In this document: positions 1-45,731 of the stretch, piece after piece
Layout of the letters: each line of letters starts with the position of its first letter
Position numbering within the stretch: position 1 is the stretch's first letter
From: Crocinitomicaceae bacterium
Lineage (GTDB): Bacteria; Patescibacteriota; Minisyncoccia; Phycocordibacterales; UBA1006
Direction of reading: 5' to 3'
Assembly: GCA_047637555.1 (NCBI GenBank)
Contig: JBLIKX010000002.1
Span: forward strand, 1-45,731
Length of the DNA: 45,731 bases
Notes under the pieces: model-generated
Told to the model about the DNA's origin: nothing
Database searches by the model: none
Seen by the model: only the letters and a program-made list of their open reading frames with translations
Program-made: the position numbers and the translations under genes

Positions 1-124
1 AAATATTATACATGAGAATATTTTTATATTCAAAGAGTAATTAAGGAAGGGTTTATTCACTAAAAAATAATATTGAGAGATATATAGCTCTTTTAGGGAT
101 TTCACAGCCTTAAATAGTGGTTTG

Positions 125-195
125 CTGCTCGACTAGGATTCGAACCTAGATTGATGGTACCAGAAACCACAGTCCTGCCATTAGACGATCGAGCA
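125..195 (-). tRNA. tRNA-Gln (anticodon CUG)
   Basis: The reverse complement folds as a cloverleaf. Acceptor TGCTCGA/TCGAGCA; anticodon stem GTGGT/ACCAT with loop TTCTGGT (anticodon CTG); T-arm CTAGG-TTCGAAT-CCTAG; discriminator G. No encoded CCA. Confidence 0.85.
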
Positions 196-255
196 ATAAA
201 AACATAATAACTAAATACTCAAAAAATAAAAGTTTTCTAATGATATAGTGTTATT

Positions 256-972
256 ATGAAAATTATTTTTTCACCCACAAAATCCCAACAAATACCTTCA
301 ACTATTTTTTATAATACTACCCCAATATTATTTCTTAAAAAATCAGAAATTATTCGCAATATATTAAAAGAATTTTCACTAAAAGAGCTACAGAAAAAAT
401 TTAAACTTTCTGATACCTTAGCTAATAAAATTTATCAATATTACCAGAATGACATTTCTCGCACCCCAGTAATACAGTTATTTACAGGAATATCATTTAA
501 ACAATTACAAGGGATGTATCAAGAGAAATATCATCAATATATTCAAAACCATATAGTTATTACTTCAGCGGCATATGGACTACTCAGACCCTTTGACGCT
601 GTGGAGCCATACCGTTTGGATATGAAAGATATAATAATGAAGGAAAACATTTATTCGTTTTGGAAAGAAGAAATTTATGAATATTTTAAAAAAGAGAATT
701 GTATTCTTAATTTAGCTTCTTTAGAATATTCAAAAATGATACCTAATGAACTAAAAGATAAAATTACAACCGTACATTTTCTTATAGAAACAAAGAATAG
801 ATTTAAAAATGTTTCTACCGCTTCAAAAAAACAAAGAGGCAAGATTCTAGATTATTGTATCAAAAATGAAATATGCGATATATCTTTACTGAAAAAATAT
901 TCATCAGATGGTTTTACTTTTAATAAAAAAAAATCAAATAAAAATTCTTTTTATTATATCTATAGAAAATGA
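256..972 (+). CDS. yaaA: YaaA/DUF328 (UPF0246) peroxide-stress family protein
   Basis: N-terminus MKIIFSPTKSQ and the core SAAYGLLRPFDAVEPYRLDM match the YaaA family signature (ISPAK..., SGLYGLLRP.D...PYRLEM). TGnTATAGT lies 6 nt upstream of the ATG. Confidence 0.8.
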   Translation: MKIIFSPTKSQQIPSTIFYNTTPILFLKKSEIIRNILKEFSLKELQKKFKLSDTLANKIYQYYQNDISRTPVIQLFTGISFKQLQGMYQEKYHQYIQNHIVITSAAYGLLRPFDAVEPYRLDMKDIIMKENIYSFWKEEIYEYFKKENCILNLASLEYSKMIPNELKDKITTVHFLIETKNRFKNVSTASKKQRGKILDYCIKNEICDISLLKKYSSDGFTFNKKKSNKNSFYYIYRK

Positions 973-1051
973 TTGAAATTAAGTACATTGTATTTAATCA
1001 CATTCCGGCGATCTAGTTATATTACATTATTATACTAAAATAAAGGAAAAC

Positions 1052-1431
1052 ATGATTGGTATGTCTGTGAGGATCGTTATCATTAGGGAACTTAAAACAA
1101 TTGTTGGTGCACTTGTTGCTAATATTATTATTCCAGATATTTTAGAAATTCTAGGTGTTCGTTATTTTTCAAACTTTTTTTGTGGAAGTAATTAATAGAG
1201 ATAAATTACCTTAGTGAAAGCAGCACGTGAAGCTGGAGCCTCAGTATTGGCTTATAGCACTTTTATAAATCGAGTAAACTCATTTGTAATTCTTAGTTTC
1301 GCCTTATTTATGATTGTAAAGGAGATTAATATTGCGAAACCGATACCAAACTGGGAAACAATTTAGATGAATAAAAAGGTTCTGCTGAAATTGAGTTACT
1401 AACTGAGATGCGAGATATATTTAAGAAGTAA
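1052..1431 (+). pseudogene. mscL: Decayed large-conductance mechanosensitive channel gene (mscL remnant)
   Basis: Translation gives MscL-like segments: IVGALVANIIIPDILEILGVRYFSNFF, then VKAAREAGASVLAYSTFINRVNSFVILSFALFMIVKEIN, then a frame-shifted AEIELLTEMRDIFKK*. They are interrupted by in-frame stops at 1193-1204 and 1364-1366 and by a frameshift near 1370-1384. The N-terminal helix is truncated. The ORF track has no ORF of 60 aa or more here. Confidence 0.6.
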
Positions 1432-1459
1432 TTAAAAACAAAAAACGCACATACGTTTT

Positions 1460-2215
1460 CTATTTTTTCCCCAAATGATGACTATTAAAAATGTCTGTTC
1501 GAATTTTTGCATTTTTAATAATCTCTATTACCTCTTCATCATTATCAGTAATAATGTAAAGACTTAAGTCTTCAGGACTAATTGTTGCTTCTCCATCTTT
1601 AAGCATTATTTCTTTAAAATAATTTTCCAATGGTTGCCAAAAATCAGACCCATATAAAATTATTGGTGTATCAGGAATTTTTCCTGTTTGTTTAAGTGTT
1701 AATATCTCAAACATCTCATCCATGGTTCCAAATCCTCCGGGGCAGTAAACATAGGCTTCTGCTGCATAAGAAAGAACGACCTTGCGTGAATAGAAATGAT
1801 GAAACTCAATTGTATCATCTAGGTAAGGATTAGTAGTTTGCTCAAAAGGTAGGCTAATATTAATACCTAGTGAATTGCCTTTTTTTGATTCAAAGGCACC
1901 TTTGTTTGCTGCTCCCATTATTCCATGACCTCCACCTGTTACGATAGTATAATCTAGATTTGCAATCTTCTTTGCAAGAGATTCAACACGTTGATATATT
2001 TTCGTTTCTGGTTTCAAGCGGGCTGATCCAAAAATTGTAACCGTTTTCGGATAGTCTTTCATTAGCTCGAATCCTTGCCGAAATTCTGCATCAATAATAC
2101 ACATTCGCGAATCAGTTACGTTGTCATATTTTTCAATACATGCACGAGTTAATTCGTCTAAACTTTTTCTTTCTTTATTTGTTTTTTTCATGTTTTTGAT
2201 TATATCACGAAGCAT
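1460..2215 (-). CDS. LOG family protein (TIGR00730 Rossmann-fold nucleotide-binding / nucleotide 5'-monophosphate nucleosidase family)
   Basis: Carries the GGGHGIMGAANKGA and PGGFGTMDEMFE motifs typical of LOG / lysine-decarboxylase-like proteins. An alternative start at 2191 (MKKTNKE) is also preceded by TATAAT plus 7 nt. Confidence 0.85.
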   Translation of the reverse strand: MLRDIIKNMKKTNKERKSLDELTRACIEKYDNVTDSRMCIIDAEFRQGFELMKDYPKTVTIFGSARLKPETKIYQRVESLAKKIANLDYTIVTGGGHGIMGAANKGAFESKKGNSLGINISLPFEQTTNPYLDDTIEFHHFYSRKVVLSYAAEAYVYCPGGFGTMDEMFEILTLKQTGKIPDTPIILYGSDFWQPLENYFKEIMLKDGEATISPEDLSLYIITDNDEEVIEIIKNAKIRTDIFNSHHLGKK

Positions 2216-2221
2216 ACAGAG

Positions 2222-2241
2222 AGTATAAATTTTGTTATAAT
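2222..2241. promoter_or_regulatory. Back-to-back -10 boxes in the 35-bp divergent intergenic region
   Basis: The minus-strand TATACT (2222-2227) lies 6 nt from the LOG ATG. The plus-strand TGtTATAAT (2234-2241) lies 9 nt from the ATG at 2251. Neither side has a Shine-Dalgarno. Confidence 0.45.
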
Positions 2242-2250
2242 GTCATTAAT

Positions 2251-3102
2251 ATGTCACGAAAGAATAAATCACAAAAACGAAAAATTATTAAGAAAAACGG
2301 TAAAGAAGAACTATTTATTCCTCAGAAATTATGTGATTCTATGGTAATGGTTGGAGCTTCCGACGAGCTCGCACAGCAGGTGTGTAGTATTGTTGATGAA
2401 AGTATTGAATCAGGTGTTTCTACAGATAAAATTTTTAACACTACAAGAAAATATTTGAAAAACTTTGATCCAAGGATCTCAGCATTATATGCTCTTGAGC
2501 GTGGTCTAGGTGCACTTGGCCCTTCTGGATTTATTTTTGAACAATATGTTGCAGCACTCTTTGGAGAAATGAATTATAAAGTTCAAACCAATGTATATGC
2601 AGAAGGAGAAGGTGTAACACATGAAATTGATGTCTGGGCTGAAAAAGGTAACGTCGTGTATGTTATCGAAGCGAAATATCGAAATGAGTATCATTCTAAA
2701 ACTCATATTAATCAGGTAATGTATGCAGACGCACGCATGGAAGATATTAAGCGTCGTGCTGAAAAAAAAGGTGACACACGTGAATTTTATATGTGGGTGG
2801 TAACCAATACACGATTTACAGATAACGCTATTAATTACGTTGCTTATCGTGACATGCAATTAATGGGAGGGGACTATCCTAAATATATAAATCTCAAGAA
2901 AATTGTATCTGATAAAAAATTATATCCCGTAACTATTTTACCTTCAATTACAAAGAAGGCACTGCGAGTTCTTTCAGAAAAAGGAATTATCTTAGTAAAA
3001 AGTTTATATGGATTAAGTGCTAAAAAATTAGAATTTCAATGCGGATTAAATCCAGTATTAGCAAAGAAATTAGAAAAAGAAATTGCTGAACTTATCACCT
3101 AG
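2251..3102 (+). CDS. ATP-cone domain fused to a PD-(D/E)xK (Mrr-like) restriction-endonuclease domain, with a C-terminal HhH-like segment
   Basis: The N-terminus KIIKKNGKEELFIPQKL...ISALYALER resembles the ATP-cone of NrdR/RNR. The core GFIFEQYVAALF...THEIDVWAEKGNVVYVIEAKYR...WVVTNTRFTDNAINYV matches the Mrr_cat D...ExK nuclease core. Confidence 0.7.
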   Translation: MSRKNKSQKRKIIKKNGKEELFIPQKLCDSMVMVGASDELAQQVCSIVDESIESGVSTDKIFNTTRKYLKNFDPRISALYALERGLGALGPSGFIFEQYVAALFGEMNYKVQTNVYAEGEGVTHEIDVWAEKGNVVYVIEAKYRNEYHSKTHINQVMYADARMEDIKRRAEKKGDTREFYMWVVTNTRFTDNAINYVAYRDMQLMGGDYPKYINLKKIVSDKKLYPVTILPSITKKALRVLSEKGIILVKSLYGLSAKKLEFQCGLNPVLAKKLEKEIAELIT

Positions 3103-3181
3103 ATGTGAAAAAATAATTTGACCATATTTTATAAATATGGTTTTATAACAAGAGAAATAAATTAATTAAAATTCTAAAAAA

Positions 3182-3499
3182 ATGAAATGGTATCATAGAA
3201 AATACACACCAGAAGAATGGGCAATTGACCTTTCCAAAAAAGTTGATCCAAAAGCAAAAATAATCAGTGAAATTCCAAATCTTAAATCTTATGAATTAAG
3301 AGAAAAAATTAATCAACGATTAAAATTATTGAAAGCTGAAGATTTGGCTGAAAAATTTAAAGGTAATACGAAAGCACGTTTAGTGAATTTATACACTTGG
3401 CTTCTCGTAACGCTATATGATGACGAGCACCATAGTTGGGTATTTGTAAATAATATACGAAAAAGTGAAAAAAAACGCTTTATTCCATCGAATAACTAG
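3182..3499 (+). CDS. Hypothetical protein (105 aa)
   Basis: An intact ORF on the same strand, 79 nt downstream of the ATP-cone nuclease. I recognise no motif. Confidence 0.45.
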   Translation: MKWYHRKYTPEEWAIDLSKKVDPKAKIISEIPNLKSYELREKINQRLKLLKAEDLAEKFKGNTKARLVNLYTWLLVTLYDDEHHSWVFVNNIRKSEKKRFIPSNN

Positions 3500-3568
3500 T
3501 TTTAAAATTTAAGATCTATTTTTAGGTCTTTTTTGTTTATTTTTTTTCCAGGTATATAATATAAAGAT

Positions 3569-4828
3569 ATGAATAACACAGAAAAAAACAGCATCTATAA
3601 AAATATTCAAGATGCAATTACCTTAGCTGGAGAGAAATTAGGATTCAGCGATGCAACTATTACCAATATCACCAATCCATACAATGTTATTAATGAATCA
3701 GTAATGGTACCAGAAATTGGTAAAGAGATTAATATGTATCGCGTACAGTTTAATAATGCATTAGGTCCATATAAAGGAGGAATTCGTTTTCATCCGGATG
3801 TTAATTTAGATGAAGTAAAAACACTTGCTATAACAATGATGTTGAAATGTTCTCTTGTTGGTATTCCTTTGGGAGGAGCCAAGGGCGGTGCAACACTAAA
3901 CCCACGTGATTACAATGATAAGCAACTTGAAGGTGTTGCGCGCGCTTGGGCCCGAACTATGGCTCCATTTATTGGTGTTGATCAAGATATTCCTGCACCA
4001 GATGTAAATACTAACGGACAAACTATGTCATACATGTTAGATGAATATGAAAAAACAATTGGTCACTCGGAACCAGGCGTAATTACAGGTAAGCCTCTTG
4101 AGCTTGGTGGTTCAAAAGGAAGAAAACAGGCAACTTCGCAGGGTGGTGTTTATAGTATTTTGAAATTACTCGAATATAAACCTGAACTTGCAGGTAATAA
4201 GAAAATTATTATTCAAGGCTTTGGTAATGTTGGTTCATTTGCTGCAAATATTTTAGTCTTAGAAGGATTTTCTATTGTAGGTATTTCAGATTCAGGTGGA
4301 GCAATTTATAAAGAAGAAGGTCTCGATGTGGTTACTATCGCGGAAAAGAAGTCACAGGGACGTATTTCATTACATGATATGTTTGAATCAGATGAATCAG
4401 TACAAAAGATTACAAATGAAGAATTGTTAATTCAAGTTTGTGATATTTTAATTCCAGCTGCACTGGAAAATCAAATTACAAAAGAAAATGCTAGTGGTAT
4501 TCAAGCAAACCTTATTGTTGAGTTAGCAAATAACCCAACGTCAGCTGAAGCTGATCTTATTTTAAAAGAAAAAAATATTATTGTTATTCCTGATTTCCTT
4601 GCTAATGCGGGAGGTGTAACGGTGAGTTATTTTGAATGGGTACAGAACCGTCAGCAATTTTATTGGTCTGCAAAAGAGGTGGATGACCGACTTCATACAT
4701 TTATAGTAGATGCGACCGATCAGGTGTACGCCCTATCTCAAAAAGAAAATATTACCTTAAGAGAGGCGGGGTTTCATATTGCTGTGGAACGAGTAGGCAA
4801 GGCTGCTGCCTTGCGAGGAAACAAGTAA
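3569..4828 (+). CDS. gdhA: Glutamate dehydrogenase (Glu/Leu/Phe/Val dehydrogenase family)
   Basis: Contains GGIRFHPDVNLDEVKTLAITMMLKCSLVGIPLGGAKGG (catalytic Lys / Gly-rich motif) and the Rossmann motif GFGNVG. TATAAT lies 8 nt upstream of the ATG. Confidence 0.9.
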   Translation: MNNTEKNSIYKNIQDAITLAGEKLGFSDATITNITNPYNVINESVMVPEIGKEINMYRVQFNNALGPYKGGIRFHPDVNLDEVKTLAITMMLKCSLVGIPLGGAKGGATLNPRDYNDKQLEGVARAWARTMAPFIGVDQDIPAPDVNTNGQTMSYMLDEYEKTIGHSEPGVITGKPLELGGSKGRKQATSQGGVYSILKLLEYKPELAGNKKIIIQGFGNVGSFAANILVLEGFSIVGISDSGGAIYKEEGLDVVTIAEKKSQGRISLHDMFESDESVQKITNEELLIQVCDILIPAALENQITKENASGIQANLIVELANNPTSAEADLILKEKNIIVIPDFLANAGGVTVSYFEWVQNRQQFYWSAKEVDDRLHTFIVDATDQVYALSQKENITLREAGFHIAVERVGKAAALRGNK

Positions 4829-4830
4829 TC

Positions 4831-5094
4831 ATGAGACGTCTTTTCCTTGGGTTACTTATTGTTACTGTGATTTTCTTTATACATCCAATTCTTGCACTTG
4901 TATTATCGGTCATTTTCGGTTTTTTGAATAGCTATGATTATTACGAAATAATCGCCACAGGTGTTGTAATTGATATTCTATATCAAAGCATTGTTAGTAT
5001 TGGTATTTTTTCACTTCCAATTTATACACTGTGCAGTCTGGCTCTATTTTTAACTATACGCCTGTTAAAAAAACAAATGAATTTTTATGCGTAA
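4831..5094 (+). CDS. Small integral membrane protein (possible MreD-like partner of PBP2)
   Basis: 87 aa, almost entirely hydrophobic (about 3 TM segments). It starts 2 nt after gdh and overlaps the PBP2 start by 8 nt. The function is inferred from position only. Confidence 0.45.
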   Translation: MRRLFLGLLIVTVIFFIHPILALVLSVIFGFLNSYDYYEIIATGVVIDILYQSIVSIGIFSLPIYTLCSLALFLTIRLLKKQMNFYA

Positions 5095-6781
5095 TTTTTT
5101 TAAGAGAAAATACAAAGACTACGAAATAGAACCAGATGAAATATTTATGGATGACGCTAATATTTCACAGCTTAATCGTCAGCAATTTGAAGGTGTAATT
5201 GAGCAACCTATTTCATCAAAAATACTTCTTATTTTAGGAAGTTTTTTCGTGGTAGTACTTTTAATTTTTTTTGGTAGATTATTTTTTCTACAATTAGTAC
5301 AGGGGGAAAATTTCTTAGCACGTTCTGAAGGAAATAGATTGCAGAGTAATCCAATTTTTGCTGAGCGAGGTGTTGTTTATGATCGTAATAAGGTTGAAAT
5401 TGCATGGAACACAAAAGCCGATAACGAGGATCTTTTCCTTTATAGGGCGTATACGGCACTGAGTGGTCATGGTCATTTACTAGGATATTTAAACTATCCT
5501 CAAAAAGATAATTTTGGAAATTTTTGGCGAACTGAAATAGAAGGGCAGGCTGGGATTGAGAAGAAAAATAACCAAACCCTCGCAGGAATCAACGGTGCAC
5601 AATTAACAGAGGTTGATGCCCTAGGAAATAAGTTATCTCAAAACATTATTTCTCAGCCTAAAAATGGTAAAAATATTAACACAACGGTTGATGCATATAT
5701 TCAGCATTACCTGTATGAGGCCATTAGAATCCAAGCAGAGGAAGCTGGTTTCGTTGGTGGCGCAGGAAGTATCATGGACGTTGAGACTGGAGAATTAATT
5801 GGATTTACAAGTTATCCTGAATTCGATCCTTATACTCTTGCAGAGGGATCAGATGTGGAAAAGATTAATGGTTTTTTTAATGATCCTCGAAAACCTTTTC
5901 TTAATCGAGTTCTATCAGGGGTTTACTCGCCTGGATCAACAGTGAAACCTTTTATAGCTTTAGCTGGACTTCATGAGGGTCTTATCAATGAGAATACTAC
6001 TATTTTGAGTACTGGTAAAATTGAAGTACCTAATCGGTTTAACCCCGCCAATTCTTCATTTTTTAGAGATTGGAGAAAAAGTGGTCATGGTGTGACTGAT
6101 GTTCGCCATGCCATTGCTGATTCAGTAAATACTTTTTTCTATGCACTGGGAGGAGGGTATCAAAATCAAGAAGGTTTAGGTATTACAAGGATTGAAAAAT
6201 ATATACGTCTTTTTGATATTGCTGAACCAACAGGTATTGATTTTGGAAATGAAGCTATAGGTACAATTCCAAATCCAGAATGGAAAGAGCGTATTTTTGA
6301 GGACGGAACCTGGCGTTTAGGTGATACCTATATTACTTCTATTGGTCAGTTTGGTTTTCAAGTAACACCAATTCAAATGACGCGGGCCACAGCAGCATTG
6401 GCTAATGGTGGTTTTTTACTACAGCCTATGTTGTTGAAACAAAAACCAAATAGGAAAATACTTGATATTAGTATTGATCCAACTGATTATGAACTTATTA
6501 GACTAGCAATGCGTGATACAGTAACTGAGGGAACCGCAAAGATTATAGACCTTCCATATGTTCAGATGGCAGCAAAGACAGGTACGGCCCAGGTTGGAAT
6601 TAATAATGAATTTTATAATTCTTGGATTATTGGATTTTTTCCCTATGACGAACCTAAGTATGCATTTAGTATTGTAATGGAGAGGGCTCTCAGTGATAGT
6701 GATGGTTCAGCAGGAAGAGCGATGCGTAATTTTATGGAAGGAGTACAAAATAACTACCCTGAATTTTGGGAGAGTATTTAA
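5087..6781 (+). CDS. mrdA: Penicillin-binding protein 2 (elongasome transpeptidase)
   Basis: N-terminal TM anchor and a PBP dimerisation domain. Transpeptidase motifs SxxK (STVK), SxN (SVN) and KTG (KTGTA) are present. Confidence 0.85.
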   Translation: MRNFFKRKYKDYEIEPDEIFMDDANISQLNRQQFEGVIEQPISSKILLILGSFFVVVLLIFFGRLFFLQLVQGENFLARSEGNRLQSNPIFAERGVVYDRNKVEIAWNTKADNEDLFLYRAYTALSGHGHLLGYLNYPQKDNFGNFWRTEIEGQAGIEKKNNQTLAGINGAQLTEVDALGNKLSQNIISQPKNGKNINTTVDAYIQHYLYEAIRIQAEEAGFVGGAGSIMDVETGELIGFTSYPEFDPYTLAEGSDVEKINGFFNDPRKPFLNRVLSGVYSPGSTVKPFIALAGLHEGLINENTTILSTGKIEVPNRFNPANSSFFRDWRKSGHGVTDVRHAIADSVNTFFYALGGGYQNQEGLGITRIEKYIRLFDIAEPTGIDFGNEAIGTIPNPEWKERIFEDGTWRLGDTYITSIGQFGFQVTPIQMTRATAALANGGFLLQPMLLKQKPNRKILDISIDPTDYELIRLAMRDTVTEGTAKIIDLPYVQMAAKTGTAQVGINNEFYNSWIIGFFPYDEPKYAFSIVMERALSDSDGSAGRAMRNFMEGVQNNYPEFWESI

Positions 6782-7349
6782 TACAGTATTTTTGAGTATA
6801 TAAAAAAAGCTCGAGAAAGATAAAGTACTAACTAGTTTGAACAAAATAACTCTTAAAAAATACCTTGATAATCCAATATTTGTACGATGGTAATATGAAG
6901 CCCTTGTGTTCAAAAAGTTTCAAATTATATAAAAGCACTATTAAAAGTGACAGAACCAAAAAATCCTAGGAATTAATTCTCTATGAATCCCTGTAATACT
7001 AAATAGTTATATTCTGGTATCTGTGAAGAATCAATACCTGCTGTGTCAAACTGTACAGAGGAATATAACATTATTTTGAACCAAAAGAATAAATATAAAA
7101 ACATTTACGAATAAATCTTTTATATATAGTCCGGTTGCAGAATTGAAGTACTTCGATGACTCTCATCTGATAAAACCAGTTCAAGTTTTTTTGTAAGACC
7201 AAAAAAAACAGGTATTCAGGATAAAATTAAGTTACCATAAGAAATAATTGCCAAACTACAAGATTAACTTGAAAAAGAATAGTTCTTAAAAACTACTATC
7301 TATAGGTTCTTTTTGTTGCAATAAATTGTTGGCTCTTTATACTTACACT

Positions 7350-7814
7350 ATGAATGAACAGGAATTTTTAACTAAAGAGAAAAAAAAGTCATTAGAGGTT
7401 GAAATCGAGCACCTAAAGACTAGCGTACGAGCAAATATATTAGAAAGACTTGCTTTTTCAAAGTCTCTTGGTGATCTCTCTGAGAATGCCGAGTACCATG
7501 ACTCAAAAGATGCTCAGGGTAAAAATGAAGCTCGGATTTCACAAATTGAATACATCCTTAAGAATGCTGTTGTTGTAGAAGTTAATACTGATGGGACTGT
7601 AGGTTTGGGCTCAAAAGTGGTCTTGGTTAAAAAAGAAACAGGAGAAGAAAAATCATATCAATTAGTAGGTAATGAAGAAGCTGATTTTTCCGCTGGTAAG
7701 ATTAGTTTTGAATCTCCTATTGGTGCGGCACTTATGAGCAAAAAAAAAGGAGATGCAGTTGGTGTGACAACTCCAAAAGGGGAAATTATTTACAAGATTA
7801 ATAACGTTTCTTAA
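7350..7814 (+). CDS. greA: Transcription elongation factor GreA
   Basis: Coiled-coil N domain LSENAEYHDSKDAQGKNEARISQIE plus a C-terminal globular domain. I prefer the ATG at 7350 (TATACT 6 nt upstream) to the TTG at 7326 in the ORF track. Confidence 0.9.
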   Translation: MNEQEFLTKEKKKSLEVEIEHLKTSVRANILERLAFSKSLGDLSENAEYHDSKDAQGKNEARISQIEYILKNAVVVEVNTDGTVGLGSKVVLVKKETGEEKSYQLVGNEEADFSAGKISFESPIGAALMSKKKGDAVGVTTPKGEIIYKINNVS

Positions 7815-7818
7815 TATT

Positions 7819-9288
7819 ATGGCATCACTCGAAGAATTACGATCAGTACGACTAGAAAAGATTAAAAAACTAAAATTAGCTGGAATGGATTCATTTCCAC
7901 CAGATGTTACACGTAAGAATACACTAAAACAAATCAACGATTATTTTGAAAATGGAGATATTACTTCCCTTGCAGGGCGAGTTATGGCTATTCGCGGCGC
8001 AGGTGCAATCATGTTTATTGTTATCAATGATGGTACTGATGAGTTTCAAGCTGTATTGAAGAAAGATGATATTGATCAAGATTTAATGCAATTATTTAAA
8101 GAAACAGTTGATATTGGTGATTTTGTATGGTTTTCTGGTGAACTCTTTATGACCAAACGTGGTGAGCAAAGTCTCTTGGTTAAAGACTGGAAGATGGCAG
8201 GGAAGTCACTTTTACCCTTACCTGATAAACATGCGGGACTGCAAGATCAAGATGAAATTTATCGAAAACGATACTTAGATACTTTAACTAACTCGGAATC
8301 ATTTAATTTATTTAAAACGAGAGCAAAAATCATTTCTGCGATACGTCGTTTCTTTGATGAAAAAGATTTTATTGAATTCGAAACGCCAATTTTACAAAAC
8401 CAAGCTGGTGGGGCGATGGCAGAAACATTTAATACCCATCATAGTGATTTAGATATTGATATGGTATTGCGAATTTCTTTAGAGTTAGAGCATAAAATAA
8501 TCATGGCTGGCGGTTACTCTCGTATCTATGAAATTGGTAAAAATTTTCGTAATGAAGGTTCAGACCCCACTCATATTCAAGAATTCAGTATGCTTGAATG
8601 GTACGCCGCTTATGAGACGCTGGAGCAAAACATGCAATGGAGCGAAGATCTTATTAAGCATTTAGCGAAAGACGTTCTTGGAAAAACCATCTTCAAGATT
8701 TGGGACAAGGACGGCAATGATATAGATATTGATGTTTCAGGGTCTTGGGAGAGACTACGTTTCTCTGATTTACTAAAAGAACATGCAGGTCTTGATATAG
8801 AAACAGCAACCCTGGAACAAGTCCAAGATAAAGCAAAAGAGTGGGGAATTGATAGTTCCGAATTACCTACTACTGGTCGGGCTAATTTATTAGATTTTAT
8901 TTATAAAAAATCTTCACGAAATAAAATTGTTGGTCCAGCATTTGTTACTGACTATCCTGGTGATTTAAAACCTCTTGCTCAGCAGAACAATGACGGTACT
9001 GCACGTGTATCTCAATTAATTATCGGTGGAGCTGAGATTACAAATCAATATGCCGAATTAGTAAATCCAATACGGCAACGTGAACTATTAGAATTACAAG
9101 CAACAGCCAAAGAAAACGGAGATGCAGAAGCTATGGAGGTTGATGAGCGATTTATTACAGCTATGGAGCATGGAATGCCGCCTATGACCGGATTTGGCAT
9201 GGGAATTGATAGGTTAGTAGCATTTTTTACAGAACAAAAGAACCTGAGAGATACTATTTTCTTTCCAATAGTGCGTTCTAAAAAATAG
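7819..9288 (+). CDS. lysS: Lysine--tRNA ligase, class II
   Basis: OB anticodon-binding N domain. Class II motifs are present, including NFRNEGSDPTHIQEFSMLEWY and GMGIDRLV. It starts 4 nt after greA, so an operon is likely. Confidence 0.95.
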   Translation: MASLEELRSVRLEKIKKLKLAGMDSFPPDVTRKNTLKQINDYFENGDITSLAGRVMAIRGAGAIMFIVINDGTDEFQAVLKKDDIDQDLMQLFKETVDIGDFVWFSGELFMTKRGEQSLLVKDWKMAGKSLLPLPDKHAGLQDQDEIYRKRYLDTLTNSESFNLFKTRAKIISAIRRFFDEKDFIEFETPILQNQAGGAMAETFNTHHSDLDIDMVLRISLELEHKIIMAGGYSRIYEIGKNFRNEGSDPTHIQEFSMLEWYAAYETLEQNMQWSEDLIKHLAKDVLGKTIFKIWDKDGNDIDIDVSGSWERLRFSDLLKEHAGLDIETATLEQVQDKAKEWGIDSSELPTTGRANLLDFIYKKSSRNKIVGPAFVTDYPGDLKPLAQQNNDGTARVSQLIIGGAEITNQYAELVNPIRQRELLELQATAKENGDAEAMEVDERFITAMEHGMPPMTGFGMGIDRLVAFFTEQKNLRDTIFFPIVRSKK

Positions 9289-9492
9289 GTGAATTAAAAT
9301 AATCTCTTGATGAGCTTATTTTAATTTGAGTAATTATCATGATTCAAATGTGTATATTTTGAATTGTTATATCCCATAATTTGATATCAATTATATCAAA
9401 CCTAAAAACACCCACAAAAGCACAACCTTTTTTTGTGGAACATTTTTATTACTCTTTGAGTTTATTTAATATATTAGGTACAATACTCGTAT

Positions 9493-10044
9493 ATGAAAAT
9501 ACAAAAATCAAAAGGCTTCACCCTTATTGAACTCCTTGTAGTAGTAGCTATTATCGGTGTTCTTGCAACCATAGTACTTGCTAGCTTATCTGATGCTCGT
9601 GCACGAGCTCGAGATGCAAACCGTCTTGCTGATATTAGAACAATCCAAACAGCTCTTGAGGTGTATTATTTAGATAATGGAAAATATCCCACTACTGATT
9701 CTTGGGCAGGAAGTCATACTAGCTCATGGGATACATTAAATACCCTCATGGAAACTACTCTTCCTGTTGATCCTGTAAATGATACCTCCAACTCTAGCCC
9801 CTCGGCTGCTACTACTGGAAACCTTGTGTACGGTTATTATGGTTCCACGTCTAATAATGGCTGTAGTGGACAGGCATATTATCTTATCTTTAATCTCGAA
9901 TCACGGATGGGTGATGGTCCTAATGATGGGATTGAAATGTGTAATAATTTTCCAAAGACTGCATTCGGCGATACATTTACCGTTGGTGTTGATAAGGATG
10001 GTAAATTTATAACACCCGATACGTCAGGAACCTTAAGAGAATAA
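9493..10044 (+). CDS. Type IV pilin / prepilin-type N-terminal cleavage-methylation domain protein
   Basis: The leader MKIQKSKG|FTLIELLVVVAIIGVLA has the G-1, F+1, E+5 signature. Two C-terminal Cys residues could form the pilin D-region disulfide. Confidence 0.85.
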   Translation: MKIQKSKGFTLIELLVVVAIIGVLATIVLASLSDARARARDANRLADIRTIQTALEVYYLDNGKYPTTDSWAGSHTSSWDTLNTLMETTLPVDPVNDTSNSSPSAATTGNLVYGYYGSTSNNGCSGQAYYLIFNLESRMGDGPNDGIEMCNNFPKTAFGDTFTVGVDKDGKFITPDTSGTLRE

Positions 10045-10100
10045 GAAAAATTTTTGATTCTTCTTCAGTTTTAAAAATATACTGATTCTATATAAAAATA

Positions 10101-10128
10101 AAAGACACCTTTAAACAAGGTGTTTTTT
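10101..10128 (+). terminator. Intrinsic terminator after the pilin gene
   Basis: Stem ACACCT/AGGTGT with a 7-nt loop, followed by TTTTT. Confidence 0.6.
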
Positions 10129-10503
10129 ATTTGAATAATTCTCTCGAAGTCCATTAAGTGTTGTCGATAAATAATAAAGGGTATTAATACCATACATACC
10201 ACAAATCCTAATCTTTTTTTAAATTTTCTACCATGTAAATATGATACAGATAAAGCAAATAAGACCTAACCAAAGTCTAAAGGTGAAAACTATTCACCAC
10301 CATCGTTTATTAACTATTTTAAATAATATAAAGGTTATTTATTGGAATAATTGATTTTTGGACTTTATATCCTTATTTTTTAAAAAAAATCGCAATATTC
10401 TAATAGCAATAAGGACAGCATAAATAATGTATAAAATAAAAATATTTTCTTGTCTATGTTGTAAGGTAATGACTATTAAGTAAGCATACTAGTTAATTAG
10501 TAT

Positions 10504-10535
10504 TATAGAAAAATTTTAGATAAAATTTTTCTATA
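10504..10535. promoter_or_regulatory. Perfect 14-bp inverted repeat (TATAGAAAAATTTT-agat-AAAATTTTTCTATA) upstream of the DUF975 gene promoter
   Basis: Read directly from the sequence. It ends about 22 nt upstream of the TGaTATAAT box at 10558-10566, near the -35 position. Confidence 0.35.
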
Positions 10536-10575
10536 AAAAGTAATTTCTCATATTTGGTGATATAATAATTATACT

Positions 10576-11334
10576 ATGAAAAATACATTTTTAGACAAAA
10601 AAAATTATGGAAAATTATATATTAAACAGGCCGGAGAAGATAGAGATACCTTATGGAAATCGGTGCTAGGCTTAATAATTGTTACGGTAGTTATTTCAGT
10701 ACTTATTAATGTTGTACTCGGATTAACTTTTGGCGAATCTTGGCTGGTTAGAATTATTACTCAGCTTATTGGATTTTTTGTTAGTTTATACACAATTAAG
10801 TTTGTATTAAATCTTGTGGATACAGGAAAGGCGTCATTCAAGGACACATTATCTAGTTTTACTAGTAGACAAGTTCTCTATGCATTAGGAGCTTATATCT
10901 TAATGATTCTCGCTGTAATCACTGGATTAATTTTATTAATCATACCTGGAATTATTTGGTCATATATGTTTATGCTTGTAATATATCTTGGTGCTGATGG
11001 AGTTATAAGGCCAGTTAACGCGATGAAAGAAAGTCGACGATTGACTGCTGGATATAAAATGAAAATATTTATCACCATAGCGTGGGTTCATACATATTTC
11101 CTCGTAATTCCCCTTGTTGCTTTCTTATTTATGTTACTAGCTCAGGGTCTTGCATGGCCGTCAGTAATTATCACCTTCTTTAGTGCGGCAGTTCTTGCCT
11201 TTGCTATTTATGCGTATTTTGCTCTTGTAACCTTACTTCCTCGAATGTATCGTGATCTTCAAAATATCCAAGGCGAAAATATTGAAGCTTCGGATGAAAT
11301 TATTGGAAGAGAAGAGGTTCTGGATAGAGACTAA
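10576..11334 (+). CDS. DUF975-family integral membrane protein
   Basis: A multi-TM protein. The core LLIIPGIIWSYMFMLVIYLGADGVIRPVNAMKESRRLTAGYKMKIF resembles the DUF975 signature (IPGII..Y.Y.M..YIL.D.P.....AI..S..LM.G.K..LF). Confidence 0.6.
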   Translation: MKNTFLDKKNYGKLYIKQAGEDRDTLWKSVLGLIIVTVVISVLINVVLGLTFGESWLVRIITQLIGFFVSLYTIKFVLNLVDTGKASFKDTLSSFTSRQVLYALGAYILMILAVITGLILLIIPGIIWSYMFMLVIYLGADGVIRPVNAMKESRRLTAGYKMKIFITIAWVHTYFLVIPLVAFLFMLLAQGLAWPSVIITFFSAAVLAFAIYAYFALVTLLPRMYRDLQNIQGENIEASDEIIGREEVLDRD

Positions 11335-11358
11335 ACAAAGGAAATAAAGAACTAAAAG

Positions 11359-11390
11359 AAAAAACCGTATAAACGGTTTTTTCTTTTTTT
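11359..11390. terminator. Bidirectional intrinsic terminator between the DUF975 gene and tRNA-Leu
   Basis: Stem AACCGT/ACGGTT with a 4-nt loop, flanked by an A-run and a T-run. Confidence 0.6.
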
Positions 11391-11391
11391 G

Positions 11392-11473
11392 TGCCGGAGG
11401 CGGGAATTGAACCCGCACGTCCGAAGACATGCGATTTTGAGTCGCACGTGTCTACCAATTCCACCACTCCGGC
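11392..11473 (-). tRNA. tRNA-Leu (anticodon CAA), class II with long variable arm
   Basis: Reverse complement: GCCGGAG acceptor, D-arm GTGGAATTGGTAGACAC, anticodon stem-loop TGCGA-CTCAAAA-TCGCA, variable arm GTCTTCGGAC, T-arm GCGGG-TTCAATT-CCCGC. No encoded CCA. Confidence 0.9.
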
Positions 11474-11562
11474 ATCTTTCTTCAATGACTTGATACTACT
11501 AAAAAGAGATTTTTCGTGCAAGTTATAATAAGAAAAGTGACTATGATATACTGTATATTATC

Positions 11563-13044
11563 ATGTCAGAATATCAAAACAATTCTATTTTTTGGGTAGA
11601 AGCATCAAAAATTCAACCAAACCCTTATCAACCTCGAAAAGAGTTTGAACCACGTGCTCTTGAAGATCTTGCCGATTCAATTCGTCAGTATGGAGTGCTT
11701 CAACCACTGGTTGTAACACGCAAGGAAATTTTACGCCCAGATAATCATGGGATGGATGTTCATTATGAATTAATTGCTGGTGAGCGGCGACTGCGCGCTT
11801 CCAAGATTGCAGGATTAGCCCAAGTCCCAATTATTATTAGAAAAGAAACTGATAATAAGGTAAAACTAGAACTCGCAATTATTGAGAACTTACAGCGTGA
11901 AGATCTTAATCCCCTAGATCGTGCAGTTGCTTTTGAACAACTTTATAAGGAGTTTGAGCTAACTCATGCAGAGATAGGAAAAAAAATGGGAAAAAGTCGT
12001 GTTTATGTCTCAAATACCTTGCGACTTCTCTCTCTTCCTGACGAAATAAAGCAAGGGTTGTTACAAAGTCGCATTACCGAAGGGCATACACGTCCACTTT
12101 TGATGCTTACAGATCGTCCAGAAGAGCAGACGACCTTATTTAAAGAAATAATGGTTAAAAAAATGTCCGTTCGTGATGCTGAGAAGGTAGCTCGCAAAAT
12201 TGCACAGGACAAGGTTAGAAAAAAGGAATTTATTGTAGATCCTAAAATCCTTAGCTATGAAAAGCAACTCGCAGAGAATCTAGGAACTCGAGTACATATA
12301 GAGGCAAAAGAAAATGGGGGTCAAATTACCATTGATTATTTCACAATCAAGGATCTTGAACAAATATTGAGTTCAATGCAAAAAGTTGAGCGAGAACAGA
12401 GTATGATGGAAAATTACCTGACAGGTGAGGGGTTTAGTAAACAAGAGATAGATATAGAAAAATCTACAGGAATATCAATGAACAGTTCTCATGTAGACCC
12501 TGAAGTGGACAAAAAAGAAACTAGTCTCGATCTTCGACATAAGGGCTTGCCAGAGTATACAAAAAAACCACATACTGAAATTGAAAAGTATCATCAGGAG
12601 ATAACAGCTTCAGCTTCAGCTTCAGCTTCAAAAATAGAAATAAAAGATGAAATAAAAGATCACGTTCATGATTATAGTACAGAGCCACTTTATAGTGCTC
12701 CAGAGCAGGGGGTAGAAACTATTGAACATGCCCCTGAAGTTGTAATAGAAAACCCATCAAGTGAGATAAAAATTCCTCAAGTCTTAGTAGCATCTACATC
12801 TCTAGACTCTGAAAACTCACAATATCGAGAAAAAGAAATCCATTCGTCTGTTAACCAACATCAATTTCCCTTAGAACAGACCCCACAAGCGCCACGTTGG
12901 CCAGAAGAAACTCCTATTCAATCAGACCAAGCACAACAACAATACCAACAATATCAACAACCTGATGTTAATCAATCGTATGCGACTCAGCAAGAATATC
13001 AACAACCAAGAAAAAAAGGATTCTTTGGTAGATTATTTGGGTAG
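11563..13044 (+). CDS. parB: ParB/Spo0J-family partition protein with a ~220-aa low-complexity C-terminal extension ending in a MinD-like amphipathic motif
   Basis: ParB N domain (LQPLVVTR..., GERRLRAS), HTH (THAEIGKKMGKSRVYVSNTLRLL) and a dimerisation segment ending near residue 272 (GGQITIDYFTIKDLEQILSSM). An acidic, Q-rich tail follows and ends in RKKGFFGRLFG*. Confidence 0.9.
   Translation: MSEYQNNSIFWVEASKIQPNPYQPRKEFEPRALEDLADSIRQYGVLQPLVVTRKEILRPDNHGMDVHYELIAGERRLRASKIAGLAQVPIIIRKETDNKVKLELAIIENLQREDLNPLDRAVAFEQLYKEFELTHAEIGKKMGKSRVYVSNTLRLLSLPDEIKQGLLQSRITEGHTRPLLMLTDRPEEQTTLFKEIMVKKMSVRDAEKVARKIAQDKVRKKEFIVDPKILSYEKQLAENLGTRVHIEAKENGGQITIDYFTIKDLEQILSSMQKVEREQSMMENYLTGEGFSKQEIDIEKSTGISMNSSHVDPEVDKKETSLDLRHKGLPEYTKKPHTEIEKYHQEITASASASASKIEIKDEIKDHVHDYSTEPLYSAPEQGVETIEHAPEVVIENPSSEIKIPQVLVASTSLDSENSQYREKEIHSSVNQHQFPLEQTPQAPRWPEETPIQSDQAQQQYQQYQQPDVNQSYATQQEYQQPRKKGFFGRLFG
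12607..12630 (+). repeat. (GCTTCA)x4 in-frame hexanucleotide tandem repeat inside the parB tail
   Basis: Read directly from the sequence. It encodes ASASASAS. Confidence 0.9.
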
Positions 13045-13064
13045 TAATTATAATTTGTATTATC

Positions 13065-13094
13065 TAAAAAAACACTTACATGAGTGTTTTTTTA
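13065..13094. terminator. Bidirectional terminator between convergent parB and rel
   Basis: AAAAAAACACTTACATGAGTGTTTTTTT: stem ACACT(TA)/(TG)AGTGT flanked by A and T runs. Confidence 0.6.
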
Positions 13095-13195
13095 GATGTA
13101 TTATATATTAACTATCTTTGTGTTCAAAGAAAAAGTAAACTTATGTTTCTGAACACAACTCCAAATAAGTTAGATATAATTACTTGATTCTAGCT

Positions 13196-14662
13196 CTATG
13201 TAAAAAATTTATTCCAAAGACTATTTTCTTTCATATATTTTTCTATATGCTTACGAGCCATACTTGTCTTTGCATAAAGTAACCACTTACTTGAGGGAAC
13301 ACCACTTTTTATTGTCTGTATCTCGACAATATCACCACTGTGTAATATTTTTTTTAGAGCAGAGTGTTTTCCATTAACCTTTGATGACTGAGCTTTGTTT
13401 CCTATTTCACTATGAATGGCATAGGCAAAGTCAATAACCGATGCATCTTTTGGAAGATCTAGAACATCACCCGTAGGTGTAAATACAAAAATTCGATCTT
13501 CAAATAAATCAGTTTTTAACCCCTTAAGAAATTCTTTATCCGTATCTTTTTCTGATGTCTTTAGGTCCTTGAGGTCTTTGAGCCATTGTAATGAATGTTT
13601 ATCGGTCACGGTTGAACCTCGTTGTTTATAGACATGATGGGAGGCAAATCCATATTCTGCAAACTCATGCATCTCATTTGTTCTGACTTGAATTTCTGCA
13701 ATACCACCATCACCGGTGAATATTGTCGTGTGAATTGACTGATAACCATTGACCTTAGGAAGAGCAATATAGTCTTTAATTCGCCCAGGAAGAGGTCTCC
13801 ACATTGAATGGATAATACCAAGTACTCGATAGCAATCATCGATAGTAGGAACAACAACACGAAGCGCCACAATATCGTACATCTGTTCAATATCCATCTG
13901 CTTTCGTTGGAGTTTTTTCCAAAGACTGTAGCGGCCTTTTACGCGTTGGTGAGTAGTGATATCTTGTATCTTATGTTTTGCCATTTCTGTTTTCATTGAA
14001 CGCCATACTTTTTTAAGATATTTCTCATTCAATTTCTTCTTTTGCTTCATAAGATCGTCTACCATTTTTGCCTCAGCAGGATAAGCAAAAGGAAATGCCG
14101 CATCTTGCAACTGACCAACCATACGTCCCATTCCTAATCGATAAGCAAGCGGCGCATAAATATCAATAGTTTCAAGTGCAATACGTTTTTGTTTTTCAGG
14201 CTTAACAAATTCTAGAGTTTGAGCGTTATGTAGGCGATCAGCAAGTTTTATTATTACCACACGATAATCTTCTGCAGTCGCAATAAAAAATTTACGGAGT
14301 GATTCAACGTGACGTTTTTTACCTTGATATTTCAAGGTTCCTAGTTTTGTCACACCGTTTACCAGAAAGACAATTTCATCCCCAAATTGTTCTTGAATTT
14401 CTTTTTCTGTGACAGGAGTGTCTTCTATAGTGTCATGAAGAAAACCAGCCGCGATAGTTACTGTATCGAGACCATATTCAGCTAAATTTCGTGCCGTTGC
14501 AAATACATGCTTAAAATAGGGTTCACCACTAGCGCGTTTCTGAGGTTTGTGAGCTTCAAAGGCAGCGTCATAAGCCCTTTGAAGAAGTACCTTCTCTTTT
14601 TCAGTAGGAGTAATCCTCATTAAGCCATAGATTTCATTAATATCAGTACTATTCTTTTTCAT
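13196..14662 (-). CDS. rel: Bifunctional (p)ppGpp synthetase/hydrolase, RelA/SpoT homologue (HD + synthetase + TGS only)
   Basis: HD motif HDTIEDT; synthetase motifs RVKGRYSLWKKL, DIVALRVVV, YQSIHTTI, EIQVRT; TGS domain VFTPTGDVLDLPKDASVIDFAYAIHSEIG. I prefer the ATG at 14662 (TATAAT 7 nt upstream) to the TTG at 14689. Confidence 0.9.
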   Translation of the reverse strand: MKKNSTDINEIYGLMRITPTEKEKVLLQRAYDAAFEAHKPQKRASGEPYFKHVFATARNLAEYGLDTVTIAAGFLHDTIEDTPVTEKEIQEQFGDEIVFLVNGVTKLGTLKYQGKKRHVESLRKFFIATAEDYRVVIIKLADRLHNAQTLEFVKPEKQKRIALETIDIYAPLAYRLGMGRMVGQLQDAAFPFAYPAEAKMVDDLMKQKKKLNEKYLKKVWRSMKTEMAKHKIQDITTHQRVKGRYSLWKKLQRKQMDIEQMYDIVALRVVVPTIDDCYRVLGIIHSMWRPLPGRIKDYIALPKVNGYQSIHTTIFTGDGGIAEIQVRTNEMHEFAEYGFASHHVYKQRGSTVTDKHSLQWLKDLKDLKTSEKDTDKEFLKGLKTDLFEDRIFVFTPTGDVLDLPKDASVIDFAYAIHSEIGNKAQSSKVNGKHSALKKILHSGDIVEIQTIKSGVPSSKWLLYAKTSMARKHIEKYMKENSLWNKFFT

Positions 14663-14669
14663 ACTTATA

Positions 14670-14675
14670 ATTATA
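14670..14675 (-). promoter_or_regulatory. -10 box (TATAAT) 7 nt upstream of the rel ATG, candidate leaderless promoter
   Basis: The minus strand reads GTGTATAAT-tataagt-ATG. No Shine-Dalgarno is possible in this spacing. Confidence 0.45.
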
Positions 14676-14755
14676 CACACGAAGAACAAAATAATAAATC
14701 AAAAGCAACAATATGATATACTCTAGTTACTTAATCGTTATTACTATATATTATT

Positions 14756-15511
14756 ATGATCTCTTATATTATCGCAATTGCCTTAGTTTTATTCTTTTCA
14801 ATTATTAAACAAATTAATCAATATCAACGTGGAGTTGTCTTTACTATGGGTAAATTCACCGGAACGCGTATGCCAGGTTGGCGACCAATTATTCCAGTAA
14901 TACAAAAAATGTACAAAGTAGATATTCGTACTAAAACAGTAGATGTACCCAATCAAGAAGTAATTACACGTGACAATATTCCAGTTCAAATTAACGCTGT
15001 GGTATATTATAAAATTAAAGATGCTCCAAAATCGATTATTGAGGTTGAGGACTTTCGATATGCTGTATCTCAGTTAGCACAAACAAGTATGAGAAACTCT
15101 GTAGGAGAGAGAACGCTTGACGAGTTACTCCAAAAACGGAATGAAATTGCAGAAACTATTAAGATAGGACTTGATGTTAAAACTGATCCATGGGGAATTG
15201 ATGTTGAGATGCTTGAATTAAAAGATGTGATTATTCCTGACAATCTAAAGAGAACTATTTCAAAAGAAGCAGAGGCCGAGCGTGAAAAACGAGCTGTAAT
15301 TATAAAAGCCCAAGGTGATAAAGAAGCTGCACATAATTTAGCTGAAGCAGCTAAAACATTAAATACAATGCCAGGGGCCATGCATTTACGAACACTTCAA
15401 GCTATTAATGATTTGTCATCTGATCAGTCAAATACGACTATCTGGATGCTGCCGGTTGAAATTTTAGAGGCAGCAAGAGGGGTTGCTACTATGCTTAATG
15501 ATAAAAAATAG
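14756..15511 (+). CDS. SPFH/band 7 (stomatin/prohibitin-like) membrane protein
   Basis: N-terminal TM followed by an SPFH core (QYQRGVVFTMGKF..., DVPNQEVITRDNIPVQINAVVYYKI, coiled-coil EAEAEREKRAVIIKAQG). Confidence 0.85.
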   Translation: MISYIIAIALVLFFSIIKQINQYQRGVVFTMGKFTGTRMPGWRPIIPVIQKMYKVDIRTKTVDVPNQEVITRDNIPVQINAVVYYKIKDAPKSIIEVEDFRYAVSQLAQTSMRNSVGERTLDELLQKRNEIAETIKIGLDVKTDPWGIDVEMLELKDVIIPDNLKRTISKEAEAEREKRAVIIKAQGDKEAAHNLAEAAKTLNTMPGAMHLRTLQAINDLSSDQSNTTIWMLPVEILEAARGVATMLNDKK

Positions 15512-15532
15512 TTAATACTTAATGATATTTTC

Positions 15533-15541
15533 TGATATAAT
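15533..15541 (+). promoter_or_regulatory. Extended -10 promoter (TGaTATAAT) upstream of the pyrG leader
   Basis: Read directly from the sequence. It lies 22 nt after the SPFH stop and 6 nt before an ATG that opens a 12-codon mini-ORF (15548-15586, MKKKLIIPSVQI*). Confidence 0.4.
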
Positions 15542-15586
15542 AAAATAATGAAGAAAAAACTGATAATTCCATCAGTGCAAATATAA

Positions 15587-15616
15587 AAAGCAGAGTTTTA
15601 ACGACTCTGCTTTTTC
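15587..15616 (+). terminator. Intrinsic terminator-like hairpin 10 nt upstream of the pyrG start (SPFH terminator and/or pyrG attenuator)
   Basis: AAAAGCAGAG-ttttaacga-CTCTGCTTTTT. The T-run ends about 10 nt before the pyrG ATG at 15627. Confidence 0.6.
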
Positions 15617-15626
15617 TTTTAAAGTT

Positions 15627-17294
15627 ATGAAAAAAAATAAAAACAAAAAATACATATTCGTTGTCGGAGGAGTCATGTCAGGTGTAGGAAAGGGAATAAC
15701 GGCATCCTCAATTGGAAAAATTCTTCAGTTTTCTGGGTATAAGGTTTCCGCAGTAAAAATTGATCCTTATGTAAATGTTGATGCTGGAACGATGAATCCA
15801 GCTGAACATGGAGAAACATTTATTCTTGAGGATGGGTATGAAACCGATCAAGATATGGGAAATTATGAACGCTTTTTAAATACATCGTTGACGCGAGATT
15901 CTTACATGACGACGGGTTCAATATATCACAAAGTTATTAGTAAAGAGCGATCACTTGGATATAAAGGTAAAACTGTTTCAGTTGTTCCACATGTACCAAT
16001 GGAAGTGATTAATCAAATTAAGCGATCTAATACAAAAGAATCTGCTGATATTACTATAGTTGAAATTGGAGGTACCGTTGGTGAATATGAAAATATTTTA
16101 TTTTTAGAGGCTGCAAGAATGATGAAACGTCAGAATCCTAATGATGTTGCCTTTGTTCTTGTTTCATATTTACCAGTTCCTAATACCCTTGGTGAAATGA
16201 AAACAAAACCTACGCAACAAGCAGTCAGAATACTTCAAGAATCAGGAGTATTCCCAGATATTATTGTTGGTCGGAGTCCATGCGCAATGGATACCAAGCG
16301 CAAGAAAAAAATAGCTACCGCATCAATGCTGCATGAGGATGATATTATTTCGGCTCCAAATTTAGAGAGTATTTACGATCTTCCTGATTATTTTCTGGGT
16401 GAAGAATTAGATGTTAAACTTTTAAAAAAATTACAGCTAAAGACGCGTAAAAATGAATCTGCAAAGAAAAATAAATTAGGATGGAATAGATTTGTACGAA
16501 AAACCAAAAACCACAAAGAAGAAATACTTATTGCTGTTGTTGGTAAATATTTTAACACCGGCGATTTTGTACTATCTGATGCCTACGTCTCAGTTATTGA
16601 AGCTCTAAAATTTTCTGGTGCACATACTGGTATTAAGGTAAGCATTGATTGGTTACAAGCTCAAGATTTTGAAGGTGCATCTGGAAAAAATAAGATAAAA
16701 GAACTCAAAAGATACTCGGGGATATTAGTACCTGGCGGTTTTGGAACATCAGGGATAGAAGGTAAGATTAATGTTATAGAATACGCTCGTACAAAAAAAA
16801 TTCCTTTTTTTGGAATTTGTTTAGGTATGCAAATGGCGTCGGTTGAATTTGCTCGTAATGTACTCATGATGACTGATGCTCATAGTACTGAATCGAATAT
16901 AAAAACACCATTTCCAATTGTTGATATTTTATTAGAACAAAAAGAAAAATTGAAAAAAGGAGATTATGGTGGGTCAATGCGACTTGGTCTGTACACTGCT
17001 CATTTAAAAAAAGCTACTCTTGCAAGAAAAATCTATAAATCTAATATTATCAACGAGCGTCATCGACATCGTTATGAGCTGGTTACAAATCAATACGAGG
17101 CCGTATTTGCTAAAAAAGGATTTATCATTTCAGCAACTTCTCCAGATGGAATGCTTCCAGAAATTATTGAACTTGATCAAAAAAAACATCCTTATTTTAT
17201 TGCGGTTCAGTTCCATCCTGAATGCAAGGCACGACCGTTAGAACCGCATCCTCTGTTCAATGAATTTATTAAAGCTTCGTTAAAATTCAAATAA
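15627..17294 (+). CDS. pyrG: CTP synthase
   Basis: N-terminal synthetase domain GGVMSGVGKGI. The C-terminal glutaminase domain has the catalytic Cys in GICLGMQ and HRHRYE. Confidence 0.95.
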   Translation: MKKNKNKKYIFVVGGVMSGVGKGITASSIGKILQFSGYKVSAVKIDPYVNVDAGTMNPAEHGETFILEDGYETDQDMGNYERFLNTSLTRDSYMTTGSIYHKVISKERSLGYKGKTVSVVPHVPMEVINQIKRSNTKESADITIVEIGGTVGEYENILFLEAARMMKRQNPNDVAFVLVSYLPVPNTLGEMKTKPTQQAVRILQESGVFPDIIVGRSPCAMDTKRKKKIATASMLHEDDIISAPNLESIYDLPDYFLGEELDVKLLKKLQLKTRKNESAKKNKLGWNRFVRKTKNHKEEILIAVVGKYFNTGDFVLSDAYVSVIEALKFSGAHTGIKVSIDWLQAQDFEGASGKNKIKELKRYSGILVPGGFGTSGIEGKINVIEYARTKKIPFFGICLGMQMASVEFARNVLMMTDAHSTESNIKTPFPIVDILLEQKEKLKKGDYGGSMRLGLYTAHLKKATLARKIYKSNIINERHRHRYELVTNQYEAVFAKKGFIISATSPDGMLPEIIELDQKKHPYFIAVQFHPECKARPLEPHPLFNEFIKASLKFK

Positions 17295-17308
17295 GCTAAA
17301 AGCCAAAA

Positions 17309-18634
17309 TTACTTTGCTTTTTTTGTGAGAAAGATCACATGTTCAATATGAGGGGTTTTTGGAAATAAGTTATATACTCGTGACCATGTAATATCATAAT
17401 AATCTTTTAATTCATAATAATTTTCTGCTTGAGTTTCTGGATTACATGAAATATAAATAATATATGCAGGTTGAAATTCAATAATTTTCTCTAGTGATTT
17501 TTTGGTAAGACCACTGCGTGCAGGATCAACAATAAGTATTTGATTTTCATTAATATAATCAAGAGCTTGGTCAACGTTAGATTCAGAGAATCTAAAGTTT
17601 TCTATAGCATTGTTTTTGGCGTTTTTACGTGCGTATTTGCCTGCTAGACGGCTTTGTTCTACTCCATGCACACTTTGTACTAGATAGGCCATATGAAGTC
17701 CTATAATCCCAATTCCAGCAAAAAAATCTAAGAGCTCATAATCTTTGTGGTTTGGTATGTTTTCAATAATCGTCTCGCAGTCCTGCAATATCTGAGCAAA
17801 AGCATCAGGGTAGATTTGAAAAAATTGTGTTGGATGGTATAGATATTTTTTTTCAAGAATTTTTTCAGTAATTTCTATGTTTCCAGTAATATAGAAATCT
17901 TTGGTTGTGGCTGAGCTACGATTTCCGTACGTTGAATGAGAGACAATAATACCTTGAAGTTCTGGGTGTTGTTGGGTTAATTTTTCTAGTTCAGATTTTT
18001 TCCAAGGTAATTTTTTTCGACTTGTTTCAGTGACCAGTATTTGAGCAACAACTGTATTGGTGTGATAGGAGTATCGCAATGTCAGGTATTTAAGTGTTTT
18101 AATATTTACACTTTTCTGATTAAAAAAATGAAGAAATTGTTTTCCAATTTTATTAATAATAGGATGAACAAGAATATTTTCTAATTGAGTAATTTTACCT
18201 GATTTTGCAATACCTCGAGTAAAGAGGGTAAATGATATTTTTTTATTTTGATCATACGTAAAGGCATAAGCTGCCTTGTTTCGATAATGATTTGATAGAG
18301 ACCCTGGCTTTAAAATATCTGATTTAATTTTTATGTCTATTTGGTTATAAATATTTTTAACCAAAGATAATTTTTCATTATTTTCATGCTCTTGATCAAG
18401 ATACTGCCAAGGTGCATTAGGGTCAAAAAATGGTGATTCTGTGGGTATAAATGTTCGATGTGGGGATGCATCAACAATACTGAGTAACTCTGCATAAATA
18501 ATACCTTCTGCTTCTTTGTATATTTGGGCCTTGATAGTTTCACCAGGGAATGCTCCAAGGACATACCAACCTTTCTCAGTAATTCCGTGACCGGTAGGTG
18601 CGAATGAAGTAATTTTTACACTATTAGGATGCAT
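17309..18634 (-). CDS. RNA (uracil-5-)-methyltransferase, RumA/TrmA family
   Basis: SAM-MTase motifs LLDFFAGIGIIG and DPARSGL, with the catalytic Cys in ISCNP. The RumA Fe-S cysteines (CGGC) appear replaced (NAPWQYL). Confidence 0.8.
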   Translation of the reverse strand: MHPNSVKITSFAPTGHGITEKGWYVLGAFPGETIKAQIYKEAEGIIYAELLSIVDASPHRTFIPTESPFFDPNAPWQYLDQEHENNEKLSLVKNIYNQIDIKIKSDILKPGSLSNHYRNKAAYAFTYDQNKKISFTLFTRGIAKSGKITQLENILVHPIINKIGKQFLHFFNQKSVNIKTLKYLTLRYSYHTNTVVAQILVTETSRKKLPWKKSELEKLTQQHPELQGIIVSHSTYGNRSSATTKDFYITGNIEITEKILEKKYLYHPTQFFQIYPDAFAQILQDCETIIENIPNHKDYELLDFFAGIGIIGLHMAYLVQSVHGVEQSRLAGKYARKNAKNNAIENFRFSESNVDQALDYINENQILIVDPARSGLTKKSLEKIIEFQPAYIIYISCNPETQAENYYELKDYYDITWSRVYNLFPKTPHIEHVIFLTKKAK

Positions 18635-18779
18635 AATAGTAATGTACCTGTTTTAGCTAATAATAAAAGACCCCAACCGTTAATAGAAAGCTTGCAATTA
18701 CATTATTGATTTAAGGGTAAAACACTTCTCACAAAAAAGTTATTTTTGAAAAAAATAACCATTCCTGTACTATAGAGAG

Positions 18780-21338
18780 ATGCAACAAAACGAATACAAT
18801 CCATCAGATATTGAAAAAAAATGGCAACAATACTGGCAGGAAAATAATATCTACAAAGTACTTGATAATGTAGAGGGAAGGCAAAATTTCTATACTCTAT
18901 CGGAATTTTCTTATCCATCAGGAAATCTTCATGTTGGTCATTGGTATGCTTTTGCGGTACCTGACATTTATGCACGCTATAAACGCATGTCCGGTTACAA
19001 TGTTTTGTACCCTATGGGATTTGATTCATTTGGACTTCCTGCAGAAAACGCTGCAATCAAACGAGGACTAGATCCTCAAAAATGGACCTATGAGAACATG
19101 GAATATATGAAAACTCAACTGCGTTCCATGGGTGCAATGTTTGATTGGGACCGAAGTCTTACAACATCAGATCCAGAATACTATCGTTGGACACAGTGGA
19201 TGTTCAATGAGTTTTTTAAAAGTGATCTTGTATACAAAGATGTTACAAAAACTAACTGGTGCGAATCGTGCAAAACAGTTTTGGCAAATGAACAAGTTGT
19301 TGCCGGAGAATGCGAACGTTGCGGAAAGGATGTTATTCAAAAAGACATGGCACAATGGATGCTCAAGATTACAGAATTTGCAGATGCTCTTCATGATGAT
19401 TTGGATACTCTAGATTGGGATCACTCAATCAAGGCTGCACAACGAGAATGGATTGGAAGAAAAGAAGGCTCTTTAATTTCATTTAATATTAAAGAGCAAG
19501 ATGCTACAGATTCTATACAAGTTTTCACAACTCGTGCAGATACATTATTTGGAGCAACATATGTAGTTCTGGCTCCAGAAAATCAGATGGTTCATAATCT
19601 ACAATCTCAAATTACGAACTGGGATGAGGTTGAAACATATCTAAAAGAAGTCGAAAAGAAATCAGATCTTGACCGTCAACAAACAAAGGAAAAAACAGGA
19701 GTTCAATTAAAAGGAATATTGGCAATAAACCCGGCTACAAATAAGCCGGTATCTGTGTGGATTGCTGACTATGTGTTAGCTCATTTCGGAACAGGTGCCG
19801 TGATGGCGGTTCCTGCTCATGACGAACGTGATGCAGAATTTGCTATTAAATACGATTTACCTTTTAAATTTGTTTGTTTACCTTCTGCTGGTGAAGTTGG
19901 CCGTTCAAAACCACTCATTACTTCAGGTGAGAATACCTTTATTTTGGCTGCAGGAACGACCAAAATTAAGGGAACCCAAGACCAAATTAATGAAGAGTGG
20001 AATGTTATGTATGATTTACTTGGAACTGTAGGTGATGGTGATCTTCCAAAGGGAAAACGTTTTTCGTGTTCTCAAGAGGGAAAACTTATTAATTCTGCAG
20101 CTCAGGTAAATGGAAAAACCTCAGAAGAAGCGCGAAAAATAATAACTGAGATAGTCGGTGGTAAAATTACCAAAACCTATCGATTACGTGATTGGGGAAT
20201 TTCTCGTCAGCGATACTGGGGAACACCAATTCCAATTGTGTATGACCCAAAAGGCAATGCTCATGCAGTTCCTGATGAACATTTACCATGGATATTACCT
20301 ACAGACGTAGACTTCACCCCTGATGGAACATCACCACTCGCACGATCAGAAGAACTAAAAAAACGAACTGTGGAAATATTTGGAGAAGGTTGGGTTCCAG
20401 AAGTTGATACTATGGATACCTTTGTTGATTCATCATGGTATTTCTATCGCTATTTAGATAACAAGAATGAAACAGAATTTGCATCACAAGAATCATTGAA
20501 ATCTTGGTTGCCAGTTGATATGTATTTTGGGGGAGCAGAACATACAACTATGCACCTTCTGTATAGTCGATTCTGGGTAAAAGCTCTACATAAGATTGGA
20601 CTTGTTACAGCAAATGAACCTTATAAGGCACGATTAAACCGAGGTCTTATTCTTGGGACAGACGGAACAAAGATGTCTAAATCAAAAGGTAATGTTATTG
20701 ATCCAGACGAAGTGGTAGCGCATGTTGGTGCAGATACAGTTCGCATGTATCTCGCATTCATTGGTCCATTTAACGAACCAGGGAATTATCCATGGGATCC
20801 GAATGGAGTTGTAGGAATAAAGCGTTTCTTGGAGCGTGTTTGGCGCTTGCAGAATAAAATTATTTCACTTGAAGATGAATCTGAAAGAACTAGGTCTGAT
20901 TTATATGAAATGACTCATAAGGTTAATGTGGATACTCATCGACTAAAGTTCAACACTGCCATTTCTGCAATGATGATTTACGTAAAAAAAGCAGAAAAAT
21001 CATCTGGAATTTCCATGGAGTCATATGAGGTCCTACTTAGACTGCTTGCTCCATATGCACCTCACATGACTGAAGAGTTGTGGATGCAAAATAATACTGA
21101 ATCTATTCATATATCAGATTGGCCAAAATTTAATAATACTCTAGATACATCAATGAAAGCATTACCAATTCAAATAAACGGAAAGGTTCGTGCGCAGATT
21201 GTCATTGAAGAAGGTGAAAGTAAAGACGATTTGCAATCTAGAGTTCTTGAGATGGAGGATGTTAAAAAATGGACAGACGGTAATGAAGTAAGAAAATTTA
21301 TTCATGTTCCAGGAAAAATCATTAACCTTGTTATTTAG
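18780..21338 (+). CDS. leuS: Leucine--tRNA ligase
   Basis: HIGH motif (HVGHWY), KMSKS motif (KMSKSKGN), CP1 editing domain (TTRADTLFGATYVVLAPE) and a Zn-binding CESC...CERC. Confidence 0.95.
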   Translation: MQQNEYNPSDIEKKWQQYWQENNIYKVLDNVEGRQNFYTLSEFSYPSGNLHVGHWYAFAVPDIYARYKRMSGYNVLYPMGFDSFGLPAENAAIKRGLDPQKWTYENMEYMKTQLRSMGAMFDWDRSLTTSDPEYYRWTQWMFNEFFKSDLVYKDVTKTNWCESCKTVLANEQVVAGECERCGKDVIQKDMAQWMLKITEFADALHDDLDTLDWDHSIKAAQREWIGRKEGSLISFNIKEQDATDSIQVFTTRADTLFGATYVVLAPENQMVHNLQSQITNWDEVETYLKEVEKKSDLDRQQTKEKTGVQLKGILAINPATNKPVSVWIADYVLAHFGTGAVMAVPAHDERDAEFAIKYDLPFKFVCLPSAGEVGRSKPLITSGENTFILAAGTTKIKGTQDQINEEWNVMYDLLGTVGDGDLPKGKRFSCSQEGKLINSAAQVNGKTSEEARKIITEIVGGKITKTYRLRDWGISRQRYWGTPIPIVYDPKGNAHAVPDEHLPWILPTDVDFTPDGTSPLARSEELKKRTVEIFGEGWVPEVDTMDTFVDSSWYFYRYLDNKNETEFASQESLKSWLPVDMYFGGAEHTTMHLLYSRFWVKALHKIGLVTANEPYKARLNRGLILGTDGTKMSKSKGNVIDPDEVVAHVGADTVRMYLAFIGPFNEPGNYPWDPNGVVGIKRFLERVWRLQNKIISLEDESERTRSDLYEMTHKVNVDTHRLKFNTAISAMMIYVKKAEKSSGISMESYEVLLRLLAPYAPHMTEELWMQNNTESIHISDWPKFNNTLDTSMKALPIQINGKVRAQIVIEEGESKDDLQSRVLEMEDVKKWTDGNEVRKFIHVPGKIINLVI

Positions 21339-21417
21339 ATTTGACCTATATAAAAACACCTTGTGTGAGGTGATTTAATTATTGCTTTCATTATAATTCA
21401 TTGTATATTAAATATAT

Positions 21418-21969
21418 ATGAATAAATCAATTAATATGATTATTACCATCCTAGCATTAGTAATTTTGGTAGGTACCCTTTTCTCTTTAATTAATAATAA
21501 AGATAGGAATATTCCAGAAACCACTGAGCGGGTAGAGATTATTGATGGCAAGGAAGTAGTCATAGACCATCCTTTGACTGAATCATTCTCAAGCGAAGAA
21601 TCAAATAGAGAGAGTGGTGAATCAAAAGCTCAAGTTGCCACTACCTCTAAGTCATTTAATTCATTTACTAATTACGTAAAAGATACCGTAGTAAAACCTT
21701 TTACACTTGGTTTTTATTATCTTAAGAATTTTACAGGAAACAAAACTATTGCAGACTGTACGCTTCTTAATAAAACAAAAGAAGAAGACAGAGAAAATAT
21801 AGAATATAATGTAGAGAACTTTAGATTGAACAATATTCAAATCCAAAACAAAGAATTCTATCTCTTTGTTGATGCTGATGAGGTACCAAAAGACCTCTGC
21901 GCACAGGTTATTCAATTTAAAACTTATACTAGTGATATAGCAAATGCTATTCATGTAATTATTAACTAA
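21418..21969 (+). CDS. Hypothetical membrane-anchored/secreted protein
   Basis: N-terminal hydrophobic anchor MIITILALVILVGTLFSLI. The remainder has no recognisable motif. Confidence 0.5.
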   Translation: MNKSINMIITILALVILVGTLFSLINNKDRNIPETTERVEIIDGKEVVIDHPLTESFSSEESNRESGESKAQVATTSKSFNSFTNYVKDTVVKPFTLGFYYLKNFTGNKTIADCTLLNKTKEEDRENIEYNVENFRLNNIQIQNKEFYLFVDADEVPKDLCAQVIQFKTYTSDIANAIHVIIN

Positions 21970-21972
21970 AAT

Positions 21973-21996
21973 AAAAACTAGCTCTGACTAGTTTTT
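21973..21996. terminator. Bidirectional terminator between the convergent hypothetical gene and trxB
   Basis: Stem AAAAACTAG/CTAGTTTTT with a 6-nt loop. Confidence 0.55.
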
Positions 21997-21999
21997 ATT

Positions 22000-22926
22000 T
22001 TATGCGTGAAGATAAATATAAATATCTTCAAGTGCCTTTACTGCATCTCCTGCTGAAATATTATTTTGATGATATTTTACGTCGGTGACATCTCCTGCTG
22101 CCCAGATCCCTTCAACTGAAGTTTTCTGAGTATAGGGGTCTGCAATAATTTGATTGTGTTGATTCAACTCAACTAGATTTCTCACAATTCCAGAATTTGG
22201 TAACTGACCAATCTCAACAAACACACCTTTCACTTTTAGTGTGTGTTGTTCTTTGGTAACAAGATCTTCATAGATAAGTCCATCCACAAAGTTTTCTCCA
22301 GTTACTTCAAGACTACTCGCATTTAATATCCCGGTCATTTTTTCATTTGCAAGAACTTTTTCAACAGTGATTGGGTCAGCTCGGTATTCACCGCTACGTT
22401 GCAACAAAGTTACTGACTTACAATAGGCCAATAACTGTGCAGCTGATTCAAATCCGGCATTTCCCCCTCCAATAACAACAACATCCATATCAGAAAACAA
22501 TGGTCCGTCACATGAGGCGCAATAGGTGAGCCCTTTGTGCTCAAGTCTTTCAGCACCTTTGGCGGGTAACTTACGACGTACTGAGCCCGTTGCAATGAAA
22601 ATAGTTTTTGTGTGAAATTCTTTCCCGTTATTATTAGTCACCGTGAATGTGCTATCATCATTTTTTAAGATTTCTTTTGCTCGAGTCCCAGTCATTAGTG
22701 TAAGAGTCTCGCCATCTTCATAGTATTCTAGGTGGGCCTTAAAAGATACAGCGAGTTCACGTCCCCCTATCTCGGGACTTCCAATCCAGTTGTAAATGGT
22801 TTCAGATACCACTGATTGACCTCCAAATTCTTCTGCAATAAGGAGTGTTTTTAATTTTTTACGAGCCGCGTAGACTCCAGCCGCTGTTCCTGCAGGTCCA
22901 GCTCCAATGATTATAAGATCGTACAT
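22000..22926 (-). CDS. trxB: Thioredoxin-disulfide reductase
   Basis: FAD motif IIGAGPAGTAAG, redox-active CASCDG, NADPH motif GGGNAGFE and the C-terminal GIWAAGDV. Confidence 0.9.
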   Translation of the reverse strand: MYDLIIIGAGPAGTAAGVYAARKKLKTLLIAEEFGGQSVVSETIYNWIGSPEIGGRELAVSFKAHLEYYEDGETLTLMTGTRAKEILKNDDSTFTVTNNNGKEFHTKTIFIATGSVRRKLPAKGAERLEHKGLTYCASCDGPLFSDMDVVVIGGGNAGFESAAQLLAYCKSVTLLQRSGEYRADPITVEKVLANEKMTGILNASSLEVTGENFVDGLIYEDLVTKEQHTLKVKGVFVEIGQLPNSGIVRNLVELNQHNQIIADPYTQKTSVEGIWAAGDVTDVKYHQNNISAGDAVKALEDIYIYLHA

Positions 22927-23011
22927 AATGATTATTTTTGATTATGTGTTATTAATAACTAATTAAATAGTATCACCCTAGTATATATCAGCACAAAGTA
23001 GTGTATAGATA

Positions 23012-23039
23012 TTGACAAAAAAGGAAAAAATGATATTAT
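23012..23039 (+). promoter_or_regulatory. Near-consensus sigma70-type promoter (TTGACA-16 nt-TGaTATTAT)
   Basis: Read directly from the sequence. The predicted leader to the ATG at 23119 is about 73 nt and contains an AGTTAC...GTAACT stem enclosing AGGTAG/CTATCT. Confidence 0.6.
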
Positions 23040-23118
23040 ACATATAAAATACAAATTTAAGAGTTACTAATGTAGGTAGTTTTTGTGTCTATCTTGGTAA
23101 CTTTTAAATTATCAGACA

Positions 23119-23916
23119 ATGAAATATAAATTAGTAATTACTCATAATGGTAAGTTCCATACAGATGAATTATCATCAGATGCACTAGGCCGTGTTCTGA
23201 AAGTTATTCAATTTGATGCTCCAATAGAGCGTAGAAAACGTGGAAATATCACAGATGAAGAATTTTACGATCCAACTATACTTATTTTAGATATAGGGGA
23301 ACGTTACCAACCAGAACTAGGAAATTTTGATCATCATCAAGACCCAGATCTTGAAGCTACAAATATGTTAGTTTTAAGATATTGGTGCGAAGATAAACAA
23401 ATATTTGTTGAACACATGTCCAGAAAGTTATTTAAATATATCTCTGACTTAGATCGTGGTTTACGTGATAGACGGACGGAAACTGCAGGTTTTACCGCTG
23501 TTATTAGAAATTATAATGGATATGGAGAAGCTGGTTTTGAAAAGGCTCGAGAGCTGATTATGCTTATGCTAAAGGGGTATATTCATACCGCACATAACAC
23601 CATTAAGACTCAAAAAAAATGGCCAAATTTTGAACGTGTATCTAGTGGTAAAATTGCCATCATGAAACCAGGAGATCGTTTTGTGATTGACTGGCAAGAT
23701 CTTGCAGAAGAAGATGGTGTTTATTTGTTATTGTTGCCAAATAAGGATGACAAGACCATGTATAATATTATGGTTCGAGATACTAGGATATTAACAATAT
23801 CAAAACATCTAGATCAAAAGTATCTTCATTACAAAGGATTCTTAGGTACATATAAGTCATATGAAGCAGCAGTCAAACACGCAAAGCAAATGGTACGAAG
23901 TTTACCTGTAAAATAA
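23119..23916 (+). CDS. MYG1/UPF0160-family metal-dependent phosphoesterase/exonuclease-like protein
   Basis: N-terminal THNGKFHTDE (residues 8-17) and LDIGERYQPELGNFDHHQ (residues 57-74) match the MYG1 signatures H.G.FH.DE and DVGG.YD....FDHHQ. Confidence 0.7.
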   Translation: MKYKLVITHNGKFHTDELSSDALGRVLKVIQFDAPIERRKRGNITDEEFYDPTILILDIGERYQPELGNFDHHQDPDLEATNMLVLRYWCEDKQIFVEHMSRKLFKYISDLDRGLRDRRTETAGFTAVIRNYNGYGEAGFEKARELIMLMLKGYIHTAHNTIKTQKKWPNFERVSSGKIAIMKPGDRFVIDWQDLAEEDGVYLLLLPNKDDKTMYNIMVRDTRILTISKHLDQKYLHYKGFLGTYKSYEAAVKHAKQMVRSLPVK

Positions 23917-23927
23917 AATACTCATTC

Positions 23928-23955
23928 AGACCCACTATATTCTAGTGGGTCTTTT
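23928..23955 (+). terminator. Strong intrinsic terminator
   Basis: A 10-bp stem AGACCCACTA/TAGTGGGTCT with a 5-nt loop and a T-run. Confidence 0.75.
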
Positions 23956-23957
23956 AC

Positions 23958-23986
23958 TTGACATAATATATAATACAGTGTATATT
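23958..23986 (+). promoter_or_regulatory. Consensus-like promoter (TTGACA-17 nt-TATATT)
   Basis: Read directly from the sequence, immediately after the terminator. The leader to the ATG at 24067 is about 74 nt. Confidence 0.55.
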
Positions 23987-24066
23987 ACAAACAGATTAAA
24001 TAAGTCTTATAATTTTGTAAGCAAGGTAATGTCGAAACCTGACAAGAGACACAAAAAATTTAAGAA

Positions 24067-24534
24067 ATGGCAAAGTTAGAAATTAAAGAACAGGGAACAA
24101 GTAAGGCAAATTACAAAACATCAAATCTAAATAAGCCCGTATCGGATTATCATGAGGTAGAATCAGTTAAATCTTGCTATCTTTGGACAGGTGAAATGGA
24201 TAAAGTTAAAAAATTACCTAATGGTTTGTTTAGAAGATGTTATGTCATCAAAACAGGGTATAAGCGTTATATTAACTTTACCTTACTTGCTAAAAGTAAG
24301 GATTCACTAAAATGCTTAGAAAAAGGTGAAAGAGTAAAAGTTTCCTTACAAATAATCCGTAAGGATACTCCTGGTGCAGATAATGTAACTCATAGCAATG
24401 TAGTTATATGGGGTACATTAATTCCACAGTTAGTTAAGTTAACTGGGTCAGTAAAGTTTACAAAAAACCAATTAGAAGGATGGGGAGGGTATGAAAATCC
24501 GCAAGGTTGGTATACAAATGTAAAGCAATTTTAA
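24067..24534 (+). CDS. Hypothetical protein (155 aa), no recognisable family
   Basis: An intact ORF bracketed by its own promoter and terminator. It is basic with a beta-rich composition, and I see no motif. Confidence 0.5.
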   Translation: MAKLEIKEQGTSKANYKTSNLNKPVSDYHEVESVKSCYLWTGEMDKVKKLPNGLFRRCYVIKTGYKRYINFTLLAKSKDSLKCLEKGERVKVSLQIIRKDTPGADNVTHSNVVIWGTLIPQLVKLTGSVKFTKNQLEGWGGYENPQGWYTNVKQF

Positions 24535-24557
24535 TTAAAATTGCTTACCATAGAATA

Positions 24558-24587
24558 ATACCCAAGTAATTTAAATTACTTGGGTAT
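24558..24587. terminator. Bidirectional terminator (perfect 30-bp palindrome)
   Basis: ATACCCAAGTAATTT|AAATTACTTGGGTAT lies between the convergent 155-aa and 366-aa genes. Confidence 0.7.
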
Positions 24588-24597
24588 TTCTAATGGT

Positions 24598-25698
24598 CTA
24601 CTGGGACTCTCGAGCTTGTTTAATTAATGTAGCTAAATCAAATGAAAAGTCATCGTTTTTTTTAGACGTATTTTTTTGTGATTTAATTCTTAAAGTATTT
24701 ATTTTATTGCTTTGAGATTCTTTGGGAATAGGGGACCAGGTTAACTCTGAAAGCCCTTCATTTAATACTTCTATGAATTGTTCCTTACTGATAGTCGTTG
24801 CACTTACGCCGTCTGGATTAACACCTCCATTTTGGATAGTGTTGGTAGCTGTATCATAGTACCATTGCTGTAATTCAGGAATTTTCCCATACTGTGCTAA
24901 ATCTTTATCTGAATATTTATGTTCAATTTGAAGGTTACTTAATTCCATTGTTCTAATTCTGTGAGTGAGACTACGCAGATCAATTCGTTTTGTTGGTCTC
25001 GTAAGTATGTTTGCGTGACCTGTTTCTTGTAACTGTAAAACGACATCATACGCACCACCTATTTTCGAGCGTAGGAACCCAGCAATGGTTGGAATATTTG
25101 TCTCAACGATAATAACACTAAGGTTCTTTTTTCGTTGTTTAATTATAAACGTATTTATTTTATTTTCTAATTTCAGTTGTTCAACTAAAGCAGGAATTAC
25201 TTTTGTACGTTGCTCTTCTTCATGATGATGTGCAGCCAGTAAGGGAATAATATTTTGTACAACATGGGTTGGATTATCTGAATACGTTTTATTGAGACAT
25301 GTAAGTAGCCCCGGAAGACCAAAAGCCCTATCAAGTGGGTCTTTTGAAATTGTTCCCTTACCGTAAAAATCATCACGTTCAGCAAGTTCTAGTAGTTTTA
25401 TTATTGATTGATCTTCCGTTATTTCGAGGTACTCTGCAACAAGTTTTGCAACGGTAGTTTTTTCTGATTGATTATGGTGATCAAAGATTCCCTTACCAGT
25501 ATCAATAGCAATAGTTCCTTGTTTCCATAATTCTATATCAGAGACATCAGGAGAGTTAGGATTCATTTCAATTTTCAGGTCAGATATGTTGAATGTTTCA
25601 CCTCCATAGCGTACAAGTAAATATATTGCAATACAGGTATCGGTTTGTGGACGCACAGGTAAAATTATAGTATTTATGTCGTACATAATGTTTATCAT
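24598..25698 (-). CDS. Hypothetical protein with a DHH/MYG1-like N-terminal motif (366 aa)
   Basis: Residues 65-76, IDTGKGIFDHHN, resemble the MYG1 (D.GG......FDHHQ) and DHH phosphoesterase metal site. The first MYG1 motif is degenerate (RPQTDT instead of H.DE). The rest is unrecognised. An alternative start lies at 25686. Confidence 0.5.
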   Translation of the reverse strand: MINIMYDINTIILPVRPQTDTCIAIYLLVRYGGETFNISDLKIEMNPNSPDVSDIELWKQGTIAIDTGKGIFDHHNQSEKTTVAKLVAEYLEITEDQSIIKLLELAERDDFYGKGTISKDPLDRAFGLPGLLTCLNKTYSDNPTHVVQNIIPLLAAHHHEEEQRTKVIPALVEQLKLENKINTFIIKQRKKNLSVIIVETNIPTIAGFLRSKIGGAYDVVLQLQETGHANILTRPTKRIDLRSLTHRIRTMELSNLQIEHKYSDKDLAQYGKIPELQQWYYDTATNTIQNGGVNPDGVSATTISKEQFIEVLNEGLSELTWSPIPKESQSNKINTLRIKSQKNTSKKNDDFSFDLATLIKQARESQ

Positions 25699-25721
25699 AT
25701 CATATTTAATTCTTCATTTAC

Positions 25722-25751
25722 AAAAAAAAGACACAATATTGTGTCTTTTTT
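25722..25751 (-). terminator. Intrinsic terminator after ftsZ
   Basis: The minus strand reads AAAAAAGACACAATATTGTGTCTTTTTTTT, a palindromic 10-bp stem followed by eight T residues. Confidence 0.75.
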
Positions 25752-25752
25752 A

Positions 25753-26898
25753 CTACTTCCTTCCTCCTCGACGCAAGAATGCTGGTACCGCTGACCAGTC
25801 TTCTTCATTGTCATCAATTTCTTCTATTTCTTCTATTTCTTCAGTTTCCTTCTTAATGTTATTTTTTAGTGGTTTTTCCTCAGAAGGCATTGGTTCTGTT
25901 TCATTTTTTTTGAATGCATTAAATGCTGGTTTTTTTGTCTGTACGCCATCAAAACCTGTAGCAATTACGGTAACCTTGATTTCACCATTTTTTAGTTTAT
26001 TATCCCGAATTGTTCCAAAAATAACTCGAGCAGTTGAATCAATAGATTCAGTAATGATTGATGCAATTTCGTTTACTTCGTTCATAGTCAGATCGTCTCC
26101 ACCAGAGATAGCAAAGAGAACACCTTTTGCTCCATCAATAGCAATATCTAATAGAGGAGAGTTAATTGCCTCAAGTGCAGCGTCTTTACCTCGGTTTTCA
26201 CCAGATGCACGTCCAATACCCATAAATGCAGCACCAGTGTCAGATAGGGTTGTTTGAATGTCAGCATAATCAATATTGATAATACCTGGAGTGGTAATCA
26301 ATTCAGAAATTCCTTCAACCGCTTGTTTTAAAATATCGTCTGAAATATCGAATGCTTCTTTAAAACTCATATCGTCTCCAGCAATAGAAAGTAATCGATC
26401 GTTTGGAATAGTAATCAAGGCATCAACCTCTTTTTCCAGAGCTTCAATACCTGCTTCTGCAATGCGTCGTCGTTGTTCTCCTTCAAAGGCAAAAGGTTTT
26501 GTAACTACTCCTATGGTAAGGATTCCTTGTTCTTTTGATGTTCGAGCAACAACAGGAGAGGCTCCTGTACCTGTTCCACCTCCCATACCAGCAGCCACAA
26601 AGACCATGTCGGCTCCTTTCATGGCTTCTTGGATTTCTGCTTTAGTTTCTTCTGCTGCTGCCTGTCCAATTTCTGGGTTCATCCCTGAACCTAAACCTTT
26701 GGTAAGGTTTTTTCCGATATGTATTTTTTTTGTAGCATGTGAGTGATGAAGGTCTTGGGTATCTGTGTTTACCGCAATAAATTCAACTCCTGTGATTTTA
26801 GCGTCAATCATATGATTAACAGCATTTGTTCCTCCTCCTCCAACACCGATTACTTTGATCCGTGCGAATGTTTCAATTTCTGGGTTAATTTTTGGCAT
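25753..26898 (-). CDS. ftsZ: Cell division GTPase FtsZ
   Basis: Tubulin signature GMGGGTGTGASPVVA. An acidic linker with EEI repeats precedes the conserved C-terminal peptide DWSAVPAFLRRGG. Confidence 0.95.
   Translation of the reverse strand: MPKINPEIETFARIKVIGVGGGGTNAVNHMIDAKITGVEFIAVNTDTQDLHHSHATKKIHIGKNLTKGLGSGMNPEIGQAAAEETKAEIQEAMKGADMVFVAAGMGGGTGTGASPVVARTSKEQGILTIGVVTKPFAFEGEQRRRIAEAGIEALEKEVDALITIPNDRLLSIAGDDMSFKEAFDISDDILKQAVEGISELITTPGIINIDYADIQTTLSDTGAAFMGIGRASGENRGKDAALEAINSPLLDIAIDGAKGVLFAISGGDDLTMNEVNEIASIITESIDSTARVIFGTIRDNKLKNGEIKVTVIATGFDGVQTKKPAFNAFKKNETEPMPSEEKPLKNNIKKETEEIEEIEEIDDNEEDWSAVPAFLRRGGRK
25817..25843 (-). repeat. 3 x 9-nt in-frame tandem repeat in the FtsZ C-terminal linker
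   Basis: The plus strand reads ATTTCTTCT ATTTCTTCT ATTTCTTCA, encoding E-E-I repeats. Confidence 0.85.
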
Positions 26899-26985
26899 AA
26901 TAGTATAGGTAATATAAATTAATCGATAGCTTTATTCTAGCAAAATAGCTTACTACTGCAAGACCTTTGTAAGCATTTAAAATCT

Positions 26986-28152
26986 TTAAGGCATTATTTG
27001 GTTAAACCAATAGTCAAGTGATCGTTTGATATTCTTTATTGATAAAGCTTTTGATGAAAAATGTTGATGTCCACGTTTACTCACGCATAGTCCGTATGCG
27101 ATTGAAAATTGATTTGGAACTTGCAATTGTCTCTTTGTTTTTTTAGATGTTTTGAATAGTGTCAATGATTCAGAGGGAAGTTTAAGTTCCTCTTTGGCAT
27201 ATTCATTAATATGTTCCAAATGAGCACCTCCACCGGTAAAGATTATTCCTGCAGGAAGAAGACGATTCTTTTTTATTTTATTTAAATGTCTATCAGCCAG
27301 CTCAAGAATATCTGAAATCCGTGCATATATTATTTCTTCTACTTTTCTTTTTGGTTGGTCATTCTTTCTCCCTTTTTTTATTTCATCAGCTTCCTCTAAA
27401 GGGATTTGTAACCCTAGTGCGATATCATTAGTGATATCGTTTGACCCAATAGCTAGAATATCCAAAGACGTAATAATACTATTTTCAAATGTTGCAATGG
27501 ATGTCGTTTCTGCACCGATATTCGTAACCATGCATCCTTGCGTCTTTTGTTTATAATCTGCGGCTGCGGCCGCATCTGCAATAGGGCTAGCGATAACATC
27601 GATAACTCCTAAATTATTTTTTTGAATAACAGAAATCAAGGCATCGTAGTGATGTTCTAGTATTGTGATAAAAATAACTTTTACCTCAATAGTATTTCCG
27701 TACATTCCAATTGGTGTCCCTAGTACATCCCGTCCGTCTACTCGGTACTTAACGGGGATAATATGAAGTATTTTTTTATTTGGGTATTTATTAACAAATA
27801 GTTCTTCTGATTTTAGAATAACCTCCTCTACATTTTTTTCAGAGATTTCATTATTTTTTTTAGTGATATCTACTGAAGTTCTCACATACTGTGAACAAAG
27901 CCCCACACCGCCGATAGAAAAACGAGCTTTGATAATTTTTTCTTTGTATTCTCGTTCAGCTTTTGTAATAAGGAGCGCTAAGGACTCTGTTGCCTTTTCT
28001 TGATCAACGATGTATCCATGGCGAAAACCATGCGCAGGAGATTCTACAGCATGAAGTATTTTAGGTAATTGGTTTGATGCAGACGGCTCGGTTATAACGA
28101 GTTTTATTGCAGAGGTACCAATGTCTATTCCAATGAGATGATCGTTGTTCAT
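26986..28152 (-). CDS. ftsA: Cell division protein FtsA
   Basis: Actin-fold motifs IGIDIGTSAIK, TNIGAETTS and FTGGGAHLEHI. The C-terminal amphipathic tail is KNIKRSLDYWFNQIM. Confidence 0.9.
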   Translation of the reverse strand: MNNDHLIGIDIGTSAIKLVITEPSASNQLPKILHAVESPAHGFRHGYIVDQEKATESLALLITKAEREYKEKIIKARFSIGGVGLCSQYVRTSVDITKKNNEISEKNVEEVILKSEELFVNKYPNKKILHIIPVKYRVDGRDVLGTPIGMYGNTIEVKVIFITILEHHYDALISVIQKNNLGVIDVIASPIADAAAAADYKQKTQGCMVTNIGAETTSIATFENSIITSLDILAIGSNDITNDIALGLQIPLEEADEIKKGRKNDQPKRKVEEIIYARISDILELADRHLNKIKKNRLLPAGIIFTGGGAHLEHINEYAKEELKLPSESLTLFKTSKKTKRQLQVPNQFSIAYGLCVSKRGHQHFSSKALSIKNIKRSLDYWFNQIMP

Positions 28153-28172
28153 ATTTTATAATTAAAAGGGTC

Positions 28173-28571
28173 TTAGTTTTTACTAAATTGCTTGTAGAAA
28201 AAACGTTCTTGTTTTTCCATTTTAGCACCATGTGTCATACCTTTCAAATGAAGGCAACTGTGGATGAAAAGAAATACTAAATGATCGCTATAATTCCGTT
28301 CATATTTAGGTGCTTCTTTTCGTGCTTGAGAAAGTGTTATTATTATTTCTCCAAATTCATCATCGAGTGGAAAAGCCAGGGTGTTCACCGGACCATTCTT
28401 TTTTTTCCATGTTTTATGAAGATCTATTGATTCATCTTGTGTTGGGAAAACCAAAGAGAGCTCGTACTCTGCACCAAGTATAGCTTCTTTTATCAACACA
28501 AAAGGCAGGATTGGAATCCCGCCTTTTGTTCGCCGAATAATTGTTAAATTATTGTATTCAGCAGTTTCCAT
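28173..28571 (-). CDS. ybeY: rRNA maturation endoribonuclease YbeY
   Basis: The zinc motif HSCLHLKGMTH fits H...H.....H. Confidence 0.85.
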   Translation of the reverse strand: METAEYNNLTIIRRTKGGIPILPFVLIKEAILGAEYELSLVFPTQDESIDLHKTWKKKNGPVNTLAFPLDDEFGEIIITLSQARKEAPKYERNYSDHLVFLFIHSCLHLKGMTHGAKMEKQERFFYKQFSKN

Positions 28572-28574
28572 AAT

Positions 28575-28820
28575 TTATCGTCGTCGTCCTTTTTTAGGCT
28601 TAAGGAGTCCCATTTTTTCTTTGTACTCATATTCTCCTCTTTTGATAATTTTAGTCAGAGCATTAGTTTTCTTTTTGAAGTCAGAGTCGTTTCGATCGAA
28701 ATATCGAAGAGATCGTTTCTTTTGAAGAACCCCTGAAATTTTAACCTTTCGAGAGAATTTTCGAAGAAGGCCAAGATTGTTGTCATTTTTTGTCTTTTTA
28801 ATATCTACATTTGTCGCCAT
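28575..28820 (-). CDS. rpsU: 30S ribosomal protein S21
   Basis: A small, very basic protein. LLRKFSRKVKISGVLQKKRSLRYFDR resembles the S21 core (ALRRFKR...G.L.E.R.R.FYEKP). TGaTAGTAT lies 9 nt upstream of the ATG. Confidence 0.7.
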   Translation of the reverse strand: MATNVDIKKTKNDNNLGLLRKFSRKVKISGVLQKKRSLRYFDRNDSDFKKKTNALTKIIKRGEYEYKEKMGLLKPKKGRRR

Positions 28821-28861
28821 ATACGGATAATACTATCATGTACTCGTAATTATTCAAGCCT

Positions 28862-30811
28862 TTAAACGAGATCCTTTGGGTTAATGTGTACTTCCGTGGT
28901 TCTACTGAAATTACGCAATAGGTTCCACAATTCTACATCTTGGAATTCAGTATTCCATGATTTTGTATCAATACTTAGAAGAGTCACAAATTCAATAATT
29001 CCTTTTTTAGTTCCAGGTCTCATTATTATTTGCGGATCATATTTACTAAACAGTCCATAGAGCGAGGTGTATTCTTTTTGCGCATACTCTTTATTAGCAA
29101 ATCGTTTAATACGTATAAGTGTTTTAAAAGGGGGGTAGTTAAATTCATCACGTTCTTTTAACTCTTGTTCAAGGTACGCGCTGTATAATCCGTTAGATAA
29201 GATGGGGAGAGATTCCTCAAGAATATTTCGTGACTGTAACAGTAATGGTTGGACTGTTTTTTCATTAAGTTGTGATAAGAGCGAGAGCACTTGGGGATGG
29301 ATAGTATGACTCATTCGAGCAAAGTAAGAATCCAGAGATACTACGATGACTCTATCTATTGTGGATATTTCCGGGATTGCTTTTTGCGTACCAATAATAA
29401 TTATTGCTTTTTGAGTTGAATTGTACTTATCGGTAATTTCCCGAAGTGATTTTTTTGTTTTTGCGTGAGCGCTATCTATAATATATGTTTCTATTTTTGG
29501 AAAGTAATTTTGGATTTCTTGAAAAACACTTTCTGTACCTATACCCAAGTTATTTATATTCCAACTATTACAAAATTGACAAGAATCAAACGCAGGAATA
29601 GTTTCTCCAGTCGTGTGGCAAATAAAGATCCGTTCTTTGACCCGTGTTTTTTTGTTTGTTTTTATATAGAGCGAGAAGGGGTGACCTGATTCACTTGATC
29701 GAGCGACATTCCCGCAGTCATTACAAACGATACTTGGTGCTAAACTTTTTTTGTGAACAAAAAGGAATATTTTTTCATTTTTTTGTACACCTGTAGTAAT
29801 AGCTACTAGAGCTTCTTTTGAAAGTGGGCTAAATTTTCTCTTCTCATTCAGTTCACTGATACGCTCTTGATCGGTTTGTTTACCTGGTTTTTTTATATGT
29901 TGAGTAATTATTTGTATATCTTCTGGTTTGAAAACTTTTTTATTCCAAGGTGAAATACATTCTGCTTTGTTTGTAATACTCAGGTGCCACGTTTCCGGTC
30001 GTAGAATACTATCTGCCCAAATACATTCAATTGATTGCTCTTGTGCCTGCTGGGATATACATACCCTCAAGTCAATATACGGAGATGATATCGTTCTATA
30101 GTGTTCAGAAGATTCTTCTTCAATAATAATGGTAGATTTATGCTCTAGTGGAATATCAAGAAACCCTGGGGTACTAATAACGATGGATGACTTTTCTCGA
30201 GCAAGGATAGTTACATAGGTTTCTTTATACTTTTTCTTAGTGAGACCACTATGTAACAAAAAACAATGCTCGTGATTATTTTTTTCAAGCTCCAAAAAAA
30301 GTGTTTTGGTTGATTGAATGGTTGGGCAAATGATATGAAGAGATTCTTTTCGTAGCATCTTTTCACGTATTAATGTTTTATAAAAACTTATTCTATCAAT
30401 TTTATTTCTTTGAAGAATTTTTTGACTAAAGACAGTATTTGCCGAGGACTTTTTTGGTGTATATTTCCACTCCTCAATATTTTTAGTAACAAAACTTGGG
30501 CTGAGCTGATTAATTATTCGACCTGTTGTTGTAGCGTAAAAGTTTTTTAAATTATTACAGGTTCTTAAGAAAGCAGCTGAAAAAACTTGCTCATTATGAA
30601 TCGCAATAACATTACGAATTTGATAATTCGCACCACGTAATTGAGTTTTCATATTTATTACGGGTTCAGCGTGTACAACAATTGCTTTGATCTCTTTCTT
30701 TCGTAGGGGTACAGTAACGAGTTGTCCAGGATTAGCATCTTTAACTGAAAAATACGTAAGTACCTCAGTATCAATAGATTTAGTTATAGGGATGACTTGG
30801 AGAAGTTGCAT
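28862..30811 (-). CDS. priA: Primosomal protein N' (PriA)-like protein lacking Walker A and the motif VI arginines
   Basis: Collinear with PriA: the segment after motif I (SLHIICPTIQSTKTLFLEL...LLHSGL), a motif II-like IIIEEESSEHY, the Cys-rich insertion CNDCG...CH...CQFC, and the C-terminal domain. There is no GK[ST] anywhere in the protein and no GRxGR. Confidence 0.7.
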   Translation of the reverse strand: MQLLQVIPITKSIDTEVLTYFSVKDANPGQLVTVPLRKKEIKAIVVHAEPVINMKTQLRGANYQIRNVIAIHNEQVFSAAFLRTCNNLKNFYATTTGRIINQLSPSFVTKNIEEWKYTPKKSSANTVFSQKILQRNKIDRISFYKTLIREKMLRKESLHIICPTIQSTKTLFLELEKNNHEHCFLLHSGLTKKKYKETYVTILAREKSSIVISTPGFLDIPLEHKSTIIIEEESSEHYRTISSPYIDLRVCISQQAQEQSIECIWADSILRPETWHLSITNKAECISPWNKKVFKPEDIQIITQHIKKPGKQTDQERISELNEKRKFSPLSKEALVAITTGVQKNEKIFLFVHKKSLAPSIVCNDCGNVARSSESGHPFSLYIKTNKKTRVKERIFICHTTGETIPAFDSCQFCNSWNINNLGIGTESVFQEIQNYFPKIETYIIDSAHAKTKKSLREITDKYNSTQKAIIIIGTQKAIPEISTIDRVIVVSLDSYFARMSHTIHPQVLSLLSQLNEKTVQPLLLQSRNILEESLPILSNGLYSAYLEQELKERDEFNYPPFKTLIRIKRFANKEYAQKEYTSLYGLFSKYDPQIIMRPGTKKGIIEFVTLLSIDTKSWNTEFQDVELWNLLRNFSRTTEVHINPKDLV

Positions 30812-30993
30812 AATTTCTATACTACCCTAGAGAGAGGTTAGTGAGAACATATTGACAATTAGATTATATATTAATATATATAATTTTTTATTCCTTAAAA
30901 GTATAATCTCTCAAAGAAACTTTTCTTCATATATTTACCTTGTTTATCTTAAATATAATCTTTCTATTTATATAACTTAATAAAAAATAAGTT

Positions 30994-31021
30994 AAAAAGC
31001 GAACCATATGGCTCGCTTTTT
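30994..31021 (-). terminator. Intrinsic terminator after HTH-murA
   Basis: The minus strand reads AAAAGCGAGCC-atat-GGTTCGCTTTTT (one mismatch in the stem). Confidence 0.65.
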
Positions 31022-31032
31022 AAATATGAAAG

Positions 31033-32568
31033 TTATATCTCCTTAACAACTTCAATATTTGCTCCGATTGAGTTTAAACGTTCAACAATATTCTCGTATC
31101 CGCGTTTAATTGAGTACACATTACGTAATATTGATCGTCCTTCGATTCCAAGCATTGCCACTAAAATCATTGTTGATGGTCGTAATGCAGGAGGGCAAAC
31201 AATTTCACCCGCATACATTTTTTGACCACCCTCAACAAGTACTCGGTGTTGATCAGCCAGGCGCACAGAAGCCCCGAGTCTATTTAGCTGTGTAAAATAG
31301 ATTGCTCTGTTTTCCCACATCCAATCATGAATAAGGGTGGTACCTTTTGCTACCATTGCGACTGGGACAAAGAACGGCAAATTATCGGTATTGATTCCAG
31401 GGTACGGCTGAGCATGTATTTTATCGCTCAAAGCAACAAGATCGCCTGATTCTTTGACTGTAATATCAACTAAATCTGTGTGTTTATTTTTTGATTTATA
31501 TACTTTTGATCGCTTCATTTTAACCCCCATTTTTTCTAGTTTTAGGAGTTCAACCTTAAGGAAGTCAATTGGACATCGTTTAACAGTAAGAGTTGAATTT
31601 GTGACTATGGCAGATGCAATAAACATCATTGATTCAATTGGATCCTCACTATTGTGGTGCTCTACATCGATATTGATATTCTTAATACCATGAATAGTTA
31701 ATTTTAATGACCCAATACCTTCAATTTTAACACCAAGTTTTTGAAGATAGAAACAAACATCTTGGACCATATAATTCTGTTGTGCGAAATGAATAATGGT
31801 TTTACCTGGGATTCCCGCCGCCGCAATAACAATATTTTCAGTCGCAGTATCAGAGGCTTCATACATAACAATTTCAGCAGGTTTTAGTTTTTTTCGTTCA
31901 ACTAAATAACCTGTATTTTTGGTTGTAATAGATACACCTAATTGTTCAATTCCATGTTTATGAGCGACAATAGTTCGTTCTCCCATTTTGCATCCACCAG
32001 CTGTTGGGATTTCAAATGATTTAATATGATGAATTAGCGCACCAATTGACATCATAAATGACCGTACCCTTCGCGCAGATTTTTTATTGATTTCGTTAAA
32101 CTTAAATCGTTTAGGTGGAGTAATTTTGATTGAATGTTCTTTTACCCATTCAACCTTTACTCCAATACTTTGAAATATTTCTATAATACGATGTACCTCT
32201 TGAATGTTTGGAATACCGTGTAGAGTTGTAACACCTTTGTTCAAGAGGGAAGCATGCATTAATCCCATGGCACCATTTTTTGAGGTATTACTTTCGATTG
32301 AACCTTTTAACTTTTGACCTCCATTAATAATAAAATCATCACGTTCTTCTCGGTGTAATTTGATTAATTGATGATCCAAAACGTTTCCAATTTTAAGCAG
32401 TTCTTGTGTTGAAAAATTCTGCCCACCTTTTTCCATACGTGCAACGGCTGATTGAGCTGTTCCAAGTTTTTTAGCAAATTGAGCTTGGGTAAGACCTCTT
32501 TGTTTTCTGATCGAACGGATGAATTTACCAATTCTTGCTTGTTCTTTTTCAAATTGTTTTAGATTCAT
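31033..32568 (-). CDS. murA: XRE-family helix-turn-helix domain fused to UDP-N-acetylglucosamine 1-carboxyvinyltransferase (MurA)
   Basis: Residues 1-~72 (IGKFIRSIRKQRGLTQAQFAKKLGTAQSAVARMEKGGQNFS) form a typical HTH_3/XRE domain. The rest aligns with MurA from its first strand (DDFIINGGQKLKGSI) and keeps the catalytic residues: Lys (TSKNGA), Cys (AGGCKMGERT), Asp (NTDN) and Arg (ALRPST). There is no Met or stop at the junction. Confidence 0.85.
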   Translation of the reverse strand: MNLKQFEKEQARIGKFIRSIRKQRGLTQAQFAKKLGTAQSAVARMEKGGQNFSTQELLKIGNVLDHQLIKLHREERDDFIINGGQKLKGSIESNTSKNGAMGLMHASLLNKGVTTLHGIPNIQEVHRIIEIFQSIGVKVEWVKEHSIKITPPKRFKFNEINKKSARRVRSFMMSIGALIHHIKSFEIPTAGGCKMGERTIVAHKHGIEQLGVSITTKNTGYLVERKKLKPAEIVMYEASDTATENIVIAAAGIPGKTIIHFAQQNYMVQDVCFYLQKLGVKIEGIGSLKLTIHGIKNINIDVEHHNSEDPIESMMFIASAIVTNSTLTVKRCPIDFLKVELLKLEKMGVKMKRSKVYKSKNKHTDLVDITVKESGDLVALSDKIHAQPYPGINTDNLPFFVPVAMVAKGTTLIHDWMWENRAIYFTQLNRLGASVRLADQHRVLVEGGQKMYAGEIVCPPALRPSTMILVAMLGIEGRSILRNVYSIKRGYENIVERLNSIGANIEVVKEI

Positions 32569-32576
32569 GCATAAAT

Positions 32577-32596
32577 ATATAACATATATGTTATAT
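32577..32596. promoter_or_regulatory. 20-bp perfect palindrome ATATAACATA|TATGTTATAT over the HTH-murA promoter (candidate operator)
   Basis: Read directly from the sequence. It lies 9-28 nt upstream of the ATG at 32568 and overlaps the only plausible -10 (TATATT). Confidence 0.45.
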
Positions 32597-32651
32597 TTTG
32601 CAATAAAAAAAGCTTAATATTTCATTAAGCTAATCATTTTTGAATAATTAA

Positions 32652-32825
32652 TTATATTTTAGGTTTGCATAAAATATGCTCCTTGGTTTTACATCTTTCA
32701 CAAGGTCGTGCAAACTTATTGTTAGGAGGGTGCTTGTAATCATGATCTGCTATTGTGCAGCAAAACCATCTTAGTAAAAAAAATAAATTCTCCTTGAAAT
32801 TTTTAATTGAGCTTTGTCGTGGCAT
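32652..32825 (-). CDS. Possible small Cys-rich protein (57 aa), below the ORF-track cutoff
   Basis: Hand translation gives MPRQSSIKNFKENLFFLLRWFCCTIADHDYKHPPNNKFARPCERCKTKEHILCKPKI*. It is on the same strand as HTH-murA and upstream of it. TATACT lies about 33 nt upstream. There is no homology support. Confidence 0.2.
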   Translation of the reverse strand: MPRQSSIKNFKENLFFLLRWFCCTIADHDYKHPPNNKFARPCERCKTKEHILCKPKI

Positions 32826-33050
32826 TTTTTATGAGTTTTTTTTGGTTTACAGTTTCAGTATAAAAAGTCGTGATGATGACCAGCTTGTGCACCCTTTTAT
32901 TTTGAATCCACTTGTATCATTTGGGTCTACCTCCCACCTATGATTTTCTAAAATTATGCATGAAATAAGTAATATAAATTTTTTTATCATATTGATGTTT
33001 TTTATTAGCATACATCTTTATAAAAAAAATACACGTGATACTATAGAAAT

Positions 33051-34061
33051 ATGTCAATTTTTTCAAAGAAATTAGGTATCGACCTAGGTACTACTAATAT
33101 TTTGGTCTATGTTCCAGGTAAGGGTGTTATTCTTGACGAACCCTCTGTCGTTGCTATTTCAGTCCAAGATAATAAGATTCTCGCTATAGGATCTGAAGCC
33201 AAACAAATGATCGGACGAACCCCTGATGGTATTGTAGCTTACCGACCTATGAAGGACGGTGTTATTGCAGACTATCGTGTCACAGAAAAAATGCTTCGCT
33301 ATTATTTCAAAAAAGCTCTTGGTAAATGGAACATTATGAAACCAGACGTACTCTTGTCAGTTCCTGCGGGGATTACATCAACTGAACGTCGAGCTGTAAT
33401 AGAGGCTGCACGAAGGGCAGGAGCTAAAAATGCCTATGTTATAAAAGAACCAATACTAGCAGCTATTGGTGCAGGAATTTCAATTCAGCAACCAAATGGA
33501 TACATGATAGTGGATATTGGGGGCGGAACTATTGATGTAGCTGTGATTTCACTTGGAGGAATCGTTACTTCTAATTCTGTAAAATGTGCTGGTAGACGTC
33601 TAGATGGATCGATTATTGATTACATAAAAAAAACCTACAATCTAGCTATAGGAGATCGAACTGCCGAAAAAATTAAAATCAAAATTGCATCTGCTATTCC
33701 GCTTGATGATGAGTTAGAGGTACTGATAAAAGGGCGTGACTATATTACGGGTCTTCCTCGTTCTGTTAAAATTTCAACTAACGAAATTACCAAAGCCATT
33801 GATGAGGAATTAAAAATTATGATCCAGGCATTAAAAGATGTATTAGCCCAAGTCCCACCAGAACTGGCTTCAGATATTATTGATAACGGAATCACGATGA
33901 CGGGAGGAACGTCACAACTACGGAACCTTACAGACCTTATACATCGCCGGACAGGTGTTCAAGCCTATTTGGTTGAAGACCCATTGTTTTGTGTAGCACG
34001 GGGGACTGGGATTGCTTTAGATCATCTTGATACTTATAAAAAAGCCATTATCAGTAAATAA
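33051..34061 (+). CDS. mreB: Rod shape-determining actin homologue MreB
   Basis: Contains LGIDLGTTNILVY, DIGGGTIDVAVISLGG and MTGGTSQLRNL. TGaTACTAT lies 6 nt upstream of the ATG. Confidence 0.95.
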   Translation: MSIFSKKLGIDLGTTNILVYVPGKGVILDEPSVVAISVQDNKILAIGSEAKQMIGRTPDGIVAYRPMKDGVIADYRVTEKMLRYYFKKALGKWNIMKPDVLLSVPAGITSTERRAVIEAARRAGAKNAYVIKEPILAAIGAGISIQQPNGYMIVDIGGGTIDVAVISLGGIVTSNSVKCAGRRLDGSIIDYIKKTYNLAIGDRTAEKIKIKIASAIPLDDELEVLIKGRDYITGLPRSVKISTNEITKAIDEELKIMIQALKDVLAQVPPELASDIIDNGITMTGGTSQLRNLTDLIHRRTGVQAYLVEDPLFCVARGTGIALDHLDTYKKAIISK

Positions 34062-34130
34062 TGAATTTTTGAAATATATTATGATTGTGGTGTGAAAAGT
34101 AAAAGCTTCACCCCATGCACCAGAGCATTA

Positions 34131-35159
34131 TCATAATCTGCCAGAAATATTTTTTTTATCTTCATAATATCTTTTTAAGAGACCAGCTGAAACATTTGCA
34201 ACCGCCTTAGGTCTAAAGTATGGCAGTGAATGAGTTCCATTCTTAGAAGGGGAAACCATTCTAATATATGGTGAATTAGAAAAACAATTTTCCCTTAAAT
34301 AATGTTCACGTATATCAGAAGTTGTAGCATTTTCTAATTCATTTCGCAGTGCATCCTCTTTATCTTGAGGCATAAATTTTTCACGTTGAGCTATGAGATC
34401 ATCCGAGCCTGCAATGAGTATAATAGGCGATTCTATTTCTGACATATGAATATTTTCTGTTCCTATTTCAGATAATTCTCTCTTAAATCTTGTAAGGTAA
34501 TCAGTTTTTGATTTTATAATTTCTCTCATAGTATTTTGAAAAATTGTCACAACAGAAGAAACTGCATTTTTGATATCAGCAATTTTATTAGAACCCTCTA
34601 ATATTTTTTTAGGTGTATTTATTAAAGCGTCTTTATTAAAATTTTTTACAATATCAAGTTCATCTTGAGAATAAAGACCCGCAGAACCAACTAACACTAA
34701 ACCACTAATATTAATTTCTGGATGATTTTTTTGGAGTATTGCAACAACATTCATGGCCTTATTTCCTCCCTGTGAATAACCAGTTAGCGTTATTACTTTT
34801 TTACCTGAATTAGCAATATAATTTGCTATTGCTTTTGATTCTTCTTCCATTATTTGAACATTTTTATTTTCTGATACGTGTTGTTCTGCACGGGAAGATA
34901 TCGTGAATGTTTTTTGTTTAAAAACATCAGCATAACCTTGAGAAAAATTTTCAACTACTGGCGAATCGACATCTGTACCCCAACCAGGGAGTACAAAAAC
35001 AGCTTCTTCATTATTTAACAATTCTTGATTTGATGGTGTTAACTTTTTTACCTTTAATTCAACATTTATGCCGCTCTCAAGATGATATCTTTTTATTTCA
35101 AAATCAGGTTTATTTAATTCTTTTCTTTTATTTGGTAATTTTTCAAAACTAAATTTCAT
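34131..35159 (-). CDS. Alpha/beta-fold hydrolase (lipase/esterase-like), function unknown
   Basis: Nucleophile elbow GYSQGG (GxSxG) with a downstream GSDD. TGaTATAAT lies 6 nt upstream of the ATG. Confidence 0.6.
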   Translation of the reverse strand: MKFSFEKLPNKRKELNKPDFEIKRYHLESGINVELKVKKLTPSNQELLNNEEAVFVLPGWGTDVDSPVVENFSQGYADVFKQKTFTISSRAEQHVSENKNVQIMEEESKAIANYIANSGKKVITLTGYSQGGNKAMNVVAILQKNHPEINISGLVLVGSAGLYSQDELDIVKNFNKDALINTPKKILEGSNKIADIKNAVSSVVTIFQNTMREIIKSKTDYLTRFKRELSEIGTENIHMSEIESPIILIAGSDDLIAQREKFMPQDKEDALRNELENATTSDIREHYLRENCFSNSPYIRMVSPSKNGTHSLPYFRPKAVANVSAGLLKRYYEDKKNISGRL

Positions 35160-35564
35160 AATTAAATTATATCATCAAGAAGTAGAAAGCTCGAACATTA
35201 TCTGTACTCTCATAGCTAATGATTCATATTCTGATCTTACTAAATACACAAATTATATAAATGCTAAAAAATAGCTTAGATAACAGAGTCGTCACAGCAA
35301 ATAAATGACCTGAGTTTGTTTATGATCTGAGAGTCAGTAATAAATAATAAATTACTATTTGTTATTTCTACAGCTCAACATTTATTTCTTAATGTGATGG
35401 TAATGTATTGTTTTGAATATATTTTTGATTTCTCAGTTAGAGAGTCAATTTATGATTTTTGATGCACACAGTGGTTCCTTTAACATGGCTTTATCCTACT
35501 ATTGTGTTTAGTTAAACTCTTTATTATTTAAAAATATTTAACATTATCTCAAACTCTTCACAAT

Positions 35565-35590
35565 AAAAATCACCACCTGTGGTGTTTTTT
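35565..35590 (+). terminator. Orphan terminator-like hairpin immediately upstream of the holB -10 box
   Basis: AAAAATCACCAC-ct-GTGGTGTTTTTT. No annotated plus-strand gene ends upstream of it. Confidence 0.35.
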
Positions 35591-35592
35591 GT

Positions 35593-35598
35593 TATACT
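35593..35598 (+). promoter_or_regulatory. -10 box (TGtTATACT) 7 nt upstream of the holB ATG, candidate leaderless promoter
   Basis: The sequence reads TGTTATACT-gaataac-ATG. Confidence 0.45.
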
Positions 35599-35605
35599 GA
35601 ATAAC

Positions 35606-36250
35606 ATGAACCAACTTCAACAATTCTCGCAGCTACCATTCGCACATCATGCTTATGGAATAGAGTCATCTCACTCGGTATTTTCTGAATTACAAGAAGT
35701 ACTTCCCCTTGATCATTTTTCATATGTTGTACAAAGGAAATATGAAACATTCAAAGTGGATGATGCACGGATGATTAAATCCTTGCAATCTGAAAAAACG
35801 GAAAAGGCTTCGCTGTTTATTCTGGAATTTTCATTAATTAACAGGGAAGCACAGAACGCATTATTAAAGGTTTTGGAGGAACCCGCATCACAAACTTATT
35901 TCTTTTTAGTATTTCCAAATACAAAAAAATTACTACCAACATTACAATCACGATTACAAATTGTTATGCATACGCCACAGGAAACTGGCGACTTACGTAT
36001 AAGTGCTAAAGAACTTAGCGAAATTGATCTGCAAAAGAGGTTTAATTTGATTAAGGATCTCACAGATAAAAAATCAGAATTAAAGATCACTAAATCGGAG
36101 GTCCTACATTTTTTAAATGATTGTGAGGTATATTTCCATGCGCAGAAAAAACATGATGTATTGCCGGTATTGTTTCAAGCTCGAGAATCAATGAATGCTA
36201 ATGGGTCCTCAGTCAAAATGATATTAGAGATGGTAGTTATTCATTTTTAA
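35606..36250 (+). CDS. holB: DNA polymerase III delta-prime-like clamp-loader subunit (short, no P-loop)
   Basis: The motif ALLKVLEEPASQTYFFLV and LPTLQSRLQ (SRC-like) are typical of the HolB/DnaX family. The N-terminus HAYGIESSHS lacks GxGK. I prefer the ATG at 35606 to the GTG at 35579. Confidence 0.7.
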   Translation: MNQLQQFSQLPFAHHAYGIESSHSVFSELQEVLPLDHFSYVVQRKYETFKVDDARMIKSLQSEKTEKASLFILEFSLINREAQNALLKVLEEPASQTYFFLVFPNTKKLLPTLQSRLQIVMHTPQETGDLRISAKELSEIDLQKRFNLIKDLTDKKSELKITKSEVLHFLNDCEVYFHAQKKHDVLPVLFQARESMNANGSSVKMILEMVVIHF

Positions 36251-36254
36251 TATT

Positions 36255-36491
36255 ATGAACATAAACGAACGAAAGCTACTTGAAAAATTGTCGAGCATTG
36301 GGCATGAACAATGGATGCAGTGGGCCAAAGATATCCTGGATAAAGAAAATTTCAGTTCCAAAACAAGAAAACGTTGGGAGTCATATTTTGTATCCTATGT
36401 AGATTTACCTGAGGATGTTAAGGATCTTGATCGCACCTTTGCTCAAAAAAGCATAGAAATATTCAAGAAGTATCAAAAAGAAAACAACTGA
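36255..36491 (+). CDS. Small hypothetical protein, possibly RyR-domain-like
   Basis: IGHEQWMQWAKDIL...FVSYVDLPEDVKDLDRTFAQKSIE loosely resembles the RyR repeat (H..W......, vpY.eLpeeeKe.dR). This is a weak, by-eye match. Confidence 0.4.
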   Translation: MNINERKLLEKLSSIGHEQWMQWAKDILDKENFSSKTRKRWESYFVSYVDLPEDVKDLDRTFAQKSIEIFKKYQKENN

Positions 36492-36530
36492 TTGTTTTCT
36501 TTTTGTTTTGAATTGCTATACTTTGTAAAT

Positions 36531-37076
36531 ATGAACTTCGATTTTAAACAAACAAAAGAACAATTTTCAGATGCAGAAAATTATTTGAAACAAGAATACT
36601 TACAAATTTCAACAGGACGAGCTAACCCTGCTCTTCTTGATGGAATTATGGTCAATTCATATGGGACGATGCAACCCATTAAAAATATTGCATCAATCAA
36701 CCTAGAAGATCCACGAACGATGAAGGTTACGCCTTGGGATAAAAGTCAGCTAAAAGATATTGAGAAAGCCATTACTGATTCACAATTACCATTCTCGTTG
36801 GCTGTTGATGATACTGGAGTACGTGTACACATTCCTCAGATGACAGAAGAGTCAAAAACCAAGATTCTAAAATTAGTAAAAGAAAAACTAGAAGATGGAC
36901 GAATAAAAGTACGTAATGTTCGCCAAGATACCATGAAGGTTATTGAATCTAACGATGAATCGTCTGATGATTCAAAAGCAAATTTTAAAGACGAACTTCA
37001 AAAATTAGTTGACGCATCTAACAAGTCTTTGGAAGAAATTTATGATAAAAAAGAAAACTCAATAATGTCAGTATAA
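36531..37076 (+). CDS. frr: Ribosome recycling factor
   Basis: Contains ISTGRANPALLDGIMV, the P-L-T-E-E-type segment IPQMTEESKTKILKLVK and RNVRQD. I chose the ATG at 36531 (TGcTATACT 8 nt upstream). Confidence 0.9.
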   Translation: MNFDFKQTKEQFSDAENYLKQEYLQISTGRANPALLDGIMVNSYGTMQPIKNIASINLEDPRTMKVTPWDKSQLKDIEKAITDSQLPFSLAVDDTGVRVHIPQMTEESKTKILKLVKEKLEDGRIKVRNVRQDTMKVIESNDESSDDSKANFKDELQKLVDASNKSLEEIYDKKENSIMSV

Positions 37077-37080
37077 TATT

Positions 37081-38181
37081 ATGAATATTATTATTTTTAT
37101 TCTCGTTTTGGGAATTTTGGTCTTTATTCACGAATTAGGACATTTTCTGTTTGCAAAACTATTTGGCATTCGTGTTGATGAATTTGGTTTCGGCTACCCA
37201 CCAAAAATGTTTCAGTTTGGAACCTACAAGGGAACCAAGCTAACTCTGAATTGGATTCCGTTTGGTGGATTCGTAAAAATATTTGGAGAAAATGACGACG
37301 ACACTGAGTTAACTAAAGAAGAAAAAAAAGTATCCTTGGTTCATAAACCTCGATGGCAACAGCTCTTGGTTATGTTTGGAGGAATTCTTTTTAATATTAT
37401 TTTTGCATGGGTGCTTCTTTCAAGTTTATATTTGAGCGGAGTAACAGCACCAATTGATAACGCTCCAAAAGGATATTCTTTTGAAGACACACAGCTGATT
37501 GTATCAGGAATTTTAGCTGATTCACCAGCAGAAAATTCAGGACTCTTGGTGGGTGATGAAATTGTTGAATATTATAACCAAAAAATTCAGACAAAGGTGA
37601 CAACTGAAACTATTATCGAGATCTCTGCATTTATAAATGCTACGGGTAATAATAATGATGTTGTTGGTTTTGTTGTCAGGCGTGATACCGATCAACTAGA
37701 GATTATCACGATCGAACCAAAAGAGGGCCTGATTGAAGATAAGTTTGGTCTAGGTATTAATATTGATCGAGTTGGTGAACTACAGCTGCCAATTCATAGT
37801 GCTTTGATTTATGGGGCAAAAAATACGGTTGCATTTACCAGCGCAATCTTGACAGGTTTTGGTCAATTGATTACCGGTAAAATTTCAATAGATAATGTTT
37901 CTGGTCCCGTAGGGATAGTCAAACAAGTAGGAGAGGCGAGTCGAATTGGATTTAGTTATCTGGTTGGATTTACGGCACTCTTGTCGTTAAATCTTGCTGT
38001 ATTAAATATTATTCCATTTCCTGCCCTGGATGGTGGACGTATGTTTATTATTCTTGTTGAATCGGTAATAAGAAAAAGACTCAAACCTAGAGTCGTCAAT
38101 ATGATAAATATTGTCGGGTTCTTTGCCTTGATATTATTAATGGTTTTAATAACTGTCAAAGATGTAATCAATTTATTCTAA
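37081..38181 (+). CDS. rseP: RIP site-2 metalloprotease RseP (M50 family)
   Basis: HELGHF zinc motif, a PDZ domain (SPAENSGLLVGDEIV) and the C-terminal NIIPFPALDGG. Confidence 0.9.
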   Translation: MNIIIFILVLGILVFIHELGHFLFAKLFGIRVDEFGFGYPPKMFQFGTYKGTKLTLNWIPFGGFVKIFGENDDDTELTKEEKKVSLVHKPRWQQLLVMFGGILFNIIFAWVLLSSLYLSGVTAPIDNAPKGYSFEDTQLIVSGILADSPAENSGLLVGDEIVEYYNQKIQTKVTTETIIEISAFINATGNNNDVVGFVVRRDTDQLEIITIEPKEGLIEDKFGLGINIDRVGELQLPIHSALIYGAKNTVAFTSAILTGFGQLITGKISIDNVSGPVGIVKQVGEASRIGFSYLVGFTALLSLNLAVLNIIPFPALDGGRMFIILVESVIRKRLKPRVVNMINIVGFFALILLMVLITVKDVINLF

Positions 38182-38190
38182 CAAATCAAA

Positions 38191-38214
38191 GAGAGACCAT
38201 TAGGTCTTTTTTTT
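38191..38214 (+). terminator. Intrinsic terminator after rseP
   Basis: GAGAGACC-atta-GGTCTTTTTTTT. Confidence 0.6.
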
Positions 38215-38227
38215 GTATACTAGTTCT

Positions 38228-39679
38228 ATGTTAATTACGGCTCTACTAAATAAAATAAAAACTAAAGATATTATTGGTTCTATGGAAAAAGATGTTGTAT
38301 TTCTCTCTCAGGATTCACGAGAAATTGAACATAGGGGTAGTTGTTATTTTGCAGTACCGGGAACTCAGGTTGATGGACACGACTACATTGATCAGGCTAT
38401 TAAGAATGGTGCTAGTGTTGTTGTATGTGAGATATTACCTGTTCATTTCAATAAAATTGTTACTTTTGTTGTCGTTGAGAATGTCAGAAAATCAATGGGA
38501 GAAGTTGCCTCTCATTTTTACGGTAACCCTTCAAAAGAAATTACTATTATCGCAGTAACAGGAACAAATGGAAAAACCAGTATTGCAACCTATGCTTCTC
38601 AGATACTTCAAAGTTTCGAGAAAAAAGTACTCCTACTTTCAACTGCTGGGGATTATTTCAATAGTATTAAGATACATATTAATAGAAAAGCTCCTTCTTC
38701 TCTGGAGGTTATAGAATTACAGAGAATCCTAAGGCACTACGTTGATCAAGGGGCAACGCATTGTTGTCTCGAAGCAACATCACAAGGTCTAGATCAAGAT
38801 AGGCTCTCTGGAGTTGATGTTGATATTGCTATCTTTAGTAATCTTGAGCGAGATCACCTTGATTATCATAAGACAATTGAAAATTATGCTGCCGCTAAAA
38901 AAAAATTATTTGATGATCTAAAAAAAGAGGCTATCGCGATAAGTAATTATGACGATCCCTGTGGAAAAATGATGATCAAAAACACCAAGGCAAAGGTTAT
39001 TAGTTATGGTAATAATAATAAGTATGATTATTCCTTTGATGCACCTCTTGTGGCCTTAGGAATGATTAATTGTAATTTTAATGCTAAACCTGTCTCTCTT
39101 CCTGTTGTTGGTTTATTTAATATTTATAATCTGTTAGTAGTGTATTCACTGTTATGTGAGCTTGGGTTTAGCACTCTAGATATCATTGAAAAGCTAAACA
39201 ATATATCAGGTGTACCTGGTCGAATGGAGCAAGTTATTAATAAGAGAAATATCCTGGCTCTTGTTGATTATGCTCACAGTCCCGGTGCTGTTGAATCAGT
39301 TTTATCTTCTCTAAAAGAAATTCCTCATAATAATATTATTACAGTGATTGGTTGTGGAGGTGATCGGGATAGAACTAAACGACCATTAATGGCTGCTGTC
39401 GCTCAACAAATGAGTGATCACGTTATCTATACCTCTGATAACCCTAGAACTGAATCCTTAGATCAAATTTTTTCTGATATGAGTTCAGGTATTAATCAGG
39501 ATAAGCAGAACTTTGAATATATTTCATCACGTGAAGAAGCTATTGTCTCAGCAATAAAAAACGCAGATAAGGGTGATATAATTTTGGTTGCAGGTAAGGG
39601 TCATGAAGATTATCAGATTATTGGTACTAAAAAGATACATTTTAATGATGTAGAGATTATGACAAAATATTTGTCATAG
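38228..39679 (+). CDS. murE: UDP-N-acetylmuramoyl-L-alanyl-D-glutamate--2,6-diaminopimelate ligase
   Basis: Mur ligase P-loop GTNGKTS. The DNPR motif (YTSDNPRTE) indicates meso-DAP specificity. I prefer the ATG at 38228 (TATACT 6 nt upstream) to the TTG at 38213. Confidence 0.9.
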   Translation: MLITALLNKIKTKDIIGSMEKDVVFLSQDSREIEHRGSCYFAVPGTQVDGHDYIDQAIKNGASVVVCEILPVHFNKIVTFVVVENVRKSMGEVASHFYGNPSKEITIIAVTGTNGKTSIATYASQILQSFEKKVLLLSTAGDYFNSIKIHINRKAPSSLEVIELQRILRHYVDQGATHCCLEATSQGLDQDRLSGVDVDIAIFSNLERDHLDYHKTIENYAAAKKKLFDDLKKEAIAISNYDDPCGKMMIKNTKAKVISYGNNNKYDYSFDAPLVALGMINCNFNAKPVSLPVVGLFNIYNLLVVYSLLCELGFSTLDIIEKLNNISGVPGRMEQVINKRNILALVDYAHSPGAVESVLSSLKEIPHNNIITVIGCGGDRDRTKRPLMAAVAQQMSDHVIYTSDNPRTESLDQIFSDMSSGINQDKQNFEYISSREEAIVSAIKNADKGDIILVAGKGHEDYQIIGTKKIHFNDVEIMTKYLS

Positions 39680-39749
39680 GTATTATTTTTCAATGAATCC
39701 CGAATAATAGACCTTACGATACGAACTACCGGTTGAACTCAAAGAACTT

Positions 39750-39776
39750 AAAAACAACTCACAATGAGTTGTTTTT
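39750..39776. terminator. Bidirectional terminator shared by convergent murE and murC (overlaps the last murC codons)
   Basis: AAAAACAACTCA-caa-TGAGTTGTTTTT. Confidence 0.6.
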
Positions 39777-41075
39777 AAGCGCATGACTAAATTTCCAAAT
39801 GTCTCCAGCCCCTGCACTAACAACAATGTATTTGTTGTTAAATTGCATTGATTTAAATTGTTTAATGAAATCATTAGTTTCACTAACCGTTATTAGCTCT
39901 ACCTTTGATGTATCAATATATTGTTCTAGCAGGTAATTTTCCTGAGGAATTTCATCTTCACGGGCGCGGTAGGTTGGAAATAAATAAAGAATATCTACCT
40001 TTTCTACAGCCTGAGCAAATTCATTTTTAAAGTCTCGAGTTCGAGAATAGAGATGTGGCTCAAACAACATAATAATTTTTTTGTCTGGATAAAAATCGCG
40101 TAAACCTTTTATTAAATAAGTTAGACCTTCTGGGTTATGCGCATAGTCATCAAATATTTGAATACCAGAAGTGGTCATTCCTACATGTTCCATTCTACGC
40201 TGTACTCCTTGAAAATATTTAGCGAGATATTCACGTGCATCAACAAGAGAGAGTCCAAGAGCCTCTATAACTCCTAGGGTCGCTGCAGCATTTTGAAGAT
40301 TATGTTCTCCTGGAAGGGATAGTGTAAGATCTTTGGTGAGATGTTTACGATAATCAATAATTGTAATATTCTCTTTCTTTGCCTCATTAATTATTGTCAA
40401 TAAGTGAGGTTGATCTGTGTTACATACGAGAACTCCATCTTTTTTGTGATTCTTTAAAAATTTCTTAAAGGTGTCTTGTATATGAGCAAGGTCAGAAAAA
40501 TAATCTAAATGATCTTCAGTAATATTAGTCACAACAAGAATATCATAGTAAATATTCAAAAAAGATTCTTTGTATTCACATGCTTCAGTAATAAAAAAAT
40601 CAGATTGCCCTGAAACATAGTTGCTGTCATATTTCTGAAGTAGAGCACCAACGATACCAGAAGGGTCTGCGCCTAGGTGTTTCATGACTTCAATAATCAT
40701 TGCGGTAGTCGTTGTTTTACCATTAGTTCCTGAGACAGCTATGGTTTTTTTTATTGCTGATATTTTACCTAAAAGCTCTGGGTAAGACATTAATGGAATA
40801 TCATAGTTCAGTGCCTCCTTGTATTCTATGTTGGATGCTGGAATTGCTGGGGAATATACTACTAAATCATGATCCACATGAATGTTTTCTGCTCTAGCTC
40901 CTATAAATATTTGAGCCTCATAATTATCTTCTAGATCCTTGGTTAAGGATGATGTCTGAACATCAGAACCAGTTACCGTTATGTTATAGTCTCGCGCTAG
41001 CTTTGCCATAGCTGATACACCAACGCCACCTATACCTATAAAATGTATTTTTTTAATTCCCTCAAAAAGTTTCAT
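39759..41075 (-). CDS. murC: UDP-N-acetylmuramate--L-alanine ligase
   Basis: N-terminal HFIGIGGVGVSAMA and P-loop GTNGKTTTTAM. TATAAT lies 7 nt upstream of the ATG. Confidence 0.9.
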   Translation of the reverse strand: MKLFEGIKKIHFIGIGGVGVSAMAKLARDYNITVTGSDVQTSSLTKDLEDNYEAQIFIGARAENIHVDHDLVVYSPAIPASNIEYKEALNYDIPLMSYPELLGKISAIKKTIAVSGTNGKTTTTAMIIEVMKHLGADPSGIVGALLQKYDSNYVSGQSDFFITEACEYKESFLNIYYDILVVTNITEDHLDYFSDLAHIQDTFKKFLKNHKKDGVLVCNTDQPHLLTIINEAKKENITIIDYRKHLTKDLTLSLPGEHNLQNAAATLGVIEALGLSLVDAREYLAKYFQGVQRRMEHVGMTTSGIQIFDDYAHNPEGLTYLIKGLRDFYPDKKIIMLFEPHLYSRTRDFKNEFAQAVEKVDILYLFPTYRAREDEIPQENYLLEQYIDTSKVELITVSETNDFIKQFKSMQFNNKYIVVSAGAGDIWKFSHALKNNSL

Positions 41076-41120
41076 ACTTTTAATTATAAACGTTCTACAA
41101 ATAAAAAAAACTTATATAAG

Positions 41121-42494
41121 TTATTTTTTAATATATTTTTTTACGTAACGCACATATTGATCGCCTCGCTCGTACTCATTATTAAATACACCAAATGAAG
41201 CGGCTCCAGGTGAAAGGATAATAATATCTCCTGGTCCTGCATGGTTAATAGCAAGGTTAAATGATGTCTTCATGCTTAATGTTTCGGTAAAGTTCTCAAA
41301 ACGTGGAGGAAAGCACTCACGTAATTTATCAGTTGCTCCTCCAGAAAATAATAATGAAAACTTGATATTTTTCGCGACGTATTTTGCCATTTTATGATAA
41401 TGAAATTCTTTATCAGCACCGCCTCCAATAAGAATAATATTTTTATCTGGATATTTTTTCTGTAGTGATTGTAGTGAAGCGATTGTTGATTCAGGAGTAG
41501 TCGAGTTATTATCATTAAAAAACAAAATTTTATTTTCTGATGTTCCAATATTCTGAAAACGACCATCCACACCAAGGAATTCTACAAGAGCTTCTTTGAT
41601 AATATTTTGTGAAATATTTAGAAGTTTCCCTACGTGGAAGGCTTGAGCGATATTTTTTTCATTATGTTTACCAAAAATGTGATAGGTCCAAGATTTGGGT
41701 ACATGTTTGAATTGAGCAACTATTTTTTTGGAATAAATGGTTCCTTTGTAATATTTACGTATTGCTTTTAACGAACTACTTGTGAGAACTAAATGGGTAT
41801 CATTACCTTGATATTTAAAAATAGAAGATTTATCTTTAAAATATGTTTTCATCGATCCTTTGTAATAATTCAAATGGTCTTCAAAGAAATTTGTAAAAAC
41901 AGAAATATCTGGAGAAATTTTTACCGTGTGTAATCCTTGTAATTGCCATGAATCAAGTTCTGCTAATATTATATCACCATCTTTAATTTTTGCTAAAAGT
42001 GGTAAATTTGCAATACCTCGTATATTGCCAGCAAGGTGATAGCTAATATCTGTTTTTTTTAATATTGCCTCTACTAGCCCTGTTGTTGTTGATTTTCCTT
42101 TTGAACCAGTAATCCCAATGATGGTAACGTTTATCTTTTCTTTTTTTAATATTTCCAGTACAAGACCAAAAGACATATGCACAGGAATAGTGTCTGTTTT
42201 TGCTGTTTCTATGTATTTACTCTCCAAAGGTACGCCTGCGCCCTTTATAATGAGGTCACGATCTCTAAAGTCCTGAACAATGTGTTTTCCTGTTGTGTAT
42301 TCTATGTTCTTATACTTTTTTAATAGACGAAGAGATTTTTTAAGTTTGGATGCTTCTTTTATATCAGTAGCTATTATATTTGCACCACAAGAGGCGAGAA
42401 ATTTAATATCACCCACACCACGACCAAGAACCCCGATTCCCATAACAGTAATTCTTTTATCGCGAAAATAATTTTCATATTGCGACTTTTTCAT
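41121..42494 (-). CDS. murD: UDP-N-acetylmuramoylalanine--D-glutamate ligase
   Basis: N-terminal Rossmann motif VMGIGVLGRG and P-loop GSKGKSTTTGL, with the MurD domain order. Confidence 0.85.
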   Translation of the reverse strand: MKKSQYENYFRDKRITVMGIGVLGRGVGDIKFLASCGANIIATDIKEASKLKKSLRLLKKYKNIEYTTGKHIVQDFRDRDLIIKGAGVPLESKYIETAKTDTIPVHMSFGLVLEILKKEKINVTIIGITGSKGKSTTTGLVEAILKKTDISYHLAGNIRGIANLPLLAKIKDGDIILAELDSWQLQGLHTVKISPDISVFTNFFEDHLNYYKGSMKTYFKDKSSIFKYQGNDTHLVLTSSSLKAIRKYYKGTIYSKKIVAQFKHVPKSWTYHIFGKHNEKNIAQAFHVGKLLNISQNIIKEALVEFLGVDGRFQNIGTSENKILFFNDNNSTTPESTIASLQSLQKKYPDKNIILIGGGADKEFHYHKMAKYVAKNIKFSLLFSGGATDKLRECFPPRFENFTETLSMKTSFNLAINHAGPGDIIILSPGAASFGVFNNEYERGDQYVRYVKKYIKK

Positions 42495-42501
42495 GTATTC
42501 A

Positions 42502-42507
42502 AGTATA
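42502..42507 (-). promoter_or_regulatory. -10 box (TATACT) 7 nt upstream of the murD ATG
   Basis: The minus strand reads GGTATACT-tgaatac-ATG. Confidence 0.45.
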
Positions 42508-42771
42508 CCTATAGATCTTTTTTAATAAAGTAATAGTAACCATTAAATACTTGAACTCTCATCAGTAAATCACAATATAAGAAAAGAAATCATAAAAATG
42601 CCAGTAATAAAAGCAGTAAAAAAATTTGTACTTATTTGTATTACTTTTATTTGTTTGTAAATAGTGCGGCCAATTGTTGGAGACAATATTAGTGCTCAGT
42701 ATAGATAATTTATAACCACACATTAAGACAGTGAGTCTTTATTTTTCGAAGATTTTTTTCTTTTGTAATTT

Positions 42772-42780
42772 TGGTATAAT
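42772..42780 (+). promoter_or_regulatory. Extended -10 (TGgTATAAT) 7 nt upstream of the murF ATG
   Basis: The sequence reads TGGTATAAT-ttttgat-ATG at 42788. Confidence 0.5.
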
Positions 42781-42787
42781 TTTTGAT

Positions 42788-44092
42788 ATGGATATTATCT
42801 CTCTTTATAAAAAATTTATTGAATGTAATCAAATTATTTCAACAGATTCCCGGACTCTTGAATTAGGGTCACTATTTTTTGGTTGGAAAGGGGAAATTCT
42901 TGATGGAAACAATTTTGCAAGTGACGCTTTGGAGAAAGGTGCAAAATATGCCGTTATAGATAATCCTGATTTTTTCATTGATCACAGGACTATTGTCGTC
43001 CCTAATGTTATCAAGGCATTTCAAGACCTTGCTCGACATCATAGAAGGCAATTTAATATCCCAGTTATAGCTATTGGAGGAAGTAACGGTAAAACAACAA
43101 CAAAAGAATTAGTTGCGGATATTTTATCAACTCAAAAAAAAGTCGTGTCGTCTCATGCCAGTTTGAATAATCATATAGGTGTTCCAATGACTCTTTTCAG
43201 AATTACAAATCACACTGATATTGCGGTGATTGAAATGGGTGCGAATCATATTGGTGAGATTGCGGAACTTTGTATTATTGCTGCTCCCACACACGGACTT
43301 ATTACTAATATAGGCAGAGATCATATTGGTCACTTTGGTAGTCAAGACGCAATAATTAAAGCAAACGCTGAACTTTATGATTATTTGCGTCTATCTAAGG
43401 GCGAAGCTTTGGTAAATAAAAATAATCTAACCTTGATGAAGTTTTCAGAAGGGGTAAGGCAAACATGTTATGCCGAGGGTGTGATTGGTGAGTTTGGTAT
43501 TGAATCTCATGATACTGCCCCGTATGTTTCTGTTATATGGAAGGGCTCACTAATAGAAACTCAATTAACGGGTGAGTATAATGTTGAAAATATTTTGGCT
43601 GCTATTGCTGTAGGGGTATATTTTGATATTCGTGAGAATAACATAATATCAGCTCTAGAATCATACGTACCACAAAATAACAGATCTGAAATACTTGAAA
43701 CAATCCAAGGAAACATTGTTATAAAAGATTTCTACAATGCTAATAGAACAAGTATGAAAGCATCATTAAATAATCTTGCACATATACAAAAAAAATATCC
43801 GGAGAAAAAAAATATAGCTATTTTAGGTGACATGCTAGATCTAGGTGAATATACTCGAATGGAACATCAAGCGGTTCTTGATTATGCTATTAGTTTAGAT
43901 ATAAAAATTATCATACTTATTGGGAAAGAATTCTCTCAGATAAAAAACATCAAAGATAATGTTACTCAGTACCTAAGTGTTGAACAGGCTCTTTTAACCA
44001 TGAAAGAGAAATTAGCCGGAAATAGTATCATTTTATTAAAAGCTTCAAATGGTACTAATTTTAAGAAACTATTTTCAGAGACTGCTTGGTAA
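42788..44092 (+). CDS. murF: UDP-N-acetylmuramoyl-tripeptide--D-alanyl-D-alanine ligase
   Basis: P-loop GSNGKTTTKE, the TNIGRDHIGHFGS motif and the MurF domain order. I prefer the ATG at 42788 to the GTG at 42731. Confidence 0.9.
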   Translation: MDIISLYKKFIECNQIISTDSRTLELGSLFFGWKGEILDGNNFASDALEKGAKYAVIDNPDFFIDHRTIVVPNVIKAFQDLARHHRRQFNIPVIAIGGSNGKTTTKELVADILSTQKKVVSSHASLNNHIGVPMTLFRITNHTDIAVIEMGANHIGEIAELCIIAAPTHGLITNIGRDHIGHFGSQDAIIKANAELYDYLRLSKGEALVNKNNLTLMKFSEGVRQTCYAEGVIGEFGIESHDTAPYVSVIWKGSLIETQLTGEYNVENILAAIAVGVYFDIRENNIISALESYVPQNNRSEILETIQGNIVIKDFYNANRTSMKASLNNLAHIQKKYPEKKNIAILGDMLDLGEYTRMEHQAVLDYAISLDIKIIILIGKEFSQIKNIKDNVTQYLSVEQALLTMKEKLAGNSIILLKASNGTNFKKLFSETAW

Positions 44093-44146
44093 TTTGATAT
44101 AAAAAAAGCTTACCTAAGTTCTTTTTTTCGTTATACTAGAGACGTA

Positions 44147-45370
44147 ATGAAACTTGCTCAGTATAAAAAAATTAAACTTCCAAAAAAACCAGGTGTCTAT
44201 TTCTTTAAAAAAGGAGATGATATTTTATATATTGGAAAAGCAACCAATCTTTCACAAAGAACCAATAGCTATCTTCAAAAAAACCTTATGGAAACGCGAG
44301 GTCCATTAATTGTTAAAATGGTAGAGGATACTACGAGTCTGGAGTGGAAACAAACCGACTCAGCCTTGGAGGCGCTTTTACTGGAATCGTATCTTATTAA
44401 GCAGAATCAACCCGAATACAACACAAAAGAAAAGGACAACAAGAGTTATAACTATGTCGTTATTACTGATGAACCGCTGCCACGTATTTATACGGTCCGA
44501 CAACGTACACTTAATATTATCCAAGGAAATAAAGAACAGTCTTTGCTGCACGTTTTTGGACCTTTTCCATCACGTGAACAACTTACTACTGCTTTAAAAA
44601 TTATACGTAAAATTTTTCCTTTTTATGGAAAAAAAACTATTCAAAATCATAATATTGAATTTTACAAACAGCTTGGTTTAGTGCCAGATAGTACTGATCA
44701 AGAGTCGCAAACGGTGTATCAAAAGAATGTTGAATATATAGCGTTCTTTTTTAAGGGTCAAAAAAAGTCCCTCATTAGCACCCTTAAAAAGGAAATGATG
44801 GAATATGCTAAGGCTTTAAAATTTGAACGGGCTCAAGTAATTAAAAAACAAATATTCTCACTAGAACATATTCATGACATTGCCTTACTCAAATATGATT
44901 TTGAAGTGTCACAGTATTTAGTTAGCTTTAGAATTGAAGCTTACGATATCGCACACATGCAGGGCGACGCAATGGTTGGGGTAATGGTGGTATATGATGG
45001 TGTTGAGATTAATTCTTCAGAACACCGCGTATTCACTATTCGTTCTGTAGATCGATCAAATGATACTGCAGCATTATATGAGGTTGTTAAGAGACGATTT
45101 ACGCATCCTGAATGGGCTTATCCAGATATTATTGTAGTAGATGGTGGTATTGCTCAAAAAAGGTTTGTTGAGAAAGCATTACGTGAAGCCAATCTAAAAA
45201 TCCCTGTTATTGCGGTGGTAAAAGATCATAAACACAAGGCACGAGAGTTATTAGGGCAAAAAAAGATTTCAGAAAAACATGCACGAGAAATTGTTGCGTT
45301 AAATAATGAATCCCATCGCTTTGCCTTAAAACAACATAAAAATAAGCGTGATAAGAATTTTCTGAAATAA
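44147..45370 (+). CDS. uvrC: Excinuclease ABC subunit C-like protein lacking the C-terminal (HhH)2 domain
   Basis: GIY-YIG domain (PGVYFF...ILYIGKATNLSQRTNSY...EYN), UVR domain (MEYAKALKFERAQVIKKQI) and RNase H-like endonuclease domain (RIEAYDIAHMQG). It ends at 407 aa, against about 600 aa for typical UvrC. Confidence 0.75.
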   Translation: MKLAQYKKIKLPKKPGVYFFKKGDDILYIGKATNLSQRTNSYLQKNLMETRGPLIVKMVEDTTSLEWKQTDSALEALLLESYLIKQNQPEYNTKEKDNKSYNYVVITDEPLPRIYTVRQRTLNIIQGNKEQSLLHVFGPFPSREQLTTALKIIRKIFPFYGKKTIQNHNIEFYKQLGLVPDSTDQESQTVYQKNVEYIAFFFKGQKKSLISTLKKEMMEYAKALKFERAQVIKKQIFSLEHIHDIALLKYDFEVSQYLVSFRIEAYDIAHMQGDAMVGVMVVYDGVEINSSEHRVFTIRSVDRSNDTAALYEVVKRRFTHPEWAYPDIIVVDGGIAQKRFVEKALREANLKIPVIAVVKDHKHKARELLGQKKISEKHAREIVALNNESHRFALKQHKNKRDKNFLK

Positions 45371-45483
45371 AACAGAATTCCTTGCGCTTGCATAATCCAG
45401 TCCATTGCATATAATACTTCTCAGTTGTTCTTTTGAGAGCTTGCTCTCGCTAATTTACAACACAACAATTTATTGTTGTATTG

Positions 45484-45557
45484 GGGCCCGTAGCTCATCT
45501 GGCTAGAGCGCCTCACTTGCACTGAGGAGGTGGCAGGTTCGAGTCCTGTCGGGTCCA
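45484..45557 (+). tRNA. tRNA-Ala (anticodon UGC)
   Basis: Acceptor GGGCCCG/CGGGTCC with the G3:U70 alanine identity pair; anticodon stem-loop CCTCA-CTTGCAC-TGAGG; T-loop TTCGAGT. It is followed by CCC rather than CCA. Confidence 0.9.
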
Positions 45558-45627
45558 CCCGAAACAAAAGTAATGTGAAAACATTGCTTTTTGTATACAA
45601 TTTCTCTAAAAAACGTATACTCACAAT

Positions 45628-45731
45628 ATGAAAAAAGAGACATTCTATATTTATGGTAAAAAACCAGTCGAAGAGCAACTTATGCGTAATCCAGAAAATG
45701 TGATGCGTGTTTTTATCTCAGATAAAATGGC
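45628..45731 (+). CDS. 5' fragment of a TrmH/SpoU-family RNA 2'-O-methyltransferase (RlmB-like); runs off the window
   Basis: MKKETFYIYGKKPVEEQLMRNPENVMRVFISDKM resembles the SpoU substrate-binding N-terminus (..YG.h.V.EaL......i..l). Confidence 0.5.
   Translation, partial: MKKETFYIYGKKPVEEQLMRNPENVMRVFISDKM

Follow-up and report, generated by a model that had tools for sequence, protein, structure and literature searches.

The known answers to how chromosomes are segregated without ParA are recent and come from Firmicutes cocci only (RocS in the pneumococcus and RicO in Staphylococcus aureus). RocS links DNA to the membrane alongside ParB in Streptococcus pneumoniae, which has no ParA (bioRxiv 10.1101/359943), and both its insertion into the membrane and its role in segregation were shown experimentally (PMC13042908; bioRxiv 10.1101/359943), the membrane binding of its anchor having been demonstrated via solid-state NMR, AFM and a G155E mutant (PMC13042908). 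It is a small separate protein made of an HTH, a DUF536/coiled coil and the C-terminal anchor KKGFF(A/S)RLFG, has no ParB fold and binds ParB in trans. RicO likewise has no ParB fold; it joins an N-terminal sequence-specific DNA-binding domain to a C-terminal amphipathic helix, is restricted to Firmicutes and recognizes its own ricS motif (bioRxiv 10.64898/2026.03.06.710092). Noc, the nucleoid occlusion protein of B. subtilis and S. aureus and a ParB-family paralogue of Firmicutes that coexists with Soj-Spo0J, lacks the ParA-binding motif and brings DNA to the membrane; its own amphipathic helix is N-terminal, lies beside the CTP domain and is CTP-gated, and its QKKR residues are associated with binding to NBS. 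In MinD, a ParA/MinD ATPase, the anchor is found at the extreme C-terminus directly after the folded domain. Canonical ParB/Spo0J proteins, including those of two Sungbacteria loci (L128 and L129), contain three domains, the GERRxRA motif and R173/G201-type residues, carry a LGRGLESLIP ParA-binding peptide on an N-terminal extension of ~40 aa, end a few residues past the dimerization domain, and are encoded directly after parA with a convergent rel downstream.

The parB gene analyzed here resembles each of these systems in part. Its product shares the three domains and the convergent downstream rel with canonical ParBs, and shares with RocS a spacer between the DNA-binding part and a closely similar C-terminal peptide, but here the putative anchor is fused to ParB itself via a disordered acidic linker. 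As in MinD, the motif is located at the extreme C-terminus; however, the protein that bears it is a presumed DNA clamp with the ParB CTPase fold, and ~220 residues separate it from the folded domain. Noc had been put forward as an analogue in the original prediction, with the helix at the opposite end. The window ParB has no N-terminal amphipathic helix and its specificity residues are of the parS type, and RocS and RicO, which are DNA binders with a C-terminal helix in bacteria devoid of ParA, are nearer analogues than Noc. We found no published description of a ParB with such a fused anchor.

The parB gene and its locus

The window, that is, the whole 45.7-kb stretch of DNA analyzed, carries parB at positions 11563..13044 of the forward strand (493 codons plus a stop codon), as determined from the open reading frame listing, Pfam domains and the TIGR00180 profile, for which the protein reaches 168 bits (cut-off, 58). 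The start codon was set by the N-terminus MSEYQNNSIFWVE, which is conserved among homologues. Residues 1-272 had been predicted to form a full ParB, in agreement with the TIGR00180 assignment and with three Pfam hits on the forward strand that each score well over the curated cut-off: the N-terminal CTPase-fold domain (ParB_N; residues 12-111, 11596..11895; PF02195, E=4.7e-28, 97.5 bits versus a cut-off of 26.3), the HTH DNA-binding domain (HTH_ParB; residues 113-214, 11899..12204; PF17762, E=3.7e-31, 107.7 bits) and the C-terminal dimerization domain (ParB_C; residues 226-271, 12238..12375; PF23552, 38.9 bits versus a cut-off of 23.8). The GERRxRA CTP-binding motif reads GERRLRAS (residues 73-80, 11779-11802, forward strand), and G73 to R78 are invariant in 46 aligned sequences. 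This motif is intact, and the protein may bind and hydrolyze CTP and form a clamp on DNA. The core retains ~80% identity within the clade, and the best reading of the gene is that it represents the chromosomal parB orthologue of a Patescibacteria (Paceibacteria-type) lineage.

The four specificity positions (R146/T152/S157/G174) are of the parS (ParB) type as opposed to the QKKR type of Noc; R146 and G174, which match Caulobacter R173 and G201, are invariant, and both T152 and S157 are among the residues allowed. The equivalent of Caulobacter Q162 is an invariant histidine (H135), a deviation at a conserved DNA-contact residue. A search for parS, suggested in the original prediction, did not return the expected site: the canonical, usually origin-proximal sequence (TGTTNCACGTGAAACA) was not found at two mismatches or fewer in the window, which does not include an origin, or in 6-9 related loci, matches with three mismatches in the window and related loci occurred at chance level, and no parS candidate was present among the perfect palindromes of the window. 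The Noc NBS (ATTTCCCGGGAAAT) was also missing from the window at up to two mismatches.

The neighborhood of parB is as originally described, with a tRNA-Leu(CAA) gene upstream on the other strand (11391..11473, reverse strand; ARAGORN) and a convergent gene for a RelA/SpoT homologue downstream (13196..14689, reverse strand; HD_4, RelA_SpoT and TGS domains), the latter providing a syntenic marker. The tRNA gene fills a short gap at the position that parA takes in other Patescibacteria. The arrangement of parB with a convergent rel is repeated in three related loci (L001, L002 and L005), and is also found beside the canonical parAB of L128 and L129, where the order is parA-parB-rel, parA is directly upstream and ParB is tail-less. 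Because other Patescibacteria retain parA-parB-rel with a tail-less ParB, we consider that parA was lost at this same locus. No ParA/MinD Pfam domain was detected among the open reading frames of at least 110 aa in the 45.7-kb window, the best match in a tblastn search of the window with two Patescibacteria ParAs and E. coli MinD had an E-value of 0.045, and no ParA/MinD gene was present within ±10 kb of parB in L001, L002, L003 or L005. Other genes in the window include a pilin-like gene 1.5 kb upstream of parB, and ftsZ/ftsA at a distance of 13 kb.

Together with this synteny, the protein itself corroborates the view that parB is an orphan. The ParA-binding motif [LFI]G[KR]G[LFI], which is known to co-evolve with an adjacent parA (PMC12704722), occurs in 0 of 121 sequences (the query and its closest homologues). 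The window ParB has no N-terminal extension, the MSEYQNNSIFWVE N-terminus contains no basic residue, and the ParA-binding peptide is missing, since residue 14 of the query already aligns with residue 28 of T. thermophilus Spo0J. Across 232 complete ParBs, the N-terminal ParA motif and the C-terminal tail are mutually exclusive: the 12 proteins with the motif have a median N-terminal extension of 42 aa and a median tail of 4 aa, whereas the 220 without it have median tails of 126-259 aa over three tail-end classes. In a published survey, the dataset of which (Dataset S1) lists parB presence only, parB is recorded in 19% of Paceibacterales (PMC12704722).

The C-terminal tail and its terminal peptide

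Residues 273-493 and the stop codon correspond to positions 12379-13044. This 221-aa tail (E 13%, Q 12%, S 11%) matches the acidic, Q-rich low-complexity extension of about 220 residues that had been noticed at first reading, including ASASASAS-type and Q/Y strings (TASASASASK and QQQYQQYQQ), and ends in ...QQPRKKGFFGRLFG. It starts with a moderately conserved helical extension of the dimerization domain (residues 273-306, 12379..12480, forward strand), for which AlphaFold2 gives helices at 262-286 and 291-302 and in which M281, M282, Y285, L286, L298, S301, T302 and F306 are conserved columns in the 46 sequences. There follows an acidic linker rich in Q, S and E (residues 307-482, 12481..13008, forward strand; delimited from AlphaFold2 and composition) that turns Q/Y-rich immediately ahead of the terminal peptide. 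As anticipated, AlphaFold2 predicts disorder, with pLDDT values below 50 across nearly all of residues 308-481 and no secondary structure there. The tail minus its final 11 residues has a net charge of −20, and these final residues have a net charge of +4.

The putative membrane-targeting peptide RKKGFFGRLFG occupies residues 483-493 (13009..13041, forward strand). The MinD-type motif recognized at this end in the original prediction was confirmed by comparison: KKGFFGRLFG is identical to KKGFLKRLFG of E. coli MinD (C-terminus taken from NC_000913.3, ...EEEKKGFLKRLFGG) at 8 of 10 positions, and to the RocS anchor of S. pneumoniae, KKGFFARLFG (PMC13042908), at 9 of 10. A RocS-like protein of S. 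castoreus (L029), in which HTH and DUF536 domains are present and ParB domains are absent, also has an anchor identical at 9 of 10 positions; in a BLASTP comparison of the window ParB with a RocS-like protein, only the last 10 residues align. AlphaFold2 places a short helix at residues 488-491 with a raised pLDDT of ~65. The final 11 aa have an Eisenberg hydrophobic moment (0.39) that does not exceed that of 5000 shuffled peptides, and E. coli MinD is equally unremarkable. Because the published moments of the validated RocS and MinD anchors are low as well (0.245 and 0.424, respectively; PMC13042908), this measure fails to discriminate anchors of this short class and weighs neither for nor against the peptide. 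Taken from its sequence, the peptide is supported as a putative MinD/RocS-type membrane-targeting sequence with a kink-helix of the form KKGF[FL]x[KR]LFG.

The survey of orthologues for the tail peptide, another check that had been suggested, showed that the peptide is conserved and the remaining tail is not. The peptide terminates 53 of the 121 closest homologues, and the motif-bearing ParBs group as one clade in a tree of the core. Tails in the 46 aligned sequences vary from 108 to 410 aa and are unalignable apart from this end; in end-anchored 11-aa windows, mean pairwise identity reaches 0.61 in the last 11 aa, a figure inflated by the choice of these 46 sequences for carrying the motif, versus 0.07-0.19 elsewhere in the tail. 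Other endings have replaced the anchor in several sublineages of the same clade, which indicates that it is not indispensable.

There is next to no probability that the tail stems from an assembly error, a frameshift or read-through into non-coding sequence. The ASASAS and QQYQQ repeats might in principle cause indels, and we found nothing else in favor of such an error. Against it, an independent JGI contig (P0001) encodes a 490-aa protein that is 99% identical, with an in-frame difference of 3 aa and an unchanged ending, and in over 50 homologues drawn from JGI, ENA, NCBI and Logan the reading frame stays open as far as the terminal motif. Codon differences inside the motif between four loci are synonymous, and the stop codon is followed by a hairpin resembling a terminator, in the interval that separates parB from the convergent rel (13061..13098, forward strand; a 17-pair stem, then a T-rich tail). 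We therefore rejected this explanation.

The peptide is not confined to ParB. A degenerate DNA pattern was used to scan species genomes for open reading frames ending in the motif, and in a 120-locus sample MinD accounted for 21 of 111 genomic open reading frames with it; the MinDs of Thiotrichales, Granulosicoccus and Campylobacterales end in KKGFFKRLFG. Other carriers in bacteria and archaea include FtsY, RNase E/G, a PBP5-type carboxypeptidase and a RocS-like protein, and overall the motif was found on about 50 unrelated families of both domains. From this distribution, KKGF[FL]x[KR]LFG at the C-terminus appears to behave as a portable membrane tag across many protein families. One further carrier, the actin-binding gelsolin of Heimdallarchaeota (7WHF), ends in an identical peptide and suggested that the peptide might bind actin, a possibility that we rejected: in the crystal, the tail past 10 residues is disordered and lies off actin, and only an effect on localization was reported (PMC9433394).

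Proposed membrane tethering and alternative readings

Because parA has been lost at this locus and the tail ends in a MinD/RocS-type peptide, this ParB probably ties the chromosome to the membrane. The tethering hypothesis advanced in the original prediction is supported by the conserved peptide, the predicted disorder of the tail and the orphan locus, from which we infer that, on balance, the protein works independently of ParA and fastens the DNA to which it is bound to the membrane, so that it amounts to ParB and RocS in one polypeptide. On their DNA sites, ParB dimers would load as CTP clamps and build up in number; every dimer would expose a pair of weak membrane anchors, each on a flexible tether of negative charge. 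A single MinD anchor, as in the monomer, binds the membrane poorly, and binding that depends on dimerization or avidity is expected. Once a ParB-DNA complex is loaded, its many anchors would act together through avidity, such that ParB-bound, probably origin-proximal, DNA would be pinned to the cytoplasmic membrane. Combined with growth and division, such attachment would move sister chromosomes apart in a cell of very small size, with no need for a ParA gradient.

Membrane attachment could instead control the site of division. Under Noc-like nucleoid occlusion, anchored ParB spread on many sites would pull DNA to the membrane and block Z-ring assembly over the nucleoid, its main task being division-site control and not segregation; this is rather unlikely, even though a ParB fold with an amphipathic helix is in principle an architecture alike (PMC4331003; bioRxiv 10.1101/2021.02.11.430593). 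No Min system was seen in the window, which does hold ftsZ/ftsA, and the Noc model TIGR04285 scores highest among NCBIfam models, but its 204.3 bits fall under the cut-off of 315. The R/T/S/G residues at the specificity positions in place of Q/K/K/R and the lack of an NBS site in the window do not fit with Noc either, and by synteny the gene is the orthologue of parB in parA-parB-rel loci rather than a paralogue that accompanies a canonical parAB. Moreover, a long tether at the C-terminus places the helix at a distance from the CTP domain, and for this reason the CTP gating of the Noc helix cannot apply directly. Lesser still is the probability that an anchored ParB serves another process, such as membrane-proximal transcriptional silencing, the formation of condensates through the Q/Y-rich tail or, at the envelope, dealing with DNA that enters the cell. 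The hosts are described as pilus-bearing, naturally competent episymbionts, the pilin-like gene lies close to parB and the Q/Y-rich composition has a prion-like resemblance; orphan ParB-fold proteins also have many roles outside segregation (PMC12704722). We found no specific tie of the gene to uptake or regulation, however, and the complete canonical domain set, the well-conserved core and the synteny with parAB loci argue for a retained ancestral chromosomal role.

A different view of the peptide itself is that it docks on a protein (e.g. an actin-like or tubulin-like cytoskeletal protein such as FtsA, MreB or FtsZ, or a divergent ATPase) rather than on lipids, the tail then being an address label for that partner, which we regard as quite improbable. 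A folded domain, a long disordered linker and a short C-terminal peptide are the layout of FtsZ and SSB, the partner-binding tails of which consist of a disordered linker and a short conserved C-terminal peptide. The acidic ending ..DDLYS[IV]xNF[ST][ILV] of sister ParBs resembles a protein-binding peptide, and the gelsolin mentioned above is an actin-binding protein that shares the very same ending. Yet the gelsolin tail is not positioned on actin (PMC9433394), and the motif is the proven membrane anchor of MinD and RocS. Its recurrence on so many unrelated families makes a generic lipid ligand a better fit than a specific protein partner.

Implications for segregation in Patescibacteria

Three changes co-occur in the sequences examined: parA has disappeared from the locus, ParB has lost its ParA-binding peptide at the N-terminus, and a tail has been gained at the C-terminus. 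This co-occurrence acts as a natural "Rosetta-stone" fusion and lends support to the idea that ParB and a membrane anchor are functionally linked. The acidic ..DDLYS[IV]xNF[ST][ILV] ending is carried by sister ParBs that form a much larger group and comprise most Patescibacteria ParBs. A tentative extension, which we hold to be possible though not probable, is that this whole branch of Patescibacteria dropped the ParA motor and moved the partner handle of ParB from the N-terminus to the end of the tail, as a lipid anchor in one clade and an acidic peptide in the sister group, the two endings acting as interchangeable address tags. The acidic peptide would then dock on some partner, and in the lipid-anchor clade a ParB-CTP complex bolted to the membrane would constitute a natural realization of the replicon model of Jacob, Brenner and Cuzin.

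As far as the sequences tell, these results suggest that membrane pinning of ParB-bound DNA may have arisen independently in the candidate phyla radiation, by fusion of a RocS/MinD-type anchor onto ParB. Such a fusion would give a simple model of chromosome segregation for ultra-small, largely uncultivated cells.

A complete ParB with a predicted disordered tail

The parB ORF (11563-13044, + strand) encodes a protein of 493 amino acid residues. Residues 1-272 form a full ParB, as the original prediction held: the Pfam domains ParB_N (residues 12-111), HTH_ParB (113-214) and ParB_C (226-271) all scored well over their gathering cut-offs, and the cut-off of NCBIfam TIGR00180 (ParB/RepB/Spo0J) was passed. 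With the Noc model TIGR04285, the protein reached 204 bits, below the cut-off of 315. Its PDB sequence matches are Spo0J/ParB proteins from Thermus, Bacillus, Caulobacter and Helicobacter (E=1e-45 to 1e-41), its CTP motif is intact, and an AlphaFold2 model based on 46 aligned sequences is confident over the ParB core. The CTP synthase gene pyrG (15627-17294, +) lies 2.5 kb downstream of this CTP-dependent ParB and is also close in relatives (14185-15903 of locus L001, 13913-15577 of locus L002), a proximity that may be coincidental synteny.

Positions 12379-13044 correspond exactly to residues 273-493 and the stop codon, a tail of 221 residues rich in E, Q and S. Its net charge is −20 excluding the last 11 residues, RKKGFFGRLFG, which carry +4. 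AlphaFold2 places two additional helices after the dimerisation domain (262-286 and 291-302), pLDDT below 50 and no secondary structure across nearly all of 308-481, followed by a rise in pLDDT to ~65 and a short helical segment (488-491); the model is consistent with the disordered tail of about 220 residues proposed at the outset. It is hardly credible that this tail is an assembly or frameshift artefact. A protein encoded on an independent JGI contig shares 99% identity and the same ending, being 3 residues shorter through an in-frame difference inside the Q-rich repeat, and homologue searches matched long ParBs labelled Patescibacteria (“Candidatus Pacebacteria”, “Campbellbacteria”; taxon names are as supplied by depositors). 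A terminator-like hairpin (13061-13098) lies 3′ of the stop codon.

Conservation and distribution of the terminal peptide

A survey of orthologues revealed that 53 of 121 sequences (the 120 best clusters and the query) kept the terminal peptide, ending in [KR]KK[GS]F[FL]x[KR][LI]F[GS]. In the 46 that were aligned, the core has a pairwise identity of 0.81 and the tail ranges from 108 to 410 residues. End-anchored 11-residue windows of these tails have identities of 0.07-0.19, and the last window 0.61, a value partly built in because the 46 sequences were selected for carrying the motif. Phe at −2 is unchanged in all 46, and K-10, K-9, G-8 and F-7 in almost all. The informative point is that the same terminal peptide appears in about half of the nearest ParBs on tails that are otherwise unrelated. 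The last 12 codons show synonymous differences among the window, L001, L002 and L089.

A neighbour-joining tree of ParB cores separates one clade with the KKGF-type ending from a sister clade with another ending, and the ending is replaced in a few sublineages inside the former. P0027, P0031, P0032 and P0033 (L005 10001-11587) end in ..DPYLEPI(S/T)DED..F instead, and further members carry yet other endings, so the C-terminal label has been exchanged several times. In P0184, a 902-residue ParB of a distant clade, the last residues are KKKGFFARLFGK, which may have been gained independently. The sister-clade ending is acidic, ..MLDDRS..E.D.N.DLY(N/S)[IV]xNF[ST][ILV]-stop, in at least 112 of 232 complete sequences, and looks like a protein-docking peptide. 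ParBs of this type (P0061-P0120 and P0121-P0257, e.g. L003 8744-9853) are tailed, lack a ParA motif and make up most Patescibacteria ParBs.

The near-identity to the C terminus of E. coli MinD that was first noticed is borne out: MinD (read from NC_000913.3) ends in EEEKKGFLKRLFGG and shares 8 of 10 positions with the query. KKGFFGRLFG is 9/10 identical to the anchor of Streptococcus pneumoniae RocS, AKEEVQATKKGFFARLFGGK, which inserts in the membrane as a ‘kink-helix’ according to solid-state NMR and AFM; RocS G155E impairs chromosome segregation (PMC13042908). A search for DNA encoding K-K-G-F-[FL]-x-[KR-like]-[LIMF]-F-G-stop, run on a single genome from each species, gave at least 120 loci, with ~1 chance match expected from base frequencies. 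At least 21 of at least 111 ORFs (≥60 residues) ending in the motif are MinD by phmmer against E. coli MinD; of the 21 among the matches listed, 20 have E≤3e-59 and one is weak (5e-14). The matches listed are spread over many bacterial phyla and archaea, and also include FtsY (SRP54 GTPase; at least 8), globins (at least 9), small HMA-domain proteins (at least 6), hemerythrins (at least 4), at least 2 each of RNase E/G, DnaJ, PrmA and HerA, and at least one PBP5-type D-Ala-D-Ala carboxypeptidase. One match, a 192-residue protein of Streptococcus castoreus, combines an HTH, DUF536 and a coiled coil, ends in GPKKGFFSRLFG and has the RocS architecture; BLASTP aligned it with the window protein over only the ten terminal residues. 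The Eisenberg moment of the terminal peptide is not significant, a test that we take as uninformative since validated anchors also score low (RocS 0.245, MinD 0.424; PMC13042908). Identity to validated anchors and recurrence across families argue for placing the peptide in a widespread, portable MinD/RocS-type membrane-targeting class.

KKGF[FL]x[KR][LIM]FG-stop is found as a portable C-terminal tag on many families (L008-L127), and membrane-tethered globins, hemerythrins and metallochaperones with the motif may be worth attention. The Heimdallarchaeota gelsolin 2DGel (PDB 7WHF chain G) ends in the identical peptide, KKKGFFGRLFG, and several further archaeal ORFs have the motif ending (L043, L047, L053, L054, L125 and L127). 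In the crystal the 2DGel tail is disordered, and localisation is all that it affects; fused to GFP, it kept the fusion out of the nucleus, and the authors did not settle its function (PMC9433394). The peptide may be an unrecognised membrane anchor of Asgard cytoskeletal regulators.

Loss of the ParA interface at the parB locus

The absence of parA/soj from the window was confirmed. Pfam detected no ParA/MinD family member in any of the 34 ORFs scanned out of 38 of at least 110 residues, the other four being nested in larger ORFs. In tblastn of the window, two ParA queries from Patescibacteria and one of MinD from E. coli gave best E values of 0.045-0.16 (positive controls, 1e-119 and 1e-8). 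A tRNA-Leu fills the short gap upstream and rel lies downstream and convergent, both as first described. The order DUF975, parB, convergent rel, (Band 7) and CTP synthase is kept in a 636-kb JGI contig and a Pacebacteria MAG, neither with a parA within ±10 kb of parB. The same range contains no parA in a relative with the DPYLEP-type ending, whose neighbourhood is the same, or in one with the acidic ending, whose neighbourhood is different.

The ParA-binding motif [LFI]G[KR]G[LFI], which co-evolves with an adjacent parA (PMC12704722), occurs in none of the 121 sequences. Their segment preceding PNPxQPR is only ~18 residues long; in the alignment with T. thermophilus Spo0J, query residue 14 falls opposite residue 28. 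With a profile search of 1.84 billion representatives, we gained a further 137 ParBs. Among 232 ParBs with complete cores, 12 have an N-terminal extension (median 42 residues) that carries the ParA motif, and almost no tail (median 4 residues); the other 220 have neither motif nor extension, and their tails have medians of 126-259 residues over three tail-end classes. Motif-bearing, tail-less ParBs also come from Patescibacteria (Sungbacteria, Parcubacteria): in L128 (923-kb CP066690.1) and L129, parA is directly followed by a motif-bearing parB and then by a convergent RelA/SpoT gene. Because the parB-rel arrangement is common to these loci and the window, the window gene is the positional orthologue of chromosomal parB, at a locus where parA has been deleted, the N-terminal ParA-binding peptide lost and the tail gained. 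Chromosomal parB is present in 19% (26/135) of near-complete Paceibacterales species as against 96-100% in Saccharimonadales, Moranbacterales, Sungbacterales, Levybacterales and Daviesbacterales (PMC12704722 Dataset S1), which makes the ParB status of Paceibacterales unusual and patchy.

Other genes of the window include ftsA-ftsZ (25753-28152, −), mreB (33051-34061, +), a PBP2-type transpeptidase (5087-6781, +) and four Mur ligases (38213-44092); no Min genes were seen there. FtsZ has a normal C-terminal peptide (..WSAVPAFLRRGGRK), and the C terminus of FtsA is a hydrophobic/basic stretch (..IKRSLDYWFNQIMP). Within the 54 bp that separate ftsZ (25753-26898, −) from a 366-residue ORF without Pfam match (24598-25698, −) lies a perfect 18-bp palindrome, AGACACAATATTGTGTCT (25729-25746), which could be a terminator or operator. 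In an ORF of 511 residues (31033-32568, −), an N-terminal XRE-type HTH_3 (residues 17-65) is fused to an enolpyruvyl transferase domain of the EPSP-synthase/MurA type (82-498); its relative in L005 is the enzyme without the HTH.

DNA reading and a putative membrane tether

At the four ParB/Noc specificity positions defined by Jalal et al. 2020 (PMC7383237), the window protein has R146/T152/S157/G174, a set of parS type in which R146 and G174 do not vary; the protein is therefore not Noc-like in DNA reading. H135 (11965-11967), an invariant His in the clade, is equivalent to Caulobacter Q162, a DNA-contacting Gln conserved in ParB and Noc. The proposed search for parS, carried out on the window (the origin lies outside it) and the fetched loci, including the parAB loci L128 and L129, found no canonical site with ≤2 mismatches, and the same sequences contain no NBS sites. 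The parS of Patescibacteria may differ from the consensus.

In terms of family, the protein belongs with ParB and not with Noc or RocS. Its closest functional counterparts are RocS and RicO, DNA binders with a C-terminal amphipathic helix in Firmicutes without ParA, followed by Noc. The original analogy with Noc thus holds in that Noc is among the functional relatives, but RocS and RicO are closer and the DNA-reading residues are not of Noc type; a Noc-like occlusion role is accordingly unlikely. Some other membrane-proximal function is less probable still. We give slightly less credence to a protein-docking role for the terminal peptide, of the kind that the acidic sister-clade ending calls to mind, given the match to validated anchors. 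A full-text literature search and a 2025 survey of ParB-fold fusions (PMC12704722) yielded no account of a C-terminal MinD/RocS-type anchor on a ParB or of the tail architectures of Patescibacteria ParBs; the words ‘amphipathic’ and ‘Patescibacteria’ are both absent from the survey.

We favor a membrane tether. The protein combines a complete ParB with CTP motif and parS-type HTH, a predicted disordered acidic tether and an anchor-like terminal peptide, and the ParA interface is gone on both sides, with parA missing from the locus and the ParA-binding peptide from the N terminus. As CTP clamps, ParB dimers would be loaded at their sites and build up there, each with two weak anchors on flexible tethers whose 221 residues would have a contour length of tens of nm. 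The acidic tether would hold the tail away from DNA and from the anionic surface of the membrane; insertion would be by the tip, which is basic and hydrophobic. Avidity would limit stable binding to the multimeric partition complex, pinning it to the membrane. In very small cells, sister origins attached in this way could be partitioned by growth and septation of the envelope, with no need for a ParA gradient.
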